Positions 1 to 64,000 of a stretch of DNA of 64,000 nucleotides are shown here, piece after piece. The notes below the pieces were generated by a model. It was given only the letters and a program-made list of their open reading frames with translations, was not told the origin of the DNA and did not search any database. The DNA lies in NCBI GenBank assembly GCA_023247275.1, contig JAHFGT010000002.1, positions 25,961 through 89,960 of the forward strand, in the 5' to 3' direction. A program made the translations under genes and the position numbers. This DNA is from Candidatus Omnitrophota bacterium. Its GTDB lineage: Bacteria; Omnitrophota; Gorgyraeia; Aquiviventales; Aquiviventaceae. How positions within the stretch are numbered: the first letter of the stretch is position 1; every line of letters starts with the position of its first letter.

Positions 1-500
1 GCGATCAATCCAGTCAGCCGGGTCGGCGATAATCGGTGGTCTGGCGCTCCGATCAACACGTCACCGCCACTGACCGTGACATGGGCATGGCCTGGCTCGA
101 GCTCCACCCCGAAGATCACCCGTGCTAACGCCACCCGCTCGGCTGGGATCAACGCGGTCAGCGCCTCATAGTTGCCCAGGCCATTCTGAAACCCGCAGAC
201 CAACGTTGATGGTCCGACGAGGGTCGCGACAGCCTCAGCCACTTCAGCCGTTTGGTGGGCCTTCACGCACACAAAAATCCAGTCGAACGGCACAGCGGAC
301 GGTAATTGGTCGTGCTGGGTCGTGAGCGTCACTCCGGTGATTCGATGCTCCCCCCACAACCCACTGATGCGCAGTCCGTCGCGGCGGATGGCGTGCAGAT
401 GCCACTCCCGACCCAAGAACGTCACATCGTGATTGGCGCGTGCCAACAACCCGCCCAAGACACTGCCGATCCCGCCAGCGCCATACACCAGAATCCTCAT
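1..500 (-). CDS. panE: 2-dehydropantoate 2-reductase (ApbA/PanE family), 3' end runs off the window
   Basis: My own minus-strand translation from ATG at 500-498 gives MRILVYGAGGIGSVLGGLLARANHDVTFLGREWHLHAIRRDGLRISG... The Rossmann GxGxxG N-terminus is typical of ketopantoate reductases. It is absent from the ORF track because it has no stop inside the window. Confidence 0.7.
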   Translation of the reverse strand, partial: MRILVYGAGGIGSVLGGLLARANHDVTFLGREWHLHAIRRDGLRISGLWGEHRITGVTLTTQHDQLPSAVPFDWIFVCVKAHQTAEVAEAVATLVGPSTLVCGFQNGLGNYEALTALIPAERVALARVIFGVELEPGHAHVTVSGGDVLIGAPDHRLSPTRLTGLI

Positions 501-522
501 TGGACAAAAATGGAACAAGATA

Positions 523-606
523 TTCGTATACAGGTGCACGGGTGAACAGGTGTACCGGTTGCTCCATGAACCTGTACACCCGTACACCCGTTCACCGGTT
601 CACCAA
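523..606. repeat. Palindromic element built of 8-bp TG(T/A/C)ACNGG units (family 1, copy a)
   Basis: ATTCGTATACAGGTGCACGGGTGAACAGGTGTACCGG ... CCTGTACACCCGTACACCCGTTCACCGGTTCACC. The arms are arrays of the same octamer in opposite orientation. Related copies lie at 13979-14043, 46677-46776 and 53978-54055. Confidence 0.8.
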
Positions 607-617
607 TGCTCGGCAGA

Positions 618-1265
618 TTAGGCAGCTCCTACCAATCTGAGAAAACGCTGCAACGTCGTAGCGGCCAGAAACGGGTTGTGCTGTTTCTCGCGCCCCAAGA
701 GAACGGTGACCTCTGGCGCATAGTGATGCCCAGGACAGAGCACCGTCTGATCATCCAGTTGGCGTAACCGTTGGCTCAGACTCTCGTACAACTGTGTGGG
801 ACTGCCGCCTGGTAAATCACACCGGCCGCAGGAACCGATAAATAAGGTGTCGCCTGAGAGTAATCGATCCCGGACCAACAAACACTGGGAGCCTGGCGTA
901 TGGCCAGGGGTGTGCAGCAGTCGCACCGGCAGCGTGCCAATGGTCACCTCATCGCCACCCCTCAGCGGCTTGCGCGCCGACGAACTGATCTCCACCAGGG
1001 GAGCATCATGCTGATTCACGTAGACTGGGATGTCGACGGCGTGCAACAGCTCAGACAAGCCCATGACATGGTCAAAGTGGTGATGCGTGACAAACGCCTT
1101 GGTCAATCGATAGCCATCCTGCTGCGCGGTCGCCAGAATCGTCGGAACCTCCCACCCTGGGTCGATGACCGCGGCCTCGCGCGTCGCCGGATCACCGATG
1201 AGATAGATGAAGTTCTGCATCGGGCCCAATTCCAGTTGTTTGAAATAGATATCTGATTCGCTCAT
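618..1265 (-). CDS. MBL-fold metallo-hydrolase (glyoxalase II-like)
   Basis: 215-aa ORF with the THHHFDH zinc-binding motif, followed by HTPGHTPGS and CPGH. Confidence 0.85.
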   Translation of the reverse strand: MSESDIYFKQLELGPMQNFIYLIGDPATREAAVIDPGWEVPTILATAQQDGYRLTKAFVTHHHFDHVMGLSELLHAVDIPVYVNQHDAPLVEISSSARKPLRGGDEVTIGTLPVRLLHTPGHTPGSQCLLVRDRLLSGDTLFIGSCGRCDLPGGSPTQLYESLSQRLRQLDDQTVLCPGHHYAPEVTVLLGREKQHNPFLAATTLQRFLRLVGAA

Positions 1266-1287
1266 GGGAGGTACTTTAGCACAACCT

Positions 1288-1368
1288 AGAGCTCAGAAGT
1301 CAGAGGACAGGGGTTGTCCATTTTGTCTGACCTCTGACCTCTGATTTCTGACCTCTGATTTCTGAACG
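1288..1368. repeat. Hairpin element built of 7-bp TCTGAYY units (family 2, copy a)
   Basis: AGAGCTCAGAAGTCAGAGGACAGG ... TCTGACC TCTGACC TCTGATT TCTGACC TCTGATT TCTGAAC GG, in the divergent region between 618-1265(-) and 1384-2574(+). The copy at 28373-28453 shares AGAGCTCAGAAG and the TCTGACCTCTGAACGG end. Confidence 0.8.
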
Positions 1369-1383
1369 GGATACAATGGTGGT

Positions 1384-2574
1384 ATGGCTGTTCCTCAAGT
1401 CCGCGTGTCCGCCGCAGCCGCCAAGCGGATCATCCACCACGACTGTTGGGTGTTCCGAGATGAGCTGCTCACTCGGGAGGTCCTGGCCGGCAATGGAGAA
1501 TCGGTCGAGCTGATCGACCCAACCGGACGGTTCTTGGCCCATGCATTCTACAACGCCCACTCGCACATCGCCGCTCGGGTCATCAGCCGGCAGCGCGATC
1601 AATCGATCGACCGCGCACTCATCGCCCAGCGGATTGAGCACGCGATCGCGCAGCGCCAACCCATCACCGGAACCACCGGCCGCCGGCTCGTGTTTAGCGA
1701 AGCTGACCAGTTGCCTGGGCTGATTGTCGACCAGTACGCGGATGTCGTGGTCCTGCAGAGCCGCACCGCTGGCATCGAGCGCTGGAAGTCCGCCGTCGTC
1801 GATGCGCTGCAAGCGCTGCTGCACCCTGCCGGAATCCTGGAGCGCAGCGACAAGGAGTTTCGAGACGAGGAAGGACTCCCCGTGCTGACGCAAGTGCTGG
1901 CCGGGCATGTCCCGGAACGAATCCTCATCGAAGAGGATGGGTTGCGGTTTCTGGTGGACCTGGTGCATGGACACAAGACCGGGTTCTATCTTGACCAGCG
2001 CGATACCCGCCGACTCGTCCGCCGGGCGGTGCGCCCTGGACACCGGGTCTTAGATGCGTTCGCCTATACTGGGGCGTTTGGAATCGCGGCCGCCGCTTCT
2101 GGCGCACAGGTCGTATGCGTTGAACAGCATGAGCCGCTGATTGCGCTGGCGAAGGAAAACGCCGCGCTTAATGGGGTTGAATCGCGCATGGAGTTCGTCG
2201 CCGGCGATGCGTTCTATTGGCTGGGAGCCAAAACCGACACCCGGGATCGATTTGATTGGGTGTTGCTCGACCCCCCAGCTCTCGCAAAGAGTAAGGCCGA
2301 CGTGGCGAAGGGACGAGAATCGCTGCACCGGGTGACCATGCATGGGCTTGCCCTGCTACCACCTGGCGGAATCGTCGCGCTGAGCGTCTGTACCTATCAT
2401 CTGCTCGGCCTTGCCGAAGAAATCTTGCGGATGGCCGCTGAGCGACGAGGGCTACGACTGCGGATGCGCGGGGTGTCGTTGCAAGCCGGTGATCATCCGT
2501 GGATTCTGCAGATCCCCGCGACCCGGTACCTCATGACATGGTTCGCGCAGCACGACGGACCACCAGCGGCCTAA
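1384..2574 (+). CDS. rlmI: Class I SAM-dependent rRNA methyltransferase, RlmI-like (PUA-like N-terminus plus MTase)
   Basis: 396-aa ORF with SAM-binding VLDAFAYTGAFG and LLDPPA (motif IV). It is the only convincingly coding gene on the + strand. Confidence 0.75.
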   Translation: MAVPQVRVSAAAAKRIIHHDCWVFRDELLTREVLAGNGESVELIDPTGRFLAHAFYNAHSHIAARVISRQRDQSIDRALIAQRIEHAIAQRQPITGTTGRRLVFSEADQLPGLIVDQYADVVVLQSRTAGIERWKSAVVDALQALLHPAGILERSDKEFRDEEGLPVLTQVLAGHVPERILIEEDGLRFLVDLVHGHKTGFYLDQRDTRRLVRRAVRPGHRVLDAFAYTGAFGIAAAASGAQVVCVEQHEPLIALAKENAALNGVESRMEFVAGDAFYWLGAKTDTRDRFDWVLLDPPALAKSKADVAKGRESLHRVTMHGLALLPPGGIVALSVCTYHLLGLAEEILRMAAERRGLRLRMRGVSLQAGDHPWILQIPATRYLMTWFAQHDGPPAA

Positions 2575-3559
2575 TCCACCACGCGAGCCCGCTCAGCAGC
2601 AACGTCACCACGTACGAACACAGCAACCACAACAGCGCAGCCGTCACACCCACCACCGGTTGCGCGACTCCCTGCTGAACCAGCAACATCACCACCGCAT
2701 CCTTGGTGCCGATCCCAGCTACCGACACCGGAATCAAACGCGCGGCGACTCGGCTGAGGGCGGCGATTCGGCACACCAGCAGAAACGGCAACACGATGCC
2801 CATCGAACGCAGGACGCTATGGAGTTGAAGAAACAGCAGACTAAACGCGATCAGAGACAAGATCAGCGGGCCGATCATCTGGGGGGCCGCCAAGTGGCGC
2901 ATCCCAGACCAGAATTCGGTCAAATCCACCTGCCATGGCGAGAGCTTCTGCCACCGCTTGGTCAGCCGACGCAAGGAAAACACCCACAACGCGATTCCAA
3001 TCGAGACCAGGAGGACCGCCGTCAGGCTAAACCCGACCATCTGCTTCACGCCATGGAGAAACGAGACCTGGGCCAACAGCGGCAATCCCCAGATTCCAAA
3101 TCCAATGATGGCGATCCAGCCCAGCATCTTCTTCATGACCACGCTGGATAACGCATATCCGAGCGTGAGGCCGGTATCCATTGTAATGTACCCAGCCGAC
3201 AGATAGCTGCCCACATGCCAGGGAGTGACCAGACCAAGATACATGCTGGCCAGGTACGCGGTCACAGCTTTCCCGTATGGATAGCGCACCCCCTGCATGA
3301 GGATCAACCAGTACCAGACGCTGGCCTCGAGCAGCAGCTGCAACATCGTCAATAACATGCAGAGTCCGAGCCAGCGGACATCGATTCGGGAGAGCTGGAC
3401 CTCTTTAGAGGTGGGCACCGTCAGCGCTAAGAGCACCAGTAGCGCCACGACGCCGACAAATCGCAGCCACCACACCAGTGAACCTCGGATCGGCTTGCGA
3501 TACTGGACCGGCGGACGGGCGAGGACGTGTACTGGAGGAACAGATGATCGTGGAGGCAT
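2531..3559 (-). CDS. Polytopic membrane protein, flippase-like / UPF0104 (LPG-synthase TM-domain family)
   Basis: 342-aa ORF with about 8 hydrophobic helices and a basic N-terminus. The start is uncertain. It converges on the rlmI-like gene and overlaps it by 44 nt. Confidence 0.55.
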   Translation of the reverse strand: MPPRSSVPPVHVLARPPVQYRKPIRGSLVWWLRFVGVVALLVLLALTVPTSKEVQLSRIDVRWLGLCMLLTMLQLLLEASVWYWLILMQGVRYPYGKAVTAYLASMYLGLVTPWHVGSYLSAGYITMDTGLTLGYALSSVVMKKMLGWIAIIGFGIWGLPLLAQVSFLHGVKQMVGFSLTAVLLVSIGIALWVFSLRRLTKRWQKLSPWQVDLTEFWSGMRHLAAPQMIGPLILSLIAFSLLFLQLHSVLRSMGIVLPFLLVCRIAALSRVAARLIPVSVAGIGTKDAVVMLLVQQGVAQPVVGVTAALLWLLCSYVVTLLLSGLAWWIRPLVVRRAARTMS

Positions 3560-3656
3560 GGGGGGAAATTACACGGCGGCTGGTCGTGCACCCAGACTCA
3601 GACCAGGAAGCGCGAACCAAGCCGCCGTGCACAAACTCACTGAACCACAGATACGG

Positions 3657-4205
3657 TTACTGCGTTGTTGCGGGTGTTGATTGCGTCGTCGAGCTAGCCG
3701 CAGGCGTTGTTGATGTTGCCGACGGAGCCGCTGGTGCTGACGACGATGACGGCTGAGACGATGGAGCTGGAGCAGACGACGTCGGCGCTGGTGCAGACGG
3801 CATCATCGGTGCGGCGGCTGGAGCGGCGGTCGAAGAGCTTGACGGTGCCGGAGTCGCGCTGCCGACCTTCACGCTGACCGCATGCCGCTTGGCGGTATTG
3901 ACATCGAAGTTGTATTCGACTTCAACCGGCGTGCCACCGGTCAACTTTGAGGTATCCGCCGGTGCATCGCCCTGCAGGATCTTGGTCTGCTGCCCCAAGT
4001 AGATCGGCGTCTCAAAACCGTACCGGTCCTTGACCTTGAGCAGCGGAGCTGTTGGATCGTTGGAGTCAATCGACACCACCTCTCCCTTGATCAACAAGGT
4101 GGGTAACGCCTTTGGCTCCTCGGCGGACACGGCTGCTGCCGGCAGACTAGCCGCCACGAGCATTCCTACCATCCATGGAGCAATACGAGCCTTCATCCTA
4201 CTCAC
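3657..4205 (-). CDS. Secreted protein with Ser/Pro/Ala/Thr-rich C-terminal tail
   Basis: Signal peptide MSRMKARIAPWMVGMLVAASLPAAAVSA, then a roughly 100-aa globular part, then about 60 aa of low complexity (SSSSTAAPAAAP...TTQSTPATTQ). Confidence 0.6.
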   Translation of the reverse strand: MSRMKARIAPWMVGMLVAASLPAAAVSAEEPKALPTLLIKGEVVSIDSNDPTAPLLKVKDRYGFETPIYLGQQTKILQGDAPADTSKLTGGTPVEVEYNFDVNTAKRHAVSVKVGSATPAPSSSSTAAPAAAPMMPSAPAPTSSAPAPSSQPSSSSAPAAPSATSTTPAASSTTQSTPATTQ

Positions 4206-4260
4206 CTCCTTTTAAGCGCCTAGGCGCATTCTAAGCAGTATAGCAGGCACCACTGGGTTG

Positions 4261-5484
4261 TCAACTGACGCTGAGCCGCCTGAACTGGCGCCCAACCTGC
4301 AGGACCCCCTCGCACTGCGCCGCAGGGACGGATGATCGGCTGACCACCTCGCCGTTCAGCTTCACAGCACCCTGCCGCAGCAGTCGCCGAGCCTCATTGT
4401 TGGTGTTGGCGATCCCGGCGTTGACCAACAGCTCCACCACGTTCACCGAGCTGTCAGCGGCGCGAACCGTGAGCGTTGGCATCTGGTCAGGTGGTTGCCG
4501 TTGGCTGAACTGCCGAATAAATGCTTCACGTGTCTGTTGGCCAACCGCGGGGCTGTGATAGCCCGTGACGATTTCAGTGGCCAGTTCGAGTTTAGCGTCG
4601 CGTGGATTGATCGCTCGCGAGTTCAGCTCCTGTTCAAGCTGCTGCAATCGCGCGGGTGAGACATCGGTCAGCAAGGTGAAATATTTCATGATGAGCGGAT
4701 CTGGGATCGACATCAGCTTGCCGAACATCTCCCCTGGCGGCTCGGTGAGTCCAATGTGGTTGCCCAGCGACTTGGACATTTTCTGGACCCCGTCGGTTCC
4801 TTCGAGCAGCGGCATGGTGATCACGACCTGGGGCGGCTGACCGTAGGCACGCTGCAGGTCACGTCCGACGAGCAGGTTGAACTTCTGATCGGTGCCGCCT
4901 AGCTCAACATCCGCCTTCAGATGGACCGAGTCATACCCTTGCATCAGCGGGTAGAACAGCTCGAGCATGCTGACCTCTTGCCCTGAGCCCAACCGCTTGC
5001 GGAAATCGTCCCGCTCGATCAACCGAGCCACCGTGTATTTCGACAGCAGCTCCAACAGCTTCCCAAATGCAAATGGAGCCAGGCCAGCAGATGGGTCACC
5101 GAGAAACCAGTCACGGTTGTTGACCCGCAGGAAGACGTCCGACTCCGAACGCAGCAGACGCGTGACTTGCTGCTCATAGGTATGGGTGTTGCGCTCGACC
5201 TCCTCAGACGTCATCAACTTGCGCATCTTGGATTGGCCTGACGGATCGCCAACCAACGCGGTCGCATCGCCGATGAGGAAGACCACCCGATGACCGAGGT
5301 CTTGGAACTGGCGCAGCTTGCGCAGGAGAACGGTGTGGCCGAGATGGAGGTCTGGAGCGGTCGGATCAAACCCGGCCTTGATCGCCAGCGGGCGACGCAG
5401 AGCGAGTTTCTCGCGCAAGTCCGCCTCGGTGATGATCTCGGCGGTTCCTCGGCGGATGGTCTCAAGCGCGCTGGCAAGATCCAT
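4261..5484 (-). CDS. tyrS: Tyrosine--tRNA ligase
   Basis: 407-aa ORF with class I HIGH (DLHLGH) and KMSKS motifs and a C-terminal S4-like domain. Confidence 0.95.
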   Translation of the reverse strand: MDLASALETIRRGTAEIITEADLREKLALRRPLAIKAGFDPTAPDLHLGHTVLLRKLRQFQDLGHRVVFLIGDATALVGDPSGQSKMRKLMTSEEVERNTHTYEQQVTRLLRSESDVFLRVNNRDWFLGDPSAGLAPFAFGKLLELLSKYTVARLIERDDFRKRLGSGQEVSMLELFYPLMQGYDSVHLKADVELGGTDQKFNLLVGRDLQRAYGQPPQVVITMPLLEGTDGVQKMSKSLGNHIGLTEPPGEMFGKLMSIPDPLIMKYFTLLTDVSPARLQQLEQELNSRAINPRDAKLELATEIVTGYHSPAVGQQTREAFIRQFSQRQPPDQMPTLTVRAADSSVNVVELLVNAGIANTNNEARRLLRQGAVKLNGEVVSRSSVPAAQCEGVLQVGRQFRRLSVS

Positions 5485-5535
5485 GCGCGTTACGCGTTCG
5501 ACCCGTCCGGGTGGCAGGATACGGGCACAGCGTGG

Positions 5536-7167
5536 TTACGAACCCGCCGGCTGATCCTCGGAAGGCCCGCCTGCCTCTCCGGACTCAGCGCGAGCAGGCA
5601 GGTTCTTGTTGCTCAAGCCGATCTTGCGCTCGATCTCGTCGAGCTTGATGACTTGGGCTTTGACCTTGGTGCCGACTTTGTACCGGTCGTCTAACCGCTC
5701 GTTGGCGTCAAGCTCAAGCTCTGACAGATGCATCAACCCTTCAACATCCTTGGCGATTTCCACGAACAAGCCAAAGCCAGCGACCTTGGTGACGACGCCC
5801 TCGACGACCGAGCCGAGTGAGAATCGCTGGATCAATTCCGGCCACGGATCTGGCATGAGCTGCTTCATGCCCAGCGTGATCCGATGGTTGTCCGGCTCGC
5901 AACTGAGAATGGTGACATCAACCATCTTACCCTTCTTGAGCACCTCAGAGGGATGGTTGATTTTCCGAGTCCAGGAAATATCCGAATTGTGCAACATGCC
6001 TTCGAGCCCATCTTCCAGCTCGATGAAGGCGCCGTAGTCGGTCAGTTGGCGGACTCGGCCAACGACACGGGTGCCGGCTTGATACTTGTCTTTCGCCTGC
6101 TGCCACGGATCCCCGGCCGCCTGGCGCATCCCCAGCGACAGCCGCTGGTTCTTCGCATCAACCGCCAGCACGACCGCCTCGATCTCCTGCCCGACCTGGA
6201 GCAGCTCTGACGGATGGGCGATCCGTTTTGACCACGACAGCTCGGAGATGTGCACCAGCCCTTCAATGCCTGGCTCCACTTCAACGAATGCGCCGTACGG
6301 CACTAAATTGACCACGCGGCCTTTGATCTTGGTGCTCACAGGATACTTCTCTTCTGCGTGTTGCCACGGGCTGGGGAGCAGCTGCTTGAGGCCAAGGGAC
6401 ACCTTGTTCGCTTGGCGATCAACCGACAAGACCACAACGTCAAGCTGCTGTCCGACCTGGAGCACATCAGACGGATGACCAATCCGACCCCACGAGATAT
6501 CGCCGATGTGCAGCAACCCATCGATCCCGCCCAAGTCGATAAACGCGCCGAAGTCGGTGAGGTTCTTGACCGTGCCGCTGCGCCGCTCGCTGACCGTCAG
6601 CGACTCGATCAGATTCTTGCGCAACTGATCTTTTTCGCGCAACAGATAGTCCCGGTGCGAGACGACGATGTTCTTGCGCGCGCGGCTGATCTTCAGGATG
6701 ATGAATTTCAGCGGCTGGGTGATGAGCGTATCAAGGTTGGCATACCCCTTGTACGACGCGAGCGAGGCGGGCATAAACGCTTCGATTCCAATATCAACCA
6801 TCAAGCCGCCTTTGACCTTGCGCACCGGCCGGCCGTCGATGATATCGCCTTCTTTGAAATTATTGACGATCCGGTCCCACCCCTTCTGGCGGTCGGCTTT
6901 GTGCTTCGAGAGGATGACCATGCCCTGTTCATCCTCGATATTTTCAACGAAGACCTCGACCTCGTCGTCGACCTTCAGGTTGGGCACGTCGCTGAACTCG
7001 GAACGGTTGATCGATCCCTCGGACTTGAATCCGATATCGACCACCACGTCTTGCGGCGACACGGCGATGACTCGGCCTTTCACGATCTGCCCTTCTGTGA
7101 TGACGCGCAAGCTCTGCGCGTACAACTCAGAAAGGGTTGTGGAACCTTCTTCAACTTGTGCGGTCAT
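5536..7167 (-). CDS. rpsA: 30S ribosomal protein S1
   Basis: 543-aa ORF made of six repeated S1 domains (repeated G.V..V...GAF(V/I)(D/E)(L/V) patterns). Confidence 0.95.
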   Translation of the reverse strand: MTAQVEEGSTTLSELYAQSLRVITEGQIVKGRVIAVSPQDVVVDIGFKSEGSINRSEFSDVPNLKVDDEVEVFVENIEDEQGMVILSKHKADRQKGWDRIVNNFKEGDIIDGRPVRKVKGGLMVDIGIEAFMPASLASYKGYANLDTLITQPLKFIILKISRARKNIVVSHRDYLLREKDQLRKNLIESLTVSERRSGTVKNLTDFGAFIDLGGIDGLLHIGDISWGRIGHPSDVLQVGQQLDVVVLSVDRQANKVSLGLKQLLPSPWQHAEEKYPVSTKIKGRVVNLVPYGAFVEVEPGIEGLVHISELSWSKRIAHPSELLQVGQEIEAVVLAVDAKNQRLSLGMRQAAGDPWQQAKDKYQAGTRVVGRVRQLTDYGAFIELEDGLEGMLHNSDISWTRKINHPSEVLKKGKMVDVTILSCEPDNHRITLGMKQLMPDPWPELIQRFSLGSVVEGVVTKVAGFGLFVEIAKDVEGLMHLSELELDANERLDDRYKVGTKVKAQVIKLDEIERKIGLSNKNLPARAESGEAGGPSEDQPAGS

Positions 7168-7708
7168 GGAGTTGCTCCTCCAGACGGCGCCACTGATGGG
7201 TCACAGCATCGGCAAGCTGTGCCTGGGAGAGGCGTGACGCGCGCCCTTGAATGCGTTGTGCAGAACCTGTAGTATAGGAGATCATCGGTCCGAACGCAAC
7301 CCGAATCTTGGTCGGTTTGGGCCAGCGGGCATTCGGGGGCCAGGCGGCAAAGGTGCCGTGCACATAGACTGGAACCACCGGGACCTGAGCCGAGATCGCC
7401 AGCACGCCAACGCCTCGCTTCGCGGTACCGAGCTGGCCGGTGAGTTGCCGACCACCTTCGGGAAAAATCGCGACGACCTCTCCGCGCCGCAGCCGGGTAA
7501 TCGATTCGCGGATCGCCGGCAGATCGGCCTGCTCGCGCAGCAGCGAAATCGCCTCCACGCGACGCAAATACCATCCTAAGATCGGTTGCTTGAACAAACT
7601 GGCCCGTGCCATGAAATTGATTCGACGCGGGCACGCGGCGCCCAAGAGCGGCGGGTCGAGAAAGCTGACATGGTTACAGGCCAAGATGACGCCCCCGGCC
7701 TTCGGCAC
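7151..7708 (-). CDS. plsC: 1-acyl-sn-glycerol-3-phosphate acyltransferase (start probably further upstream, up to about 7843)
   Basis: The ORF from GTG 7708 carries NHVSFLDP (HX4D) and FPEGG motifs. The expected N-terminal helix YRFSKFVLWLIFHAGFGLEVRG is encoded upstream in the same frame, but no ATG/GTG/TTG precedes it (see findings). Confidence 0.8.
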   Translation of the reverse strand: MPKAGGVILACNHVSFLDPPLLGAACPRRINFMARASLFKQPILGWYLRRVEAISLLREQADLPAIRESITRLRRGEVVAIFPEGGRQLTGQLGTAKRGVGVLAISAQVPVVPVYVHGTFAAWPPNARWPKPTKIRVAFGPMISYTTGSAQRIQGRASRLSQAQLADAVTHQWRRLEEQLHDRTS

Positions 7709-7752
7709 ATGCTGCTGACCACGGACTTCAAGACCGAAGCCGGCGTGGAAAA

Positions 7753-8505
7753 TCAGCCAGAGGACGAACTTCGAGAAGCGATACGTGGCCTGGTTCTCCG
7801 ATAGGGCCTGGCGTGAGTTGCGAAGCCTGACCGATGGCGGAATCGTTGCTGGATATGGTGCAACATGGCTCGAACGACTTGCTGGGCGGTGAAACGGGAT
7901 GTATCAATCACCGTCGCACCGGTTGGCTTCATCAGCGGGCCGACGCGGCGGTGACGATCCAGCCCATCACGGAAATGGAGCTGCTCCTGCACCTGCACGA
8001 TCGGCGGCCGAGTTCCGTACAGCTCGGCCAGCTCGATCTGGCGACGCTTGGCGCGCACACGGGTATCCGCGTCGAGAAAAAACTTGATCGGGGCCTGAGG
8101 AAACACCACCGAACCCGTGTCACGCCCTTCGGCCACTACCCCGTGTCGATTCGCCAGCTCGCGCTGCAGCTGGACCATCGCAGCCCGGATAGCAGGATGC
8201 TGGGAGACTTGGGCAGCCGCCTCTGAGACTTCTTCGGTGCGGATCGCTTTGGTCACATCACGGTCATTGAGGAGGACGACCAGCCCACCGGCTGGTGTTG
8301 GACGAAGCTCGAGCGGCAGCCGACGCGCCAATTCAGCGAGTCGTTTGACATCGGTAATCGGATTGATCCGCTGGCGGAGCGCGGCATAGGCCAACGTTCG
8401 GTACGTGGCGCCGGTGTCCAAATACATCAGCCCCAGCGCCTTCGCGAGCAACTTGGCGACGGTGCTTTTGCCAACACCGGCCGGACCGTCGATCGTGACG
8501 ATCAT
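7753..8505 (-). CDS. cmk: Cytidylate kinase
   Basis: The P-loop start MIVTIDGPAGVGKST lies at 8505, inside ORF 7753-8715. The product is 250 aa. The last 30 or so codons overlap the upstream frame of plsC. Confidence 0.9.
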   Translation of the reverse strand: MIVTIDGPAGVGKSTVAKLLAKALGLMYLDTGATYRTLAYAALRQRINPITDVKRLAELARRLPLELRPTPAGGLVVLLNDRDVTKAIRTEEVSEAAAQVSQHPAIRAAMVQLQRELANRHGVVAEGRDTGSVVFPQAPIKFFLDADTRVRAKRRQIELAELYGTRPPIVQVQEQLHFRDGLDRHRRVGPLMKPTGATVIDTSRFTAQQVVRAMLHHIQQRFRHRSGFATHARPYRRTRPRIASRSSSSG

Positions 8506-8524
8506 CCCGCCGACCCCAGGCGAT

Positions 8525-9373
8525 CTAGCGTGGTTCGAATCCATCGCGCCGGCGTTTCGCAGCCTGCAACATCGCCAAGAGCGCTGCGCGATCGTTTCGC
8601 GTGATGCTGTCTCGTAGCCGGGCCCAGTGTCGCTCAAATCGCCGCATGGCCGCCAACAGCTCGTGTCGATTACTGAGGAAGATATCATCCCATAACTCAG
8701 GATCGCTGGCCGCAATCCGGGTCATCTCGAGCAGGCTGCGCGGCGGCTGTGGTAACGACCTCGCATGAGCCGTTTGAGCCAGGCAGTTGGCAACCACATG
8801 CGGCAAATGGCTCGTCACAGCCAGCGCTTGGTCGTGCGCCTGCGGACTCATGGTGAGCACCTTCACGCCCAGCGCCCTCCAGAAACGTCCAACGCGCTGC
8901 ACCGCTGATCGATCGGTCCGCGACGTCACGGTCAAGACGCACAGGGTTCCGTCGAACAGTGCTGCGTTGGCCGATTCAACCCCTCGCTGCTCTGACCCGG
9001 CGATCGGATGAGCGCCGACAAACCGGATGTGATCCGGCAGCGTGCGCTCAAGCCGTCGCACCAGCGCGGCTTTGGTGCTGCCGACGTCGGTGAGAATCGC
9101 GCCCGCTTGAATCGCACGCGCCGCGCGTTCAGCCAGCGGCGCGATCGTATCAACCGGTGTGGCGAGCACGACCAGCTCTGCGTCGCGCACGCCCGTTTCG
9201 AGATCGGTTGTTCCCCCATCAATGACGCGTCGGCGCCGCGCCGTTCGTAGCGTCTGCGCATGCCGACTCACGCCGACCACGCGTCCAGCCAGCCGTCGGC
9301 GCTTGATCGCCATTCCCAGCGACCCGCCAATGAGCCCCAGACCAACGATCGTCACTCGCCGAAAAATAGTCAA
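8525..9373 (-). CDS. tyrA: Prephenate/arogenate dehydrogenase
   Basis: 282-aa ORF with NAD-binding VTIVGLGLIGGSLG and a TyrA-family pattern. It sits next to other aromatic-pathway genes. Confidence 0.85.
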   Translation of the reverse strand: MTIFRRVTIVGLGLIGGSLGMAIKRRRLAGRVVGVSRHAQTLRTARRRRVIDGGTTDLETGVRDAELVVLATPVDTIAPLAERAARAIQAGAILTDVGSTKAALVRRLERTLPDHIRFVGAHPIAGSEQRGVESANAALFDGTLCVLTVTSRTDRSAVQRVGRFWRALGVKVLTMSPQAHDQALAVTSHLPHVVANCLAQTAHARSLPQPPRSLLEMTRIAASDPELWDDIFLSNRHELLAAMRRFERHWARLRDSITRNDRAALLAMLQAAKRRRDGFEPR

Positions 9374-9404
9374 CCTCTTTCCTGTCTTGGTTGCAACTGA
9401 CTGC

Positions 9405-10007
9405 TCATTTCACACGGGTGATGAAGGCGCCGTCCATGACGAATAAACGGTTGGTGTCCTGCTGATCGTTTTTGTTCTTGGCGATCATGCTGAAGTTGCC
9501 GGAGGCGATGGTATCCCCCTCCTGCTCATACACGTCTGACACCGTAAGTTCAAAGTAGCCGCCGGGCAGGTCTGTGCTGTACGTTGGACCGGCGGCTCCA
9601 AAACGGATCTCCGCATAGCCGTGTTGCGTGGTCTCGCCCGGACGATGCTCGCTGGTGGTGAAGATCGCGAACTCGGTTGGCTCTGGAAACGTGGACCCTG
9701 GTTGGTTCTGGGACTCGGCAAGCAGATAGATTTTGAACGGCCCTGACTTGGGACCGTACAGCGTCAGGTCTTTTTGCCGCGCTGCGGAGAACTCCTTGGC
9801 TTGCTGACGCAGCTGCTGAGCATCGTCGACCCCGCGGCCCGCATAATCTGAGCTCTCGTGCAGGATTCCAGTGTCCCCGACGGAAAACGTCCTGCTGGCA
9901 GGCACCAACGCGGTCTTTGCGGACACCAGCTGCGGCGACTTGCAGCCCACCGCTGACCCCAGTAGCATCCCCACCAACACCGGACTAACCACACGCCAAT
10001 ACCGCAT
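9405..10007 (-). CDS. Lipoprotein of unknown function
   Basis: ATG at 10007 is preceded by GGAGG. The signal MRYWRVVSPVLVGMLLGSAVGC contains a lipobox. I recognise no domain. Confidence 0.55.
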   Translation of the reverse strand: MRYWRVVSPVLVGMLLGSAVGCKSPQLVSAKTALVPASRTFSVGDTGILHESSDYAGRGVDDAQQLRQQAKEFSAARQKDLTLYGPKSGPFKIYLLAESQNQPGSTFPEPTEFAIFTTSEHRPGETTQHGYAEIRFGAAGPTYSTDLPGGYFELTVSDVYEQEGDTIASGNFSMIAKNKNDQQDTNRLFVMDGAFITRVK

Positions 10008-10134
10008 GCCGTACCTCCATGGTAAGAGATCTTCTCGCAACAGGTCTCGCCGATTCACCGGCGCCACTGCTCTCGCAGCCAGGCGACTGACACCACCAGA
10101 GAGGGTGGATCGCTGTTGCCCGGCTGGTACAGAT

Positions 10135-10470
10135 TCATTCGGTCACCAAGCCTGCGACCTTGAGCAACTTGGTTGCCCAGTGTTGGGCCTCCTCAGCAAT
10201 CGCTGCCAGCGTGAGGCGACCACCCCATCCGCGCTCCCACAGGGCAAGGCGCAGCTGCAGCTCCGCAAGTAAGACTTGCTGATCGAATCGACAATCGGGC
10301 GCAGCCCATTCGGTAAAGAACTTACTCTCTCGAAACAGCGCTATGGCAGCCTCGTGGTTCGCTCGTTGGGCGCACCAGGCGAGACGGTGTAAGTTTGAGG
10401 CCAAGCCACCGAGCCGAATCGCCGGCTGGTCTTGTTGGTATCGCTGTTGAACGACTGCCCACTCTTTCAT
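10135..10470 (-). CDS. Hypothetical all-helical 111-aa protein (cassette gene 4)
   Basis: Its ATG overlaps the upstream stop (ATGA at 10467-10470). I recognise no motif. It is called coding because of translational coupling and codon usage. Confidence 0.5.
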   Translation of the reverse strand: MKEWAVVQQRYQQDQPAIRLGGLASNLHRLAWCAQRANHEAAIALFRESKFFTEWAAPDCRFDQQVLLAELQLRLALWERGWGGRLTLAAIAEEAQHWATKLLKVAGLVTE

Positions 10471-10802
10471 GGCGCGTGGAAAAATTTCCGCACAAGAGTG
10501 CCCACTCGACTTCTCAGTTGCGAGTCTTGCAGCTCCATTGCCGGATTCTTGCCCGGCCGGATATTGATGAGCGCTCCATAACGAACCGTCTGCTGATCAG
10601 CAACCCAGTCAGCGCCCCAGACATCCTGCGGCTGACTACCATCCTCCAGAAGCACCGACTCACAATCGGCATGAAATTCGCCGCCCCCGGCCAGGATCCC
10701 CTGCCGGACATCGACGGCCACCTTGATGTAGGACTCATGCGCCTCGAGCATCTCTTGTACCTGCTTAGCTGTTGGAGCGTTCCGGAGCAAATGGATCGTC
10801 AT
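10467..10802 (-). CDS. DUF5674-like protein (cassette gene 3); alternative GTG start at 10835
   Basis: MTIHLLRNAPTAKQVQEMLEAHESYIKVAVDVRQGILAGGGEFHADCE...WGADW...INIRPGKN resembles, from memory, the uncharacterised DUF5674 family. The GTG at 10835 would overlap the upstream stop (GTGA). Confidence 0.55.
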   Translation of the reverse strand: MTIHLLRNAPTAKQVQEMLEAHESYIKVAVDVRQGILAGGGEFHADCESVLLEDGSQPQDVWGADWVADQQTVRYGALINIRPGKNPAMELQDSQLRSRVGTLVRKFFHAP

Positions 10803-10831
10803 GATCTGGCGTGTTCCTGACAGTCCGCGTC

Positions 10832-11371
10832 TCACTTGTCACGGGTTTCGATGCCAGGTCTCGGTTCCACTTCTTCCACTAACAACGCTTGATAACGTTT
10901 CAGAAATTGTCGGTCTTTCAAGCGGCCAGCGAGTTGTTTGGATCGCAGCAGTTTGCTGAGTCGGCCGACCTTGACTGGTGTTCCCTGAATGGTAATGGTC
11001 ACGGCATCCCGTACTAATGCGGCAAACAGGTACCCTGAGACCGCCAGGAAGAGCTCGACCATGAGCCCGTCTGGAGTCGTCGCGATCAGTGCCCGCCGGG
11101 CTCGGACCAGGGCCCGCAATGCTGCGGTATCGAATGGACCGTCGGATGTTGCGAGTGAGAACCCCAAATGGGAAAGCTGGTGGACCGCCTTCTGGACATT
11201 GGGCAGCGTTGGATTCACGAAGAGATCATAGTCCATCGTCGCAATCGCCTCGGATGCCCGCTGAGCGTAGTAGTTGATCCCGGACATTCCGATCACGACG
11301 TACTGGACTCCGACTCGATTCAAGGCCCGGACTGTCGCGAGGTAAGGATCTGCGAGCCGACGCGCGCTCAT
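10832..11371 (-). CDS. Minimal nucleotidyltransferase-fold protein (MNT/AbiEii/DUF6036-like; cassette gene 2)
   Basis: VQYVVIGMSGINYY...ATMDYDLFV, later LMVELFL, and C-terminal PVKVGRLSKLLRSKQLAGRLKDRQFL, a pattern typical of small NTases. Its ATG overlaps the HTH gene stop (ATGA at 11368-11371). Confidence 0.55.
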   Translation of the reverse strand: MSARRLADPYLATVRALNRVGVQYVVIGMSGINYYAQRASEAIATMDYDLFVNPTLPNVQKAVHQLSHLGFSLATSDGPFDTAALRALVRARRALIATTPDGLMVELFLAVSGYLFAALVRDAVTITIQGTPVKVGRLSKLLRSKQLAGRLKDRQFLKRYQALLVEEVEPRPGIETRDK

Positions 11372-11709
11372 GCCTGGGCCTGATAATGACGCTGCCACGC
11401 CAGGAGCACCACGTGGACCCAGCCCCGCTCTGAGCCATCGGCCAAGCCTGCTTCCCGAGCGGTTAATTTCTCATTGAGGGCGGTGGCACGAAACACGCCA
11501 CGCTCGCCCGGCTGGTGCTCTTCCAACAGCTCCCCTGGGCTGCAACCCAGTTCGCCAGCCAAACGGCTGAGCGCCTTGAGCGAAATGGCTCGTCGGCCAG
11601 CGTCCATCGCCGAGAGATTGGACCGATACAGCCGCAATCGCCTCGCTAACTCGGCAGGACTGGTGCCTCGCTCTTTTGCGATCCGCCCGATACACGTCCG
11701 AATCTGCAT
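11368..11709 (-). CDS. XRE-family helix-turn-helix transcriptional regulator (cassette gene 1)
   Basis: 113 aa. The region IGRIAKERGTSPAELARRLRLYRSNLSAMDAGRRAISLKALSRLAGELGCSPGELL is a typical HTH_XRE. Confidence 0.8.
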   Translation of the reverse strand: MQIRTCIGRIAKERGTSPAELARRLRLYRSNLSAMDAGRRAISLKALSRLAGELGCSPGELLEEHQPGERGVFRATALNEKLTAREAGLADGSERGWVHVVLLAWQRHYQAQA

Positions 11710-11717
11710 GGGATAAT

Positions 11718-11736
11718 GTTATCATCATATGATAAC
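11718..11736 (-). promoter_or_regulatory. Putative operator: perfect 8-3-8 palindrome upstream of the HTH gene
   Basis: GTTATCAT-cat-ATGATAAC lies 9-27 nt upstream of the ATG at 11709, inside an unusually AT-rich patch (GGATAATGTTATCATCATATGATAACTTATTACC). Confidence 0.5.
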
Positions 11737-11807
11737 TTATTACCAGCGCTTTCGAACCGCAGCGCCTGATCAACGTCTCGCGTGTCACTGGTCAGGTGTC
11801 ACGCGGT

Positions 11808-12824
11808 TTATACGGTCCGGCCAACGGCTTTGGCAACCTTGCGGATTTCGGTGATCAGTTTGACGAACTTCTTGGGCAAGAGCGACTGCGGCCCATCGCA
11901 CAGCGCCACTTCAGGGTTGGGGTGGACTTCGATGATCAGTCCATCAGCGCCGGCCGCAATCGCGGCCTTCGCCATCGGCTCGACATACTCCCACTCACCG
12001 GTGCTATGACTCGGGTCGACAATGATCGGCAGATGGGAGAATTTCTTGATCACCGGGATCGCGGCCAGATCCAGCGTAAACCGGGTCTGCGTTTCAAAGG
12101 TCCGGATGCCCCGCTCGCACAGGATCACGTTAAAATTCCCTTGGCTTAAAATATATTCGGCCGCGAGCAGAAACTCGGTGATCGTCGCCGACAACCCGCG
12201 TTTGAGCAGCACCGGCTTGTGCAGTTGTCCGACCTCCTTGAGCAGCTCGAAGTTCTGCATGTTGCGCGCGCCGATTTGGATGATGTCCGCGTGCTGCTGG
12301 ACCATCTTCAGATCGCGCGTGTCCAACAGCTCGGTGACTACTCGCATCCCGGTCTCCTTCGCCGCCTCGCGCAACAGTTTCAGCCCCTCGTCGCGCAAGC
12401 CTTGGAATGAATACGGCGACGTACGCGGCTTAAACGCCCCCCCGCGCAACACCTGGGCGCCGGCTCGCTTCACCGCCCGAGCCGTCTCAAACAGCATCTG
12501 CCGGTTTTCGACCGAACACGGGCCGGCCATCATGACCAGCGCCTTACCGCCGACGCTGATCCCATCGCCCAGGTTGACCACCGTCGACTCAGGCTTGAAG
12601 TCGCGCGACACCAGTTTGTACGGTTTGAGCACCGGCATCACTTTCTCGACGCCGGGGATCACTTCGAGCGGCTGCACACGTAACGCGTCTTCCGGCCCGA
12701 TGACGCCGATAATGGTCCGCTCGGTCCCTTTGGACACCATCGGCTTCAGGCCGAGCGCTTTGATCCGATCCAGCACATGGTCGAGCTGCTGCTTGGTCGC
12801 GTCCGGCTTCAGGACAATAATCAT
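11808..12824 (-). CDS. aroF: 3-deoxy-7-phosphoheptulonate (DAHP) synthase, type I-beta with N-terminal regulatory domain
   Basis: MIIVLKPDATKQQLDHVLDRIKALGL... is a ferredoxin-like regulatory domain, followed by a KDO8P/DAHP-synthase barrel. GAGGAGGG lies 5 nt upstream of ATG 12824. The ORF track starts 7 codons earlier, at TTG 12845. Confidence 0.9.
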   Translation of the reverse strand: MIIVLKPDATKQQLDHVLDRIKALGLKPMVSKGTERTIIGVIGPEDALRVQPLEVIPGVEKVMPVLKPYKLVSRDFKPESTVVNLGDGISVGGKALVMMAGPCSVENRQMLFETARAVKRAGAQVLRGGAFKPRTSPYSFQGLRDEGLKLLREAAKETGMRVVTELLDTRDLKMVQQHADIIQIGARNMQNFELLKEVGQLHKPVLLKRGLSATITEFLLAAEYILSQGNFNVILCERGIRTFETQTRFTLDLAAIPVIKKFSHLPIIVDPSHSTGEWEYVEPMAKAAIAAGADGLIIEVHPNPEVALCDGPQSLLPKKFVKLITEIRKVAKAVGRTV

Positions 12825-12855
12825 GGATTCCCTCCTCGTCGGCAATCGGTCGGCG

Positions 12856-13953
12856 CTACCCGGCGAGACATCGCTTCAGTGCGGTGACAAACCGCCGGTT
12901 CTCTGCCATGGTCCCGATCGTCACACGCACACAGCCCGTCAGCTTCCAGGCGCTCATCTCTCGGACAATCACGCCCTGGCGCAGCAAGGCCTCGGCGAGG
13001 CGTGGCGCGCGCGGGCCCAGTTCAATGAGAAGAAAATTCGTCACGCTGGGGATGTGCCGGAGCTTCAGCGCGTCCAGCGCGCGGATCAAATACTGTCGTC
13101 CCTCGACGACCAATTGTCGCGTCCGCTTCAGAAACGCGGTATCGTCCAACGCGGCGCACGCTGCGGCCTGCGCCAGGCTGTTGACATTGAATGGCTCGCG
13201 CACCGCATCCAGCGCTGATACCAACTCTGGCCGAGCCATGCCATAGCCCACCCGCAGCCCGGCCAACCCATACGCTTTCGAGAAGCTGCGCGTGACGATG
13301 ATGGGATACTCTTGCAGGTACGCGAGCGTCTGCGGGTAGTCGCGCGCCTGGACGAACTCATAATAGGCCTCGTCGACCACCACGACCGTCTGATGCGGCA
13401 GCCCGCGCAGAAATGTCTCCAGCTCCTGCTTCGTGACATACGTCCCGGTAGGATTGTCCGGGTTGGCGATGAACACGAGCTTCGTCTTCGGCGTCACCAC
13501 GGCCTGCATCGCCGGCAAATCATACCGATAGCCCTTCAGCGGGACCACCGTGACCGAGGCTGCACACGCGCGGGCCTGCAGCTCATAGATCAAAAAGGTC
13601 GGCGAGGCGACGACCACCTGATCTCCAGGATCCACGAACGCCCGTAACGCCAAGACCAACAGCTCATCCGACCCGTTCCCGACCACGAGACAGGCTGGAT
13701 CCACACGCCAATACGTGGCCAGTCGCGCACGCAATATCCGGCAAGCCGCATCCGGGTACCGGTGCAGCATGCCCAGCTCGCGGCGCAGCGCGGCGACCGC
13801 CTTGGGCGATGGACCGAGCGCGTTCTCGTTGGACGCGAGCTTGATCACCGACGACAGTTTGAACCGTCGTTTCACGTCCTCGATCGGCGTTCCAGGACGA
13901 TAGGTTCCTCCATCGCGCACGGCGGCCCGCGCCCGGCTGTCAACGTGCACCAT
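12856..13953 (-). CDS. hisC: Histidinol-phosphate/aromatic aminotransferase (class II)
   Basis: 365-aa ORF with the PLP lysine context SFSKAYGLAG. Its position inside the aromatic block suggests a role in Phe/Tyr synthesis. Confidence 0.85.
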   Translation of the reverse strand: MVHVDSRARAAVRDGGTYRPGTPIEDVKRRFKLSSVIKLASNENALGPSPKAVAALRRELGMLHRYPDAACRILRARLATYWRVDPACLVVGNGSDELLVLALRAFVDPGDQVVVASPTFLIYELQARACAASVTVVPLKGYRYDLPAMQAVVTPKTKLVFIANPDNPTGTYVTKQELETFLRGLPHQTVVVVDEAYYEFVQARDYPQTLAYLQEYPIIVTRSFSKAYGLAGLRVGYGMARPELVSALDAVREPFNVNSLAQAAACAALDDTAFLKRTRQLVVEGRQYLIRALDALKLRHIPSVTNFLLIELGPRAPRLAEALLRQGVIVREMSAWKLTGCVRVTIGTMAENRRFVTALKRCLAG

Positions 13954-13978
13954 GCCTTAGAACACCTCGCTTTTCTTT

Positions 13979-14043
13979 GTGAACGGTTGACGGTGTACGG
14001 TGTACAGGGTCAGTACCGTACACCGTGAACTGTACACCGTCCA
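13979..14043. repeat. Octamer-unit palindromic element (family 1, copy b)
   Basis: GTGAACGGTTGACGGTGTACGGTGTACAGGG tcag TACCGTACACCGTGAACTGTACACCGTCCAC, between pheA and hisC. Confidence 0.75.
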
Positions 14044-14060
14044 CTCTCGGCCAACTATGC

Positions 14061-14912
14061 TTAACGTTGCTTGGCCGAGAGCGGGTACGAGCCCAGCACG
14101 CGCAACAGCGATGTGGATCGGCGCAACTGCTCCAACGCCCGCTTGACCCGTGACTCGGACTCGTGGCCCTCGAAATCGATGAAGAACAGATACTCCCACA
14201 CGCGCTGCCTCGACGGCCGCGACTCGATTTTGGTCAGGTTAATTCCCTGCCGCTTGAATGGGACCAGCGCGTCGTGCAACGCTCCAGGTGTGTCCTTGAG
14301 CGCAAACAGTACCGCGGTCTTGTTGCGCCGGCCGCGCGGCGGCTCTTCCAGCGAGAGGATGAGAAACCGGGTGCGGTTCTCGTGATCCTCTGGAATGGGC
14401 ACCGCAGTCAATCCTCGCGTCGCCAGCTCGCGCACCGCGATCGCAGCCCGCTCGCGCCGTGGCGGAGAATTGGCCCGGCCGCGCAGTCCGAGAACATATT
14501 CAACCGCTTCGGCGGTTGAGCTGGTTTCCCATCGGCTGGCGGTCGGCACGTGCCGCTGCAACCACCGATCGCACTGGGCCAGCGCCTGCGGGTGGGAATA
14601 GACGACACTGACGGCCTGGGGTCTCGCGCCCGTCTGGAGAATCAAGCAATGCCGCACCGGCTGCTCGATTTCGCCATGGATCCGCACGGGGGTATCGACG
14701 AAATCGACAAACCGGTCCAGCGTGTGGGTCACGGCTCCGCCGAGTGAATTCTCAATCGGCACCACGCCAAAATCCACCTGCCGGCGCTCGACCAGGTGGA
14801 AGACATCCTCCACCGTTGGCGCGTGCACATAGCGGCTGCGCCGACCGAACCGGGCTTGTGCGGCGGCGTGCGTGTTGGTGCGTTCAGGGCCGAGATACGC
14901 GACGCGCGACAT
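14061..14912 (-). CDS. pheA: Prephenate dehydratase (PDT plus ACT domains)
   Basis: 283-aa ORF with NRTRFLIL and KIESRPSR signatures. Confidence 0.9.
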   Translation of the reverse strand: MSRVAYLGPERTNTHAAAQARFGRRSRYVHAPTVEDVFHLVERRQVDFGVVPIENSLGGAVTHTLDRFVDFVDTPVRIHGEIEQPVRHCLILQTGARPQAVSVVYSHPQALAQCDRWLQRHVPTASRWETSSTAEAVEYVLGLRGRANSPPRRERAAIAVRELATRGLTAVPIPEDHENRTRFLILSLEEPPRGRRNKTAVLFALKDTPGALHDALVPFKRQGINLTKIESRPSRQRVWEYLFFIDFEGHESESRVKRALEQLRRSTSLLRVLGSYPLSAKQR

Positions 14913-14918
14913 GCCAAC

Positions 14919-15218
14919 TCAGACGAGCGGCCTGCGTCGATGCGAGCGCTCGCGTCGGCGGCACTCGCACAGGATCGCCTGGAACACGTGTTGGATCGCC
15001 CTCGTAGAGAGAGGGCCGCGATTGGCCCGCATGACATGCTGCAGCACAAATGTCTCGCGCCGCGCATCGAACACCGGCCATTTGCGCTGTTTCTTGATCC
15101 GGCCGATGTCCAGGGCAAGACGGGCGCGCTGATTCAGTCCTCGCAACAGGTCGAGGTCAAGCCGATCGATTCGTCGACGGACCGCAGCGAGCGTCGAACG
15201 CGGTGTCTTAGGCGGCAT
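14919..15218 (-). CDS. Chorismate mutase (AroQ type)
   Basis: MPPKTPRSTLAAVRRRIDRLDLDLLRGLNQRARLALDIGRIKK... The ATG at 15218 overlaps the scpB 3' end by 11 nt. Confidence 0.75.
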   Translation of the reverse strand: MPPKTPRSTLAAVRRRIDRLDLDLLRGLNQRARLALDIGRIKKQRKWPVFDARRETFVLQHVMRANRGPLSTRAIQHVFQAILCECRRRERSHRRRPLV

Positions 15219-15819
15219 TCGCCGCCTCAGGGCTGGCTGGCACCCCGCCAGCAACCTCAGGAACGGGCTCAGAGGCTGGTTCAGCCGTTGTCGGCTCTTG
15301 CAGCGTCGGAATCTGCATCGCCGGCAGCGCTCCGAGCGACTTCAGACCAAAATGCCGCAGGAACTCGACGGTCGTCGCGTACAGAAACGGGCGGCCTGGG
15401 CTGTCCTTGCGTCCGGCCGTGCGGACAAACCGCCGCTCCATTAGCGTCTCCAACGCGGCGGTCACATCCACACCACGGATCGCCTCAATCTCCGCTTTGG
15501 TCATCGGCTGGCGATACGCAATGATCGCCAAGGTTTCTAACGCCGCGGTGCTCACCGAATCCGGCTTGGGGGTTTGCAAGGCTCGCCGAATCCATGGAGC
15601 GAGCTGCTGGTCGGTCACCAGCTGGTACCCGCCGGCCACTTCCTGAATCTGAAACGCGCGCGCACCGGATGTGTACTCGTTCTGCAATGCCTGGATCAGC
15701 CGGCGGACCTGCTGGCCCTCGATCGACTCCAGCACCTCGGCCAGCCGCTTGAGCGATATCGGCTGTCCAAACACGAAGAGAATGGCTTCAAGAATCCGCT
15801 TGGCTTCTGCCTGGTCCAT
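15208..15819 (-). CDS. scpB: Segregation and condensation protein B
   Basis: MDQAEAKRILEAILFVFGQPISLKRLAEVL... begins at ATG 15819, inside ORF 15208-15939. It has an acidic, Pro-rich C-terminal tail. Confidence 0.85.
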   Translation of the reverse strand: MDQAEAKRILEAILFVFGQPISLKRLAEVLESIEGQQVRRLIQALQNEYTSGARAFQIQEVAGGYQLVTDQQLAPWIRRALQTPKPDSVSTAALETLAIIAYRQPMTKAEIEAIRGVDVTAALETLMERRFVRTAGRKDSPGRPFLYATTVEFLRHFGLKSLGALPAMQIPTLQEPTTAEPASEPVPEVAGGVPASPEAANAA

Positions 15820-15840
15820 GACCCCTCCACAGAAAATTCT

Positions 15841-15904
15841 CGGTGTGCGGTGTGGGGGATGCGGTGTAGGAAAACACGCCGCACACCTCTCACTCCACAC
15901 CGAG
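15841..15904. repeat. Hairpin element built of 7-bp CGGTGTG units (family 3)
   Basis: CGGTGTG CGGTGTG GGGGATG CGGTGTA GG aaaa CACGCCG CACACCT CTCACTC CACACCG AG. The right arm overlaps the last codons and stop of scpA. Confidence 0.75.
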
Positions 15905-16627
15905 TGTAGCTCTTGGCATTTCTTGCAGGGCGATGACAATATCTGAAAATGGGTGCTCCTGGATCGCGCGCGCGAGATGCTGGCGAATCAATTCCAGCAG
16001 CGCCAAGAATGTGACCACTAGTTCGAGCTTGGACTTGTCCGGCGTAAACAGCTCGAGAAACCGCACCTGCTGCCGCACGGTCAACAGCACGCGCAGCTGA
16101 TGCACTTTCATTTCAACGGTCCACGGCTCGGCGGCCACCTCATACACTGGAGCGGTCGCTTTCTGGAGCACCTTGGCGAACGCGCCCATCAGGTCGGTCA
16201 GGCTCACATCGAACGGCGCCGGCTCAATGGCCGGCCCCTCGTCCGGTAGCTCAGCCCCTGCGCGGATAAAATGCTGGTGTTGCAACATGTGCAACTCTGC
16301 CAGCAACTGTGCGACCGTCTTAAACTGCTCGTACTCCTTTAGCCGGCGCTCCAGCTCTTCCAGGCTGATGGGCACGTCTTCTTTCTCACCCGGTGTCGCC
16401 GGCTGGGGCAACACACTCCTAGCCTTGAGCGCAACCAACTGCCCCAACAGCGGTAGCGGCTCGGCGAGTTGATTCAAATCAACCCCAGACTGCTTGACTT
16501 GGACGAGGTAGTGGCCGGTCAGGTCGACGAGCTTGATGAGAAACACGTCGACGAGGTTGAGCCTTGCCAGCTCCACCAGCAGCGGGAGCGGACCCTCGTA
16601 AATATCCGCGTCGATCTGGTAGGGCAT
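15890..16627 (-). CDS. scpA: Segregation and condensation protein A
   Basis: 245-aa ORF with a kleisin ScpA pattern (YEGPLPLLVELARLNLVDVF...). Confidence 0.85.
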   Translation of the reverse strand: MPYQIDADIYEGPLPLLVELARLNLVDVFLIKLVDLTGHYLVQVKQSGVDLNQLAEPLPLLGQLVALKARSVLPQPATPGEKEDVPISLEELERRLKEYEQFKTVAQLLAELHMLQHQHFIRAGAELPDEGPAIEPAPFDVSLTDLMGAFAKVLQKATAPVYEVAAEPWTVEMKVHQLRVLLTVRQQVRFLELFTPDKSKLELVVTFLALLELIRQHLARAIQEHPFSDIVIALQEMPRATLGVE

Positions 16628-17626
16628 CTATTGACCAATGAGTCCGAAGGCCGCCTTCACTTCAGTGATGGTGTGGCGCGCGACACTCCGGGCCTTCTCC
16701 GCGCCGGCCTGGAGCATGCCTTCAATCTCATCGTATGATCCGCCGATCTTCGCCCGGATCTGACGAAACGGTTCGGTCGCCTGCACGATCACCTCGGAGA
16801 GTTCGCGCTTGTTTTGCACGCAGCCTCGGATCGATCGCCGGCACTCGTCGTGCGCGCGGGCCGCCGCGCTGGGCGCAAACGTGCCCCAGTAGCCGCACAC
16901 GTTGCACGTGTCTGGATGGCCAGGATCGGTCATCTTGATCCGAGCCGGGTCGGTGAACATCTTCTCGACGATGGCGCGGATCTTCTCCGGTGCCTCGGAC
17001 AGGTTGATCGTGTTGCCATAACTCTTCGACATCTTGCGCCCATCGGTCCCAGAGAGTCTGGGCGATTCGGTCAACAGTGCCGAGGGTTCAGGAAAGATCT
17101 CGCGCTTGAATAGGAAGTGCACTCGACGCACGATCTCTCGCGTCAATTCCACATGCGGTAACTGATCTTCCCCCACCGGCACCGCCTGGGCCTTGTACAG
17201 CAAGATATCCGCCGCTTGCAGCACCGGGTAGCCTAAAAACCCATAGGTCGTGAGATCTCGTCCCTCGATCTCGCGTAGCTGTTCCTTATAGGTCGGGACC
17301 CGTTCAACCCAGCCCAGCGGCGTCACAATCGAGAGCAGGGCAAACAGCTCGGTATGCTCTGGCACATCCGACTGCCGAAAGATCACACTGCGCTGTGGGT
17401 CGATCCCACAGGCCAGCCAGTCGAGCACATTCTCATAGCTCCAGGTGTGGATCTGCTGCGGCCGCTCATATTCGCTCATGAGCGCGTGGTAGTCCGCGAC
17501 CATGAAGAAACAGTCGTACCGCTCTTGCAGCCGTTTCCAATTCTGGAGCGCGCCGACCAGATGGCCGAGGTGCAGCTGGCCGGTCGGCCGCATCCCGCTC
17601 ACGACGCGCTGACGCTGCTCAGACAT
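16628..17626 (-). CDS. trpS: Tryptophan--tRNA ligase
   Basis: 332-aa ORF with HLGHLVG (HIGH) and KMSKS motifs. Confidence 0.95.
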   Translation of the reverse strand: MSEQRQRVVSGMRPTGQLHLGHLVGALQNWKRLQERYDCFFMVADYHALMSEYERPQQIHTWSYENVLDWLACGIDPQRSVIFRQSDVPEHTELFALLSIVTPLGWVERVPTYKEQLREIEGRDLTTYGFLGYPVLQAADILLYKAQAVPVGEDQLPHVELTREIVRRVHFLFKREIFPEPSALLTESPRLSGTDGRKMSKSYGNTINLSEAPEKIRAIVEKMFTDPARIKMTDPGHPDTCNVCGYWGTFAPSAAARAHDECRRSIRGCVQNKRELSEVIVQATEPFRQIRAKIGGSYDEIEGMLQAGAEKARSVARHTITEVKAAFGLIGQ

Positions 17627-17960
17627 GAGACAGGAGACCGGAGACTACATGCGCCCCCAAAGGCACTGTAACATTCTGGGCGCATGTACCCTGAGCGAAG
17701 TCGAAGGGTAACCCCTCGACGCGCTTTGCTTGCTCGGGGTAAAGGGAACCCTCTCGATGTTCAGATGCAATGTGGGTTCCATTTAGAGACCAGACACACC
17801 ATCGGGGGGCACGCAGGAAGGACACGCGTCTCACCACGTCTTCATAGCAGACCAAGATGACACATGCAGGGCAAGACCAGAGCAACCATAGAGCTGTTAC
17901 GCCGTCGATCTTCCAGAACTTGTCTTTTTTAAGTCTCCGGTCTCTGGTCTCCGGTCTGAT
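17627..17960. repeat. Composite element: inverted GAGACNG heptamer arrays flanking a 285-bp hairpin-rich spacer
   Basis: The left array is GAGACAG GAGACCG GAGACTA (17627-17647). The right array is GTCTCCG GTCTCTG GTCTCCG GTCTGAT (17933-17960). Internal stems are ACATGCGCCC/GGGCGCATGT (17647-17687), CCCTGAGCGAAGTCGAAGGG/CCCCTCGAC..GCTCGGGG (17689-17739) and GGAACCC/GGGTTCC. Confidence 0.75.
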
Positions 17961-17961
17961 A

Positions 17962-20331
17962 TCACGCAAGTTTCCGGGCCACCTTCTTCAGCTCCCAGGC
18001 TTCCAACAGATCGCCGACCTGCAGTCCAGGATTCTGACCCAGCAAGATGCCGCACTCCACGCCCTCCTGCACCTCGCGCACGTCGTCCTTCACTCGCTTG
18101 AGGCTCGCGATCTTGGTTTCTCCGACCCGATCCCGACCGCGAACGACCCGCATGGTGCAGTCCCGTCGAATCGAGCCTTTAATCACCATGCAGCCGGCTA
18201 CCACCCCAGCCTTGGAAACCTGGAACAACTTTCTGATCTCAGCGCGCCCGAGAAATGTTTCTTCAATCGTCGGCTCCAGCAACCCTTCGATCGCCGCCTT
18301 AATCGCGCCGACCAGCTCGTAGATGATGTGGTAAATATGCACATCGACCCCTTCGGTCGCTGCCAGCACTTGGACTTTGGGCTCGATCCCGACATGGAAT
18401 CCGACGATGATCGCATCCGACGCCGCCGCCAGGATCACATCAGACTCGCTGATGTCCCCAACGCCGGTGTGCAAGATCCGAAACTGCACCTCTTCCTTTT
18501 CAGTATCCAACTTTTGCAGGCTCTGCACAATCGCTTCGAGCGAGCCCTGCACGTCGGCTTTGACGATGAGCCGAAGTTCCTTGAGCTTGCCCTCGGCGAT
18601 CTGCGAGTGGAGCTCTTCGAGGGTGATCCGTTTCGGAGGCGCGACCGTCCGCTGCTCTTGCTGTTCTTTCCGCTGCTCGGCGATCTGCCGAGCTAATTTC
18701 TCATCGTCGACGACCATGCAGCGATCCCCAGCCCGCGGAACTTCGGGCAGTCCCAGAATCTCGACCGGCTTGCCTGGCCCAGCTTCCTTGATCCGGTGCC
18801 CGCGATCGTTGGTCATGGCGCGCACCCGACCCACCACCGCCCCAATCAACACGGAATCGCCAATCCGCAACGTGCCCTGCTGGATCAGCAACGTCGCAAC
18901 CGGACCGCGGTCCCGGGTCTGCTTGGCTTCGATCACCACCCCGTACGCTGGAATCGTGGGGTCAGCTCTGAGCTCCAATAATTCCGCCTCCAACAACAGC
19001 ATCTCTAACAGTTGATCAATGCCTTGCCGGGTCCGCGCTGAAACCGAGACCATAATCGTCTTGCCGCCCCAGTCTTCGCTGATCAGTTCATATTGGGTAA
19101 GCTGCTGTTTGATCTTTTGCGGGTTGGCCTCTGGCTTGTCCATCTTATTGATGGCGACCACGATCGGCACCCCGGCCGCCTTGGCATGGTCGATGGCTTC
19201 GATGGTCTGTGGCATGACCCCGTCGTCGGCCGCCACCACGAGGACGACGATATCGGTCACGTTCGCGCCCCGCGCGCGCAACGCCGAGAACGCCTCATGG
19301 CCTGGCGTATCGAGGAAGGTGACATGCCCTTTCTCGATCGCTACCTCATACGCTCCGATGTGCTGCGTAATGCCGCCGGCCTCTTTTTCAGCCACCTTGG
19401 CCTGTCGGATCGCGTCCAGCAAACTGGTCTTGCCATGGTCCACATGGCCCATGAAGGTCACGACCGGGCCGCGTGGCACCAACTTCGCAGGGTCAGGCTC
19501 GGCCAACTGCAACAGCTGTTGTGCTGGCGTCGGCTCTGGCAAGAGGTCGAATCCGAACGCTTGGGCCGCCTTCGTCGCGGTCGCCTCATCCAACGGCTGT
19601 ACGATCGAGGCAAAGACCCCGTGCTGTATCAGCGTCTTGATCAGATCGGTTCCTTTGACCTCCATCTTCGCGGCTAAATCTTTTACGGTAATAGGAAATC
19701 GCAGTGAGAGCTGGCGCGCCGGCGCTGGCGGCGCAGTGGTCGTGGTGGGCAGAGTCGCTGTTGCGGACGATGCATCGGTCACGACGGCAGCCGATGTGCT
19801 GGCAGGCGCAGCGGCTGGCTCTTTGGGCTTGGCGGGTGCGGGGGGCGCCTGCACCGACGCAGCAGCTTTCGGTGCCGACGGCGCAACGACAGCCGTGTGC
19901 ACCGTTGACCGCGTCGTCGATGGCGCGGTGACAGGACGTGCTGGCGGTGTCATCGGCCGGGCGGTCGTTGGCTCGGCTATTTTTGCCGGCGTAGACCCGC
20001 TCGACCGCGGCGCTGTTGTCGGCTTTGCTGGAAACTTGGCCGCTGGCGTGGATTTGGGCGCAGCCGCCGTCAATGCGCTCGCGCTTGCTGGCTTCGCCCC
20101 GCCCCCTGGCCGGCCTGGCGCTGCAGACCGACTGACCGTTAGCTTGGGCGGCGCGGGTTTCAGTTTGGCCGCCACCGGTTTTTTCGCCGTCAAGGCCTTG
20201 CGAATCCGATTCACCGAATCCGCATCCAGCGTGCTGGAGTGCGCCTTCGCCGAGATCTTGAGTTCTTTCAACTTGACCAACAAATCCTTCGAACTCAGGT
20301 TCAAAACCTTAGCCAGCTCGTGCACGCGCAT
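17962..20331 (-). CDS. infB: Translation initiation factor IF-2
   Basis: 789-aa ORF with an Ala/Pro-rich N-terminus and a G domain ([21 protein letters not shown]). Confidence 0.95.
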
Positions 20332-20334
20332 GAG

Positions 20335-21585
20335 TTATTCTACAGGCTTCTGCGGTTCTGACGAAGACGCTTCGTCAGTTGTGGGCTCGCTTGGCGGCGT
20401 TGGTTCGTCAGCGGCCTGGGCTGACGGCTCGACACTTGCCGGCGGCGCGGCAGGCGTGGCCAGGGCCGTCTGAGCCGTTTCCAACAACTTCTGAGCGGTC
20501 TTTTCACCAACACCCTTGATGCTGGTCAGCTGCTCCAACCCGATAGACGCCAGTTGCTGGATCGTTGTCACTCCGGCTTCTTTGAGCCGTTCTTCCATCG
20601 CCGGACCGACCCCAGGCAGGCTGCCGATCGCTGTTTCTCCAGCGGCTAACTGCGCTTTGCTCTTGATCTCCAGCTGCCAGCCGGTGAGCTTCGAGGCCAA
20701 CCGGACATTCTGGCCTTTCTTACCGATCGCTAGGGACAACTGATCATCATCGACCACTACGAGCGCCTGCTTGGCTTGGACGTCGTCGCGAATCTCGGCG
20801 ATCTTGGCGGGTGACAACGCGGCCGCGATGAACTCCTTGATCGACTCATGCCAGCGAATGATATCAATTTTCTCGCCGTGGAGTTCGCGGACAATATTCT
20901 TGACTCGAGTGCCCCGCATCCCGACACAGGCGCCGACGCAGTCCACCTTGTCATCCATCGAGGCAACGGCGATCTTGGTGCGGTCGCCCGCTTCTCGCGC
21001 AATCCCTTTGATCTGCACAATTCCCTCGCCGATTTCCGGCACCTCGAGCGCAAACAACCCGCGGATAAACCCCTCATGCGTACGGGACAGGACAATCCCC
21101 GGCCCCTTGGCGCTCTTGCGCACCTCAAGCACATAGCCCTGGATCTGGTCGCCCTGGTGGTATTCCTCGTGGGGAATCCGCTCAGTTTTCGGCAACACCG
21201 CTTCGGCTCGGCCCAGCTCGACAATGATGTCGCCCCGCTCAAACCGGTGCACCGATCCGGTGACAATATTTCCGACCCGGCTCTGAAACTCGATGAAAAT
21301 CACATCGCGTTCTGCTTCGCGGATCTTTTGAATGATCACTTGTTTCGCGGTCTGGGCGGCGATTCGGGTCAGCCGGGCGGAATCAATTTCCCGCCCGTCG
21401 ACGAGCACTTGCATGCGACCGGTCGTTCGGTCCAAGGTGGCAGTCGCCACGAGCTCCTCGCTGACCCCTTCGCTTTTCTTGGCCGCAGCGGCCACCGCGA
21501 ATTCGATCGCCTGAATCAGGATCTCGCGGTCCACACCTTTGTCCCGCTCAATCGTCTCAAGAATTGAGAGCAGTTCGCCATTCAT
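20335..21585 (-). CDS. nusA: Transcription termination/antitermination factor NusA
   Basis: 416-aa ORF with an N-terminal domain, S1 and two KH domains, and an acidic tail. Confidence 0.95.
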
Positions 21586-21597
21586 CGGTCGGTTCGC

Positions 21598-22056
21598 TTA
21601 CCACCGGATGACTTTCTTCGCACCGCGAATCTGCGCGAGCGACGCTGTCAGATTTCCCCCGGACGTTTTGAGGACGACCGCCTCCGGCTGGACCGCCAGC
21701 AACATGCCTTCGAGCTCCTGAAACCGTCCGCCAGGCTGCTCGACAGTCACTCGCACGTCCTCGCCGATCGCTCGTTCAAAATCCCGCTTGGTCGTTAATG
21801 GACGATCCAGCCCAGGCGACGACACCTCGATCGTGTAGCTCCCCGGGATCATGGTCTCCGACTCGAGCGCTTCCCCGATCAACTGATTGGCGCGGGCGCA
21901 CTGCTGGATCGTCACCCCACCGACTCGATCGACGAGCAGGCGCACCTGCAGTTGTCCACCTCGCGGCGAGCAGATCAGCTCGACCAGCTCTAACCCCTGA
22001 TCGGCCAGAATCGGCTCGATACGCGACTGGATCTGGGCTGTTCGCGACCCGTCCAT
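21598..22056 (-). CDS. rimP: Ribosome maturation factor RimP
   Basis: MDGSRTAQIQSRIEPILADQGLELVELI... begins at ATG 22056, inside ORF 21598-22122. It occupies the conserved position upstream of nusA. Confidence 0.85.
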   Translation of the reverse strand: MDGSRTAQIQSRIEPILADQGLELVELICSPRGGQLQVRLLVDRVGGVTIQQCARANQLIGEALESETMIPGSYTIEVSSPGLDRPLTTKRDFERAIGEDVRVTVEQPGGRFQELEGMLLAVQPEAVVLKTSGGNLTASLAQIRGAKKVIRW

Positions 22057-22100
22057 CACCAGCTTGGCCCATCGGCTCTTTGGCAAAAGCCCCCAAGAAC

Positions 22101-22125
22101 AAAAAAAGTGGGACTCCCCCACTTT
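22101..22125 (-). terminator. Rho-independent terminator downstream of proS
   Basis: The minus strand reads AAAAGTGGGGGAGTCCCACTTTTTTTG: a GC stem (GTGGG/CCCAC) followed by T7, 33 nt after the proS stop. Confidence 0.6.
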
Positions 22126-22157
22126 TCTCCGTACCCAATGGCCTCGAAGCTACGCTA

Positions 22158-23879
22158 CTACGACGATGCAAAGTTGTCAAGCAGTTTATGGATTTGCGCC
22201 GGGAGGAGCTCCTCGCTGACCCGTTGTTTTTCCTTCGTGGCGCGCAGGCACAGTTCCAGTTGGCGCGCTTGTTGCCATGCCTTGCCGACGACCACCTGCA
22301 CCGGAATTCCGACCAGGTCAGCGTCCTTAAGCTTGCTCCCTGGCGATTGGTCCCGATCGTCCAGCAGCACCGCCAGTCCGGCGTGGGATAACTGCTGCTC
22401 AACCCGCTCGGCCACCTGAACCGCTTCGGCGTTTTGCGTGTCCATGATGCTCACGATCACCTCCATGGGGGCTAAGGCACGCGGCCAGACAATCCCCTGC
22501 TCATCATGGTGTTGCTCAATCGCGGTCGCCACGATCCGGTTCATCCCGATGCCGTAGCACCCCATCATCATCGGCTTGAGTTGCCCGGCCGGATCCTGAA
22601 ACACCGCACCCAGCGCTTGACTATATTTCGTGCCCAACTTGAACACATGACCGACTTCGATCGTGCGCACAAACGTGAGTGGGCCGCTGCAGGTTGGGCA
22701 CCTGTCCGCCTCGGTCACGACCCGAACATCCGCCACGATCGATGGCTGGAAATCCCGTCCTGGATTGACGTTGGTGTGATGCGCGTCGGTGATATTCGCC
22801 CCGGTCACCGCGTTGACGACCCCCATCACCGCATGATCGGCGATCAACCGCACATTCAGCAACTTCACCGGCCCGGCAAACCCGACCGGGGCGCTGGTCA
22901 GTCGCTCAATCGTTTGGGCGCTCGACAGCCGAATGTCGGGCGATCCAATCGCACGCGCGAGCTTGGCTTCATTGACTTCATGGTCTCCGCGAACCAACAC
23001 CGCCACATGGCCGTTGTCCACATCATAGACCAGCGTCTTGATCAACTGCCTCGCTGGCACCTTGAAGAACTGGCTGACCTGCTCGACCGTGTGCTGCCCT
23101 GGCGTCTTCACCGTCTCCATCGGCTGTTGGACTTCTGCTGTCTGCTGTCTGCTGTCTGCTGTCTGCTGGTACCTCGCCGCCTCCAGATTCGCCGCATAGC
23201 CGCAGGTCTGGCACTGCACCACCCGGTCTTCGCCATACGCTGACGGCGCCATGAACTCGTGCGATACCTCCCCACCCATCATGCCTGGATCCGCCTCGCA
23301 CGCCAGCACAGTCAGCCCGCATCGCCTGAAGATCCGGTGATAGGCGTCAGACATGATCTGGTAGCTGCGATTGAGGCCATCGACGTCCACATCAAAGCTG
23401 TAGGCGTCTTTCATCAGGAATTCTTTGGAACGGATAATCCCAAACCGGGGACGAGGCTCATCGCGGAACTTGTGTTGGATCTGGTACACCGTCATCGGCA
23501 ACTGCTTGTACGAACGGACCTCTTTGAGCAAATCGGTGACCACTTCCTCGTGCGTCGGGCCCAGCGCCACCTCTTTGCCGGTGCGATCCTTGAACCGGAT
23601 CAGCACATCGCCCAGCACGCTGTACCGGCCGGTCTGTTTCCACAACTCCACCGGCTGCATCGCCGGCATCAACAGCTCCTGGGCCCCGGCCTGGTCCATC
23701 TCCTCGCGCACGACGGCCGCCGCCTTGTGCAACGCGCGCAACCCCAACGGCAGGTAGGTGTACGCCCCAGCGCCCAGCCGGCGGATCAATCCAGCCCGCA
23801 TCATCAGCTTATGGCTGATCGCCTCAGAGTCCTTCGGGTCCTCGCGTAGCGTCGGCAGAAAGTAGTGTGACCAGCGCAT
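22158..23879 (-). CDS. proS: Proline--tRNA ligase (bacterial type with INS editing domain)
   Basis: MRWSHYFLPTLREDPKDSE... begins at ATG 23879. It has class II motifs and an editing insertion. The ORF track starts 3 codons earlier, at GTG 23888. Confidence 0.95.
   Translation of the reverse strand: MRWSHYFLPTLREDPKDSEAISHKLMMRAGLIRRLGAGAYTYLPLGLRALHKAAAVVREEMDQAGAQELLMPAMQPVELWKQTGRYSVLGDVLIRFKDRTGKEVALGPTHEEVVTDLLKEVRSYKQLPMTVYQIQHKFRDEPRPRFGIIRSKEFLMKDAYSFDVDVDGLNRSYQIMSDAYHRIFRRCGLTVLACEADPGMMGGEVSHEFMAPSAYGEDRVVQCQTCGYAANLEAARYQQTADSRQQTAEVQQPMETVKTPGQHTVEQVSQFFKVPARQLIKTLVYDVDNGHVAVLVRGDHEVNEAKLARAIGSPDIRLSSAQTIERLTSAPVGFAGPVKLLNVRLIADHAVMGVVNAVTGANITDAHHTNVNPGRDFQPSIVADVRVVTEADRCPTCSGPLTFVRTIEVGHVFKLGTKYSQALGAVFQDPAGQLKPMMMGCYGIGMNRIVATAIEQHHDEQGIVWPRALAPMEVIVSIMDTQNAEAVQVAERVEQQLSHAGLAVLLDDRDQSPGSKLKDADLVGIPVQVVVGKAWQQARQLELCLRATKEKQRVSEELLPAQIHKLLDNFASS
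23135..23169. repeat. Five tandem CTGCTGT heptamers inside proS (coding strand CAGCAGA)
   Basis: CTGCTGT x4 plus CTGCTGG, translated as QQTADSRQQTAE in a variable ProRS linker. The same unit recurs in kdsB (57810-57837). Confidence 0.85.
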
Positions 23880-24009
23880 CAGCCCCACATCCAGTCGGGA
23901 AGGTCAGAATCAATATCATCGGGGATCAGCCGTTGATCTTCATCTCGCCGGCAAATCATCGCAAACGTACGGCTCCAGCCCAGGCGTAGTTGTCGATTTG
24001 ATCCTCGGT

Positions 24010-24420
24010 TCATCGCTTGCTCTTCCTGTGTCGTTCCGTCGGCATCTTCCGAAGGTACGCGGCCAGGTCGACTTTACCCAACCGCCCAGAAGCGATATCG
24101 ATCCTCAATCCCGCGAGTCGATCGTCGGGATCGAGTAACGACCTACCATTCAACTCCAGGCACATGACGGCGCACGCCAGAGCTGTTCGCTTCTTGCCAT
24201 CGATGAAGGGATGATTCTGGCACCTAGGATAGGCAGAAGCTGCTGCCATCTCATAGGCACCCGGATGGAGCCCCTGTCCACCGAACGTGGCCTCGGGCTG
24301 CGCCAATGCCGATTCGAACACCTCTCGATCACGAACTCCGGCTTGGCCTCCGGAGCGGGCGATCTGGTCGGCGTGGATGTCGAGGGCTTCAGCGAGTGTG
24401 AGAAACGCTCGGGTCTTCAC
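24010..24420 (-). CDS. doc: Doc/Fic-family toxin (death-on-curing type)
   Basis: 136-aa ORF with Fic/Doc core NHPFIDGKKRTA. The GTG start overlaps the stop of the upstream small ORF (GTGA). Confidence 0.8.
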   Translation of the reverse strand: MKTRAFLTLAEALDIHADQIARSGGQAGVRDREVFESALAQPEATFGGQGLHPGAYEMAAASAYPRCQNHPFIDGKKRTALACAVMCLELNGRSLLDPDDRLAGLRIDIASGRLGKVDLAAYLRKMPTERHRKSKR

Positions 24421-24566
24421 CGTGATCTATTCGGCAAGCTTCCGGAAGGCTTTTGCGTGGTTGAAATCTCTAGCGGGGTCCTCATCGTAATACGGAGCCA
24501 CTCCATCACAGGCTTGTCGATGATGAGGGCCGCGCTATTGCCATGCGTCGTCAGGTGTTTGACCAT
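24417..24566 (-). CDS. AbrB/MazE-type antitoxin (49 aa, below the ORF-track cutoff)
   Basis: My own translation from ATG 24566 gives MVKHLTTHGNSAALIIDKPVMEWLRITMRTPLEISTTQKPSGSLPNRSR*. The GNSxAxxIxK pattern fits SpoVT/AbrB antitoxins. GGGAGA lies 5 nt upstream of the ATG. Confidence 0.65.
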   Translation of the reverse strand: MVKHLTTHGNSAALIIDKPVMEWLRITMRTPLEISTTQKPSGSLPNRSR

Positions 24567-24933
24567 CGGGTCTCCCAGGTTTCAGCGTATTACCAATATA
24601 GTACACGTTGTATCACATAAGGGGATCGGGATCAAACGAAGCACCGGCGCGCCCCGCTATGGCCCTTCGCATATACAGCATAGACAGAGAGGAGCGTTCC
24701 AGCGCCCCCACGGTCGAGGCAGCCGTCTACCCGCCACCAGACCCTTGGCTGCGGGGCTCGTCAAAGCAACGTACCAGAGTCGCGTGAGCCAACTGACAAT
24801 GGCGCCGGAGATGTTCCTGGAAGGGGGGCGAAGTCGCCCGACGAGACCGAGCCCAGCACCCAAGAGGAACGTGGCGATGATTAAAATACTCCTTCTCGCT
24901 CGGCCGGGATCGGGATGTCGTTCAGGGGGTGAG

Positions 24934-26121
24934 CTATTTGCTCTGCGAGGCTGCCACAGCTTCTTCGTGGTGGAGCACTCGCTTGACTTCGTCGATGAGC
25001 GCGTCGACCATGTCGGCCTCGGCGACGCGGCGCAGCTGCTGGCCTTTGCGGTAGATCACCCCGACCCCGCCGCCGCCGGCTAAGCCGATGTCCGCGTGCT
25101 CAGATTCCCCTGGCCCGTTCACGACACAGCCCATGACGGCCACCGTCAGCTCGAGACAGCGAGGCTCGGTCGTGGACAACTCGGTCAGCCGCTGCTGCAC
25201 CTGCTTGGCGATCCCAACCACATCGATCTCACACCGACCGCATGACGGGCACGCGATCACGTTGGTTTCAAACCGCCGCAGCTCCAGCGACGACAGAATG
25301 CGCTGCGCGATCTTCACTTCATCGACCGGATCGCCGGTGATCGAGACGCGGATCGTATCCCCGATCCCCTCAGCCAGCAAGGCGCCGATCCCGATCGACG
25401 ATTTCACCGTCGAGGAATCCAACAAGCCGGCCTCGGTCACGCCCAGGTGGAACGGGTAGTCGCACAGTTGCGCCATGCGCCGATACGCGGCCAGCATCTG
25501 GCGCACGTCGGACGATTTAAGCGACAGCACGATCTCAGAGAATCCGAACCCTTCCAGCAGCCGAACCGACTTCAAGGCGCTCTGGACAATGGCTTCCACG
25601 AGGTTGCCCCGGTGCGCCGCCTCACACTCGGGATCCAGCGAGCCGACATTGACACCGATGCGGATGGGAATCCCCCGCTCCTTGGCCCGATCAACCACTT
25701 CGCGCACCCGCTCGGTGTTGCGGATGTTGCCTGGGTTCCAGCGAATTTTATCGAACCCAGCCTCGATGGCGGCGATGGCAAACTGTGGATGGAAATGGAT
25801 ATCAGCGACCAGCGGCACCTTGTTGGCTTCGCGTCGGATGTCCGGCAACACCTTGGCCGCTTCAATCGTCGGCACCGCCACGCGGACAATCTCGCATCCA
25901 GCGGTGGCCAGCGCCCGGATCTGCCGCACGGTCGCCTCCACGTCGGTCGTATCGGTCTTGGTCATCGACTGGATCGAGACCGGCGCGTCCCCGCCGATGG
26001 TGATTCCACCGACTCGGACTGGTCTGGTCTGCCGACGCGCAGGACTGCGCAATGGAGTGATCACCCCGGCTGGGTCAACTGCGGGAGGGATGGACTGGTT
26101 CGACGTGGTCTGGCGGCTCAT
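24934..26121 (-). CDS. ispG: 4-hydroxy-3-methylbut-2-enyl-diphosphate synthase
   Basis: 395-aa ORF with a TIM-barrel part plus a C-terminal 4Fe-4S domain (ACPSCGRC). Confidence 0.95.
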   Translation of the reverse strand: MSRQTTSNQSIPPAVDPAGVITPLRSPARRQTRPVRVGGITIGGDAPVSIQSMTKTDTTDVEATVRQIRALATAGCEIVRVAVPTIEAAKVLPDIRREANKVPLVADIHFHPQFAIAAIEAGFDKIRWNPGNIRNTERVREVVDRAKERGIPIRIGVNVGSLDPECEAAHRGNLVEAIVQSALKSVRLLEGFGFSEIVLSLKSSDVRQMLAAYRRMAQLCDYPFHLGVTEAGLLDSSTVKSSIGIGALLAEGIGDTIRVSITGDPVDEVKIAQRILSSLELRRFETNVIACPSCGRCEIDVVGIAKQVQQRLTELSTTEPRCLELTVAVMGCVVNGPGESEHADIGLAGGGGVGVIYRKGQQLRRVAEADMVDALIDEVKRVLHHEEAVAASQSK

Positions 26122-26130
26122 CGTGGGGGA

Positions 26131-27216
26131 TCACCGACGAACCCAACTGGCGATTTTTCCGAGCAGGCCGATTTGATCGAGATCATTAATGCAGACAAAG
26201 ACGATGAGCGCCATCAGCAGGACAAAACTGACCTGGGTCGACCGCTCCTGCACCCCGATGCTCACTGGACGGCCGCGCAACTGCTCAATCAAGAGAAAGA
26301 ACAGATGTCCGCCGTCCAGGATCGGAATCGGCAGGACGTTAAAGATCGATAGACTCAAACTCAGCGCACTCATCCACAACAGCGCGGGCACCAGGCCCAG
26401 GCGCATGAAGGCACTGGTTTCGGTCATGATCCGGATCGGCCCAGCCACCGAATCCTTCAACGGCAGCTTTCCGCTAAAGACCAATGCCAGGCCGGTGAAG
26501 GTTTGCTCGAGCTGCCGGCGCTGGACCTGCAGCGTTTGGCGTAGCGCAGCCAGCGGTCCGTACCGCTGAGCCGTCGACTCCCCCGCCGGGCCGATTCCGA
26601 TTCCGGCCTTCGACCGACCAAACAGGTCCTGTCCACGACCAGGCTCTGGCGTCACCAACAGACGGTGGGTCTCGGCACCCCGCTGCAACAGCACGGCGAT
26701 GGGGCGATCCGGAGCGTTGTGAATCATCTCCGTCATTTCGTCCCAGGTCGTGACCCGGTGGCCATCAACTTCTACCAGGTGATCGCCAACCTGCAACCCG
26801 GCTGTTGCTGCCGGCGAATGGTCGATCACACGACCAATCGTCGGCACCAACACCGGAAATCCGACCAGGCACACGATCCACAATAGGACAAACGAAACCA
26901 GGTAATTGACGAATGGACCGGCGAATACAATGCTGGCCCGCGTGCTGGCCGGCTTGGACAGATATTCCCATGGCGCAGCGGTTTGCTCGCTGCGCTGCTC
27001 CCCAGCCATCTTGACATACCCGCCCAATGGAATCGCGCTGACCGCATACTCGGTATGACCCTTGGTCCAGGTGAACAACTGCGGCCCGAACCCGATGGAA
27101 AACCGCAACACCCGCACCCCGGACATCCGGGCCACGAGAAGATGCCCCAGCTCATGGACGATGATGAGCAGGCCCAGCACGATCAGCGACGACAGAAATC
27201 CAATCACGTGGTCCAT
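26131..27216 (-). CDS. rseP: RIP metalloprotease RseP (M50 site-2 protease)
   Basis: 361-aa ORF with the HELGH zinc motif, one PDZ region, and NVLPIPILDGG. Confidence 0.9.
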   Translation of the reverse strand: MDHVIGFLSSLIVLGLLIIVHELGHLLVARMSGVRVLRFSIGFGPQLFTWTKGHTEYAVSAIPLGGYVKMAGEQRSEQTAAPWEYLSKPASTRASIVFAGPFVNYLVSFVLLWIVCLVGFPVLVPTIGRVIDHSPAATAGLQVGDHLVEVDGHRVTTWDEMTEMIHNAPDRPIAVLLQRGAETHRLLVTPEPGRGQDLFGRSKAGIGIGPAGESTAQRYGPLAALRQTLQVQRRQLEQTFTGLALVFSGKLPLKDSVAGPIRIMTETSAFMRLGLVPALLWMSALSLSLSIFNVLPIPILDGGHLFFLLIEQLRGRPVSIGVQERSTQVSFVLLMALIVFVCINDLDQIGLLGKIASWVRR

Positions 27217-28355
27217 TGATGAATCAGCTCATGGGCCGCGTGGCGGGCCCCAGCATCGGTTGACACGATCTCATCGAACGTTGGATTCGCGATCGCGGCA
27301 TGCTGTTCCAGCGTTTCCTCGATCACGCGGGGAATCTCTGCAAACGGTAGCTGCTCGGCGAGATAGGCCTGCACGGCGACGTCGTTGGCTCCATTGAGGA
27401 CGACGCAGGCTGTGCCACCGATGCGGGCAACCTCCAAGGCCAGCCGCAGACAGGGAAACTGATCTGGCTCAGGTTCGTAGAACCGCAACGCTCCGAGTCG
27501 AGCCAAATCGAGTCGTGGGACAGCGCCTGGCCACCGATCAGGAAAGCTGAGCGCATATTGGATGGGTACCCGCATGTCACACGGACTCATCTGGGCCACC
27601 ATGGTGCCGTCGACCAGCTCGACCATGGCATGCACGACCGCCTCTGGATGGATCACCAGCCGCAGCCGATCCCAAGGGAGCCCGAACAGCCAATGCGCCT
27701 CAATCAGCTCAAGGCCCTTGTTCATCAACGTCGCCGAATCGACTGTAATCTTCGGCCCCATGTGCCATTTAGGATGCGCCAACACTTCGGCACGCGTCGG
27801 ACTGGTCCACGCCGTGCCGTATTTTCCCCAGAGCGGGCCGCCGCTGCCGGTGATCGTCAACTGGGCCACGTGGTCGCGCGGGATCCCGAGCAGGCACTGG
27901 AACAACGCCGCATGCTCGCTGTCAATCGGACACAGGGTCGTGCCATGCTCTTGCACGAGCCGCATCACCAGCTCGCCGGCCATCACCAACAGTTCTTTGG
28001 ACGCCAGCGCAATGTGTTTGCCAGATTCGATGGCACGGATCAGCGGCACCAGCGCCTCTGGCCCAGAGGTCGCAACGACAATGACGTCGGCTTCAGGGCT
28101 GGTGGCCAATTGCTCCAATCCTTCGGTTCCAACCAAGACGTCACGGCCGCTGAGCCGACGCAATTCCTCCGCCTTGGTCGCATCCCACATTCCAATCCGG
28201 GCATGGGGAAATCGCACCGCCTGCTGCGCCAGCAGATCGATCCGCGACCGGGCCGCCATCCCGACCAGTTGCAGCCGCTCGCCAGATCGCTCGATCACAT
28301 CAAGCGTGCTGCGCCCGATTGATCCGGTCGAACCAAGCACCACCACTCGTCTCAT
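27204..28355 (-). CDS. dxr: 1-deoxy-D-xylulose-5-phosphate reductoisomerase
   Basis: 383-aa ORF with N-terminal VLGSTGSIG. Confidence 0.95.
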   Translation of the reverse strand: MRRVVVLGSTGSIGRSTLDVIERSGERLQLVGMAARSRIDLLAQQAVRFPHARIGMWDATKAEELRRLSGRDVLVGTEGLEQLATSPEADVIVVATSGPEALVPLIRAIESGKHIALASKELLVMAGELVMRLVQEHGTTLCPIDSEHAALFQCLLGIPRDHVAQLTITGSGGPLWGKYGTAWTSPTRAEVLAHPKWHMGPKITVDSATLMNKGLELIEAHWLFGLPWDRLRLVIHPEAVVHAMVELVDGTMVAQMSPCDMRVPIQYALSFPDRWPGAVPRLDLARLGALRFYEPEPDQFPCLRLALEVARIGGTACVVLNGANDVAVQAYLAEQLPFAEIPRVIEETLEQHAAIANPTFDEIVSTDAGARHAAHELIHQWTT

Positions 28356-28372
28356 CAGGAGAAGCTTGAGTC

Positions 28373-28453
28373 GTCAGATGTCACAGGACAGAGCTCAGAA
28401 GACAGCAACACCTCACTCTGATCTCTGACCTCTACCTTCTGACCTCTGAACGG
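28373..28453. repeat. Heptamer-unit hairpin element (family 2, copy b)
   Basis: GTCAGAT GTCACAG GACAGAG CTCAGAA GACAGCA ... CTCTGAT CTCTGAC CTCTACC TTCTGAC CTCTGAA CGG, between dxr and cdsA. Confidence 0.8.
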
Positions 28454-28460
28454 TGTCGCT

Positions 28461-29462
28461 TCACCCATAGATGAGGATTCCATAGAATAACGGCGCCGTG
28501 AACAAGAGGCTATCGATCACATCCAAGATTCCGCCCAGCCCAGGAATCAGCCGCCCGGTATCCTTGATCTGACAGTCGCGCTTTAAGAGCGATTCGGCTA
28601 GATCGCCCAGTTGGCCACAGAACCCCAGGAACAACCCCATCGCGGCCAGCCGGGGCAGCGGCATCGGCCGGAGCAACATCGAACGCGCCCAGACCGCGGT
28701 GACCATGCTGAAAATGACCGCGCCGACGAATCCTTCCACGGTTTTGCGCGGGCTGATCCGCGCGATCAGCGTGTGGCGTCCGAGTAGGTTGCCGGTCACG
28801 TAGGCGCCGACATCGCCCATCTTGGTCACCAAAATGAGATACAGCACTAACCACGCCCCTCGGTGCGCATCCATCGCGCGGATATAAAAGAAATAACTGA
28901 ACAACGCGGCGATATACGCCAAGCCGAACAGCGTCGTCGCCAACCCCCCCAACGCCTCAAACGTGTTCTCCCGCATCAACTGTCGGATGAAGATGATGAC
29001 AATGGTCGCTGGCCAAAAGAGATCCCACATCCAACTGATCGCTGTTGCGCCCTGCCCCAGGATTGGCGTGGGCATCAATCCTGGCTCGATCAGCGACCGC
29101 CAGGCCACCAGGCTCGTGAAGATCAGCCCCAGGACGATATTTAGCAGCCGATGCACCAAAATACCTCGATGGCGCACCATCGTGAAAAATTCGTAGAGCG
29201 CGAGCGTCACAAACAGGCACATCACCACGGGAAAGGTCCAGAGCGGCCACCAAAACAGCGTGCTGACCACCAGCCCCACCAGCAGAGTCGAACTGACCAA
29301 CCGCTGGACCAGATTCAGCAGCTTGCTCCCCGTCGATAGCGGAGCAGCGCTTGGAGCGCCTGACACGCTGTTGACTGGGCCAGGCTGATTCCGGGTTGGC
29401 GTCGAGGACGGCGCCGTCATGTCCTCGTGCCGTTCCAACTGAACCGGACTAATCGTCCCCAC
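28461..29462 (-). CDS. cdsA: Phosphatidate cytidylyltransferase
   Basis: 333-aa polytopic ORF with C-terminal signature SLLKRDCQIKDTGRLIPGLGGILDVIDS. The roughly 50-aa N-terminal extension makes the start uncertain. Confidence 0.85.
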   Translation of the reverse strand: MGTISPVQLERHEDMTAPSSTPTRNQPGPVNSVSGAPSAAPLSTGSKLLNLVQRLVSSTLLVGLVVSTLFWWPLWTFPVVMCLFVTLALYEFFTMVRHRGILVHRLLNIVLGLIFTSLVAWRSLIEPGLMPTPILGQGATAISWMWDLFWPATIVIIFIRQLMRENTFEALGGLATTLFGLAYIAALFSYFFYIRAMDAHRGAWLVLYLILVTKMGDVGAYVTGNLLGRHTLIARISPRKTVEGFVGAVIFSMVTAVWARSMLLRPMPLPRLAAMGLFLGFCGQLGDLAESLLKRDCQIKDTGRLIPGLGGILDVIDSLLFTAPLFYGILIYG

Positions 29463-29535
29463 GAGAAGAGTCCTACCACTTTTCGCTGTACCGTCCGGTG
29501 AGCTTCAGCGTGAAGAGTTGGAACGGCACTCGTGA

Positions 29536-30321
29536 TCAACATCGACTCGCACCGTTGTGAGGCAGCGTTGCTGGGTCAGACAGCGGGATGTGGAGCCCTC
29601 GAGTCGAGTCAGTCACCTGGCCGAATCGCCGTTCGCGCCGCTCATAGTCGGCTATGGCGTCGAGTAAATCCTCGCGCGAGAAATCCGGCCAAAGCCGTGG
29701 GGTCACGTACAACTCAGCGTACGAGGACTGCCACAGCAGGAAATTTGATAACCGCTGCTCCCCGGACGTCCGGATCAAGAGATCTGGATCTGGCAGATCG
29801 CTCGTCGATAAGTGTGCCGCCAGACGCGACTCGTCGATCTGCTCCGGCCGGAGCGCGCCCTGTTGCACTTGTTCGGCCAAGCGGCGGGCCGCGTCGACGA
29901 TCTCCTGTCGGCTTCCGTAACTCAGCGCCAACACCAACGTCATCCGGTCCAGCGAGGCGGTACACTCGATGACGCGACCCAGATGCTCCTGCACGCTGGG
30001 CGGCAGCTCATGGAGTCGGCCGATCGCGCGCAGCCGGATGCGATTCTCCAACAATCGGGGCGTTTCAGCGACCAGGAATTCGTTCAGGAGTTGCATGAGA
30101 TCATGGACTTCATCGGCCGGCCGGTCCCAGTTTTCCCAGGAAAAAGCATACAGGGTGAGGACCTGGACGCCCAGTTCAGAGCAGGCTTCGACCACACGGC
30201 GCACGGCGGCCGCCCCGGCTCGGTGGCCGAGGATTCGTGGCAGCCCATGGGCGGTCGCCCACCGCCCATTGCCATCCATGATCACTGCGATATGTTGTGG
30301 GGTTCTGTTGGAGTCCGTCAT
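29536..30321 (-). CDS. uppS: Di-trans,poly-cis-undecaprenyl-diphosphate synthase
   Basis: 261-aa ORF with the IMDGNGRWA motif. Confidence 0.95.
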   Translation of the reverse strand: MTDSNRTPQHIAVIMDGNGRWATAHGLPRILGHRAGAAAVRRVVEACSELGVQVLTLYAFSWENWDRPADEVHDLMQLLNEFLVAETPRLLENRIRLRAIGRLHELPPSVQEHLGRVIECTASLDRMTLVLALSYGSRQEIVDAARRLAEQVQQGALRPEQIDESRLAAHLSTSDLPDPDLLIRTSGEQRLSNFLLWQSSYAELYVTPRLWPDFSREDLLDAIADYERRERRFGQVTDSTRGLHIPLSDPATLPHNGASRC

Positions 30322-30394
30322 GAATCACCGGGGATACGCCACGAGGCTGCAGGCCCTCCTCGGACATCGAGCCAGTCGTGGCTTGGACGGCGAG

Positions 30395-30718
30395 TTACGG
30401 AGCTGTCGGCTGGTCTGGCATGCGTGATTCAGCGGCGGTGAGCTGGTTCCGAAGTCGGTCGAGCTCAGCTTTCAGTTGCTCGATTGCCGTCAGCTGATCT
30501 TGGGATTTCTTGTCGATCCGATCGCGCTCAGCAATCAGTCGATCACGCTCATTACTCAACTGCTCGACCTTCTGCTTCAACTCGCTGACGGTATACTGGA
30601 GATCCTGACGACCGATCCGTTCACGATCCAAATTCTGGCCGATGGACGCTAGCGCGACCGCCAGCACGACGGCGATGATCCCCAGCGATGCTAAGGCAAT
30701 CCCGACTCCTCGACGCAT
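30395..30718 (-). CDS. Membrane-anchored coiled-coil protein
   Basis: 107 aa with one N-terminal TM helix, followed by heptad-rich sequence (SELKQKVEQLSNERDRLIAERDRIDKK...). Confidence 0.55.
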   Translation of the reverse strand: MRRGVGIALASLGIIAVVLAVALASIGQNLDRERIGRQDLQYTVSELKQKVEQLSNERDRLIAERDRIDKKSQDQLTAIEQLKAELDRLRNQLTAAESRMPDQPTAP

Positions 30719-30733
30719 GAGGCCTCCTCCCCG

Positions 30734-31387
30734 TTATTTCGAATACCGCTTCACGCCGGGCGCATGTTCCGCAGCGGCCCGAGACGACTGCGGCATGATG
30801 ACAATTTCGACGCGCCGATTCTTCTGGCGCCCGTGGGCTGAATCGTTGGACACAATGGGGTGGCTCTCTCCCAACCCCACCGAGGTCATGCGTGACGGAT
30901 CCACACCTTTCTCAATGAGGTACTCGGCCACGGCCTGTGCACGGGCTCGCGACAGCGCGTGATTGTCGGTCCACTTCGAATACCGGATCGGCTGGTTGTC
31001 GGTATGCCCTTCGATGCGGATCGGCTGATCCGGCACCTCTTCGAGAATCTTCGCCACTTTATCGAGCACCGGATAGGCTGTCTGCCGCAGATCCGCCTTT
31101 CCCGAATCGAAGAGCACCTGGTCCAACATTCGAGCCACCAGCCCGCGTTCGTCATAGCCGACCTCGGCTTCAGAACTACTCAGCCGCTGCTCAAGCAACT
31201 CCTTGGCCCGGCGCAACTCGTCGGCCTCTTGCGACTTCAGTTGGGCGAGCGTCTTGAACTGCTCCAACTGGTCGCTTAATTCGGCCAATTGCTGGATATC
31301 CCACGGCGAGCGCTTCGCGAATGTTACCGCACATCCGGTACCAGCCACAAGCGCAACCGCCAGCATCCCTGCGATCCCGCGAGCCAT
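30734..31387 (-). CDS. OmpA-family lipoprotein with coiled-coil linker
   Basis: Lipobox LVAGTGC and a C-terminal OmpA-like peptidoglycan-binding domain (RIEGHTDNQPI...LSRARAQAV...RRVEIVI). AGGAGGGG lies upstream of the ATG. Confidence 0.8.
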   Translation of the reverse strand: MARGIAGMLAVALVAGTGCAVTFAKRSPWDIQQLAELSDQLEQFKTLAQLKSQEADELRRAKELLEQRLSSSEAEVGYDERGLVARMLDQVLFDSGKADLRQTAYPVLDKVAKILEEVPDQPIRIEGHTDNQPIRYSKWTDNHALSRARAQAVAEYLIEKGVDPSRMTSVGLGESHPIVSNDSAHGRQKNRRVEIVIMPQSSRAAAEHAPGVKRYSK

Positions 31388-31522
31388 GCTCCCCTCCTAG
31401 TGGCAATTCCTAGAACCGCGGACAGATAGAAAAAGTCACCGCTACCCTAGCATAGACCCCAGTTGAGTGCAACACCTTAGCAAGGTCACTGGCAAGCACC
31501 ACACCTTAAATAAATCCCACGC

Positions 31523-31583
31523 ACCAAATCCCAAATTCCAAGTACCAAAGAAGCCCCAAATTCCCAACACCAATGACCAAACG
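31523..31583. repeat. Array of degenerate 7-bp CCAAATN units (family 6)
   Basis: CCAAATC CCAAATT CCAAGTA CCAAAGAAGC CCCAAATT CCCAACA CCAATGA CCAAACG, downstream of purA. Confidence 0.7.
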
Positions 31584-31599
31584 TCGGGTTGGTGCTGGG
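31563..31599 (-). terminator. Possible purA terminator hairpin
   Basis: The minus-strand RNA has an 11-bp stem, CCCAGCACCAA ...15 nt... UUGGUGUUGGG, followed by the U-rich AAUUUGGGGCUUCUUUGG. It lies 12 nt after the purA stop. Confidence 0.45.
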
Positions 31600-31610
31600 T
31601 ACGTGTCAAA

Positions 31611-32891
<1,281 letters not shown>

Positions 32892-34559
32892 CTATAATTT
32901 GATGAGTTTCGCATCCAGCACATGCGTGAGCGTCTTGACCCGGTCCAGCACGTTGGGCGGCACAGGCTGGTCGATATTCACAACCGTGATCGCCGTACCT
33001 CCGGGCGCATCGCGGCCGTTGGTCATCCCGGCGATGTTGATGTTCGACTCCCCCAAGAGCGTTCCGAGCTGGCCGATGAGCCCAGGCTTGTCCTGATTCT
33101 TAATGATCAACATGTACCCTTCTGGCGTGGCCTCGACGAAGTAGCGGTCGATCTTCACGATTCGCGGTTCGCGGCGCGCGGACAACGTGCCCTGCAACAC
33201 CAGGGTTCGGCCGTCATCCCTCGACTGGCTTCGCTCGCTCGGGATGATCCTGAGCGAGTCCCCGCCCATGGCGGGGCGAGTCGAAGGATCATTGCGGACC
33301 TCGACCGACAGCAAATTGGCAAACTCCTCCGGCCGGTTGGACTTCGCCTCGATGACCTTGACCCCCCGCTCTGCGGCGATCAGCGATGCATTGACGTAGT
33401 TGACGTTTTCGCCGACCATCGGCTGCAGCACACCTTTCAAGATCGCCAAGGTGATCGGCGAGGTGTCGTACGCGGTCACTTCTCCCACGTAGGTGACGCG
33501 GACCTCGGCGATCTGCCCGCCGATCAATTGCGCGGTGAGTGACCCCAGCCGCTCACCCAGCAGAATATACGGCTGCAGCACCTTGAGCGTCTGCGCGTCC
33601 AGCGATGGCATATTGACCGCATTGCGGATCCCGCGGCCCAGCAAGGCATCGGCCACCTGCTTCGCGACGTCGATGGCCACGTTGAGCTGTGCTTCTTGCG
33701 TCGAGGCGCCCAAATGCGGTGTGCACACCACCTGATCGAGCGCCACCAGCGGATGATCTTTCGCCGGCGGCTCCTGCTCGAACACATCGATCGCCGCACC
33801 GGCCACCTGGCCACTGGTGATCGCCGCGTGCAGCGCCTGCTCATCGATGATTCCACCGCGCGCGCAATTGATCAGCCGCACGCCCGGCTTCATCAGCGCG
33901 AACTGCGGCGTGCTGATCAGATGGCGCGTCTCCTCGGTGAGCGGGGTGTGCACGGTGATGATATCCGCCTCACGATACAGCGGCTCCAGCTCCATCATCT
34001 GCACATCGAGCTGTTGGGCCCGTTCCGTCGATAAAAACGGATCATACGCGATGACCCGCATCCCGAACACCTGCGCCCGTTTGGCCACCTCGGTCCCGAT
34101 CTTGCCCATGCCGACGATCCCGAGCGTTTTGCCGAACAGCTCGACCCCGACGAATTTGGACCGCTCCCACAACCCAGCCTTGAGACTGGCCTGGGCTTGG
34201 GGAATGCGTCGGGCTAAGGCAAGGATCATGCTGCAGGTATGCTCGGCGGTGGAGATCGTATTTCCGGCCGGCACGTTCATGACGATGATACCGCGTTTGG
34301 TGGCTGCATCGGCGTCGACGTTATCCAACCCGACGCCAGCGCGGCCGATCACCTTGAGGTGAACGGCCCGTTCAATCACTTCGGCCGTGACTTTGGTGGA
34401 GCTGCGGACGACTAGGCCTTCATACGGCTCGATGATCTGCGCCAGCTCTTTGCTGGATAGGCCGGTCTTGATGTCCACCGCCAGGCCGGATTCTTGGCGT
34501 AACAGCTTGATTCCATCGTCGGAGAGTTGATCAGCGATCAGGACACGGATTGGCGCCAT
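32892..34559 (-). CDS. serA: D-3-phosphoglycerate dehydrogenase (long form with ASB and ACT domains)
   Basis: MAPIRVLIADQLSDDGIKLL... begins at ATG 34559, inside ORF 32892-34649. It has the NAD motif GIVGMGKIG and a C-terminal ACT domain. It carries a roughly 24-aa insertion (see findings). Confidence 0.9.
   Translation of the reverse strand: MAPIRVLIADQLSDDGIKLLRQESGLAVDIKTGLSSKELAQIIEPYEGLVVRSSTKVTAEVIERAVHLKVIGRAGVGLDNVDADAATKRGIIVMNVPAGNTISTAEHTCSMILALARRIPQAQASLKAGLWERSKFVGVELFGKTLGIVGMGKIGTEVAKRAQVFGMRVIAYDPFLSTERAQQLDVQMMELEPLYREADIITVHTPLTEETRHLISTPQFALMKPGVRLINCARGGIIDEQALHAAITSGQVAGAAIDVFEQEPPAKDHPLVALDQVVCTPHLGASTQEAQLNVAIDVAKQVADALLGRGIRNAVNMPSLDAQTLKVLQPYILLGERLGSLTAQLIGGQIAEVRVTYVGEVTAYDTSPITLAILKGVLQPMVGENVNYVNASLIAAERGVKVIEAKSNRPEEFANLLSVEVRNDPSTRPAMGGDSLRIIPSERSQSRDDGRTLVLQGTLSARREPRIVKIDRYFVEATPEGYMLIIKNQDKPGLIGQLGTLLGESNINIAGMTNGRDAPGGTAITVVNIDQPVPPNVLDRVKTLTHVLDAKLIKL
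33218..33287. repeat. Hairpin element (family 5) embedded in frame in serA
   Basis: CCCTCGACTGGCTTCGCTCGCTCGGG ... CCTGAGCGAG TCCCCGCCCATGGCGGGG CGAGTCGAAGG. The arm motifs match the intergenic hairpin at 17689-17739. Confidence 0.7.
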
Positions 34560-34563
34560 GCTG

Positions 34564-35721
34564 TCACACCTTTTGCGCGACCGCTTCTGGCGCCTGGCTA
34601 AAGACCGCTTTCGCAGCCGCCACCCCATCGCCGGCCGGCGCACCACCACACGCGCGGAGCGCGCTCTCGAGCGCGGTCAATCCGGCCAAGATGTCGCTGG
34701 CGCCGATATATCCCATATGGGCAAACCGGAAAATTTTCCCGGCCATCTCACCTTGTCCGCCCGCCACCATGACCCGGGACGTGTCATACATCACTTTGAT
34801 CAGTTGCTTCCCATCGACACCAGTCGGCACAGTGACCGCGGTGACGCCGTTGGATGGACGCTTCGCAAACAGCGGCAACCCCATCGCGCTGACACCGGCT
34901 CGGGTCGCCTGCGCCATCAAGGCACACCGTTCCAGCACATGGCTCAGACCATCCTGTTGCACACGCTTGAGCGCTTCTTCCAGCGCAATCACCAACGACA
35001 CCGCCGACGTAAATGGCGTGTCGTCGTCGGTCATCGACTTCTTGTAGAGCCGTAAGTCGGTGTAGAACCGCGGGGTCTTGGCCTGCTCGACCAGCGTCCA
35101 GGCTCGATCACTGACGCTGATGAAGGCCAGTCCTGGGGGCAGCATCAACCCCTTCTGCGAGCCAGTGACGACGACGTCCACGCCCCACTCGTCGGTCTTG
35201 CACGCATCCGCCAACAACCCGCTGATGGCGTCCACGACCAGCACGGCTGGACCCTCCCGCGTGATCGCGGCCAGGCCGCGGAGATCATGCACCACCCCGG
35301 TCGAAGTTTCGCACAGCGTCGCGAACACCGCCTTGGCTTTCGGATGCGCGCGCAACGCTTGCGCCACCTGTTGCGGGTCGGCCGCGTCTCCGTACGCGAC
35401 CGGCACCGGCACAACGGTGATCCCATACGCCTTGCACAGTTGCTGCCACCGTTCGGCGAATTTCCCGCCCAGGACCACGATCGCTTCGTCACCTGGCGAC
35501 AGCAGGTTGACGACTGCAGCCTCCATCGCCCCGGTGCCAGAACTCGTCAGGCAGAACACCGGGGTGGTCGTCTGAAAAATGCCCTGCAGCCCCTGTACGA
35601 CACGCTTGAACAGCGCTCGGTATTGGCTCGTGCGGTGATGGATGATCTGTCGGCCCAGCGCTTCGCGAACCTGGGGCGGCAACGGGGTCGGACCCGGGGT
35701 GAGCAAGATATCGTCCTTCAT
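34564..35721 (-). CDS. Class V aminotransferase (AGXT/serine-glyoxylate family; candidate phosphoserine aminotransferase)
   Basis: MKDDILLTPGPTPLP..., SGTGAMEAA, and the PLP lysine in TGSQKGLMLPPG. GAGGAG lies 5 nt upstream of ATG 35721. It is adjacent to serA. Confidence 0.8.
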   Translation of the reverse strand: MKDDILLTPGPTPLPPQVREALGRQIIHHRTSQYRALFKRVVQGLQGIFQTTTPVFCLTSSGTGAMEAAVVNLLSPGDEAIVVLGGKFAERWQQLCKAYGITVVPVPVAYGDAADPQQVAQALRAHPKAKAVFATLCETSTGVVHDLRGLAAITREGPAVLVVDAISGLLADACKTDEWGVDVVVTGSQKGLMLPPGLAFISVSDRAWTLVEQAKTPRFYTDLRLYKKSMTDDDTPFTSAVSLVIALEEALKRVQQDGLSHVLERCALMAQATRAGVSAMGLPLFAKRPSNGVTAVTVPTGVDGKQLIKVMYDTSRVMVAGGQGEMAGKIFRFAHMGYIGASDILAGLTALESALRACGGAPAGDGVAAAKAVFSQAPEAVAQKV

Positions 35722-35764
35722 ACACACTCCTCGTGCCGCGTCAAGAAGAGCGGCCTGTCTCCCG

Positions 35765-36388
35765 TTACTTTTTCGGTTTGCCGTAGATGACTTCGTCGAT
35801 CAGGCCGTACTCCTTGGCTTCTTCGGCCGACATGAAGTAGTCCCGGTCGGTATCTTTTTCGATCTTCGCCAAGACTTGGCCGGTGTGTTTCACCAACAGT
35901 TCGTTGAGCTTCTCGCGCAGCCGCAGAATCTCGCGCGCCTGAATGGAAATATCCGACGCCGCTCCTTGCGCGCCGCCCCACGGCTGATGGATCATAATAC
36001 GCGCCGCCGGCAGCGCGAAGCGTTTGCCCTTGGTGCCGGCGCACAGCAGCAACGCGCCCATACTGGCTGCCTGGCCTACGCAATAGGTGGCGACGGCGGG
36101 TTTCACAAACTGCATCGTGTCATAGATGGCTAACCCGGCGGTCACCGACCCGCCTGGGCTGTTAATGTAGATGCTAATTTCTTTGTCCGGGTCCTCGTTC
36201 TGCAGGAACAACAGCTGGGCAATGATGAGATTGGAGACGACGTCGTCGATCGGCGTCCCGATAAAAATGATGCGCTCTTTCAGCAAGCGCGAGTAGATAT
36301 CATACGCTCGTTCGCCGCGTGGCGACTGCTCCACCACCATCGGCACAAGCACCTGTCCGGTCACTGGCATGCCAGCCTCCTGTGTCAT
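35765..36388 (-). CDS. clpP: ATP-dependent Clp protease proteolytic subunit
   Basis: 207-aa ORF with the catalytic Ser context GQAASMG. Its ATG overlaps the tig stop (ATGA). Confidence 0.95.
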
Positions 36389-37476
36389 GAGCTTCGCACT
36401 GCCGTCATCGAGGCGGTCGGCCCAGGGACGGGTCCGACACCGGTTGGTGCGGTCCCGACCAGGGGGTCGGCGATCGCCCGGGTCAACAGCCGTGCAATGG
36501 TTTTCTCTTGTCGAATCGCGGAAATGACCGATGGCCAGAGCCCCTGTGAATCAAAGATGGCCCGCACCTGGGCCGGATCTTTCTTCCATCGCTGGCTCAG
36601 TTGCCACAACCGCTCCACCAGCTCAGCTTCCTGCACCTTGATCGATTCCTGATCAGCCACCCGGTCCAAGATAAATCCGAGCTTGACCTGCTGCTCAGCG
36701 CTGGTGCGCAATCGATCGGTAAACTTGGCCAACTCCTCTTGCACCTTGTCCTCCGCCATGCCGCGTAACAGCAGGCGCGCCTGAAAATCCCGCGTCAGCC
36801 GCTCGGTTTGCCGTGACACCAGCCGCGGCGGGACATCAATAGTCTGGCGCTTCAACAGTTCGGCGCACAGCGTGGCTTCGAGCTCTTGGGCTTGCGCCGC
36901 CCGCTGTTGCTCACGCAGCTTCGCCTCCACATGCTGCCGCAGGGCGTCCAGCGTCGGAAATCCAAGATCTTTTGCCAGCTCGTCGTCGAGCGCTGGCACC
37001 TGACGCTCTTTTTCCGCCCCTTCCTTCGCTGGGACCAGCTGCGCCATCGACTGCCGTAACTGCTCTAAGCCCTGCTCAATGTCCTGAGGACTCACGGCAA
37101 TGGCAGGCGTCACCATTCGAATAGACGCGTAGTCGCCCAGCGTGAAGGTCGGTTCGACTTCAACGGTGGCTTCCAAGGTCAATCCGTCTGCGTCGCTAAA
37201 ATCGGCCCGGCTGAGCTCAAACGGGCCGACCGGCTTGAGATGGTGGGTTCGCGCTGCCTGCTCAAAGGCCTCGCGCGTGACGCGTTGCAGCGTCTCGTCC
37301 TGGATCGCTTTCGCGTATTGACGCTCGACCAGCGCGACCGGGGCCTTGCCTTTGCGGAATCCCGGCAGCGTCGCCTCGCGTCGAAACTCACCCAGGACGG
37401 CAGACCGCACCGGAGCGATCGCCTCCTGCTTCACGTGCACGCGGACCGCTTTCTGACACGGCGCGGTTTCAGTCAT
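36385..37476 (-). CDS. tig: Trigger factor lacking the PPIase domain
   Basis: The likely start is MTETAP... at ATG 37476. It has the GFRKGKAP ribosome-binding signature and a C-terminal chaperone domain. The N and C domains are joined by about 10 aa where the FKBP domain normally sits. Confidence 0.8.
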
Positions 37477-37597
37477 CGATGCATCGCCCATCGCGGGTGG
37501 ATGATCGGCGGACGCGGGTGGATCGGATGGTGTCGGTTGACGGAACACGCAGACTCCTCCCTCGTCGTGGTAATGGGTTATGGCGTTGGGGCGGCGA

Positions 37598-38320
37598 TTA
37601 CAAGCGGAATTTCTCGCCGAGATAGATCTCCCGAGCGCGAGGGTCGGTGATCAACTCATGCGCCGTGCCGGCGATCAGTACTCGACCCTCGGCCATAATG
37701 TAGGCGCGATCGGTAATCTCCAATGTCTCACGGACGTTGTGATCGGTCAAGAGGATTCCCAACCCGCGTTTTCTGAGCTCGCGGATGATCTCCTGGGCTT
37801 CAAACACGGTGATCGGATCGATCCCGGAGAACGGCTCATCCAGCAGGATGAATTTCGGGTCGGTCACGAGCGCGCGCGTAATCTCCAGCCGGCGCTTCTC
37901 TCCCCCAGACAAGGTGTACGCCCACTGTCGAGCTAAGTGCGTAATCCCCAACTCATTGAGCAGGCTGTCCAACCGCCGGCGCCGCTCTCCACGAGAGATC
38001 TCGAGCGTTTCCAGGACGGCCAAGATATTCTGCTCGACGGTGAGTTTCCGGAAGATTGACGGCTCCTGCGCCAAGTATCCGATGCCGGTCCGCGCCCGCT
38101 GGTACATCGGCATCTCTGTGATGTCTTGCCCATCGCGGAGGATGCGCCCGCCGTCCGGCCGGACATAGCCGACCATCATCGCAAACGTTGTCGTCTTCCC
38201 CGCACCGTTAGGGCCGAGCAAGCCCACGATCTCTCCGCGGCTGACTCGGATATCGACCCCGTCGACCACTGGCCGCCCATTGTATCCTTTGACCAACTGC
38301 TCGCTTTGGAGGAGTTGCAT
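37598..38320 (-). CDS. lptB: LPS export ABC transporter ATP-binding protein
   Basis: 240-aa ORF with Walker [10 protein letters not shown] and the signature LSGGEKRR. Confidence 0.9.
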
Positions 38321-38324
38321 GGAC

Positions 38325-40376
38325 TCACTGACCCGGTTGACCGTGCGCGGTCTCTGGCGGGGGCGCGGCCGGCAGGCCTGGGGAGACGGCAGGATCTGGG
38401 GGCAACACCGGAGGAGTTGGGGACGCTAATCGATTCGCCGCATCGGGCGCGCCCTCGAGATTCTCGGCGCGGGATTCGACAGTCGACAACGCTCCGAGCG
38501 AGGGTTGTGGGTGATCGGTGTCAGGGAAAATCGTGAGCAACGGTTTGCCGACCAGGGTGATCTTCCCAATCGCCGGCTCGTACACGGCCCGCTGACTCAC
38601 CGCGGTATTCTGCTGCTGCTGAATCCGCACATGCCCGGTCGCTTCGGCATAGCGGATGGTGCGGCTCTGCTGATTCAGATAGGCGACCAGTCGATCCGAG
38701 AAGAGCTCCCCGTTGGGATCGATGACATGGACGTTCTGCTCGAAAATCGCCACGTTGTGCAGATAATCGAACGAGAGCGGACCGTCGCACGTGATGGTGA
38801 CATGCCGCGGCGACTCATCGGACAGCTCGTGATCGGTCGGGTTGAGCACCATTTCGATATCCTGCAACAGCGTCAGCTGCTTGAGTTGTGTGAGGCCATT
38901 GGCCCCACGCCCCCGCAGCAACACATGGTCGGTCTCGATTCTCACCGGCGCATCGGTGGCCACGCGGTTTTGATCTGGGATCCAATGAAGAATCGGCGCG
39001 GTCAGCCACACCCCCTCGGTCGTGTGCACCGTCACCTCGTGCTCTAGACGCACATGCCGATCGGTTTGGTTCACCTGCGCTGCGCTAGCAGTCAAGTAGG
39101 CGGTGCGGCCGATATCATAACCGATCGCATCCGGGTGGTGGATCGTCACGATGTTCTCATCTATCGTGGCCCCGTGCCCGTGCAGCTCCCATCGCCGGCT
39201 GCCATCGTCTTGGTATCCGGTCAGGACAAACCGGCTCATTTCCTGTGCCGGGGCTGCTGGATCGGTCGCCTCAACGTCCGGATGGCCGACCCCGAGGGAG
39301 GACTTGCTGCACCCCATCGCCGACCAGAGGAGCGCGCCGCCCAACACGAGTCCTATCGCCAAGTGACCCAGCGGCCTACTGGCCGAGGACACCGTCGTCG
39401 TGTTGAACATCTCTGATCGAGACGGCGCGGGCGTGGTCGAGCGTGCAGCGTCTGGGACGCTCGCGCCGGACTGGGGCCTGGCCTGGCCGGCGGATGGCTG
39501 CGTCTTCCACCGTCGATGCATCCAAACCCAATGGTCTGGATACCGGCGGATGTACGATTCCATCACATCGCTCCAACGCTGTGTTAATGCCGCGATGGCC
39601 TGGTCACGCTCGCCACCCGATGGCGCAGACAGCGGCGGTTCAATCACCAGACGAAACCGCTGTTGTTCGCGAATAAGAAAACAGGGTACGATCGGCGCCC
39701 GGCTCATGACCGACAACGCTGCCGGACCAATGGGGGTGTACGCGGGATGACCGAAAAAGTTGACGAAAATTCCTTCCAAACTGTCCATGTCCTGATCCGG
39801 GAGCATCCCGACCATCTGATTGGCGCGCAACACGCGAACGACCTCTTTGAGCGCCCCGCGCGCCAGCGTCGGGATCCCGCGGCGCCCGCGCAGATTAATC
39901 AGAAACGATTCGTATTCAGCGTATCGCAGGCGCCGGGCCAGCACCACACCTTCAAACCCCAACGAGCGCAAATAAATCGGGACGAGCTCCCAGTTCCCAA
40001 AATGCGGGCTGATGAGAATCGCCCCATCCCCTTTGGCCAACGCCGCCCGCAGATGCTCCACCCCTTCACTGGTGATCAAGCGTTGAATCTGCTGCTGACT
40101 CACCCCAGATAAGGCGAGCCATTCTAAGACGTTCTGCCCCAGGTTCATGAACGCGCGCCGGGCGGTGTGGCGGCGCTGCACTGGCGTCAACCAGTCCCCG
40201 AAGGCATACTGCAAATGGTCCAGCGCCAGTCGACGTTGGCCTGACAGCAGCAGATAGGCCGCGGCCCCAACCCCTTTCCCGAGCCGGCGAGCCACCGAAA
40301 ATGGCAGCAGTTGGGCGAGCCCTCGCAAGCCCTGAAACAGCAAATACATCAGACGTCGTTGGATGGGATGTTTCAT
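38325..40376 (-). CDS. Fusion ORF: lipid A late acyltransferase (LpxL/HtrB family) plus LptC-like plus LptA/OstA-like domains
   Basis: 683 aa with no internal stop. Residues 1-292 are the acyltransferase (SPHFGNWE...[11 protein letters not shown]). Residues 335-356 form a TM helix/lipobox ([12 protein letters not shown]). Residues 380-525 are LptC-like, and 530-640 form an OstA-like beta-jellyroll ([11 protein letters not shown]...ATGHVRIQQ...[14 protein letters not shown]). A Pro-rich tail follows. Confidence 0.7.
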
Positions 40377-40456
40377 CTGGGTGTAAACAAACTATTTTAC
40401 GGGACACGGTTGGCAGCGTCAAGCTGGCTGGTAACCAATCGAGGCGGAAGGCCCTG

Positions 40457-41623
40457 TCATTGGAGAGGGTGCGCTGCGAGGGTTTCCACAATCGCTGAGG
40501 CGATCACCGCATGCCCCTGGGCGTTGGGGTGAATCAGGTCCCCAGAGACGTAGAGGTTGGTGGCCGGGCTAGCCGATTCCAATAATGGCAGTGGATCGAC
40601 AAATCCAATGTCGTGGCGAGCGCACAGACGCCGCAGCCGTTCTTGGTACGAACATCTGGTCCAGGGACGACCCAGTTGAATGGCTGATGGAATCGCGACC
40701 AGAATCAATGTCGCTCCACGCGCCTCCAACAGACGGTGCGACTCCTCTACCAGCATCTCCGCATGGCGCCAGGCCTGCTCAACCGTTTGATTGACCGGGT
40801 GCTGTCCATCAACAGCCAGCGAGAATCCCCACCGGCTCGCCAACAGGCAACGCTCGATGAGGCGCCCCAGCGCGGTCTCATCGAGACAGGTCCAGCCGCC
40901 CAATCGCCGGACCGGGAACAAGACATCCGCTTCCGGCTCCACCAGGTCGTTGACATAGAATCCCCAGATCACCGCATCCGGTGACCAACTGAGCGCGCGC
41001 TCTCTGAGATGGCAGAAAATCTGGTCGACGTTCAGACCTGACACACCGGCATTGATCTCCTCAACATGGCGCGACGACGATAAACTGGCCTGCCAGCGGG
41101 CCGCGACCACCGCCGGATACGCTTCTTCATCTCGCACATAATAGCCGAAGGTCACCGAGTCTCCGAGGAAGACGAGCCGCGTCGTATCAGCCGGCTTGGC
41201 AAAGTCAGACTCGGCTCCTCGGTTTCCCAGCGCATTGATATGGAACGGCGCCACGTCGACCCGGACGCCTGGCTGACGCAGCTGCGAGAGATCAAACGTC
41301 TGTCGGACGACCAGATTGGTGCGTCCATAGATCCGGATGGAATACCCATCGCTATTCGGCACATTGACGTATCCCAACACCGGGTCCTGGTGCAACAGCG
41401 TATGATCCAGGAAACACCCATTAAAGAACCGCACACGAACAGGATCGTTGGCCTGCCGATGGATGAGCGAATCCACGTTTGATCCGGTGAGCTGTTGCAG
41501 ATTGACACCCGACTGGCTGGATTCACGCCATTGCAAGATACGCTCGACCGTCGACAGGGTCACCGCAACTGACAAGATCGCCAGACCAGCGCGAACCGCC
41601 ACCCGTTGTCCGAGCTGGTGCAT
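40457..41623 (-). CDS. SGNH/GDSL hydrolase family protein with N-terminal membrane anchor
   Basis: 388 aa with block I FLGDSVTFG, block III FYVNDL and block V GDLIHPN. The start overlaps the upstream stop by 1 nt (TGATG). Confidence 0.75.
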   Translation of the reverse strand: MHQLGQRVAVRAGLAILSVAVTLSTVERILQWRESSQSGVNLQQLTGSNVDSLIHRQANDPVRVRFFNGCFLDHTLLHQDPVLGYVNVPNSDGYSIRIYGRTNLVVRQTFDLSQLRQPGVRVDVAPFHINALGNRGAESDFAKPADTTRLVFLGDSVTFGYYVRDEEAYPAVVAARWQASLSSSRHVEEINAGVSGLNVDQIFCHLRERALSWSPDAVIWGFYVNDLVEPEADVLFPVRRLGGWTCLDETALGRLIERCLLASRWGFSLAVDGQHPVNQTVEQAWRHAEMLVEESHRLLEARGATLILVAIPSAIQLGRPWTRCSYQERLRRLCARHDIGFVDPLPLLESASPATNLYVSGDLIHPNAQGHAVIASAIVETLAAHPLQ

Positions 41624-43467
41624 CAGGGCTGCTGGCGGCTGGTGCTGCGGTCAGAGGTGTGGCTCAATTGTTGCGCGATAGCGAACTGCTGGGCGGCTTC
41701 TGCCGGCCGGTCCTGGGCCACCAGCGCGATGCCAAGATTGCGGTGGGCTTCGGCGAATGCTGGATCTAATCGCACCGCCTCAGTAAAGTGCGGGAGAGCT
41801 TCTTGGCCCCGCTGCTGCTGCCACAACGCCACTCCGAGATTGTTCTGCGCCTCTGGATAGTTCGGGTTCAGCCGCAGCGCCTGTTCATATTCGAGGACGG
41901 CTTCTGGGACTTTTGCCTCACGGAGTAGTAGATTGCCCAAGTTATTGTAGGAATCTGGCAGCGAGGGCTTCAACCGAATAGCCTCAACGAATTGCGTCAA
42001 CGCCTCTGGCGCCCGGCCCTGCTGGGCCAGGATGTCGCCAAGATTGTTGTGCGCTTCGGCATAGGCAGGATCCAACCGAAACGCTTCGGTGTAGTGGGTC
42101 GCCGCTGCCTGTAGGTTGCCGGTTTTTTCGAATCCGTTTCCCAGATTGTTGTGTGCTCGGGCATTCCCTGGCCGGTGCGCCACCACATCAGCCCACAGGG
42201 TGATCTCACTGCGATACACCGCATTGCGACGGATGGTCAGCGAACCCAGCCCCAGGACGACGAGGCCAACCACCCCGCCGGCGATCCACCGCCGAACAGC
42301 CGCGTGGCGCCGCTCAAGCGGCCGCAGCAGGACCAGGGCTCCCATCACGAGCAGGACCATGACACCAGCCAGCGGCAGGTACAGGCGATGTTCAGCCGCT
42401 AGATCGGTGATGGGCAGAATGCTCGACGTCGGAGCCAAAGTGAGCACACACCAGGCGCCCACGAATCCGAGCGATGGGTAAACCCGCAGCGCCCACAGCG
42501 TGGCCCCCACCAGGCTGCTCACCACCAGTAGAGGCGGCACGATGGCGGCCGGTGTCCGAGCCACTGGCCAGACGTAATCGAAGCACAAGGGCGCCGGCCA
42601 CAGCGCCAGCCGAAGATAGTGCACGATGACGCCTGGCTGGGTCAGCGCATAGTCCAGCGGCGTCATTCGATGAAACGCGAACCCTGCACTCGGGCCATAC
42701 GCCTTCCACGCAAAGATCGCTAGGCCGATCAGCACACTCCAACTCGCCAGCAACCCCAGATACAGCCCGCGTCGTCGAGTCCAGGCTTGCCCAATGGAAT
42801 CGGCGAAGAACACCCGATCACAGAGCAACGCCGTGACTGGCGCTGTCACCATGACTGGCTTGGTCGCCATTCCGAGCGCGCACGCGAGCACCGCGATCAC
42901 CGACCATCCGCGGGAATTCGTCGCCGTCGCGCCACGGATCACCGCGTACAGCGTCACCACATACCACAGTCCCATCAGCGATTCGGCTCGCTGGCAGAGA
43001 TAGTCGACACTCTCCGTTTGGAGCGGATGCACCACCCACAAGAGCGCCACGGCCCCAGCCACCCATGCGGCCTCGCGTTCACACCGATCACGCACCCGAG
43101 GACTGAGCAGCAGACGCCGAACCACACCGGCCAATGTCAAGGCGGCGGCGATATGGATGAAGAGATTCGTGACGTGATACCCGCGCACATCTAACCCTCC
43201 CAGGGCATAGTTGATGGCGAACGTCAGATTGACGACAGGTCGCCAGGCGGCCGCAGCCCACAAGGGCACACTGACCGTGTCCCAGATCGGCCACAGGTGG
43301 CGCAGGTGGGCATTGTTGACGATCACGTGCTGATCATCAAAGATGAACGGGCCGGTGAAGCTGTTGTGATAGGCCCAGACCCCGGCGAGTAGGATCAGGA
43401 CCTGAACGAGCGGAAACCGTGATGTCGGAATCTGAGGACCGGGCGAGGAGCCGATCGTGGCCGCCAC
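41623..43467 (-). CDS. Polytopic GT-C-like glycosyltransferase (PMT_2/TMTC-like) with C-terminal TPR repeats
   Basis: 614 aa with about 11 TM helices, a first-loop acidic motif FIFDDQHVIVNN, and 5 C-terminal TPR units (AEAHNNLG..., PEAQNNLG...). The GTG start overlaps the upstream stop by 1 nt. Confidence 0.7.
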   Translation of the reverse strand: MAATIGSSPGPQIPTSRFPLVQVLILLAGVWAYHNSFTGPFIFDDQHVIVNNAHLRHLWPIWDTVSVPLWAAAAWRPVVNLTFAINYALGGLDVRGYHVTNLFIHIAAALTLAGVVRRLLLSPRVRDRCEREAAWVAGAVALLWVVHPLQTESVDYLCQRAESLMGLWYVVTLYAVIRGATATNSRGWSVIAVLACALGMATKPVMVTAPVTALLCDRVFFADSIGQAWTRRRGLYLGLLASWSVLIGLAIFAWKAYGPSAGFAFHRMTPLDYALTQPGVIVHYLRLALWPAPLCFDYVWPVARTPAAIVPPLLVVSSLVGATLWALRVYPSLGFVGAWCVLTLAPTSSILPITDLAAEHRLYLPLAGVMVLLVMGALVLLRPLERRHAAVRRWIAGGVVGLVVLGLGSLTIRRNAVYRSEITLWADVVAHRPGNARAHNNLGNGFEKTGNLQAAATHYTEAFRLDPAYAEAHNNLGDILAQQGRAPEALTQFVEAIRLKPSLPDSYNNLGNLLLREAKVPEAVLEYEQALRLNPNYPEAQNNLGVALWQQQRGQEALPHFTEAVRLDPAFAEAHRNLGIALVAQDRPAEAAQQFAIAQQLSHTSDRSTSRQQP

Positions 43468-43781
43468 TATTCACTCGGAATCGGGTGTCCAGGGGCAACA
43501 ACCTCTCGACGCCCGCCGCGCTGGAGGACCACGCCGTGCTGTTGGATCTCAACAACTTCCCATCCAGACACGGTATCGCCAACGCCTGCGGTTTGCTCAC
43601 CAATGATCGCCAATGGGCGTCGGGTATCCCAAAGAATCCCATCCAACGTCGGCGCGGCTGGCTGCGCAGCGACCGGGCTCCGAGGTCCGAAGACAAATGG
43701 GTCCCGCTCTTCTGCTTGAAGCTGACCCCCCAGCATCATCACGGCCAACACCGCCACCACCATGAGCGGATCACTCTTCAT
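43467..43781 (-). CDS. PilP/GspC-like small periplasmic assembly protein
   Basis: MKSDPLMVVAVLAVMMLGG signal/anchor from ATG 43781, followed by LDGILWDTRRPLAIIGEQTAGVGDTVSGWEVVEIQQHGVVLQRGG, a beta-domain pattern. Confidence 0.55.
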   Translation of the reverse strand: MKSDPLMVVAVLAVMMLGGQLQAEERDPFVFGPRSPVAAQPAAPTLDGILWDTRRPLAIIGEQTAGVGDTVSGWEVVEIQQHGVVLQRGGRREVVAPGHPIPSE

Positions 43782-44403
43782 GGGCTGTCGGTTGTGTCGG
43801 AACGGTTGGAGGGTCTGGGCGACCGCCCATGACATACAGCTCCAACTGCAATTGCGCGGTCACCACACCGGTCCCCTTTTCTTTGAGTTGGATCTCCGCA
43901 TGGTCAAGGGTCACCACGCCAGGAAAGGTGTCCGCGGCAAGCCGGTCCAGGACGGCGAGCAACGCGCGAAATCGACCTTCGGCCACCATCGTCACCGGCA
44001 ACCGCAAGCTTGGCTCGCCATCGATGACGAGCGGCTGGTCGCCGACGTGGGCCTGTTCCACGTTGCCCTGCCCGACGTCCACGAGCCGCAATTCGCTCGA
44101 TTTGAATGTTTGCACGAGCGCTTCCAGCAACTGTGGCAGCTCATCGTAGCGGCGAAACCGCGCCTGCAATGCCGCGAGTCGTTGTTGGGCGGCTGCGCTC
44201 CAGGCCGCTTCGCTGCCAAACGGGCGGACCAGATCATCGACCCTGGCCAGTTGGGTGGTGGCCTCTGCGAGCTGTTGACGATGCTGCACCCGTGCGGTTC
44301 GCATGGGGGCGTAGCCGAAGCACCAACTGGCCACCATGACCACACCCGTCACCAACAGCTGCCCCATCTGGGTGAGGTGCCGGTGCGTCCGACTCGGCCT
44401 CAT
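43771..44403 (-). CDS. PilO/GspM-like bitopic assembly protein
   Basis: 210 aa with one TM helix (LLVTGVVMVASWCFGY), a coiled coil, and a ferredoxin-like C-terminal part. The start overlaps the PilMN stop by 1 nt. Confidence 0.55.
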   Translation of the reverse strand: MRPSRTHRHLTQMGQLLVTGVVMVASWCFGYAPMRTARVQHRQQLAEATTQLARVDDLVRPFGSEAAWSAAAQQRLAALQARFRRYDELPQLLEALVQTFKSSELRLVDVGQGNVEQAHVGDQPLVIDGEPSLRLPVTMVAEGRFRALLAVLDRLAADTFPGVVTLDHAEIQLKEKGTGVVTAQLQLELYVMGGRPDPPTVPTQPTAHEE

Positions 44404-46019
44404 CAGCGACGCTGGCAGCTCAGCCGAAATTCCACCAGCTCCTCGTTCGTGCCGACCCGTCGGGTCGACCCTAGCTGCACATCACGGCACAGGCTGGACT
44501 GCTCGAGCCACAAGGCAAAACTGGAGACGGTCGAATCTGGGGTCTGCTCGCGTCCCTGCGCTTCGCCGGTCATGGCCACGCGCCCGTCGGGCTGAATGGC
44601 TAACGAGGCTAACCGCACCGCGCTGGGAAATCCCTGCGCCAGTCGCCGAAACCACGAGGGTGGGATTCCGTGCGCAGTGACTAATTGCTCCATGAGATGC
44701 GTGTGATGCTCGATCGTGTGCTGCAGCGTCACCAGCGGCTGGATGGCAATCCACCGATCGTTGACCGCTGCCAATTGTCGACTCATCCGGTGCGCTTGGA
44801 TCCCCTGCCAACCAAGACCCAACCACAGCCCCACCGTCAGGACCATGAAGAGCGCGCTGAGCAGCGCCGCAACGCGCCACCATTGTCGTCGCTGGCGAAA
44901 CAGCGGCATGTGCAAATCTAACTCGCTCGGACGACCCAGCAGCGCCAATCCGCACGCGACAGCAGCAGCCGCACCTGCGGCGCCGACCAATGGTTCGCAC
45001 GACAGTCGCGTCACCGGCACGCCAAGCTGTTGAGCAAACCAGCGATCGCTGTGTGGAATCCGCGACCCATCCCCACTGATCAGCAGACGCTGTGGCAGCG
45101 TTGACACGGTGGTCTGCGCACCAAACGTCATGGTCCGGCGCAGCTCACTGACCAGCTGCTCAAGGATGGGCTGAAGGATTGAGAAATACATCGTGGCCGA
45201 CACCTGACCGCCAACCCCCTCGAAGGACATCGATTCCGCGACCCCAGCCTCGGCTGACAGCGGCACAGAGGGTTGCGGGCTCGCCGGCAGACCGAGCCGC
45301 TCAATCAATGTCGCCGCCTCGGCGAGGGAGATGGAGCCTCCGCCTTGATCGGCAAGCCCGTGCACCAGCGCCTCGCAGACATGGCGCATCCCCAGGCTCA
45401 CGTCCCGGGCATAGATCGGTTCGCCGGAATCGACCAACACCATGGTCGTGCGCTCGCCGCCCATCTCCATCATCACCATCGCGTCCTTGTCCACAACGCC
45501 AAGGGTTTTACCGACCGTGACCAGAGCGACGGCCGACGGCACGACAGCGCTGGGAATCCACCCAGCCTGCCACAGCGCCTCGAGCTGCTGCTGCAGCGCA
45601 GCTTGTTCGCACGCGGCCACCACGACATCGCATTCCAGCTGGTCGGCCATCCGCTGCTGGCGTCGCAGTTGGAACGCGACCTGTCCCTGTTCAGCGTCAA
45701 ACGGCAACAGGGGAGGCAACCGGTCCTGCACCGCGGCGGATAATTGGCTTGGCTCATCGATTCGCACGGTCACGCTCCGAATCAACCCCAGCGGTGCTGC
45801 CAGGACGATCTGGGCCGTGAGCCGATCCCGCCGCAGCGGCTGGAGCAGCCTGGCCAGCCGCTGAGCGATCGCATCCGAATCAGCCACATCATTCAAGGCT
45901 TGCTCGCCATACCACCATCGCCGCCGGCCCTGGTGTTCGATGAGTTGGGTGACCCGCACCGCCATCGGGCTGAATTCGATTCCAATCCGCACCCGGGGAG
46001 TGTGCATGGAATGAATCAC
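44403..46019 (-). CDS. PilM-PilN fusion (GspL-like) assembly protein
   Basis: 538 aa with an N-terminal actin-like PilM domain of about 350 aa, a TM helix (WWRVAALLSALFMVLTVGLWLGLGW), and a PilN-like periplasmic part. The GTG start overlaps the upstream stop (GTGA). Confidence 0.7.
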   Translation of the reverse strand: MIHSMHTPRVRIGIEFSPMAVRVTQLIEHQGRRRWWYGEQALNDVADSDAIAQRLARLLQPLRRDRLTAQIVLAAPLGLIRSVTVRIDEPSQLSAAVQDRLPPLLPFDAEQGQVAFQLRRQQRMADQLECDVVVAACEQAALQQQLEALWQAGWIPSAVVPSAVALVTVGKTLGVVDKDAMVMMEMGGERTTMVLVDSGEPIYARDVSLGMRHVCEALVHGLADQGGGSISLAEAATLIERLGLPASPQPSVPLSAEAGVAESMSFEGVGGQVSATMYFSILQPILEQLVSELRRTMTFGAQTTVSTLPQRLLISGDGSRIPHSDRWFAQQLGVPVTRLSCEPLVGAAGAAAAVACGLALLGRPSELDLHMPLFRQRRQWWRVAALLSALFMVLTVGLWLGLGWQGIQAHRMSRQLAAVNDRWIAIQPLVTLQHTIEHHTHLMEQLVTAHGIPPSWFRRLAQGFPSAVRLASLAIQPDGRVAMTGEAQGREQTPDSTVSSFALWLEQSSLCRDVQLGSTRRVGTNEELVEFRLSCQRR

Positions 46020-46711
46020 GGGATTCGAATCGCAACAGACGACCGCATGGATTGACTCGCCTGACCTGCCTCAAACACGCCATTGCCGGTTTGCACGACC
46101 ATCGCCACATCAACGCGGCGGATCGCCGGATCAGGGGGGCAGGCCGGCGTCAGCAACGCACCGGCCTGATTGCGATACTGAAACATCGGACCTGACGCCA
46201 GCACGCGGGCGCTGCCCAGCGCGTCATACGGCACCAGCTCCTCGGTCGGCCCGGCCGGCACGCTGGCACACGTGGTCCCAGCCGGCACCAACGCCCGCGC
46301 AAGAGCCGCGTTGATCGTGTTCAGGCGCACCAGCACCAGTTGGCCATCAGAGCTCACATATCCCACCCGAACATCCTCGGTCAGCCACAGCGCCGGTTGA
46401 AGCCCGGTCCCGCCGAGCGGCACCCGGCGGATCGCAAAGCGCAAACCACGGATAGGATCAGCCTGGCCTGGCAGCGTCGAGAATCCCCCTTCGATCAGTT
46501 GCTGCATCACCTCAGCGGCGACATGGTCGGTGGCAACCGCCTTGGGCACAAATACCAGTGTCCGCACGCCGAAGAGAATGATTGGCGGTACCAAGGCAAA
46601 CAGCACTCCGGCAATCACCAGCACGAGCACCAGCTCTGGTAAGGTCCATCCCCCTTGACATCGACCGGCAAGAACTGATTCGTGTACGGGTGAACAGGTG
46701 TACGGGTGCAC
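46016..46711 (-). CDS. Minor (pseudo)pilin; start uncertain
   Basis: Class III signal ...RCQGG|WTLPELVLVLVIAGVLFAL, with Glu at +5. The nearest in-frame canonical start is GTG 46711, inside repeat 46677-46776. The ORF track starts at 46822. Confidence 0.6.
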   Translation of the reverse strand: MHPYTCSPVHESVLAGRCQGGWTLPELVLVLVIAGVLFALVPPIILFGVRTLVFVPKAVATDHVAAEVMQQLIEGGFSTLPGQADPIRGLRFAIRRVPLGGTGLQPALWLTEDVRVGYVSSDGQLVLVRLNTINAALARALVPAGTTCASVPAGPTEELVPYDALGSARVLASGPMFQYRNQAGALLTPACPPDPAIRRVDVAMVVQTGNGVFEAGQASQSMRSSVAIRIP

Positions 46712-46776
46712 GGGTCGTCGATCCGCAGGTGTTGGCGATCCGTCCACCTGTTCACCGGTACACTTGTTCACGAATC
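46677..46776. repeat. Octamer-unit palindromic element (family 1, copy c) with terminal inverted repeats
   Basis: GATTCGTGTACGGGTGAACAGGTGTACGGGTGCACGGG ... CCACCTGTTCACCGGTACACTTGTTCACGAATC. The first 32 nt are identical to the copy at 53978. Confidence 0.8.
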
Positions 46777-46826
46777 GAGTTCCCTGGGAAGCAGGGCCCT
46801 GCCTGCGAGAGGACCATCGCATAGCG

Positions 46827-47270
46827 CTACGATCCCCAGAGGACGAACTTGGTTCGGTACGTCACCACGGCCGCCAGTAATTCGCCGCGGCCGGTGCGGG
46901 TCACCCGCAGCTCAATGCGTTTGATTCCATTGCGGTCATTCGCCGGTGTAGCGCAGTTGTTCGTGCAGTCACCGGCCTGACACTGGACAATTCGCGTTAA
47001 GGCATATGGATAGCCAAGCCAGTAGCTCGGGGTCGGCGCAGGGCTTGCGCTCGTCAGCGCCAAGTCAGCGTGGCAGACATCGTTGAGGCTGTCGAGCCGC
47101 TCCATCTCGTCCCGTGCCAAGCTCATCGCAATGGTCATCTCTCGAATCTGCAAGGCCCCGCGCAGATACTCGCTGATGAAGACACCGACCGGCAGCCCGA
47201 TGATCGCCGACAGGCTAATGGCGATGACCAGCTCCACCAGTGTGAGTCCGCTCCGGCCTGGGTGAGTCAT
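46827..47270 (-). CDS. Minor (pseudo)pilin
   Basis: MTHPGRSG|LTLVELVIAISLSAIIGL from ATG 47270, which overlaps the upstream stop (ATGA). Glu is at +5. Confidence 0.7.
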   Translation of the reverse strand: MTHPGRSGLTLVELVIAISLSAIIGLPVGVFISEYLRGALQIREMTIAMSLARDEMERLDSLNDVCHADLALTSASPAPTPSYWLGYPYALTRIVQCQAGDCTNNCATPANDRNGIKRIELRVTRTGRGELLAAVVTYRTKFVLWGS

Positions 47271-48361
47271 GGTTGTCGCTGCTTCAGCTCTTGCCATCCT
47301 GGCCGGTCGCTCACCGGCGAGGGGTCTGAGCTGATGGTGGCGATCTCCTGCAGGTCGGTGATCGAGACATCGTCGTCATTGAGCCGGTATTCGGCTTGCA
47401 ACCGGCGCCACACCGGAAATGGCAACTGACCTCGGCGCACCTCGCCGACCGCCTTGATCGTGAAATTCGCCGATGACTGGGTCGGATTGGCCGGGACAAA
47501 TCGCGCGCGGCGGGTCGAACCGTCTGTCATCGTGAAGGTGATCTCGATCCAGTTCTTCGTCGTCATGGTCGTCGTGGCAAACCAGATCTGGTTTCTCGTC
47601 CACAGATCACTGGCCGCGATCGTTTGCGTGGGAATCGCAATCGGCACACCCGAGCCGATCGGAGCGCAGCCAATTGATCGCCAATCCGCCCCGTTGCCAT
47701 TAATGTCCAGCCGCACGACCCCCTCACCCGCTCCAACAGGATCCCATTGCACGCTCACCTGGTTGAACCCGACGACCATTCCATCAGGCGGTGTGTCGCT
47801 CTGCAGCACATTGCGCAGCGTCCAGTCTTGCAATCGGTGGCGCTGGGTTCCGCCGCATGAGCTGCCGGCCGGCGCGGTCGCGAATGTGGCCGGAATCATC
47901 GCCGCCAAGAGAAAATCTCCGGCCTGGCCGCCGAGAATAAACACATCGTCATCCACCGGACCCGGCGCGCCTAAATCCGCCGGCACGGGATATTCGCCGA
48001 GACGGATGTTGTTGCCATCGGTTCCTCCTGGCCCATCGAAGCGGACATCATAGGCGGCTTGCATCACGCCGGCTTGGGCCAGATAGATGGCCTTGGCCTG
48101 CTGTTGCTGCAGGCTCGCGCGCTTGAGATGTTCGGCCAAGAGAATCGCAAGGCCGGTTCCGGCAAGCGCGACGATGACAATGAGGATGACCAAGCCGGCT
48201 AGCAGCCAGCCCGCCGTCGGAGGTTGGATACGACCGGATAACTTACTGCAATGTGCCGTTGGTGGATGAATAAGTATAAGTCTTGGATGTCGAAGAGACA
48301 GGATTGGTGAAGGTATAGGTCGTCGACGTAGTCTGCGTCCAGGTGGAATCCAAGATCCCAC
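47267..48361 (-). CDS. PilX-N/GspK-like large minor pilin; start uncertain
   Basis: TM helix WLLAGLVILIVIVALAGTGLAILL followed by SLQQQQAKAIYLAQAGVMQAAY (PilX_N-like). As drawn, the ORF overlaps the pilin gene by 119 nt. Confidence 0.6.
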   Translation of the reverse strand: MGSWIPPGRRLRRRPIPSPILSLRHPRLILIHPPTAHCSKLSGRIQPPTAGWLLAGLVILIVIVALAGTGLAILLAEHLKRASLQQQQAKAIYLAQAGVMQAAYDVRFDGPGGTDGNNIRLGEYPVPADLGAPGPVDDDVFILGGQAGDFLLAAMIPATFATAPAGSSCGGTQRHRLQDWTLRNVLQSDTPPDGMVVGFNQVSVQWDPVGAGEGVVRLDINGNGADWRSIGCAPIGSGVPIAIPTQTIAASDLWTRNQIWFATTTMTTKNWIEITFTMTDGSTRRARFVPANPTQSSANFTIKAVGEVRRGQLPFPVWRRLQAEYRLNDDDVSITDLQEIATISSDPSPVSDRPGWQELKQRQP

Positions 48362-48683
48362 CTGGAATCACCAATTCAAAGCACGCTTTTGTGGTGCACA
48401 CGGTCCCGTTGGCTTCGAGCGTGCCGCCGGTAATGCCGTTCCAGGTCGCCTCCAGGTTCGGCGGGAAGGTGCCGGCCCCGCCTCCGACCTGATTCTTGGC
48501 TGCGGTGGTCATGACTCCGGCGCGGACAGATCCCACGATGGCGTCGCGGCGAGAATCGTACGCTTCGGTGCGGATATCCACGAATCGCGGGATCGCGATG
48601 GCGGCGAGAATCCCGACGATGGCAATGACGATCACCAATTCCACGAGCGTGAACGCACGGCCTGGCCTACGATGGCGTGCCAC
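48243..48683 (-). CDS. Type IV pilin / major pseudopilin, copy 1 (downstream copy)
   Basis: 146 aa. GTG start. MARHRRPGRA|FTLVELVIVIAIVGILAAIAIPRF..., with a Ser/Thr-rich C-terminus. Confidence 0.85.
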   Translation of the reverse strand: MARHRRPGRAFTLVELVIVIAIVGILAAIAIPRFVDIRTEAYDSRRDAIVGSVRAGVMTTAAKNQVGGGAGTFPPNLEATWNGITGGTLEANGTVCTTKACFELVIPGGILDSTWTQTTSTTYTFTNPVSSTSKTYTYSSTNGTLQ

Positions 48684-48725
48684 GTCTTCTCCCTGTCGTT
48701 ATCCACCGACCGGGACCACACGCAG

Positions 48726-49166
48726 TTACTGCAAGGTGCCGTTCGTCGATGAATAGGTATAGGTCGTCGACGTCGAGGACACAGGGTTCGTGAAGGTATA
48801 GCTGGTCGCGGTGGTCTGGGTCCACGTTGAGTCGAGGATCCCACCTGGAATCACCAATTCAAAGCACGCTTTTGTGGTGCACACGGTCCCGTTGGCTTCG
48901 AGCGTGCCGCCGGTAATGCCGTTCCAGGTCGCCTCCAGGTTCGGCGGGAAGGTGCCGGCCCCGCCTCCGACCTGATTCTTGGCTGCGGTGGTCATGACTC
49001 CGGCGCGGACAGATCCCACGATGGCGTCGCGGCGAGAATCGTACGCTTCGGTGCGGATATCCACGAATCGCGGGATCGCGATGGCGGCGAGAATCCCGAC
49101 GATGGCAATGACGATCACCAATTCCACGAGCGTGAACGCACGGCCTGGCCCCTGATGGTTCCCCAT
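48726..49166 (-). CDS. Type IV pilin / major pseudopilin, copy 2 (upstream copy, stronger RBS)
   Basis: 146 aa from ATG 49166, preceded by GAGGAGGGGAAGG. MGNHQGPGRA|FTLVELVIVIAIVGILAAIAIPRF... Confidence 0.85.
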   Translation of the reverse strand: MGNHQGPGRAFTLVELVIVIAIVGILAAIAIPRFVDIRTEAYDSRRDAIVGSVRAGVMTTAAKNQVGGGAGTFPPNLEATWNGITGGTLEANGTVCTTKACFELVIPGGILDSTWTQTTATSYTFTNPVSSTSTTYTYSSTNGTLQ

Positions 49167-49296
49167 CCTTCCCCTCCTCGTTCGTGAACCCCGCACCATG
49201 AGCTTCACAGCCGCGGCAGCGGGGAAGACCACTGCGAGTCCTGCACGACTTTCATCCCGTCGTCGGCGGCAATTCCGTGGTACGGGGTGAACCGGC

Positions 49297-50448
49297 TTAG
49301 TGCGGTTGTTTGAACAACCGCACCATGTCCCACATCGGCAGATAGACCGCAACCGCCAGCCCCAATACTCCCAAGCCTACCACAACAATCAGCACGGGTT
49401 CAAGATATGTCAGCAATTGCTTCAGGGTTGAGCTGACTTGCTGATCATAGTACTCTGCCACATGCTGCAACAGCTCATCGACTTGCCCGGTCTCTTCCCC
49501 TGTCGCGATCATTTGCGTCACGATGGCCGGAAAGACCGGTTCGGTCCCCACCGCACTCGCCAGCGAGGTACCGCCACGGATTCGATCCGCGACCGCTTGG
49601 ACCCGCTGCTCAACGTACACATTGTTCACACTCTCGCCCGCCAGCGTCAGCGTCTCGAGCATCGGCACGCCGCTGCGATTGAGCGCGGCGGTCACTCGGG
49701 CGAACCGAGCCATCGCCACTTCGAGCAGCAACGGGCCGAAGATCGGCAGCCGGAGCTGCTGCGTGTGCCAGCGTAGCCGCCCCGCATCGGTGCGCCCATA
49801 CGATCGAAGGCCTACCACGAGGGCGACCAGTCCAAGCAGCAGCACCCAGCCATACCGCGTCCCCAGATCGCTGACAAGGATCAGCAGGCGGGTCGGCCAG
49901 GGCAGTTGCAATCGGAACGATCGGAACATCTCGGCAAAACGCGGAATGACAAACGTGACCATGATGACCATCGCGACGGAAAGGAAAAAGATCACGATGG
50001 CTGGATACAACAACGCCTCCATCAATCGCCGCCGCAGTTCTATCTCCCATTCGATGAGCCGTGCCAACTGCTGCAACACGCTCTCCAACAACCCAGACGC
50101 TTCACCGACCCTGATCAGCCCGATATAGACCGGATTGAAGATCCGCGGATACCGAGCCAGCGCCTGGGACAGCGTCTTGCCCTCCAACAGATCCTGATGC
50201 ACGCCTCGCAGGACACGCCGGAGGCTGGGCGAACTCAGCTGCCGCTGGAGCGCGCTCAAGCTGGACAGCAGTGGCACCCCGGCGCGTTGCAGGACCGCTA
50301 GTTGGCGGGTGAAGAGATAGCCGTCGGTCGGGGTCACCGGGCCATGGCCATCGCGACGGAGCCAGAGCGGCATGAACCGCTGCGCGCGCACGCCGGCACG
50401 CCGCATCACCGAGGTCCTGCTGGCTGTCCGCGTTACCAATTGCGCCAT
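49297..50448 (-). CDS. pilC: Type II secretion / type IV pilus platform protein (GspF/PilC family)
   Basis: 383 aa with two T2SSF repeats and 3 TM segments. Confidence 0.85.
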   Translation of the reverse strand: MAQLVTRTASRTSVMRRAGVRAQRFMPLWLRRDGHGPVTPTDGYLFTRQLAVLQRAGVPLLSSLSALQRQLSSPSLRRVLRGVHQDLLEGKTLSQALARYPRIFNPVYIGLIRVGEASGLLESVLQQLARLIEWEIELRRRLMEALLYPAIVIFFLSVAMVIMVTFVIPRFAEMFRSFRLQLPWPTRLLILVSDLGTRYGWVLLLGLVALVVGLRSYGRTDAGRLRWHTQQLRLPIFGPLLLEVAMARFARVTAALNRSGVPMLETLTLAGESVNNVYVEQRVQAVADRIRGGTSLASAVGTEPVFPAIVTQMIATGEETGQVDELLQHVAEYYDQQVSSTLKQLLTYLEPVLIVVVGLGVLGLAVAVYLPMWDMVRLFKQPH

Positions 50449-50463
50449 TCGATGAAATCCGCC

Positions 50464-52200
50464 TCACCGCTCTGTGGCCAGCTCGGCCGGAACCACACGG
50501 TCCAATTCGTCCAACGCTGTCAATCCCTGTTGCGCTTTCAGCAAGCCATCCGCCCGCATCGTCCGCATGCCGTGCTGGATGGCCAGTCGTTTGAGGACGT
50601 CGGAGCTGGCCCGGGATGTGATCGGCTCGCGGAACGACTCGGTCGCGAGGAGTAATTCGAAAATGCCCAGGCGTCCTTGGAATCCGGTCTGGCGACACGC
50701 GGCACATCCCCGACCCCGGTACAGCACGGTCAGATCTGGAAAGCGCTGCCGCAGCTTAAGGCTGGGTCGGCTGCCCTCCTGACACTGCGCGCAGATGCGA
50801 CGCACCAACCGTTGACCGATCACCGCCAGCAGCGTGCTGGCCAATAGGTACGGCTCAGCCCCCATATCCAGCAACCGAGCGACCGCTCCGGCGGAATCGT
50901 TGGTGTGCAGCGTCGAGAGCACCAGATGCCCGGTCAGCGCGGCATGGATGGCAATCTCGGCCGTGTCCTGATCGCGGATTTCGCCGACCATAATCACATC
51001 AGGATCTTGGCGCAAGATCGACCGCAAACCGGTCGCGAAGGTCACGCCAGCCTTCAGATTGATCTGCGTCTGACGGATCAACGGCAAGTGATACTCGACC
51101 GGATCTTCGATGGTCATAATGTTCTTCGTCATGGTGTTGATGTGGGTCAGAGCCGCATACAGGCTGGTGGTCTTCCCTGAGCCGGTCGGCCCGGTAACCA
51201 AGATCATGCCATGCGGCCGCTGAATGACCTGTTGAAACTGCCCCAGCACATCCGGCAGGAATCCGAGCTGCGGCAGTTGCAAGGCTAACGCTGCCGAGTC
51301 GAGCAATCGGATCACGATATTCTCCCCGGCCACGGTCGGGTAGGTCGAGAGGCGCAGATCAACCACGCGAGACCCGACCGGAAAGCCAATGTGGCCATCT
51401 TGCGGGAGTCGATGTTCGGCGATGTCCAGCTTGGCCAAGATCTTCAGACGTGAGCAGAGCGGCTCGTGCAACCCGATGGGAAACTGCTTGAGCTCATGGA
51501 GCACGCCATCGATGCGCACGCGCACTCGGGTCTGCCCTCCCTCAGGTTCGAGGTGAACATCTGAGGCCTGGAGGTCCAAGGCCTCGCGAATCAGCGCATC
51601 AACCAGCTTAATGATCGAGACGTCGTCTGTCGCGGTCGGGACCGGTCCAGCCACCAGTGCTGACGGTGACCTGTCTGCCGCAGGCCCGCCACCCGTCTGC
51701 GGCGCCCGAGCAGCCGTGGAGGACTTCGAGGCTTGCTCGACGACCTGCAAGCCGTAGTAGTGCTCGATTCCCCGACGGATCGCCTCGGCGGTGCCGACGA
51801 CCGGATGGATGATCGGCAACTTCGTGCACGCCCGCAACGCATCGATCGCCACCGCGTCCCAGGGATCCGCCATGGCGACCGTCAGCGCTTGTTGAATCCG
51901 GTACAGCGGCAAGACGTGATGCTTGCGCGCGACCGATTCCGGGACCAACTTCAGCGCCTCAGCATCCAGCTGATAATCCGACACGTCAACAAAGACGACC
52001 CCGGCCGCCTCAGCCTTGAGCTCAGCCACTTGCTGTTCGGTCAGCTTGCCGGCCGCCATCAGCAGCATCGAGGCTTCCACCCGCTGGCTCTCCGCGTTGG
52101 CCACCGCGGCAATCAGCTCGGCTTCGGTCACCAGCCCCTTGCTGACAGCCAACTGCAGCCAGTGGTCTTTGATTTTGAGGAGGGCGTCCAATGAGCTCAT
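50464..52200 (-). CDS. pilB: GspE/PilB-family assembly ATPase
   Basis: MSSLDALLKIKDHW... begins at ATG 52200, which overlaps the upstream stop (ATGA). It has a T2SSE_N domain, Walker A GPTGSGKTT, Walker B IMVGEIRD, and a tetracysteine CAQC...CAAC. Confidence 0.9.
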   Translation of the reverse strand: MSSLDALLKIKDHWLQLAVSKGLVTEAELIAAVANAESQRVEASMLLMAAGKLTEQQVAELKAEAAGVVFVDVSDYQLDAEALKLVPESVARKHHVLPLYRIQQALTVAMADPWDAVAIDALRACTKLPIIHPVVGTAEAIRRGIEHYYGLQVVEQASKSSTAARAPQTGGGPAADRSPSALVAGPVPTATDDVSIIKLVDALIREALDLQASDVHLEPEGGQTRVRVRIDGVLHELKQFPIGLHEPLCSRLKILAKLDIAEHRLPQDGHIGFPVGSRVVDLRLSTYPTVAGENIVIRLLDSAALALQLPQLGFLPDVLGQFQQVIQRPHGMILVTGPTGSGKTTSLYAALTHINTMTKNIMTIEDPVEYHLPLIRQTQINLKAGVTFATGLRSILRQDPDVIMVGEIRDQDTAEIAIHAALTGHLVLSTLHTNDSAGAVARLLDMGAEPYLLASTLLAVIGQRLVRRICAQCQEGSRPSLKLRQRFPDLTVLYRGRGCAACRQTGFQGRLGIFELLLATESFREPITSRASSDVLKRLAIQHGMRTMRADGLLKAQQGLTALDELDRVVPAELATER

Positions 52201-52970
52201 CGATGTTTCGCGAGTAACTCTTCCGCTTTGGCAATCAGTCCCCGACCGTCGCACGGTTTGGTCACATACGCGTCCGCACCCACCGCGTATCCGGTCTCCA
52301 CGTCTTCTTGACGGGCGCGCGCGGAGAACAGCATGATCGGGATGTGGTGAAATTTCTGGTCGAACTTCAGCAAACGACACACGTCGTACCCGGTCATTCG
52401 GGGCAACATGAGATCGAGAATCACCAAGTGCGGCTGTTCCTCCCGAGTGCGGCGCAACGCTTCAACGCCATCACGGGCGACAATGACCCGAAAGCCCGCC
52501 GATTCGAATCGCAGCTTCAGCGCGTGCTGTAGCTGCTCGTCGTCATCCGCCAATAGCAGTGTCCTGGATCGTGACACCTCTGTCGTCGGGGGATGGTCGA
52601 GAAATTGGTGCAGCACCTCGCGATGGTCGGCCGAAAATTCCAGAAACTCCAGTCCAAGTTTATAACCATCCTGCCCTTGTCCAAGTTTTTGAAACCAGTT
52701 CACTGAACTGATGGTGGCGATCGGTTGTTGGCGACCTGGCAGGGTGATGGCACAGAAGACACGGCCGCCCATGGGGATGTTCACATCACTATAGAGGCAC
52801 ACACCGCCTTGGCTCAAATCAACGGTGATCGTGCGTTTCAACAGATGGTCTGGGGGATAAGCAATCGGTCCGGGATCAGCAGGTCCGAACAGCGCATCCA
52901 GCGCCATGAGGTAGCGGGGAGATCGACGACGGTCGTTGCCGGGCGTGGCTGTGGTGGACGGTGTCGCCAT
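52197..52970 (-). CDS. PilZ domain plus response-regulator receiver hybrid
   Basis: PilZ motifs RRRSPR and DLSQGG. The REC domain has DDD, a phospho-acceptor context VILDLMLP, then FSA and YVTKP. Confidence 0.8.
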   Translation of the reverse strand: MATPSTTATPGNDRRRSPRYLMALDALFGPADPGPIAYPPDHLLKRTITVDLSQGGVCLYSDVNIPMGGRVFCAITLPGRQQPIATISSVNWFQKLGQGQDGYKLGLEFLEFSADHREVLHQFLDHPPTTEVSRSRTLLLADDDEQLQHALKLRFESAGFRVIVARDGVEALRRTREEQPHLVILDLMLPRMTGYDVCRLLKFDQKFHHIPIMLFSARARQEDVETGYAVGADAYVTKPCDGRGLIAKAEELLAKHR

Positions 52971-53012
52971 GGCCTGTCCCGAGGATGTCCCGAAGGACGG
53001 AACGCCCGCGGC

Positions 53013-53228
53013 TTAGCTCGGCCGCCGGTTCATCTGGGTCTCAAGCCACTGATCCAGGACGTCTCGCTTGAACCGCCACTGGCCGCCGATTTTGGCCGCA
53101 GGCACGCGGCCCTCGCGGGTAAGCTTGTAGACGGTCATGATATGCAGACCCAAATAATCGGCCACCTGCCGGAGCGTCATGATTTGTGCCGGGTGGCTGG
53201 TTCCGTTTTTCTTCATCCGCAGTCTCAC
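53013..53228 (-). CDS. Small excisionase-family (HTH_17/MerR-like) DNA-binding protein
   Basis: MTLRQVADYLGLHIMTVYKLTREGRVPAAKIGGQWRFKRDVLDQWL. The start is ambiguous (GTG 53228, ATG 53216 or ATG 53180). Confidence 0.7.
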   Translation of the reverse strand: MRLRMKKNGTSHPAQIMTLRQVADYLGLHIMTVYKLTREGRVPAAKIGGQWRFKRDVLDQWLETQMNRRPS

Positions 53229-53356
53229 CTGCCTTCCAGGTGAAAGTATGCCTGACCCGTCGCAAATTCTACAAGAGTTTTACGAGAATTTTATAACGAG
53301 TACGTTCTGTAAGGCGCGGCTGAGCGGGAATGAGGTTCTTTTGTGAGGAAATCGGG

Positions 53357-53422
53357 AAATCGGGGACAGCCACTCATTTCCCTATGTGAGGTTTCTAGGA
53401 AATGAGTGGCTGTCCCCGATTT
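53357..53422 (-). terminator. 25-bp perfect inverted repeat abutting the kdsC stop (terminator/insulator)
   Basis: AAATCGGGGACAGCCACTCATTTCC, a 16-nt loop, then GGAAATGAGTGGCTGTCCCCGATTT, with T-runs on both sides. Confidence 0.55.
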
Positions 53423-53965
53423 TTACTGGTAGCGCTGGAGCACTTGATCCCACAGCCCCTTGGCCTTGAGAATCAACTGAATCACTTCACGAACCGCGCC
53501 GCGTCCGCCAGCGCGTTGGGTGACATAGTGGCTCATCTGTTTGACTTCGTCGACCGCGTTGGGCACCGCGACGGCCAACCCGACGCGCCGTAACAGCGGT
53601 AGCTCCATGAGATCATCGCCGATTGCGCACACCTGCTCATGGCTGAGCCGCAGCCGCCGCAGCAGCCGCTCGTAGACCGGTAACTTGATCAGCTGGCCTT
53701 GCTGCACGACATCGATGTGCATCTCCTTTGCGCGCCGCTTGAGCAACCGAGATGTCCGGCCGCTGATAATGGCTGACTTCAGCCCGAGCCGGTGCCAGAA
53801 CACCAGCGCGGCACCATCCTGCACGTCGAAGCACTTCAGCTCATCCCCATACTCGGCGTACACGATCCGGCCGTCGGTCAGGACGCCGTCGGCGTCCAGC
53901 ACCAACAGCTGCACGCGCGCGGCGCGCAGATTCAGTTCTTCAGGACGAAGGGCGGTGGAGGGCAT
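53423..53965 (-). CDS. kdsC: 3-deoxy-D-manno-octulosonate 8-phosphate phosphatase
   Basis: 180 aa with the HAD motif LVLDADGVLTDG and a YrbI-family pattern. Confidence 0.9.
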   Translation of the reverse strand: MPSTALRPEELNLRAARVQLLVLDADGVLTDGRIVYAEYGDELKCFDVQDGAALVFWHRLGLKSAIISGRTSRLLKRRAKEMHIDVVQQGQLIKLPVYERLLRRLRLSHEQVCAIGDDLMELPLLRRVGLAVAVPNAVDEVKQMSHYVTQRAGGRGAVREVIQLILKAKGLWDQVLQRYQ

Positions 53966-53977
53966 GTCACGATATTC

Positions 53978-54055
53978 GATTCGTGTACGGGTGAACAGGT
54001 GTACGGGTGGTCATTCGCAGCTGAACAACCCGTACACCTGTACACCCGTTCACGG
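53978..54055. repeat. Octamer-unit palindromic element (family 1, copy d)
   Basis: GATTCGTGTACGGGTGAACAGGTGTACGGGTGG ... CCCGTACACCTGTACACCCGTTCACGG, between kdsD and kdsC. Confidence 0.8.
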
Positions 54056-54062
54056 TTCTTCT

Positions 54063-55022
54063 CTAGAATCCAGCCCGCAACAGATCCTGCACATCCAGCA
54101 GCCCGACCGGGCGGCGGTCTTGGTCAACGACGACCAATTCGTCGATCCGGTACTCTCGTAGCAGCCGGGCGGCTTCAGCAGCCAATCGGTCTGCTGAGAT
54201 GGTTTTTGGATTGCGGGTCATGACCGCACGCACCGGCCGGTCGACCAATCCTGGGTCGGTGTCGAAATGCCGGCGTAAATCCCCGTCGGTGAAAATACCG
54301 GCCAGTCGACCCTTGGAATCCACGATACTCGCGCTGCCGGCGCGCGCCTTGGTGATGGCCAAGAGCACCTTTTTCACGCGCGCGGTGTCCCGCAATACCG
54401 GATGCGACGCGCGGGTGCGCATCAGATCCGACACCTTGAGCAGCAGCCGACGGCCAAGTTGTCCACCAGGATGCAGCAGCGCGAAATCGCGCTCCTTAAA
54501 TCCCTTGCGCTCAGCCACGACTACCGCCAATGCATCGCCCATGGCTAACATGGCGGCCGTCGACGCGGTCGGCGCCAAATTGAGCGAGCACGCTTCCCGC
54601 TTCACGCTGACATCCAACGTCACATCGGCATGTTGGGCCACCGTCGAGCGCGGATGACCGGTCAATCCAATGAGCCGGGCGCCGATCTGCTTGATCACCG
54701 GCAACAGCCGAGTGAGCTCCTCGGTTTCCCCGCTGTTCGACAGCGCAATGACCACGTCATCTTTGGTGATCCGACCGACGTCACCATGGATCGCCTCAGC
54801 CGGATGGACCCAATGGCTCGGCGTCCCGGTGGAGGCCAGCGTCGCGGAGATTTTCTGGCCGATGACGCCGGCCTTGCCCATCCCAGTGACCACCACCCGG
54901 CCCTTGCAACTCACCACCGTCTCGACCGCGGCCTCAAACGAGGCGCCCACTCGCGGGATCAATCCGCGAATCGCCTCAGCCTCAATCTTCAACACGTCTT
55001 TCGCGCGCCGGATGCTCATCAC
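54063..55022 (-). CDS. kdsD: Arabinose-5-phosphate isomerase (SIS plus two CBS domains)
   Basis: 319 aa with the SIS motif VVVTGMGKAG and tandem C-terminal CBS domains. Confidence 0.9.
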   Translation of the reverse strand: MMSIRRAKDVLKIEAEAIRGLIPRVGASFEAAVETVVSCKGRVVVTGMGKAGVIGQKISATLASTGTPSHWVHPAEAIHGDVGRITKDDVVIALSNSGETEELTRLLPVIKQIGARLIGLTGHPRSTVAQHADVTLDVSVKREACSLNLAPTASTAAMLAMGDALAVVVAERKGFKERDFALLHPGGQLGRRLLLKVSDLMRTRASHPVLRDTARVKKVLLAITKARAGSASIVDSKGRLAGIFTDGDLRRHFDTDPGLVDRPVRAVMTRNPKTISADRLAAEAARLLREYRIDELVVVDQDRRPVGLLDVQDLLRAGF

Positions 55023-55860
55023 GTTGCCACAACCGACCGAATGGCTTGGATATCTTTGAGCAGCATCGGCAAGTCCGCGAGCTTGAGCATATTCGGGCCG
55101 TCGCAGGGGGCGCGATCAGGATCTTCGTGAATTTCCAAGAAAATCCCATGGCAGAATCCGGTCGCGACCGCGGCGCGGACCAGCGTCGGGACAAACTCGC
55201 GTTGCCCGCCGGAGACAGTGCCAAGCCCTCCTGGTAATTGAACAGAGTGTGTCCCATCGTAGATGACCGGATAGCCAAACCCGGCCATAATCTGCAGGCT
55301 GCGCAGGTCTGAGACCAGGTTGTTGTACCCGAAGCTGACTCCGCGCTCGGTGAGGAGGATCGAGCGATTACCGGCTTGCACCGCTTTGTCGATCACATGG
55401 CGCATGTCCCAGGGCGCAAGAAATTGCCCTTTCTTGATGTTGATCGGCTTGCCGGCCTTGGCGACCGCGGTGACAAAATCGGTCTGGCGCGACAGAAACG
55501 CCGGCACCTGGAGCACATCGAGTACGTCGGCGGCTGGTCCGACCTCCTCACGGCAATGCACGTCGCTGAGCACCGGCACGCCAAGCGCGCGTTTGACATT
55601 GGCCAGGATCTTCAACCCGGCCTTCACGCCTGGACCACGATACGAGCTGGCTGACGTTCGATTGGCCTTGTCATAGCTGCATTTGACGATGTAGGAAACC
55701 CCGGCGGCGCGGCACATCGTGGCGATTCGCTCGGCGTGCGACGCCAGATGCTGTTCACTCTCGATCACATCCGGCCCGGCGATCAGGACAAGGGGATGCC
55801 CTGGACCAATCGACACCTGACCCACATGGACCGCCACCTGGGACGGCGAGGTGGTGGTCA

Positions 55861-64000: not shown

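Follow-up and report, generated by a model that had tools for sequence, protein, structure and literature searches.

The window, that is, the whole 64-kb stretch of DNA analysed here, has a GC content of 0.60–0.63 and carries housekeeping genes, nearly all on the − strand, among them uppS-cdsA-dxr-rseP-ispG-proS-rimP-nusA-infB-trpS-scpA-scpB, pheA-hisC, kdsD-kdsC and kdsB. No tRNA genes and no Rfam matches were found in the window, and the named relatives of its Dxr (65–68% identity) were all labelled Candidatus Omnitrophota or Omnitrophica. Intergenic DNA made up only ~5.8% of the window; of the 23 gaps that measured at least 40 nt, 8 contained periodic arrays. Many of the short intergenic gaps fold into long hairpins, each arm of which consists of a 7- or 8-base unit repeated 3–5 times, the unit being composed of a 5–6-nt core and 1–2 variable positions. 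These paired 7-/8-mer array hairpins were confirmed as a genuine pattern of the window; its elements (labelled A to I) and two further arrays are as follows.

530..604: A, paired-array hairpin of the 8-mer unit GTGNACNG, ~3.5 units per arm; 13 nt past the MBL-fold hydrolase stop (gene 618..1265, − strand), with the next ATG ~29 nt away.
1288..1368: B, the element first reported, paired-array hairpin of unit TCAGAGG/TCTGAYY; occupies the 118-nt divergent spacer between 618..1265 (− strand) and an rlmI-like gene (1384..2574, + strand).
13979..14044: C, paired-array hairpin of the 7-mer unit GTGWACG, a relative of GTGNACNG; 16 nt past the pheA stop, 25 nt before the hisC ATG, with a GAGGTG Shine-Dalgarno motif outside the hairpin.
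15839..15904: D, paired-array hairpin of unit CGGTGTG; its gene-strand 5′ arm overlaps the final scpA codons and the TGA stop, and its end lies 16 nt before the scpB ATG.
17621..17645, − strand: H, 3′ arm of a long-range pair, a GTCTCNG array running across the trpS start codon (..GTCTCATGTCTGA..).
17933..17957, − strand: H, 5′ arm (gene strand) of the same pair, a GAGACNG array starting 4–5 nt past the infB stop.
23134..23168, − strand: unpaired array of CAGCAGA x5 (100% matches) inside proS.
28373..28453: E, paired-array hairpin of the TCTGAYY unit, a decayed B-family copy; 7 nt past the cdsA stop, 17 nt before the dxr ATG.
31523..31603: one-sided array of ~8 CCAAATN units (gene strand NNTTTGG) adjoining a short hairpin; directly after the purA stop, upstream of an ompA promoter-like motif.
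46677..46776: F, paired-array hairpin of the 8-mer unit GTGNACNG, arms 41 nt; in the 5′ part of the pseudopilin ORF 46016..46822, which has no in-frame start codon after F.
53982..54054: G, paired-array hairpin of the 8-mer unit GTGNACNG; 8 nt past the kdsD stop, 16 nt before the kdsC ATG.
57734..57835: I, paired arrays GGAGACT x4 and GTCTGCT x3.6 inside kdsB (57503..58321, − strand).

Arrays with three or more copies and at least 80% identity were counted in the 64-kb window, with 50 dinucleotide-preserving shuffles as the control. Period 7 was specifically over-represented (8 arrays observed vs 0.22 expected), followed by period 8 (3 vs 0.30) and period 6 (6 vs 2.3); no excess over chance was seen for periods 4 and 5. 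An inverted-repeat scan of the window (arms of at least 20 nt, at least 75% complementary, loop of at most 40 nt) returned seven inverted repeats, five of which had period-7/8 arms. At least six unrelated unit sequences were present within the 64 kb, and dozens occur across the clade. Several form dispersed families with common termini: the GTGNACNG 8-mer, the commonest family in the window (18 doublet matches vs 1.1 expected), was represented by three copies and the 7-mer relative at 13979-14044, and TCTGAYY by two copies. The first 32 nt of F and G are identical, B and E have a 12-mer, AGAGCTCAGAAG, in common, and within G the T and A unit variants are ordered differently in the two arms.

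The original prediction had described an architecture in which tandem 7-mers are followed by a short loop and then by complementary 7-mers, with unrelated units used in one GC-rich non-cyanobacterial genome; this general architecture stands (61% GC), and Tandem Repeats Finder and sequence inspection recovered an array at all of the positions it had listed. The further detail fared unevenly. Elements 1288-1368 and 28373-28453 were said to have both ends in common, which holds for the left 12-mer (2 matches vs 0 expected) and fails on the right: the 16-mer TCTGACCTCTGAACGG was found only at 28438-28453, and the element at 1288-1368 instead ends in TCTGATTTCTGAACGG. The proposed count of about four units per arm fits the left arm of 1288-1368 (~3–4 degenerate units) and not its right arm, which has six units, including a perfect 14-nt x2.4 duplication absent from the left. 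The GAGACNG arrays, taken for a short-loop hairpin, are two arms at 17621-45 and 17933-57 that lie ~285 nt apart; CAGCAGA at 23134-68 and CCAAATN at 31523-83, both presented as paired arrays, proved to be a single unpaired array within proS and a one-sided array, respectively. The arrays at 57734-57835 are indeed paired, and lie inside kdsB rather than between genes. The commonest family, the GTGNACNG 8-mer at 530-604, 46677-46776 and 53982-54054, had been overlooked.

As RNA, the elements gave stem-loop energies of −25 to −69 kcal/mol with loops of 1–40 nt (up to 285 nt), and the stems of all elements folded carried a single mismatch every 7–8 nt. Compared with shuffles, the folds were strong (z −3.3 to −8.9) at 522-612, 1280-1375, 13972-14050, 15832-15910, 46670-46782 and 53975-54060, and weak at 28365-28460 (z −0.9 and −1.4) and 31515-31612 (z −1.6 and −2.0). 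By element, values were −46.4 kcal/mol (− strand; z −6.1) for A, −41.4 kcal/mol (z −5.4) for B, z −3.4 for C, z −0.9 and −1.4 for E, and z −8.7 and −8.9 for G; D reached −44.7 kcal/mol on the + strand and −36.6 kcal/mol on the − strand, and F −67.2 and −49.9 kcal/mol, respectively. The hairpin of I was strong on the antisense strand only (+ strand −53.7, − strand −30.0 kcal/mol). Overall, the sense strand folded better in 8 cases, the antisense strand in 11, and the two were equal in 9, revealing no sense-strand bias; the sense fold was weakest where an element touches coding sequence or the ribosome-binding region. Sense-strand G-U asymmetry, considered as a sign of selection on RNA, was absent. 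Rfam returned no matches at the gathering score, and G and D reached only sub-threshold similarity to models of eukaryotic miRNA precursors, a generic kind of long hairpin. A promoter scan for −35-like CTGACC boxes remained at chance level. The TCTGAYY unit gives stop codons in all three frames, a property that is not general across units.

Placement was surveyed in 29 elements drawn from the window, seven relatives and one Acidobacteria contig. The median distance was 5 nt from the upstream stop and 17 nt to the next start; the upstream stop was at most 15 nt away in 25 of the 29 and at most 8 nt away in 19, and 25 elements were nearer to the stop than to the start. Within the window, A, C, E and G start 7–16 nt past a stop on the gene strand and end 16–29 nt before the next ATG. 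B is the single element in a divergent spacer, the remaining intergenic ones being located between co-directional genes. Shine-Dalgarno-like motifs preceded only 14 of 53 starts, so that a test of Shine-Dalgarno sequestration is without power, and the hairpins mostly end ahead of the ribosome-binding region. Public assemblies call a 37-aa ORF across E.

Two genes contain elements, proS and kdsB. The proS array encodes QQTADSRQQTAE in a hypervariable linker whose length is the same as in relatives, and I encodes a KdsB loop ~15–19 aa longer than solved KdsB structures have. The arrays thus occupy DNA that is free of coding or translation-signal constraint, including disordered protein linkers.

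The infB-trpS junction is the one case that looks functional. Its 335-nt spacer yielded no leader or T-box among known RNA families. In both minimum-free-energy and centroid folds, the arms of H pair across ~285 nt (−143.2 kcal/mol, z −4.2), and the same layout is predicted in two relatives, L138 (same unit) and L124 (unrelated unit), with a closing helix that includes the trpS AUG. The predicted 5′ strand lies within reach of a ribosome stopping at infB and the 3′ strand contains the trpS AUG; trpS translation would therefore be coupled to that of infB. Based on these folds, in which the helix covers the trpS start codon in all three genomes, the pair looks like an array co-opted for putative translational coupling.

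We compared the window with ten syntenic loci from other Omnitrophota genomes (66–76% identity over Dxr+ProS+NusA; star-like tree), all at roughly the same distance from one another. Period-7/8 arrays were present in eight of the ten. The remaining two, L125 and L144, had none and are interspersed with array-rich genomes in the tree. Orthologous junctions were filled with different units: cdsA-dxr carries TCAGAGG in the window, GTCAGAW in L139, CGGAATG in L124, GCGACCN/GGTTGCT in L142 and CACNNAG in L138, and infB-trpS carries GAGACNG in the window and L138, CAGCAAC in L124 and GGGGCTC in L141. Further reused junctions were purA-ompA, rimP-nusA and clpP-aminotransferase. In 8 of 11 genomes, a heptamer array made up the ProS linker, with differing units at constant length. 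The same unit can also occupy different junctions in different genomes: GAGACYG, found at infB-trpS in the window and L138, occurs at serA-purA in L142, and GGTTGCT occurs at infB-trpS in L124 and at cdsA-dxr in L142. Despite only ~70–74% identity (Dxr+ProS+NusA), the unit core was kept at some orthologous junctions, namely GAGACNG at infB-trpS (window and L138) and TCTGA at cdsA-dxr (window and L139). Three ENA metagenome contigs from the same population were 99.96–99.98% identical, and no indels or unit-number variation were detected in the elements among them.

Paired arrays are found beyond this clade. In an 8-kb Acidobacteria gp4 contig, six such hairpins took up almost all the spacers of one gene cluster; Deltaproteobacteria MAGs, at loci picked by a TCTGAYY-type search pattern, carry TCTGAYY pairs; and isolated cases occurred in contigs labelled Verrucomicrobia, Patescibacteria and Nitrospirota. 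A scan of a 596-Gb genome collection with TCTGAYYTCTGAACGG returned 120 loci, mostly chance matches because the pattern is too short for 596 Gb, and about eight with real paired arrays, which, having been chosen by the pattern, are uninformative on the frequency of that unit. The remaining loci were used as a random-genome control, and the elements were rare in these ~0.85 Mb of otherwise random genomes. A metagenome scan with the 18-mer ACGGGTGAACAGGTGTAC, common to A, F and G, gave 11 matches, all of them chance occurrences in coding-like DNA.

Orientation was biased. The G-rich arm was 5′ in 31 of 38 periodic hairpins, vs a 30:34 split in non-periodic hairpins of the same DNA, and since this G-first property is identical on either strand, GC skew is not the cause.

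The explanation that we consider best, and to which we give about an even chance of being correct, is that the elements are slippage-driven, REP-like simple-repeat palindromes that unconstrained DNA tolerates and that have here and there been co-opted. At 9909-9975 of L124, the 5′ arm consists of CGGAATK units and the 3′ arm, read as the reverse complement, of CGGAGTG x3; AAT and AGT are fixed per arm, leaving one mismatch per unit. Each arm homogenises its own unit variant, and within-arm turnover faster than between-arm compensation produces the regularly spaced mismatches. This separate homogenisation points to slippage-type dynamics. Seven-nucleotide loops would exceed the size handled by MutS. 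Arrays would arise and turn over through replication slippage in a 7-nt register, a length that may match the polymerase-DNA contact, as suggested in published work; slippage has been proposed for heptamers before (Mrazek 2007, as cited in PMC4679880 and PMC4692102). We infer that the inverted partner would come from fold-back or template switching, or else that an ordinary hairpin behind a stop codon would have grown in both of its arms, and that ectopic copying would carry a unit family to new loci. Selection would merely trim damage to stop codons, ribosome-binding regions or proteins. Transcribed elements would fold into stem-loops, tucking the inserted DNA away, and, as with REP sequences, the stem-loop may hold off 3′ exonucleases and hinder a terminating ribosome. 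In a few cases elements may have been co-opted, the infB-trpS pair being an example.

This reading is favoured by the excess of period-7 and period-8 arrays and the predominance of such arms among the inverted repeats, the occupation of so many gaps in a window with so little intergenic DNA, the family copies F/G and B/E and the excess of GTGNACNG doublets, the patchy absence of arrays from L125 and L144, the lengthened KdsB loop, and the re-filling of the ProS linker with differing units at unchanged length. Signatures of slippage are the 14-nt x2.4 duplication confined to one arm of B, the arm-specific units at 9909-9975 of L124 and the mismatches recurring every 7–8 nt. The placement close behind stops, the lack of a sense-strand folding bias and the predicted infB-trpS helix in three genomes also speak for it. 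Several observations count against it. Inside the proS reading frame, a 7-nt period makes turnover by single-unit slippage impossible. The three near-identical contigs showed no change in unit number, and the persistence of unit cores at orthologous junctions argues against neutral slippage, as neutral DNA should have been randomised. The G-first orientation is not predicted by this reading, and no slippage event, template switch or copying mechanism was directly observed.

The main rival reading holds that the elements are selected RNA devices, intercistronic stem-loops kept by selection; we regard it as unlikely, though it deserves serious weight. The hairpin base would lie within the footprint of the ribosome terminating upstream, bringing stop and start together, and the 3′ end of the upstream cistron would be protected or translation of the next gene gated; the tandem build would allow pairing in several registers, tuned by unit number. 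Tight post-stop placement (median 5 nt, at most 8 nt in 19/29) would follow, as would the tendency of elements in long spacers to hug the stop (purA-ompA, four genomes) or to place arms at both spacer ends (infB-trpS in three genomes; AT-serA in L140). The filling of the same junctions in many genomes by different units is consistent with such selection, as are the G-first bias, which is a property visible to RNA, and a non-periodic helix at cdsA-dxr of L143 that likewise joins stop and start. Terminal pairing in long spacers exceeded that in shuffles (194 vs 115 pairs), but the excess is modest, weak per spacer and absent from 6 of 18 spacers. Furthermore, folding energies showed no sense-strand advantage, arm variants remain uncompensated and leave periodic mismatches, elements are also found in a divergent spacer (B) and within genes, and the two relatives that have no arrays appear equally well served by tight spacers. 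Rho-independent termination is scarcely credible, even though stable hairpins directly after stop codons invite the idea. A scan of 1–20000, which covers A to D and the pair H, returned no whole-element stem with a T run, its sole match inside an element being a 6-bp apical stem in B; on inspection, E, F and G had no T run either, and canonical hairpin-plus-T-run terminators were rejected accordingly. Most elements sit inside conserved operons upstream of essential genes with no room for a promoter (cdsA-dxr-rseP-ispG), and the one canonical-looking example nearby, at 53357-53422, is non-periodic.

Non-autonomous mobile elements of the REPIN or MITE type are an improbable source; a transposase encoded elsewhere in the genome would recognise the arrays or the hairpin and insert copies in further spacers. 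They would account for the identical 32-mer (F, G) and 12-mer (B, E) termini at distant loci and for the same unit at different junctions between genomes (GAGACYG, GGTTGCT), and the in-frame kdsB copy recalls the palindromic elements of Rickettsia. However, unit number and order of the arms differ between copies, which are therefore not simple transposition products; inspection of the flanks revealed no target-site duplication; and the metagenome collection yielded no member of the GTGNACNG family. TCTGAYY-type pairs in unrelated phyla, and the similar MTYCTGA unit given as a consensus for Geobacter, would fit mobility, but the cross-phylum matches were preselected by the search pattern. The elements also lack the terminal GTAG or CGTC tag that defines most REPs (PMC3733652). 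A DNA-level role, either as protein-binding arrays for a nucleoid-associated protein or global regulator (cf. IHF/HU in Geobacter) or in cruciform extrusion, is in our judgement very improbable. It agrees with the strand symmetry of the elements, with fixed-period direct repeats in inverted pairs at variable distance, with their presence within as well as between genes and with the conservation of unit cores at some orthologous sites; the orientation bias could reflect head-to-head binding. With at least six unrelated units in 64 kb and dozens across the clade, however, many binding proteins would be needed, and units are replaced at orthologous sites. We know of no binding protein for such units, and IHF/HU binding in Geobacter is a proposal only (PMC2700814). 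As for Chi-like arrays and HutP-type NAG-N4 binding, any purine-rich unit fits loosely.

The original prediction called the paired form undescribed, which was an overstatement, as paired heptamer arrays had been published for Xanthomonas (PMC4692102) and Geobacter metallireducens (PMC2700814); the literature on them is thin, and further full-text searches turned up no description of paired arrays beyond these papers. Xanthomonas genomes each contain 70–75 cases of two convergent GGGAATC heptamer arrays able to form stem-loops (Rehm et al. 2015, PMC4692102), with a preference for four units, a location between aligned ORFs and a function left open. The window resembles these in its GC-rich non-cyanobacterial host, its period of 7, its units numbering about four and its opposite-strand arrays with the G-rich arm first (31/38 here) and the potential to form stem-loops. 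In both, the pairs lie between co-directional ORFs near gene ends and are rare between divergent ORFs, and unit number varies among relatives while position is kept. Whereas Xanthomonas uses a single G-tract unit, read as a G-quadruplex former, the window uses many units, mostly without G tracts: TCTGAYY, GTGNACNG, GAGACNG and CAGCAGA contain no run of three or more G, and few units of the relatives have one (GGGGCGW, L142). G-quadruplexes thus cannot explain the four-unit preference here. The window additionally contains 8-mers and long-range pairs.

In G. metallireducens, the genome paper and its supplementary alignments describe opposite-strand paired sites of 3 tandem TCTCCGTS[Y] or 5 tandem MTYCTGA, located between and within genes, with function left open (Aklujkar et al. 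2009, PMC2700814). Classes 2 and 3 of these sites share with the window several unit families per genome, 3–5 units of 7–9 nt at variable distance, and positions in operon spacers (e.g. proB-proA) as well as within genes. Compared by published consensus only, MTYCTGA and TCTCCGTS[Y] are close to, but not identical with, YYTCTGA and GTCTCCG of the window; the sites are read there as IHF/HU sites, a proposal.

The elements also resemble the REP/BIME/REPIN sequences of Enterobacteria and Pseudomonas, which are imperfect palindromes in dispersed families, form stable stem-loops when transcribed and are extragenic, usually between co-directional genes just past stop codons. REPs stabilise upstream mRNA. 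According to work by Liang, Rudd and Deutscher in 2015, REPs within ~15 nt of a stop codon reportedly stall the terminating ribosome. MITEs have terminal inverted repeats bordered by a target-site duplication; here the whole element is an inverted repeat. Rickettsia palindromic elements, said by Ogata and colleagues in 2000 to lie in frame within protein genes and to add a surface loop, resemble the kdsB arrays but form a conserved family of 100–150 bp rather than tandem heptamers. Heterocystous cyanobacteria carry STRR units such as CCCCAGT, TTGGTCA and CAACAGT, from which the units of the window differ. REPs are associated with RAYT transposases; they measure 20–40 bp, with a conserved family sequence and a tag of GTAG or CGTC (PMC3733652), whereas the arms in the window are tandem 7/8-mers of variable unit number without a tag; neither GTAG nor CGTC stands at the element ends GATTCGTG, TTTGTGAAC, TCTCGGTG and AGAGCTCAG. 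Cyanobacteria, Beggiatoaceae and Bacteroidetes have heptamer direct repeats (PMC4679880), and for repeats of the STRR and TAACTGA kind 169 direct sets and a single inverted set were counted (MacGregor 2015, PMC4679880). These share with the window tandem heptanucleotides, a mostly intergenic location near start codons, a patchy phylogeny and the invocation of slippage (PMC4679880), but they are essentially direct arrays, with other units and in hosts other than Omnitrophota.

Among long simple repeats, those of heptamers show the greatest over-representation in many prokaryotes, and their paired form has been noted only in passing. For annotation, the arrays yield spurious small ORFs in public assemblies, such as that across E, and extend called gene starts, e.g. 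46016..46822 and 244..579. A more far-reaching view, which we offer only as a speculation with little probability, is that paired arrays, rather than being junk, serve operons as a device that does not depend on sequence and can evolve, in which termination upstream gates translation downstream via the helix. If so, the 5′ strand would sit in the footprint of the terminating ribosome and the 3′ strand would end at or cover the next start codon; the 7-nt build would provide slippable registers, coupling strength would be set by unit number, and the G-rich-arm-first rule would be part of the mechanism. Its prototype would be the infB-trpS helix, found in three genomes ~70–74% identical (Dxr+ProS+NusA) with two unrelated units.

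The findings raise two questions, namely why the period is 7 nt and whether the hairpin is selected or merely tolerated. They indicate that the paired form is bound neither to one unit nor to G-quadruplexes, and they extend its range to a candidate phylum as well as to contigs that bear the labels Acidobacteria, Deltaproteobacteria, Verrucomicrobia, Patescibacteria and Nitrospirota. Across deeply diverged genomes, such arrays have re-occupied identical junctions of operons and the linker of one protein.

The arms of the periodic hairpins, which consist of tandem 7- or 8-nt units, show a bias in their order. Of 38 such hairpins counted across the window, L124, L138-L143, the Acidobacteria gp4 contig L074 and others, 31 had the G-rich arm on the 5′ side, compared with a ratio of 30:34 for the non-periodic hairpins of the same DNA; this bias is strand-invariant. 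Two of the window hairpins (53983-54053 and 15841-15903) resemble animal microRNA-precursor models of Rfam at sub-threshold level (E 0.015-0.06). Both are long imperfect hairpins of a generic type and not homologues.

Heptamer arrays also occur within coding sequence. In 8 of 11 Omnitrophota genomes, an array encodes the same hypervariable linker of ProS (approximately aa 236-252), between CGYAANLEAA and VKTPGxHTVEQVS; the unit varies among genomes and the linker length is constant.

ProS linker arrays:
Window 23134-23168
L124 15075-15111
L138 14597-14617
L140 17321-17354
L141 5010-5040
L142 16288-16326
L143 14178-14205
L145 14079-14112

Beside this gene, the window carries a small toxin-antitoxin pair inserted between ispG and proS (24010-24566, − strand), one member being Doc/Fic-like, with the motif HPFIDGKKRTA, and the other an AbrB/MazE-like protein of 49 aa; the same junction holds PemK/MazE genes in L124 and L142.

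Public gene calls and mechanical ORFs extend across the elements; the repeats therefore produce annotation artefacts.

Calls crossing elements:
L122 5273-5386 (= window ~28355-28468): 37-aa ORF spanning hairpin E
Window 244..579 and 46016..46822: over-long N-termini spanning hairpins A and F

Paired arrays were likewise found in L074 (Acidobacteria gp4 MAG, QHXQ01000048.1), where six heptamer hairpins lie inside 8 kb (2213-7195), with units AGAGGTC, GAGTGAC, GTTTTCA and AGGTTCA, and take up almost all spacers of a minus-strand gene cluster. The cdsA-dxr spacer of L143 (9891-10001) is without tandem units; it contains nested perfect palindromes, whose 16-bp closing helix (CCCCCCACCTCTTTGC / GCAAAGAGGTGGGGGG) directly adjoins the stop and start codons.

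Several neighboring features were recorded. The sole canonical-looking terminator seen close to the elements is a non-periodic perfect hairpin of 25 bp (window 53357-53422) with TTTTT after it on the + strand, immediately past the kdsC stop, with 2.2 copies of GGAAATCG in its left flank. A 483-bp tandem duplication (48243-49150; 1.9 copies, 94% identity) lies amid a pseudopilin-like gene cluster. In the purA-ompA spacer, hairpins are located after the purA stop and before a promoter-like motif, CTTGACG..N..TATGTTAGGGTAA, which is conserved upstream of ompA at most Omnitrophota loci.

ompA promoter-like motif:
Window ~31400-31450 (− strand)
L124 ~6960-7000
Also L138, L139, L125 and L142-L145

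Of 53 gene starts in the window, only 14 are preceded by an SD-like motif between −6 and −18; this organism therefore seems to make rare use of Shine-Dalgarno pairing.

At three loci, a predicted long-range helix closes the infB-trpS spacer.

infB-trpS spacer helix:
Window 17612-17966 (− strand)
L138 19894-20106
L124 20736-20912

Its first strand begins 4-5 nt past the infB stop, and its second includes the trpS AUG. GAGACNG/GTCTCNG units build the helix in the window and in L138; those of L124 (CAGCAAC/GTTGCTG) are unrelated to them. This layout suggests that translation of trpS is termination-dependent.

Follow-up and report, generated by a model that had tools for sequence, protein, structure and literature searches.

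The proS array and its linker

The window, by which we mean the whole stretch of 64,000 nucleotides that was analysed, contains on its minus strand a proS gene (22158..23888) for a bacterial-type prolyl-tRNA synthetase (ProRS) with an INS editing domain, identified from the list of open reading frames, Pfam and homologues. The reading frame comprises 576 residues with matches to tRNA-synt_2b, tRNA_edit and HGTP_anticodon, and the database copy of the protein (P0001) begins at M4, position 23879. The catalytic core of the enzyme is separated from its editing domain by a linker (residues 239-257, RYQQTADSRQQTAEVQQPM; 23118..23174, minus strand) that is predicted to be coil. In an AlphaFold2 model the coil spans residues 241-257, and pLDDT drops below 50 at residues 245-249. 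The segment aligns with the linker in 2J3L, the ProRS of E. faecalis, and corresponds to the generic linker of bacterial ProRS enzymes. Across all orthologues this stretch is hydrophilic and disordered.

Much of this linker is encoded by a heptanucleotide array. Tandem Repeats Finder reports TCTGCTG in 5.0 copies at 23134-23168 (period 7, 100% matches, score 70), in agreement with a direct read of the sequence; on the coding strand (minus) the reverse complement is a perfect CAGCAGA x5, which covers the codons of Q241-A251 and the first two bases of E252. The preliminary description had the five copies right but placed them at 23135-23169, one base away from their actual position. With 5.0 perfect copies the array exceeds the minimum of at least three head-to-tail 7-nt copies that defines a heptamer simple-sequence repeat; a pattern search returns 4 overlapping exact matches against 0.62 expected, and an exact-period scan of the window, run over periods 4 to 12, finds no other perfect array with at least three copies. 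Directly 3' of the array lies AGTCCAA (23127..23133, minus strand), which may be a relic of a CAGTCCA-type unit common in orthologues; CAGTCCA-type arrays are present in the orthologues L088, L089, L098, L124 and elsewhere.

The array follows the CGYAANLEAA segment and is read as QQTADSR, as had been described. Its translation runs CGYAANLEAARY-QQTADSRQQTA-E-VQQPMETVKTPG, where Q241 begins at 23168, and the array-encoded stretch is QQTADSRQQTAE. The earlier statement that a heptamer array gives a single cyclic seven-residue peptide in all three frames also holds: the three sense frames all give QQTADSR, the antisense frames give SAVCCLL, and none contains a stop codon. Freedom from stops on both strands, which had been offered as the reason why such arrays are tolerable inside genes, is true of this unit but is rejected as an explanation, since 66% of all heptamers share this property at a GC content of 61%. 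The filter acts instead on orientation, favouring the one whose peptide is hydrophilic.

An RNA element at the array is disfavoured, because the mRNA around it is less structured than its shuffles (z = +2.0) and Rfam gives no match in the window at the gathering threshold. Neither an inverted arm nor a hairpin was found at the array. A programmed -1 frameshift site was also considered and rejected, as CAGCAGA does not fit the slippery pattern X XXY YYZ and downstream structure is absent.

Heptamer units in orthologous proS genes

Array-encoded linkers occur at the same site in other genomes, as the preliminary description had suggested an alignment of ProRS orthologues might reveal. If a strong array is defined as a period-7 score of at least 17/21 within the 80-nt linker, 14 of 30 distinct Omnitrophota-type proS genes (47%) carry one, and the remaining orthologues retain the gene with weak or absent periodicity. 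The signal is specific to both site and period: no strong period-7 array is found in the other ~1.6 kb of any of the 30 genes, and periods 5, 6, 8 and 9 reach the threshold in the linker of none of them. At the protein level, amino-acid identity between positions i and i+7 is 0.297 across 117 orthologues, as against 0.07-0.09 at other spacings. Most arrays open with an in-frame CAG directly after the codon for Cys, according to a reading by eye that was not tabulated.

The units themselves vary by lineage and include CAGCCCC, CAGTCCA, CAGACAT, CCTCCAG and others, and the encoded peptides vary with them (QQTADSR, QPPAPSP, QSTVHSP, QTSDIRH, PPASSLQ and others); the 7-nt periodicity is nevertheless perfect even at synonymous positions. 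The preliminary description had reasoned that the periodicity would be coincidental if close relatives encoded the same linker without it at the DNA level; the opposite was found, namely different peptides, each encoded by heptamer-periodic DNA. Several units are connected by small steps, as in the network CAGTCCA, CAGACCA, CAGACAT and CAGACAG, the last of which is a rotation of the unit in the window. Mixed arrays also occur: L115 reads CAGACAT, CAGACAG, CAGACAG, CAGACTT, and L098 has two copies of CAGTCCG followed by two of CAGTCCA. These mixed arrays have the look of sweeps that are still under way. The unit types are scattered over a neighbour-joining tree, which is itself poorly resolved.

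While the units change, the length of the linker is nearly fixed. It is 21-22 residues long in 88 of 117 orthologues, it is equally long in orthologues with and without periodicity, and variants longer by seven residues are absent from all 117. These counts fit the earlier expectation that copy number must be stable or change in steps of three. The proS reading frame is intact in essentially all loci examined, although in one short contig, L081, the motif is soon followed by stop codons.

The period-7 signal at this site is absent from 65 proS genes of other phyla, which form a negative-control set of homologues with 45-54% identity among the matches listed and reach a maximum score of 13/21. 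Also among the matches listed, however, are distant proS genes of ~50% identity that do carry arrays in the same linker, namely Omnitrophota L001 and L064 and a Lentisphaerae metagenome-assembled genome (L063), whose unit, GNAAAAT, is AT-rich. Within the clade of 65-76% identity we infer a single ancient origin of the array, whereas the arrays of the distant lineages fit better with repeated colonisation of the site than with one ancient origin. The proS array of the window is therefore no peculiarity of this genome: the site is shared across the clade, and its units change.

Period-7 arrays in the window and in kdsB

The proS array is not the only period-7 array in the window. A mismatch-tolerant detector finds six, against 0.0 in 20 dinucleotide-preserving shuffles, and only 0 to 2 arrays at other periods (5, 6, 8 to 12). 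Related Candidatus Omnitrophota contigs contain 10.7 period-7 arrays per 100 kb, as compared with at most 1.5 for other periods, so that period 7 is over-represented relative to neighbouring periods both in the window and in related contigs. Sorting the arrays into coding and intergenic by long stop-free frames was uninformative, since at 61% GC nearly every array lies in one; the assignments given here for the window are therefore based on Pfam-supported genes only.

Intergenic members of the same genome-wide family include a TCTGACC/TCTGATT array of 5.7 copies (1326..1365), detected by both Tandem Repeats Finder and the mismatch-tolerant detector, and a CTCTGAC-type array of 4.9 copies with indels (28416..28449), reported by Tandem Repeats Finder. 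Two further arrays form an inverted pair with 86% complementarity and 285 nt between the arms. The left arm (17619..17646; AGACATG/AGACAGG/AGACCGG on the plus strand) abuts the start codon of trpS, and the right arm (17932..17959; GTCTCCG/GTCTCTG on the plus strand) lies a short distance 3' of the infB stop codon (17962-17964, minus strand), which the arm reaches when extended. A sub-threshold match to sroE between these arrays (17619-17959; E = 0.31) is treated as chance.

Arrays also occur in the kdsB gene (57503..58321, minus strand), which encodes a CMP-KDO synthetase according to a Pfam CTP_transf_3 match. The preliminary description had noted QQTADSR in KdsB at 57810-57837, and the peptide is indeed encoded there, by an AGACAGC/AGACCGC array of 3.6 copies (arm 1; 57811..57835, minus strand; from repeat and pattern searches). 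Read from 57835 to 57811, this arm is AGACAGC AGACCGC AGACAGC AGAC and encodes 12 residues, and it has the same cyclic unit on the same strand as the proS array. Repeat searches also detect a second arm of about 4-5 CCAGTCT-type units (57736..57774, minus strand), which encodes 13 residues and is the partly complementary, inverted partner of arm 1. The two arms constitute an insertion in the loop between YFSRAQIP and HIGIYGY, which measures 26-31 residues without the insertion and 41-67 residues with it. In an orthologue alignment the insertion is present in one and absent from the other of several pairs of close sister orthologues (P0128 and P0160, P0141 and P0155, P0172 and P0205). Its hairpin is evident in L140 (z = -4.6), whereas that of the window is weak (z = -1.0). 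The one comparison between strains, with L138 at 99.7% identity, extends over kdsB but not over proS, and shows no change in the kdsB arrays. Several proS and kdsB genes also have, within their arrays or next to them, a second hairpin element that is small and GC-rich.

Sharing of units within a genome is not limited to the window. In GCA_964372775.1 the proS unit is again that of the KdsB arm (CCTCCAG), and in L114 and L064 it is that of a nearby upstream array. Across nine genomes, the mean minimum distance between the proS unit and the other arrays of the same genome is 1.33 (permutation p ~0.0008). The arrays in proS also contain fewer mismatches than the others, most of which are intergenic (mismatch fractions of 0.064 and 0.119, respectively; Mann-Whitney p = 0.002). 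Passive slippage does not predict this greater perfection, because the gain or loss of one unit, the commonest homogenising event, would be lethal in proS.

Origin of the array and comparison with known heptamer repeats

We consider it probable that the proS array is a frame-locked heptanucleotide simple-sequence repeat in the ProRS linker, homogenised at the DNA level, with selection acting only as a filter. The translated repeat would occupy an unconstrained linker between the catalytic core and the INS editing domain, and would belong to a period-7 family that seems to pervade this genome and its relatives, mostly in intergenic positions and with many inverted pairs. Its periodicity would be made and renewed at the DNA level, as variant units spread along the array, without net change in length, through slipped-strand realignment or short-patch gene conversion, the homogenising mechanisms that we infer; the spread probably also involves exchange between this array and others in its genome. 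Selection would filter the reading frame, where adding or dropping a single unit would shift the frame and be lethal; the length of the linker, where about five units, or 10-11 codons, fit between the Cys/Tyr and Glu codons; and the orientation, where the C/A-rich strand yields peptides rich in Q, P, S, T and A and the opposite strand peptides rich in C, L, W and V. If selection filters only frame, length and orientation, QQTADSR would be a by-product with no sequence-specific role, and the encoded peptide is presumably neutral. The use of different 7-base units at the same site in relatives likewise suggests that the DNA repeat renews itself while the peptide that it encodes drifts.

A rather unlikely alternative is that a mobile or templated heptamer-array element, a form of selfish DNA, has colonised the linker repeatedly by in-frame insertion or overwriting, each lineage drawing independently on the repertoire of its own genome, much as Rickettsia palindromic elements are known to insert in frame (PMC10969869). 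The presence or absence of the two-arm KdsB insertion between close sisters, the occurrence of unrelated units in the proS linker of very distant lineages, the match between the proS unit and other arrays of the same genome and the GC-rich hairpin element nested in or beside several proS and kdsB arrays would all be in keeping with colonisation. However, the equal length of linkers with and without an array means that nothing was added in proS, and the proS array lacks an inverted arm or hairpin; the boundaries and codon phase of the arrays are largely conserved (from the reading by eye), the unit differences look stepwise with mixed intermediates, and no transposase-like or target-site signature was seen. 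A related scenario, which we regard as distinctly unlikely, is an active, length-preserving process (templated or gene conversion) that overwrites heptamer arrays throughout a genome with units particular to that genome, even in essential genes, the proS linker being a conserved landing or rewriting site. Such rewriting would explain why the most perfect arrays are in proS, why proS and kdsB share a unit and why distant lineages have unrelated arrays at the same site.

It is quite improbable that the periodicity itself is selected as a functional nucleic-acid element, such as a platform for periodic binding to DNA or mRNA, or an unstructured or slowly decoded stretch by which translation is paced between the catalytic and editing domains. 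The unusual perfection of the proS arrays, their conserved position over a large clade and the reduced structure of the array region relative to shuffles could be read in this way, and heptamer direct repeats have been proposed as regulatory sites elsewhere in bacteria (PMC4679880, PMC4692102); but units that differ between and within genomes exclude one sequence-specific binder, the orthologues outside the 14 strongly periodic ones keep the gene with little or no periodicity, and both an Rfam match and a conserved structure are absent. A contingency (phase-variation) locus, at which heptamer slippage toggles proS on and off, is very improbable, even though a non-triplet repeat within a coding region is what such a locus would contain and the AAGACTC repeat of neuO provides a precedent (PMC13001214). 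The host gene here is a housekeeping aminoacyl-tRNA synthetase, the array of only about five copies is internal (residue 241 of 576) and away from the 5' end, the frame is intact in essentially all loci save the short contig L081 and the linker is near-constant in 117 orthologues, and the KdsB arrays do not differ between strains of 99.7% identity; neuO, by contrast, has 3 to 53 copies and is OFF in 66% of genomes (PMC13001214). At proS we find neither coexisting in-frame and out-of-frame alleles nor a dispensable or environment-facing gene with a repeat near its 5' end. Protein-level selection for a heptad or low-complexity linker, of which the DNA periodicity would be a shadow, might account for a linker that is hydrophilic and disordered in all orthologues, but it is contradicted by peptides that are wholly different by lineage over a periodicity that is perfect, synonymous positions included; chance is excluded by the shuffles and by the site and period controls, and taken together these two readings are extremely improbable.

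The preferred reading, a frame-locked repeat homogenised at the DNA level, would make the proS site a natural frame-locked reporter, in which dozens of lineages give separate views of unit replacement. Because changes in length are lethal at proS, the homogenisation seen there must preserve length. It would also mean that part of the sequence of a universal enzyme can be set by a DNA repeat process rather than by protein selection, which is relevant to alignment, to phylogeny and to the interpretation of low-complexity linkers in metagenome-assembled genomes. If the sharing of units within genomes holds in complete genomes, it would suggest concerted evolution of dispersed bacterial microsatellites.

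Known units of the cyanobacterial STRR family include CCCCAGT, TTGGTCA and CAACAGT. The array described here, with CAGCAGA as its unit and a Candidatus Omnitrophota host, is an analogue of that family and not a member of it. Among the long simple-sequence repeats of prokaryotes, heptamers are the class that is over-represented, and polymerase slippage on a 7-nt footprint has been proposed as the cause (PMC4692102, PMC4679880). The described families comprise the cyanobacterial STRR heptanucleotides, GGGAATC in Xanthomonas, GGGGA(T/C)T in Nostoc and TAACTGA in Beggiatoaceae; as in the present genome, period 7 is enriched, the arrays are mostly intergenic and near start or stop codons, inverted pairs able to form hairpins are frequent, and a small number of copies that lie in a stop-free orientation are translated (PMC4692102, PMC4679880). 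Those families, however, have one dominant unit per genome and are described as intergenic, whereas the Omnitrophota genome has several related units, together with an array that lies in frame at an orthologous position of an essential gene and whose units turn over. Omnitrophota are not among the described hosts (PMC4692102, PMC4679880), and literature searches on Omnitrophota or Planctomycetes brought up no relevant work on heptamer or tandem repeats.

As a translated heptamer repeat, the closest precedent is neuO of E. coli K1 and phage CUS-3, where the repeat 5'-AAGACTC-3' leaves the gene ON only if its copy number is divisible by three; neuO and proS share a coding 7-nt array, a repeating heptapeptide and a full-length protein only at in-frame copy numbers (PMC13001214). 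The proS array, however, is no on/off switch. The neuO gene is accessory and phage-borne, with a hypervariable array of 3-53 copies at its 5' end that acts as an ON/OFF switch, whereas the proS array is internal to a housekeeping gene, has ~5 units, is constant in length (117 orthologues) and is in frame in essentially all loci examined. Lineages of proS differ in the sequence of the unit and not in copy number, which is what varies in neuO.

Rickettsia palindromic elements (RPEs) and MITE-like elements resemble the present case in that repetitive DNA is tolerated in conserved enzymes as an extra surface peptide (PMC10969869). RPEs are about 100-150 bp long, with a conserved family sequence and a conserved peptide, whereas the proS array is 35 nt long, has no inverted arm, adds no length and conserves no sequence between genomes. 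Of the features of such elements, both the hairpin and the extra length are lacking at proS, and the extra length is found in KdsB, where the two-arm hairpin insertion, present or absent among orthologues, behaves in an RPE-like manner.

A heptanucleotide array in the linker of prolyl-tRNA synthetase

The 576-codon open reading frame on the minus strand at 22158..23888 contains the Pfam domains tRNA-synt_2b, tRNA_edit (the INS editing domain) and HGTP_anticodon and, judged by its sequence, is a prolyl-tRNA synthetase (ProRS, gene proS) of bacterial type. Within it, five copies of TCTGCTG without a single mismatch occupy 23134-23168 of the plus strand (direct reading and Tandem Repeats Finder), which reads as CAGCAGA x5 on the coding strand. 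The preliminary description had reported this array one base further on, at 23135-23169; the array stands and only its coordinates need correction. An exact-period scan of the 64-kb window (periods 4-12) identifies it as the sole perfect array of at least three copies. The array is translated as RY-QQTADSRQQTA-E, with the codon of Q241 beginning at 23168 and the final two bases of the array beginning the Glu252 codon. As had been proposed, the unit encodes one cyclic peptide, QQTADSR, in each of its three sense frames and is free of stop codons on either strand; the latter is not a distinguishing feature of CAGCAGA, since the same holds for 66% of heptamers in sequence of 61% GC. The array has no inverted partner arm, and the mRNA around it is less structured than shuffled sequences (z = +2.0).

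In an AlphaFold2 model made from 41 orthologues (mean pLDDT 82), residues 241-257 form a coil, with pLDDT <50 at 245-249, that lies between the strand following the CxxC...YAANLEAA segment and the editing domain's first strand. The nearest solved structure, ProRS from Enterococcus faecalis (2J3L/2J3M), has an equivalent linker that is three residues shorter. Based on the coil placement and this corresponding linker, the array fills a variable inter-domain linker of generic type, as opposed to forming an extra insertion. Cysteines 226, 229, 397 and 400, which form one CxxC motif before the linker and another beyond the editing domain, do not vary among the 120 aligned orthologues, which suggests that the base of the INS domain carries a putative metal-binding knuckle. 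Directly before the array comes another, near-invariant cysteine, Cys240, replaced by Tyr in the window genome.

Conservation of the site and turnover of the unit

Comparison with relatives supports the interpretation of the repeat as a translated linker array, and the finding is real: the proS array is an in-frame-locked heptanucleotide repeat whose site is conserved across the clade while its unit turns over. The named nearest ProRS proteins are labelled Candidatus Omnitrophica or Omnitrophota, the best match, the window's own contig aside, being 76% identical. When 41 orthologues are aligned, linker length hardly varies, and many linkers repeat every 7 residues, each with its own peptide (QTSDIRH-QTSE, QPPAPSP-QPPAE, QTTDHRP-QTTDE, QPSAVSH-QPSAE and PPSTFHL-PPSTE). 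Orthologous DNA came from 57 loci (L numbers) identified by scanning a metagenome collection with CGYAANLEAA, back-translated into degenerate codons. True heptamer arrays occur in these at exactly the window's linker site, and their units are lineage-specific: CAGCAGC (L097); CAGCCCC (L104, L114); CAGTCCG and CAGTCCA (L098); (C/T/G)AGTCCA (L088, L089, L124); CAGACAT and CAGACAG (L115, L120); CCAAGCT (L091); CCCGAAC (L111); and CAGCCTT (L128). The syntenic relative genome GCA_964372775.1, whose ProRS is 71% identical to that of the window, has a perfect CCTCCAG x4.7 at this site.

A period-7 score of at least 17/21 within the 80-nt linker is reached by 14 of 30 distinct Omnitrophota-type proS genes; none of the 30 reaches it in the remaining ~1.6 kb of the gene, or for periods 5, 6, 8 or 9. 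Across 117 orthologous proteins, linker residue identity is 0.297 at spacing 7 versus 0.07-0.09 at spacings 5, 6, 8 and 9. The linker is 21-22 residues long in 88 of these proteins, and the +7-residue linkers expected from a three-unit expansion occur in none. Among the matches listed, 65 ProRS genes of other phyla have no period-7 signal (maximum 13/21). The preliminary description had asked whether orthologues also encode the linker by an array, and many do; because relatives share the periodicity of the DNA and not the peptide, they do not present the same linker without DNA periodicity, the pattern named as evidence against the proposal.

Several units are one step apart (CAGTCCA, CAGACCA, CAGACAT and CAGACAG, the last a rotation of the window's CAGCAGA), and some proS arrays are mosaics in which identical variants adjoin, as in L115 (CAGACAT, CAGACAG, CAGACAG, CAGACTT) and L098 (CAGTCCG x2 then CAGTCCA x2). 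By eye, most arrays open with an in-frame CAG directly after the near-invariant Cys codon (a Tyr codon in the window) and end inside the conserved Glu codon. The seven bases following the window array, AGTCCAA, look like a remnant of the widespread CAGTCCA unit. Single-step units, mosaics, shared boundaries and this apparent remnant are the pattern that would be expected if one inherited array had evolved in concert. Two observations speak against a single origin. A neighbour-joining tree, itself star-like and poorly resolved, scatters the unit types, and at least three very distant proS genes (~50% identity) have an array in the same linker: AAGAAGC/AACTAGC in L001 (5522-5560) and AGGGTCC, broken by a GC-rich hairpin, in L064 (10722-10741), both from Omnitrophota; and AT-rich GNAAAAT, in an otherwise GC-rich gene, in L063 (10713-10750) from a Lentisphaerae MAG. 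Our analysis suggests that the proS linker is a recurrent harbour for heptamer arrays across PVC-related phyla.

Heptamers are over-represented among long simple-sequence repeats in prokaryotes. Of those described in Calothrix, Nostoc, Xanthomonas (GGGAATC) and Beggiatoaceae (TAACTGA), most lie between genes and close to gene ends, some form inverted pairs, and a few are translated where the orientation is stop-free (PMC4692102, PMC4679880). The clearest translated example is the AAGACTC repeat of neuO, which has 3-53 copies and is ON solely at copy numbers divisible by three; 66% of genomes have it OFF (PMC13001214). The proS array follows the same copy-number and frame arithmetic, but its copies are few and its length is constant; it resides in a housekeeping gene, varies in unit between lineages and leaves the reading frame intact in essentially every locus examined. 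Our literature searches yielded no account of heptamer arrays from Omnitrophota.

Arrays in kdsB and possible exchange of units within genomes

The CMP-KDO synthetase gene kdsB (57503..58321, minus strand) carries two mutually inverted arrays in a loop insertion between YFSRAQIP and HIGIYGY. Arm 1, AGACAGC/AGACCGC x3.6, encodes the QQTADSR that had been noticed in KdsB; arm 2, the inverted CCAGTCT x4-5, encodes PVSSLQSPV. In KdsB orthologues the loop spans 26-31 residues where the insertion is missing and 41-67 where it is present, then with other units; presence and absence of the insertion alternate between close sisters in the tree. The arms of GCA_964372775.1 form a strong predicted hairpin (-42.5 kcal/mol, z = -4.6); those of the window have diverged (z = -1.0). 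In this respect the kdsB insertion is similar to RPEs and other palindromic elements found in frame within genes (PMC10969869). The proS array lacks what defines this class: there is no inverted arm, and linker length is not increased. In L140, the locus of GCA_964372775.1, arrays at 10788-10886 and 12602-12673 lie over the kdsB 3' end, the kdsB-pyrG spacer and the called kdsA start, and may be further coding-region arrays or reflect miscalled gene starts.

The window's proS unit recurs in kdsB arm 1, 34 kb off. Similarly, the proS unit of GCA_964372775.1, CCTCCAG, makes up kdsB arm 2 without a mismatch, and other arrays there consist of its near variants TCCAACC and CCAGCTT; the linker unit is found again upstream of proS, beside the inferred start in L114 and ~190 nt from it in L064. 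The distance from a proS unit to the closest other array of its own genome averages 1.33 substitutions (across-genome permutation, p ~0.0008), a small sample of nine genomes in which the direction is clear. These are signs of possible exchange between the proS array and other arrays of its genome. With the L091 proS array tallied among the others, proS arrays are also more perfect than other arrays (mismatch fraction 0.064 versus 0.119, Mann-Whitney p = 0.002; perfect arrays 6/18 versus 5/56). Since a change of copy number by one unit is lethal there, homogenisation of proS arrays would have to be length-neutral, and might proceed by slippage that realigns prior to fixation, by repair of slipped heteroduplexes, or by short-patch conversion with another array as source. 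Periodic inverted pairs outside proS can pair in several registers, so register-shifted pairing is available to the heptamer family.

The wider heptamer family and other repeats

A mismatch-tolerant scan of the window found six period-7 arrays, versus none in 20 dinucleotide-preserving shuffles, and 0-2 arrays for each of periods 5, 6 and 8-12. Omnitrophota-type loci contain 10.7 period-7 arrays per 100 kb versus at most 1.5 for other periods, and several Planctomycetota and other contigs also have them, often as inverted pairs around short intergenic spacers. Intergenic arrays in the window lie at 1326-1365 and 28416-28449, and an inverted pair with 86% complementary arms (17619-17646 and 17932-17959) surrounds the infB-trpS spacer. 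One array of the pair lies just past the stop codon of infB, its partner adjoins the trpS start codon, and the spacer that they bracket is ~335 nt long; the 285 nt between the arrays contain no convincing gene, and the sole Rfam match over 17619-17959 is a sub-threshold sroE (E = 0.31). Intergenic inverted pairs also occur in L007 (15276-16061), L022 (11749-11858) and L043 (9936-9969 and 18707-18737), which are Planctomycetia, Pirellulales and groundwater Deltaproteobacteria contigs. The L007 units, AGGGATT/GGGGATT, are of the G-rich heptamer type reported to form G-quadruplexes in Nostoc.

A second repeat family in the window, of period 7-8 (522-607, 13979-14044, 46682-46715 and 53982-54054), is built from units such as GTGTACGG/GTGAACAG together with their complements, ACCCGTAC/ACCTGTAC. 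Three of these four sites are intergenic inverted pairs, 78-90% complementary with loops of 8-13 nt, that allow several pairing registers and are like REP-like or terminator-like hairpins. A GC-rich palindromic element of ~31 nt, GGCCCGCC-N9-13-GGGGCGGGC(C/G), is nested in or adjoins heptamer arrays in other loci: L120 (874-904), L123 (5373-5403), L106 (315-345, 12947-12974), L109 (535-565), L126 (2483-2513), L133 (2217-2247, 5450-5480) and the proS linker of L064. The window has no convincing copy. The element lies in frame within the proS linker (peptide ...HPGPP...AGAGRPP...), explains most linkers of 32-34 residues, and is also present in kdsB of some relatives (proteins P0166 and P0156). 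Finally, a tandem duplication at 48243-49150 in the window (483-nt unit, 1.9 copies, 94% identical, Tandem Repeats Finder score 1655) overlaps minus-strand open reading frames and is probably a repeated protein domain.

Follow-up and report, generated by a model that had tools for sequence, protein, structure and literature searches.

The serA gene and its insert

The serA gene of the window (the whole 64-kb stretch of DNA that was analysed) encodes a long-form D-3-phosphoglycerate dehydrogenase in which a palindromic repeat is inserted in frame (Table 1). The four domains recognized by Pfam (2-Hacid_dh, 2-Hacid_dh_C, PGDH_inter and ACT) are complete and the frame is intact, in line with the claim of an earlier note on this DNA that a repeated palindrome resides in frame in a housekeeping gene. 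A protein identical to the window SerA (P0001) is present in public assemblies, and the gene order aminotransferase, serA, purA is the same in relatives. The host is an uncultured GC-rich bacterium, the relatives of which are labelled Omnitrophota or NC10.

The limits of the insert were set by comparison with orthologues. Such an insert is absent from 114 of the 120 closest SerA orthologues, which read ..VRS|DG.. at this place, and present in six, all at one codon. The empty sites have the sequence AGY GAT GGC, and on the plus strand the filled site has the form GTC^[arm]G[arm]C^ATT, in which no more than 1 nt is duplicated. The earlier note had estimated about 24 extra residues, in fact 25, and had placed the element at 33218-33287 (70 bp); these positions mark the outer stem of the palindrome, whereas the full insertion is 75 nt long. 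Its translation is DPSTRPAMGGDSLRIIPSERSQSRD, and five of its six frames are free of stop codons. The HMMER alignment of SerA with the M. tuberculosis PGDH (1YGY) breaks exactly at the insert, where 37 residues of the query face 13, so that the M. tuberculosis enzyme does have the short loop that had been assumed. In an AlphaFold2 model residues 427-448 have a pLDDT below 50 and lie between the strands 416-423 and 452-459. The insert is thus predicted to be a loop of low confidence that caps a beta-hairpin of the intervening (ASB) domain, which answers to the surface loop that the earlier note had thought of. An intein or self-splicing intron was discarded as a candidate, since 25 residues or 75 nt are far too few and the insert has neither a Pfam domain nor an Rfam match; Rfam searches of the whole window at gathering thresholds, and of 33100-33400 at E-values up to 10, gave nothing meaningful.

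Table 1. Positions of serA, its insert and the related intergenic element in the window
Feature	Position	Strand	Description
serA (D-3-phosphoglycerate dehydrogenase, long form)	32892..34559	-	555 aa from MAPIRV; frame intact; from the ORF list
In-frame serA insertion	33216..33290	-	75 nt, 25 codons; two REP-like arms, each with one spacer base
CGTC tetranucleotide	33212..33215	+ (serA antisense)	abuts the element directly 5'; usual tag of the family
R-type arm	33216..33245	-	ATCCC GAGCGAGCGAAGCCAGTCGA GGGAT; 5-bp closing foot ATCCC/GGGAT; GCGAAGC mini-hairpin motif inside
L-type arm	33247..33289	-	ATCCT TCGAC tcg [nested hairpin] a CTCGCTC AGGAT; foot ATCCT/AGGAT
Nested apical mini-hairpin in L-type arm	33260..33276		CCCCGCC-cat-GGCGGGG; seen in folds
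Intergenic dimer of the same family	17689..17739	-	R arm then L arm; fold z = -2.7
Composite of 142 nt	17645..17786	-	three hairpins: CTAAATGGAACCC... hairpin, REP dimer, TAAATGCGCCC... hairpin; upstream of trpS

The nested hairpin described in the earlier note was recovered in the folds, with an outer stem CCCTCGAC...GTCGAAGG and the inner hairpins CCCCGCC/GGCGGGG and CTCGCTCAGG/CCCGAGCGAG. Folded as RNA, the insert reaches -52 kcal/mol (z = -4.5; none of 200 shuffles folds equally well), and folded as DNA it has a z-score of -3.8. It had been taken for a single palindromic element; it is a palindromic repeat indeed, but one made of two units. The insert consists of two REP-like units of about 30 nt joined head to head, (Y)GTC-[ATCCC GAGCGAGCGAAGCGAGTCGA GGGAT], of which the R-type arm matches the 26-nt half-motif pattern used below. 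The architecture of the L-type arm, including its nested apical hairpin, is also found in the serA loci L002 and L004 and in L024, a copy from the Ignavibacteriae, although the apical mini-hairpin varies in position: L003 is without it, and in L002 and L004 it is placed differently.

Base pairing within each arm is supported by covariation. Among the 126 arms of the matches listed, the outer two pairs of the feet change together (AT/AT 59, AC/GT 12, GC/GT 7, GC/GC 5 and GT/AC 3), and among the serA inserts the feet ATCCT/AGGAT and ATCCC/GGGAT of the window stand against ACCCC/GGGGT and GTCCC/GGGAC in L002 and L003. Single arms fold no better than shuffles under standard energy rules (z = +0.3 to +1.3), so that the case for their pairing is made by the covariation of these two base pairs together with a putative core of non-canonical structure, composed of a GCGAAGC mini-hairpin and tandem G.A pairs. 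The d(GCGAAGC) mini-hairpin DNA, reviewed in PMC13037366, is a structural motif and not a genetic element, and its formation in the arms is only proposed; the motif is central in the R-type arm, where the flanking GA/GA steps could form tandem sheared pairs.

The covariation also bears on how the borders of the element are to be read. Target-site duplications (ATGA, CGAC and GAY were considered) were rejected, since these bases covary with partners inside each arm. A classical MITE, with terminal inverted repeats and a duplication of at least 2 bp, was rejected likewise: beyond the element itself a filled site has at most 1 nt more than an empty one, and the GAY repeats are part of the covarying feet. 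The CGTC next to the insert is presumably a target or cleavage site. An intrinsic terminator was dismissed, as neither strand has a run of T after the hairpin.

The repeat family in the window and in other phyla

The earlier note had likened the arms of the serA insert to those of an intergenic hairpin at 17689-17739. This likeness is real and goes beyond chance: the same two stems recur in both elements in circularly permuted order, and a profile made from 126 units of other phyla finds both of them (nhmmer; 17709-17742, E = 8.7e-10, and 33216-33247, E = 2.6e-9, the latter covering the R-type arm), with nothing else in the window below E = 5. Simple motif searches of the 64-kb window likewise gave two copies only. 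The intergenic dimer forms the centre of a 142-nt composite, which is kept with compensatory changes at seven other loci (L012, L022, L043, L050, L095, L099 and L104).

The repeat family is spread over many phyla and is not special to the source genome. A scan of representative genomes with the 26-nt half-motif gave at least 120 stretches from at least 11 phyla; the matches listed include an isolate, Sediminibacterium DSM 22423. The unit is present in the Gemmatimonadota, Acidobacteriota, Patescibacteria, Bacillota and Bacteroidota, with a nearly identical core of about 30 nt. NGTC lies 5' of 84 of the 126 arms among the matches listed (TGTC 58, CGTC 16), and the commonest tail after the arms is CTGC (43 of the 126, again among the matches listed), in place of which serA has one spacer base. 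The unit occurs between genes as well as in unrelated genes, in all reading frames. In-frame copies were found in Pfam-confirmed genes for IF-2, LepA, a class I aminoacyl-tRNA synthetase, SMC, EutA and two MFS transporters. The unit thus sits in genes as constrained as those of IF-2 and LepA within the tiny genomes of Patescibacteria.

No paper was found in the literature by the sequence of the unit, and searches by concept returned papers on REP, RPE and MITE elements, none of which describes the unit. With the canonical dimer as query, no match was obtained in plasmid and phage collections, and a single match was obtained in the 2.9 million contigs of IMG/VR, so that neither phages nor sequenced plasmids stand out as carriers. 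A tblastn search with RAYT and IS608 TnpA gave no match in 0.94 Mb of loci plus the window, which is a weak negative. When 1,629 ORFs in the vicinity of the arms were clustered, no protein family recurred, and what emerged were only spurious ORFs of GC-rich DNA. We tentatively suggest, as a possibility and not as the favoured outcome, that the unit is an undescribed cross-phylum repeat: its near-identical core of about 30 nt, its in-frame copies in serA, infB, lepA, a tRNA synthetase gene and smc, and independent insertions at the same serA codon might then point to YGTC-directed insertion and to spread between phyla by a vehicle or an enzyme.

Origin of the serA inserts

Related inserts at the same codon are found in five other serA lineages, each from another assembly. 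Across the carriers the inserts encode 18-44 residues, with no protein-level conservation in their interior, and all five filled serA sites have CGTC^ or the same tetranucleotide with one base changed. We consider it likely that the insert of the window is a non-autonomous REP-like dimer that entered serA directly after the CGTC of the antisense strand, at the beta-hairpin tip of the ASB domain, and that it is probably read through as a tolerated selfish or neutral passenger. Since its length is divisible by three and hardly any stop codon occurs in the unit in any frame, the insert would most likely be translated through, adding a disordered surface loop of 25 residues that the enzyme appears to tolerate; SerA with the insert is probably functional. 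We regard the insert as such a passenger and not as an adaptation of SerA. As to its movement, a trans-acting HUH/Y1-type transposase (RAYT or IS200/IS605-like) would most likely cut the element as single-stranded hairpin DNA and insert it beside YGTC. The same serA codon may have been reused because this compact enzyme offers few YGTC sites where 18-44 additional residues are tolerated. Orthologues that have the same insertion and lack any related intergenic element had been thought of beforehand as an argument against an RPE-like reading. The same-codon inserts in the five other carriers, which are non-sister lineages, do not refute that reading, because the element family is ubiquitous.

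The recurrence at one codon could also be read as descent. Under this reading, which concerns the history of the inserts and not the identity of the element, and which we hold to be rather unlikely, a single ancient serA insertion was inherited, remodelled (by gain of arms, by nested hairpins and by growth to 132 nt) and precisely lost many times by slippage across the hairpin, leaving six scattered carriers. It would account for the identical codon and phase and the same L-then-R order of all six inserts, and for the nested CCCGCC/GGCGGG hairpin that L001, L002 and L004 share in the same arm; yet the nested-hairpin variant also occurs in the unrelated Ignavibacteriae copy and so is not peculiar to them. 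The sister alleles L004 and L005, the inserts of which are far apart in length (69 and 132 nt), show that an occupied site is remodelled fast. Two Gemmatimonadaceae MFS orthologues have a dimer and a trimer, respectively, in the same loop. Palindromes are moreover prone to deletion, as is discussed in PMC3733652. On the other hand, the serA carriers do not form a clade: except for the pair P0027/P0047 their nearest neighbours are insert-free, so that many independent exact losses would be needed, in so far as the tree, a weakly resolved single-gene neighbour-joining tree, can be relied upon. Furthermore, the arms of L001 and L003 match the cross-phylum 26-nt consensus perfectly while their host proteins are about 20% apart, which is better explained by recent arrival or copy correction. 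A profile search with the alignment of the six insert-bearing segments was uninformative, returning only short insert-free serA fragments. If the recurrence at this codon does reflect independent insertions, it provides a natural experiment on the choice of targets and on the sites at which proteins tolerate insertions.

Selection on the nucleic acid itself seems improbable. The hairpin could have been co-opted as a cis-acting RNA or DNA signal within serA and be kept for its fold, for instance as a signal that halts translation briefly between the ASB and ACT domains, as a site of mRNA stability or processing, or as a REP-like protein-binding site. The strong fold, the persistence of related inserts in several lineages and the compensatory changes that keep the pairing among the serA inserts while the peptides differ are what such a signal would lead one to expect. 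However, copies at unrelated places in other phyla covary in the same way, so that the covariation belongs to the element rather than to serA; 95% of the close orthologues do without the insert, and neither a T run after the hairpin on either strand nor a match to an Rfam family was found.

Selection on the protein, with the 25 residues as a selected extension of the regulatory region of SerA and the palindromy incidental, is very improbable. The insert does lie in the domain that binds allosteric ligands in the M. tuberculosis PGDH (1YGY), and the ends DPST...SRD are common to all serA carriers. These conserved ends are, however, exactly the DNA stem CCYTCGAC/GTCGAGGG, whereas the interior varies in length and sequence; the same DNA occurs between genes and in unrelated genes in all frames, and the modelled loop has low confidence. 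An artefact, be it misassembly at the repeat (of which the chimeric contig L131 shows that it can mislead assemblers), a danger that the earlier note had named, or a dead serA copy, is scarcely credible in view of the intact frame and complete domains, a separate ENA contig that is identical over 4.5 kb (4,530 nt), the synteny of aminotransferase, serA and purA with relatives, and the in-frame inserts at the same codon in five other assemblies.

Comparison with known palindromic repeats

Palindromic repeats that reside in frame in genes are a rare route by which selfish DNA directly lengthens proteins, and they are known above all from Rickettsia and from a small number of proteobacteria. The serA case extends them to an uncultured GC-rich lineage, and it led to a unit that very distant phyla share almost unchanged. 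The Rickettsia palindromic elements of the RPE-1 type, reportedly described by Ogata et al. in 2000, are longer than 100 bp and not known outside Rickettsia. Like RPE-1, the element of the window is a repeated palindrome located in frame in the gene of a probably functional protein, where it would be translated as an added stretch in a tolerated place, and it has no obvious target duplication; unlike RPE-1, its family is GC-rich and occurs in many phyla. This likeness is one of description, and any link would run only through the superfamily of CGTC-tagged REPs.

That superfamily includes RPE-4 and RPE-6 of Rickettsia conorii and dRS3 of Neisseria (Di Nocera, De Gregorio and Rocco 2013, PMC3733652), so that the RPE-like reading of the earlier note gains support by a closer route than RPE-1. 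According to that paper, CGTC-tagged REPs form in-frame intragenic dimers of 20-30 residues, have no dedicated transposase, and consist of stems of 8-9 regular base pairs with loops of 4-5 nt and a three-base CCA tail. They appear to be the closest known kind, in a comparison made with their description in the text and with their peptides. As far as that description goes, the two families share the tag and the stem foot, (C/T)GTC|AT(T)CCC...GGG(A)AT: an unpaired CGTC or TGTC stands at one end of the unit (CGTC at 33212-33215 in serA), and the stem starts with A-T and T-A followed by CCC, both serA arms having AT...AT. Both occur mostly as head-to-head dimers, some of them in frame in housekeeping genes, and in several phyla. 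The in-frame peptides VIPAKAGI and LDSRFRGND given there correspond to VIPSERSESRD and SLRSLGMT encoded here, and none of the peptides listed in that text matches the peptides of the window. Unlike the CGTC-tagged REPs as described there, the unit of the window has a regular foot of 5 bp only, around a conserved core (GAGCGAGCGAAGCGAGTCGA) of 16-20 nt or longer, and the commonest tail in its family is CTGC, not CCA.

More remote likenesses concern the mode of movement. Like REPINs, the units are short, non-autonomous hairpins that form inverted dimers, lie dispersed over the chromosome and presumably move in single-stranded hairpin form. REPINs are built from GTAG-tagged REPs that come with a REP-associated tyrosine transposase (RAYT), and they are usually genus-specific. 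The tag is here YGTC instead of GTAG and the unit is nearly identical across phyla; unlike in the REPIN/RAYT system, no RAYT-like gene was found near any copy in the 0.94 Mb, which is again a weak negative. With the elements derived from IS200/IS605 and with bacterial MITEs the unit has in common its small size, the hairpin ends and the occasional in-frame location in genes. Insertion 3' of a fixed tetranucleotide and the absence of duplication fit the IS200/IS605 style, whereas classical MITEs differ in having terminal inverted repeats with a target duplication. We know of no parent insertion sequence of the unit. Other palindromes or MITEs within genes are the QMITEs of Coxiella (PMC5896051) and the RU elements of enterobacteria (PMC2759123), and a review is available (PMC10969869).

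Finally, the units have consequences for annotation and assembly. They create spurious ORFs, recognizable by the peptides VIPSERSESRDL and SLRSLGMT, and they can cause chimeric metagenome contigs. A metagenome scan for the right-hand serA junction returned two loci that were already known and one chimeric contig; in the JGI contig L131 (1,280 nt), a topoisomerase-like 5' part is joined out of frame to a 3' part of serA across such an element.

The in-frame insert in serA

The product of the serA gene (see the table) contains residues that have no counterpart in most of its orthologs: in 114 of the 120 closest proteins (67-83% identity) nothing stands between ..VRS|DG.., and at the DNA level the empty sites read AGT GAT GGC and AGC GAT GGC. 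The extra residues described in the earlier note were borne out, as was the nested hairpin in the underlying DNA. The hairpin has an outer stem CCTTCGAC/GTCGAGGG and two inner hairpins, CCCCGCC-aug-GGCGGGG and CUCGCUCAGG-aucau-CCCGAGCGAG; the RNA fold (-52 kcal/mol, z = -4.5) was equalled by none of 200 shuffles, and the DNA fold has z = -3.8. All 75 nt are open in five of the six frames. A length of 4,530 nt of the window is identical in a separate ENA contig.

The alignment with the M. tuberculosis PGDH (1YGY) breaks exactly at the insert, query residues 6-410 and 448-541 being aligned, and the gap comprises 37 query residues versus 13 in the solved protein, in line with the short loop that had been expected there. 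In the AlphaFold2 model (mean pLDDT 76.9) residues 427-448 have a pLDDT below 50; they are placed between the strands 416-423 and 452-459, at a beta-hairpin tip within the intervening domain. A palindrome of the repeated, non-coding type is present in frame in an intact and essential serA gene, where the protein is predicted to form a disordered loop at its surface. We infer that it is translated and tolerated, as a passenger.

Positions of serA, its insert and the other elements of the window that are discussed in the text
Feature	Position	Strand	Remarks
serA	32892-34559	minus	555 aa from MAPIRV; Pfam 2-Hacid_dh, 2-Hacid_dh_C, PGDH_inter, ACT
In-frame insert in serA	33216-33290	minus	25 codons, DPSTRPAMGGDSLRIIPSERSQSRD, between ...SVEVRN and DGRTLVLQG...
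Outer stem of the insert	33218-33287		palindrome of the earlier note
Arm profile site in serA	33216-33247		E = 2.6e-9
Arm profile site, intergenic	17709-17742		E = 8.7e-10
17689 element	17689-17739		intergenic hairpin
Three-hairpin composite	17645-17786		142 nt
trpS	16628-17626
proS	22158-23888		ProRS
GTGTACGGGTGAACAGGTGTACGG-like units	521-610, 13965-14054, 46685-46774, 53975-54064		strongly folding
ORF	46016-46822		no Pfam match
Strongest hairpin of the window	53357-53422		perfect 25-bp inverted repeat AAATCGGGGACAGCCACTCATTTCC, 16-nt loop
Further strong hairpins	1281-1370, 15839-15904
scpA	15890-16627
scpB	15208-15939

The arm family across phyla

The insert consists of two inverted arms, REP-like units of the R and L type, with 5-bp feet ATCCC/GGGAT and ATCCT/AGGAT. 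The plus-strand sequence across the insertion is GTC^[ATCCCTCGACtggCTTCGCTCGCTCGGGAT]G[ATCCTGAGCGAGtCCCCGCCcatGGCGGGGcgaGTCGAAGGAT]C^ATT; CGTC immediately precedes the arms, and no more than one base is duplicated. In the 17689 element both stems recur but are nested the other way round, the R arm preceding the L arm. A 26-nt half-motif, CCCGAGCRAGCRRAGCNNGTCGAGGG, is common to the serA arm, the 17689 element and the insert that another species has in its serA (L003). When scanned against one genome per species it matched at least 120 stretches, and the hosts among the matches listed include Gemmatimonadota (many copies in single MAGs), Acidobacteriota, Planctomycetota, Omnitrophota, Ignavibacteria, Bacteroidota, Bacillota, Coriobacteriia, several Patescibacteria, Eremiobacterota-like MAGs and Proteobacteria. 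Three copies are present in an isolate of the Bacteroidota, Sediminibacterium magnilacihabitans DSM 22423.

The usual context of an arm is tGTCAT-CCCGAGCGAGCGAAGCGAGTCGAGGG-ATCTGCAC, either single or paired with GTGCAGATCCCTCGACTYCGCTCGGGATGAC on either side, and 84 of the 126 arms among the matches listed are preceded by NGTC. The two bases outside CCC...GGG covary over the 126 arms (AT/AT 59, AC/GT 12, GC/GT 7, GC/GC 5, GT/AC 3), and therefore the ends of each arm pair together. A profile built exclusively from foreign arms gave just two significant sites in the window, one in the serA insert, which is therefore a statistically secure member of the family, and one in the 17689 element; the match between the two that the earlier note had seen is thus confirmed. 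Folded by standard energy rules, a single arm did no better than shuffled sequence. Its core contains GCGAAGC, a motif that forms an unusually stable DNA mini-hairpin (PMC13037366), with GA steps at its sides, and we propose a non-canonical fold for this core.

Some arms lie in, or may belong to, larger arrangements. The 17689 element is the middle of a composite (CTAAATGGAACCC..GGGTTCCATTTA, the REP dimer, TAAATGCGCCC..GGGCGCATTTAG) upstream of trpS, whose two ends share CTAAATG in inverted orientation. It is kept with compensatory changes in L012, L022, L043, L050, L095, L099 and L104 (MAGs labelled Omnitrophota, Planctomycetales or 'bacterium'), has no match in Rfam and may represent either a MITE or a structured RNA. 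In a Peptoniphilus MAG (L021 3075-4195) a low-GC Firmicute contig has three arms in a space of 1.1 kb; the same ~50-nt flank follows every one of them, so that the unit repeated there may be larger. The arms of the Gemmatimonadaceae (L014, L015, L028, L054, L091) are often followed by another common sequence, ..cgctgcgccgcagtttcacgcggagcacgcggag.., an indication of a composite repeat in that family.

Repeated occupation of coding sites

Inserts of 54-132 nt were found at exactly the same codon in five more SerA orthologs (P0002, P0003, P0006, P0027 and P0047). All begin with D-PST and end with S-SRD-DG, and at the DNA level each is again an L arm and an R arm separated by one spacer base; the feet are changed in a compensatory way (ACCCC/GGGGT, GTCCC/GGGAC) and the apical parts are unlike. 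In a neighbour-joining tree of 120 SerA proteins the carriers occupy five separate places, P0027 and P0047 being the only sister carriers and the nearest neighbours of the others lacking the insert. There are about 22 CGTC sites on the two strands of serA. Two histories agree with these data. We tentatively prefer several independent insertions beside the same CGTC, filtered by what SerA tolerates, because the arms of L001 (the serA locus of the window) and L003 have kept a perfect match to the cross-phylum consensus despite a divergence of ~20% between their host proteins. The same observation speaks against one old insertion, remodelled and many times exactly lost, which we consider the less likely of the two; conceivably, serA segments were also exchanged between species. 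The single-gene tree from which this history is read is weak.

Arms also reside in other long ORFs verified as genes by Pfam, which supports the RPE-like reading of the earlier note, that of a repeated palindrome in frame in a housekeeping gene. They were found in frame in IF-2 (within the GTPase domain) and LepA of one Patescibacteria MAG, and in a class I tRNA synthetase (Jorgensenbacteria MAG), SMC (gammaproteobacterial MAG) and EutA (acidobacterial MAG). In two orthologous MFS transporters from two Gemmatimonadaceae MAGs the same loop is occupied, by a dimer and a trimer (L017 1925-1950, L118 818-888). The canonical arm is stop-free in all six frames, and in-frame residence is a habit of the family. 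The MFS pair is a second example of one site filled in related genes. The Patescibacteria MAG, H52-bin078_1, has a small genome (arms at L126 4217-4242 and L082 7023-7048). In contrast to the serA site, its IF-2 insert has the 7-nt direct repeat CCCGAAG on its two sides.

Relation to known repeats, and other hairpins of the window

Intragenic palindromic inserts are already known as a phenomenon; unusual in the serA case are the cross-phylum reach of the arm unit and the repeated filling of one serA codon. According to Di Nocera et al. 2013 (PMC3733652), who defined the CGTC-tagged REPs, the tag is CGTC or TGTC, the stem opens with A-T/T-A and the units form head-to-head dimers. These authors report such REPs from five phyla, without a dedicated transposase and with in-frame housekeeping copies of 20-30 residues, and assign Rickettsia RPE-4 and RPE-6 and Neisseria dRS3 to them. 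The in-frame peptides given there (VIPAKAGI, SFPRKRES, LDSRFRGND, VIPGLDPGIH...) start and end like those of the serA family (VIPSERSESRD, SLRSLGMT), and so both share the ends GTC-AT(T)CC...GG(A)AT. However, the CGTC REPs, as described there, have a regular 8-9-bp stem, a 4-5-nt loop and a CCA tail, whereas in the serA family a 5-bp foot encloses a conserved core of 16-20 nt and the tail is CTGC. Since these two defining features fail, the serA insert is filed by its manner of working, with the intragenic REPs and RPEs; it is probably related to the CGTC group, at some distance, and is not classed as a proven member of any of its four families. No paper giving the arm sequence was found in the literature searched, and it may be described elsewhere.

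With less confidence, we infer that the arm would move as a hairpin of single-stranded DNA, which an HUH/Y1 enzyme working in trans would cut and join beside YGTC. Near the copies examined, approximate RAYT and IS608 TnpA queries revealed no HUH/Y1 gene, nor was another recurrent gene found there. The unit is absent from the sequenced plasmids and phages searched and nearly absent from viral contigs.

The ProRS protein has a Q-rich stretch, ..AARYQQTADSRQQTAEVQQPMETV.. The arm profile search of the window gave no match in proS, and any insert there would therefore belong to another family. In L131 (JGI contig Ga0209878_1010788, 1-1280) a topoisomerase-like N-terminal part, ..YLAPDPDREGEAISWHL.., is followed by a dimer of the arm family and then by the serA 3' part in another frame. 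The probable cause is a chimeric join at the repeat or a frameshift in the allele. The GTGTACGGGTGAACAGGTGTACGG-like units constitute a second, unrelated hairpin repeat family, and one of its four copies overlaps the annotated 5' end of the ORF at 46016-46822. Repeats of the TCTGACCTCTGA type build up one of the further strong hairpins in the table; the second, GGTGTGCGGTGTGGGG..., is situated where the scpA and scpB ORFs overlap.
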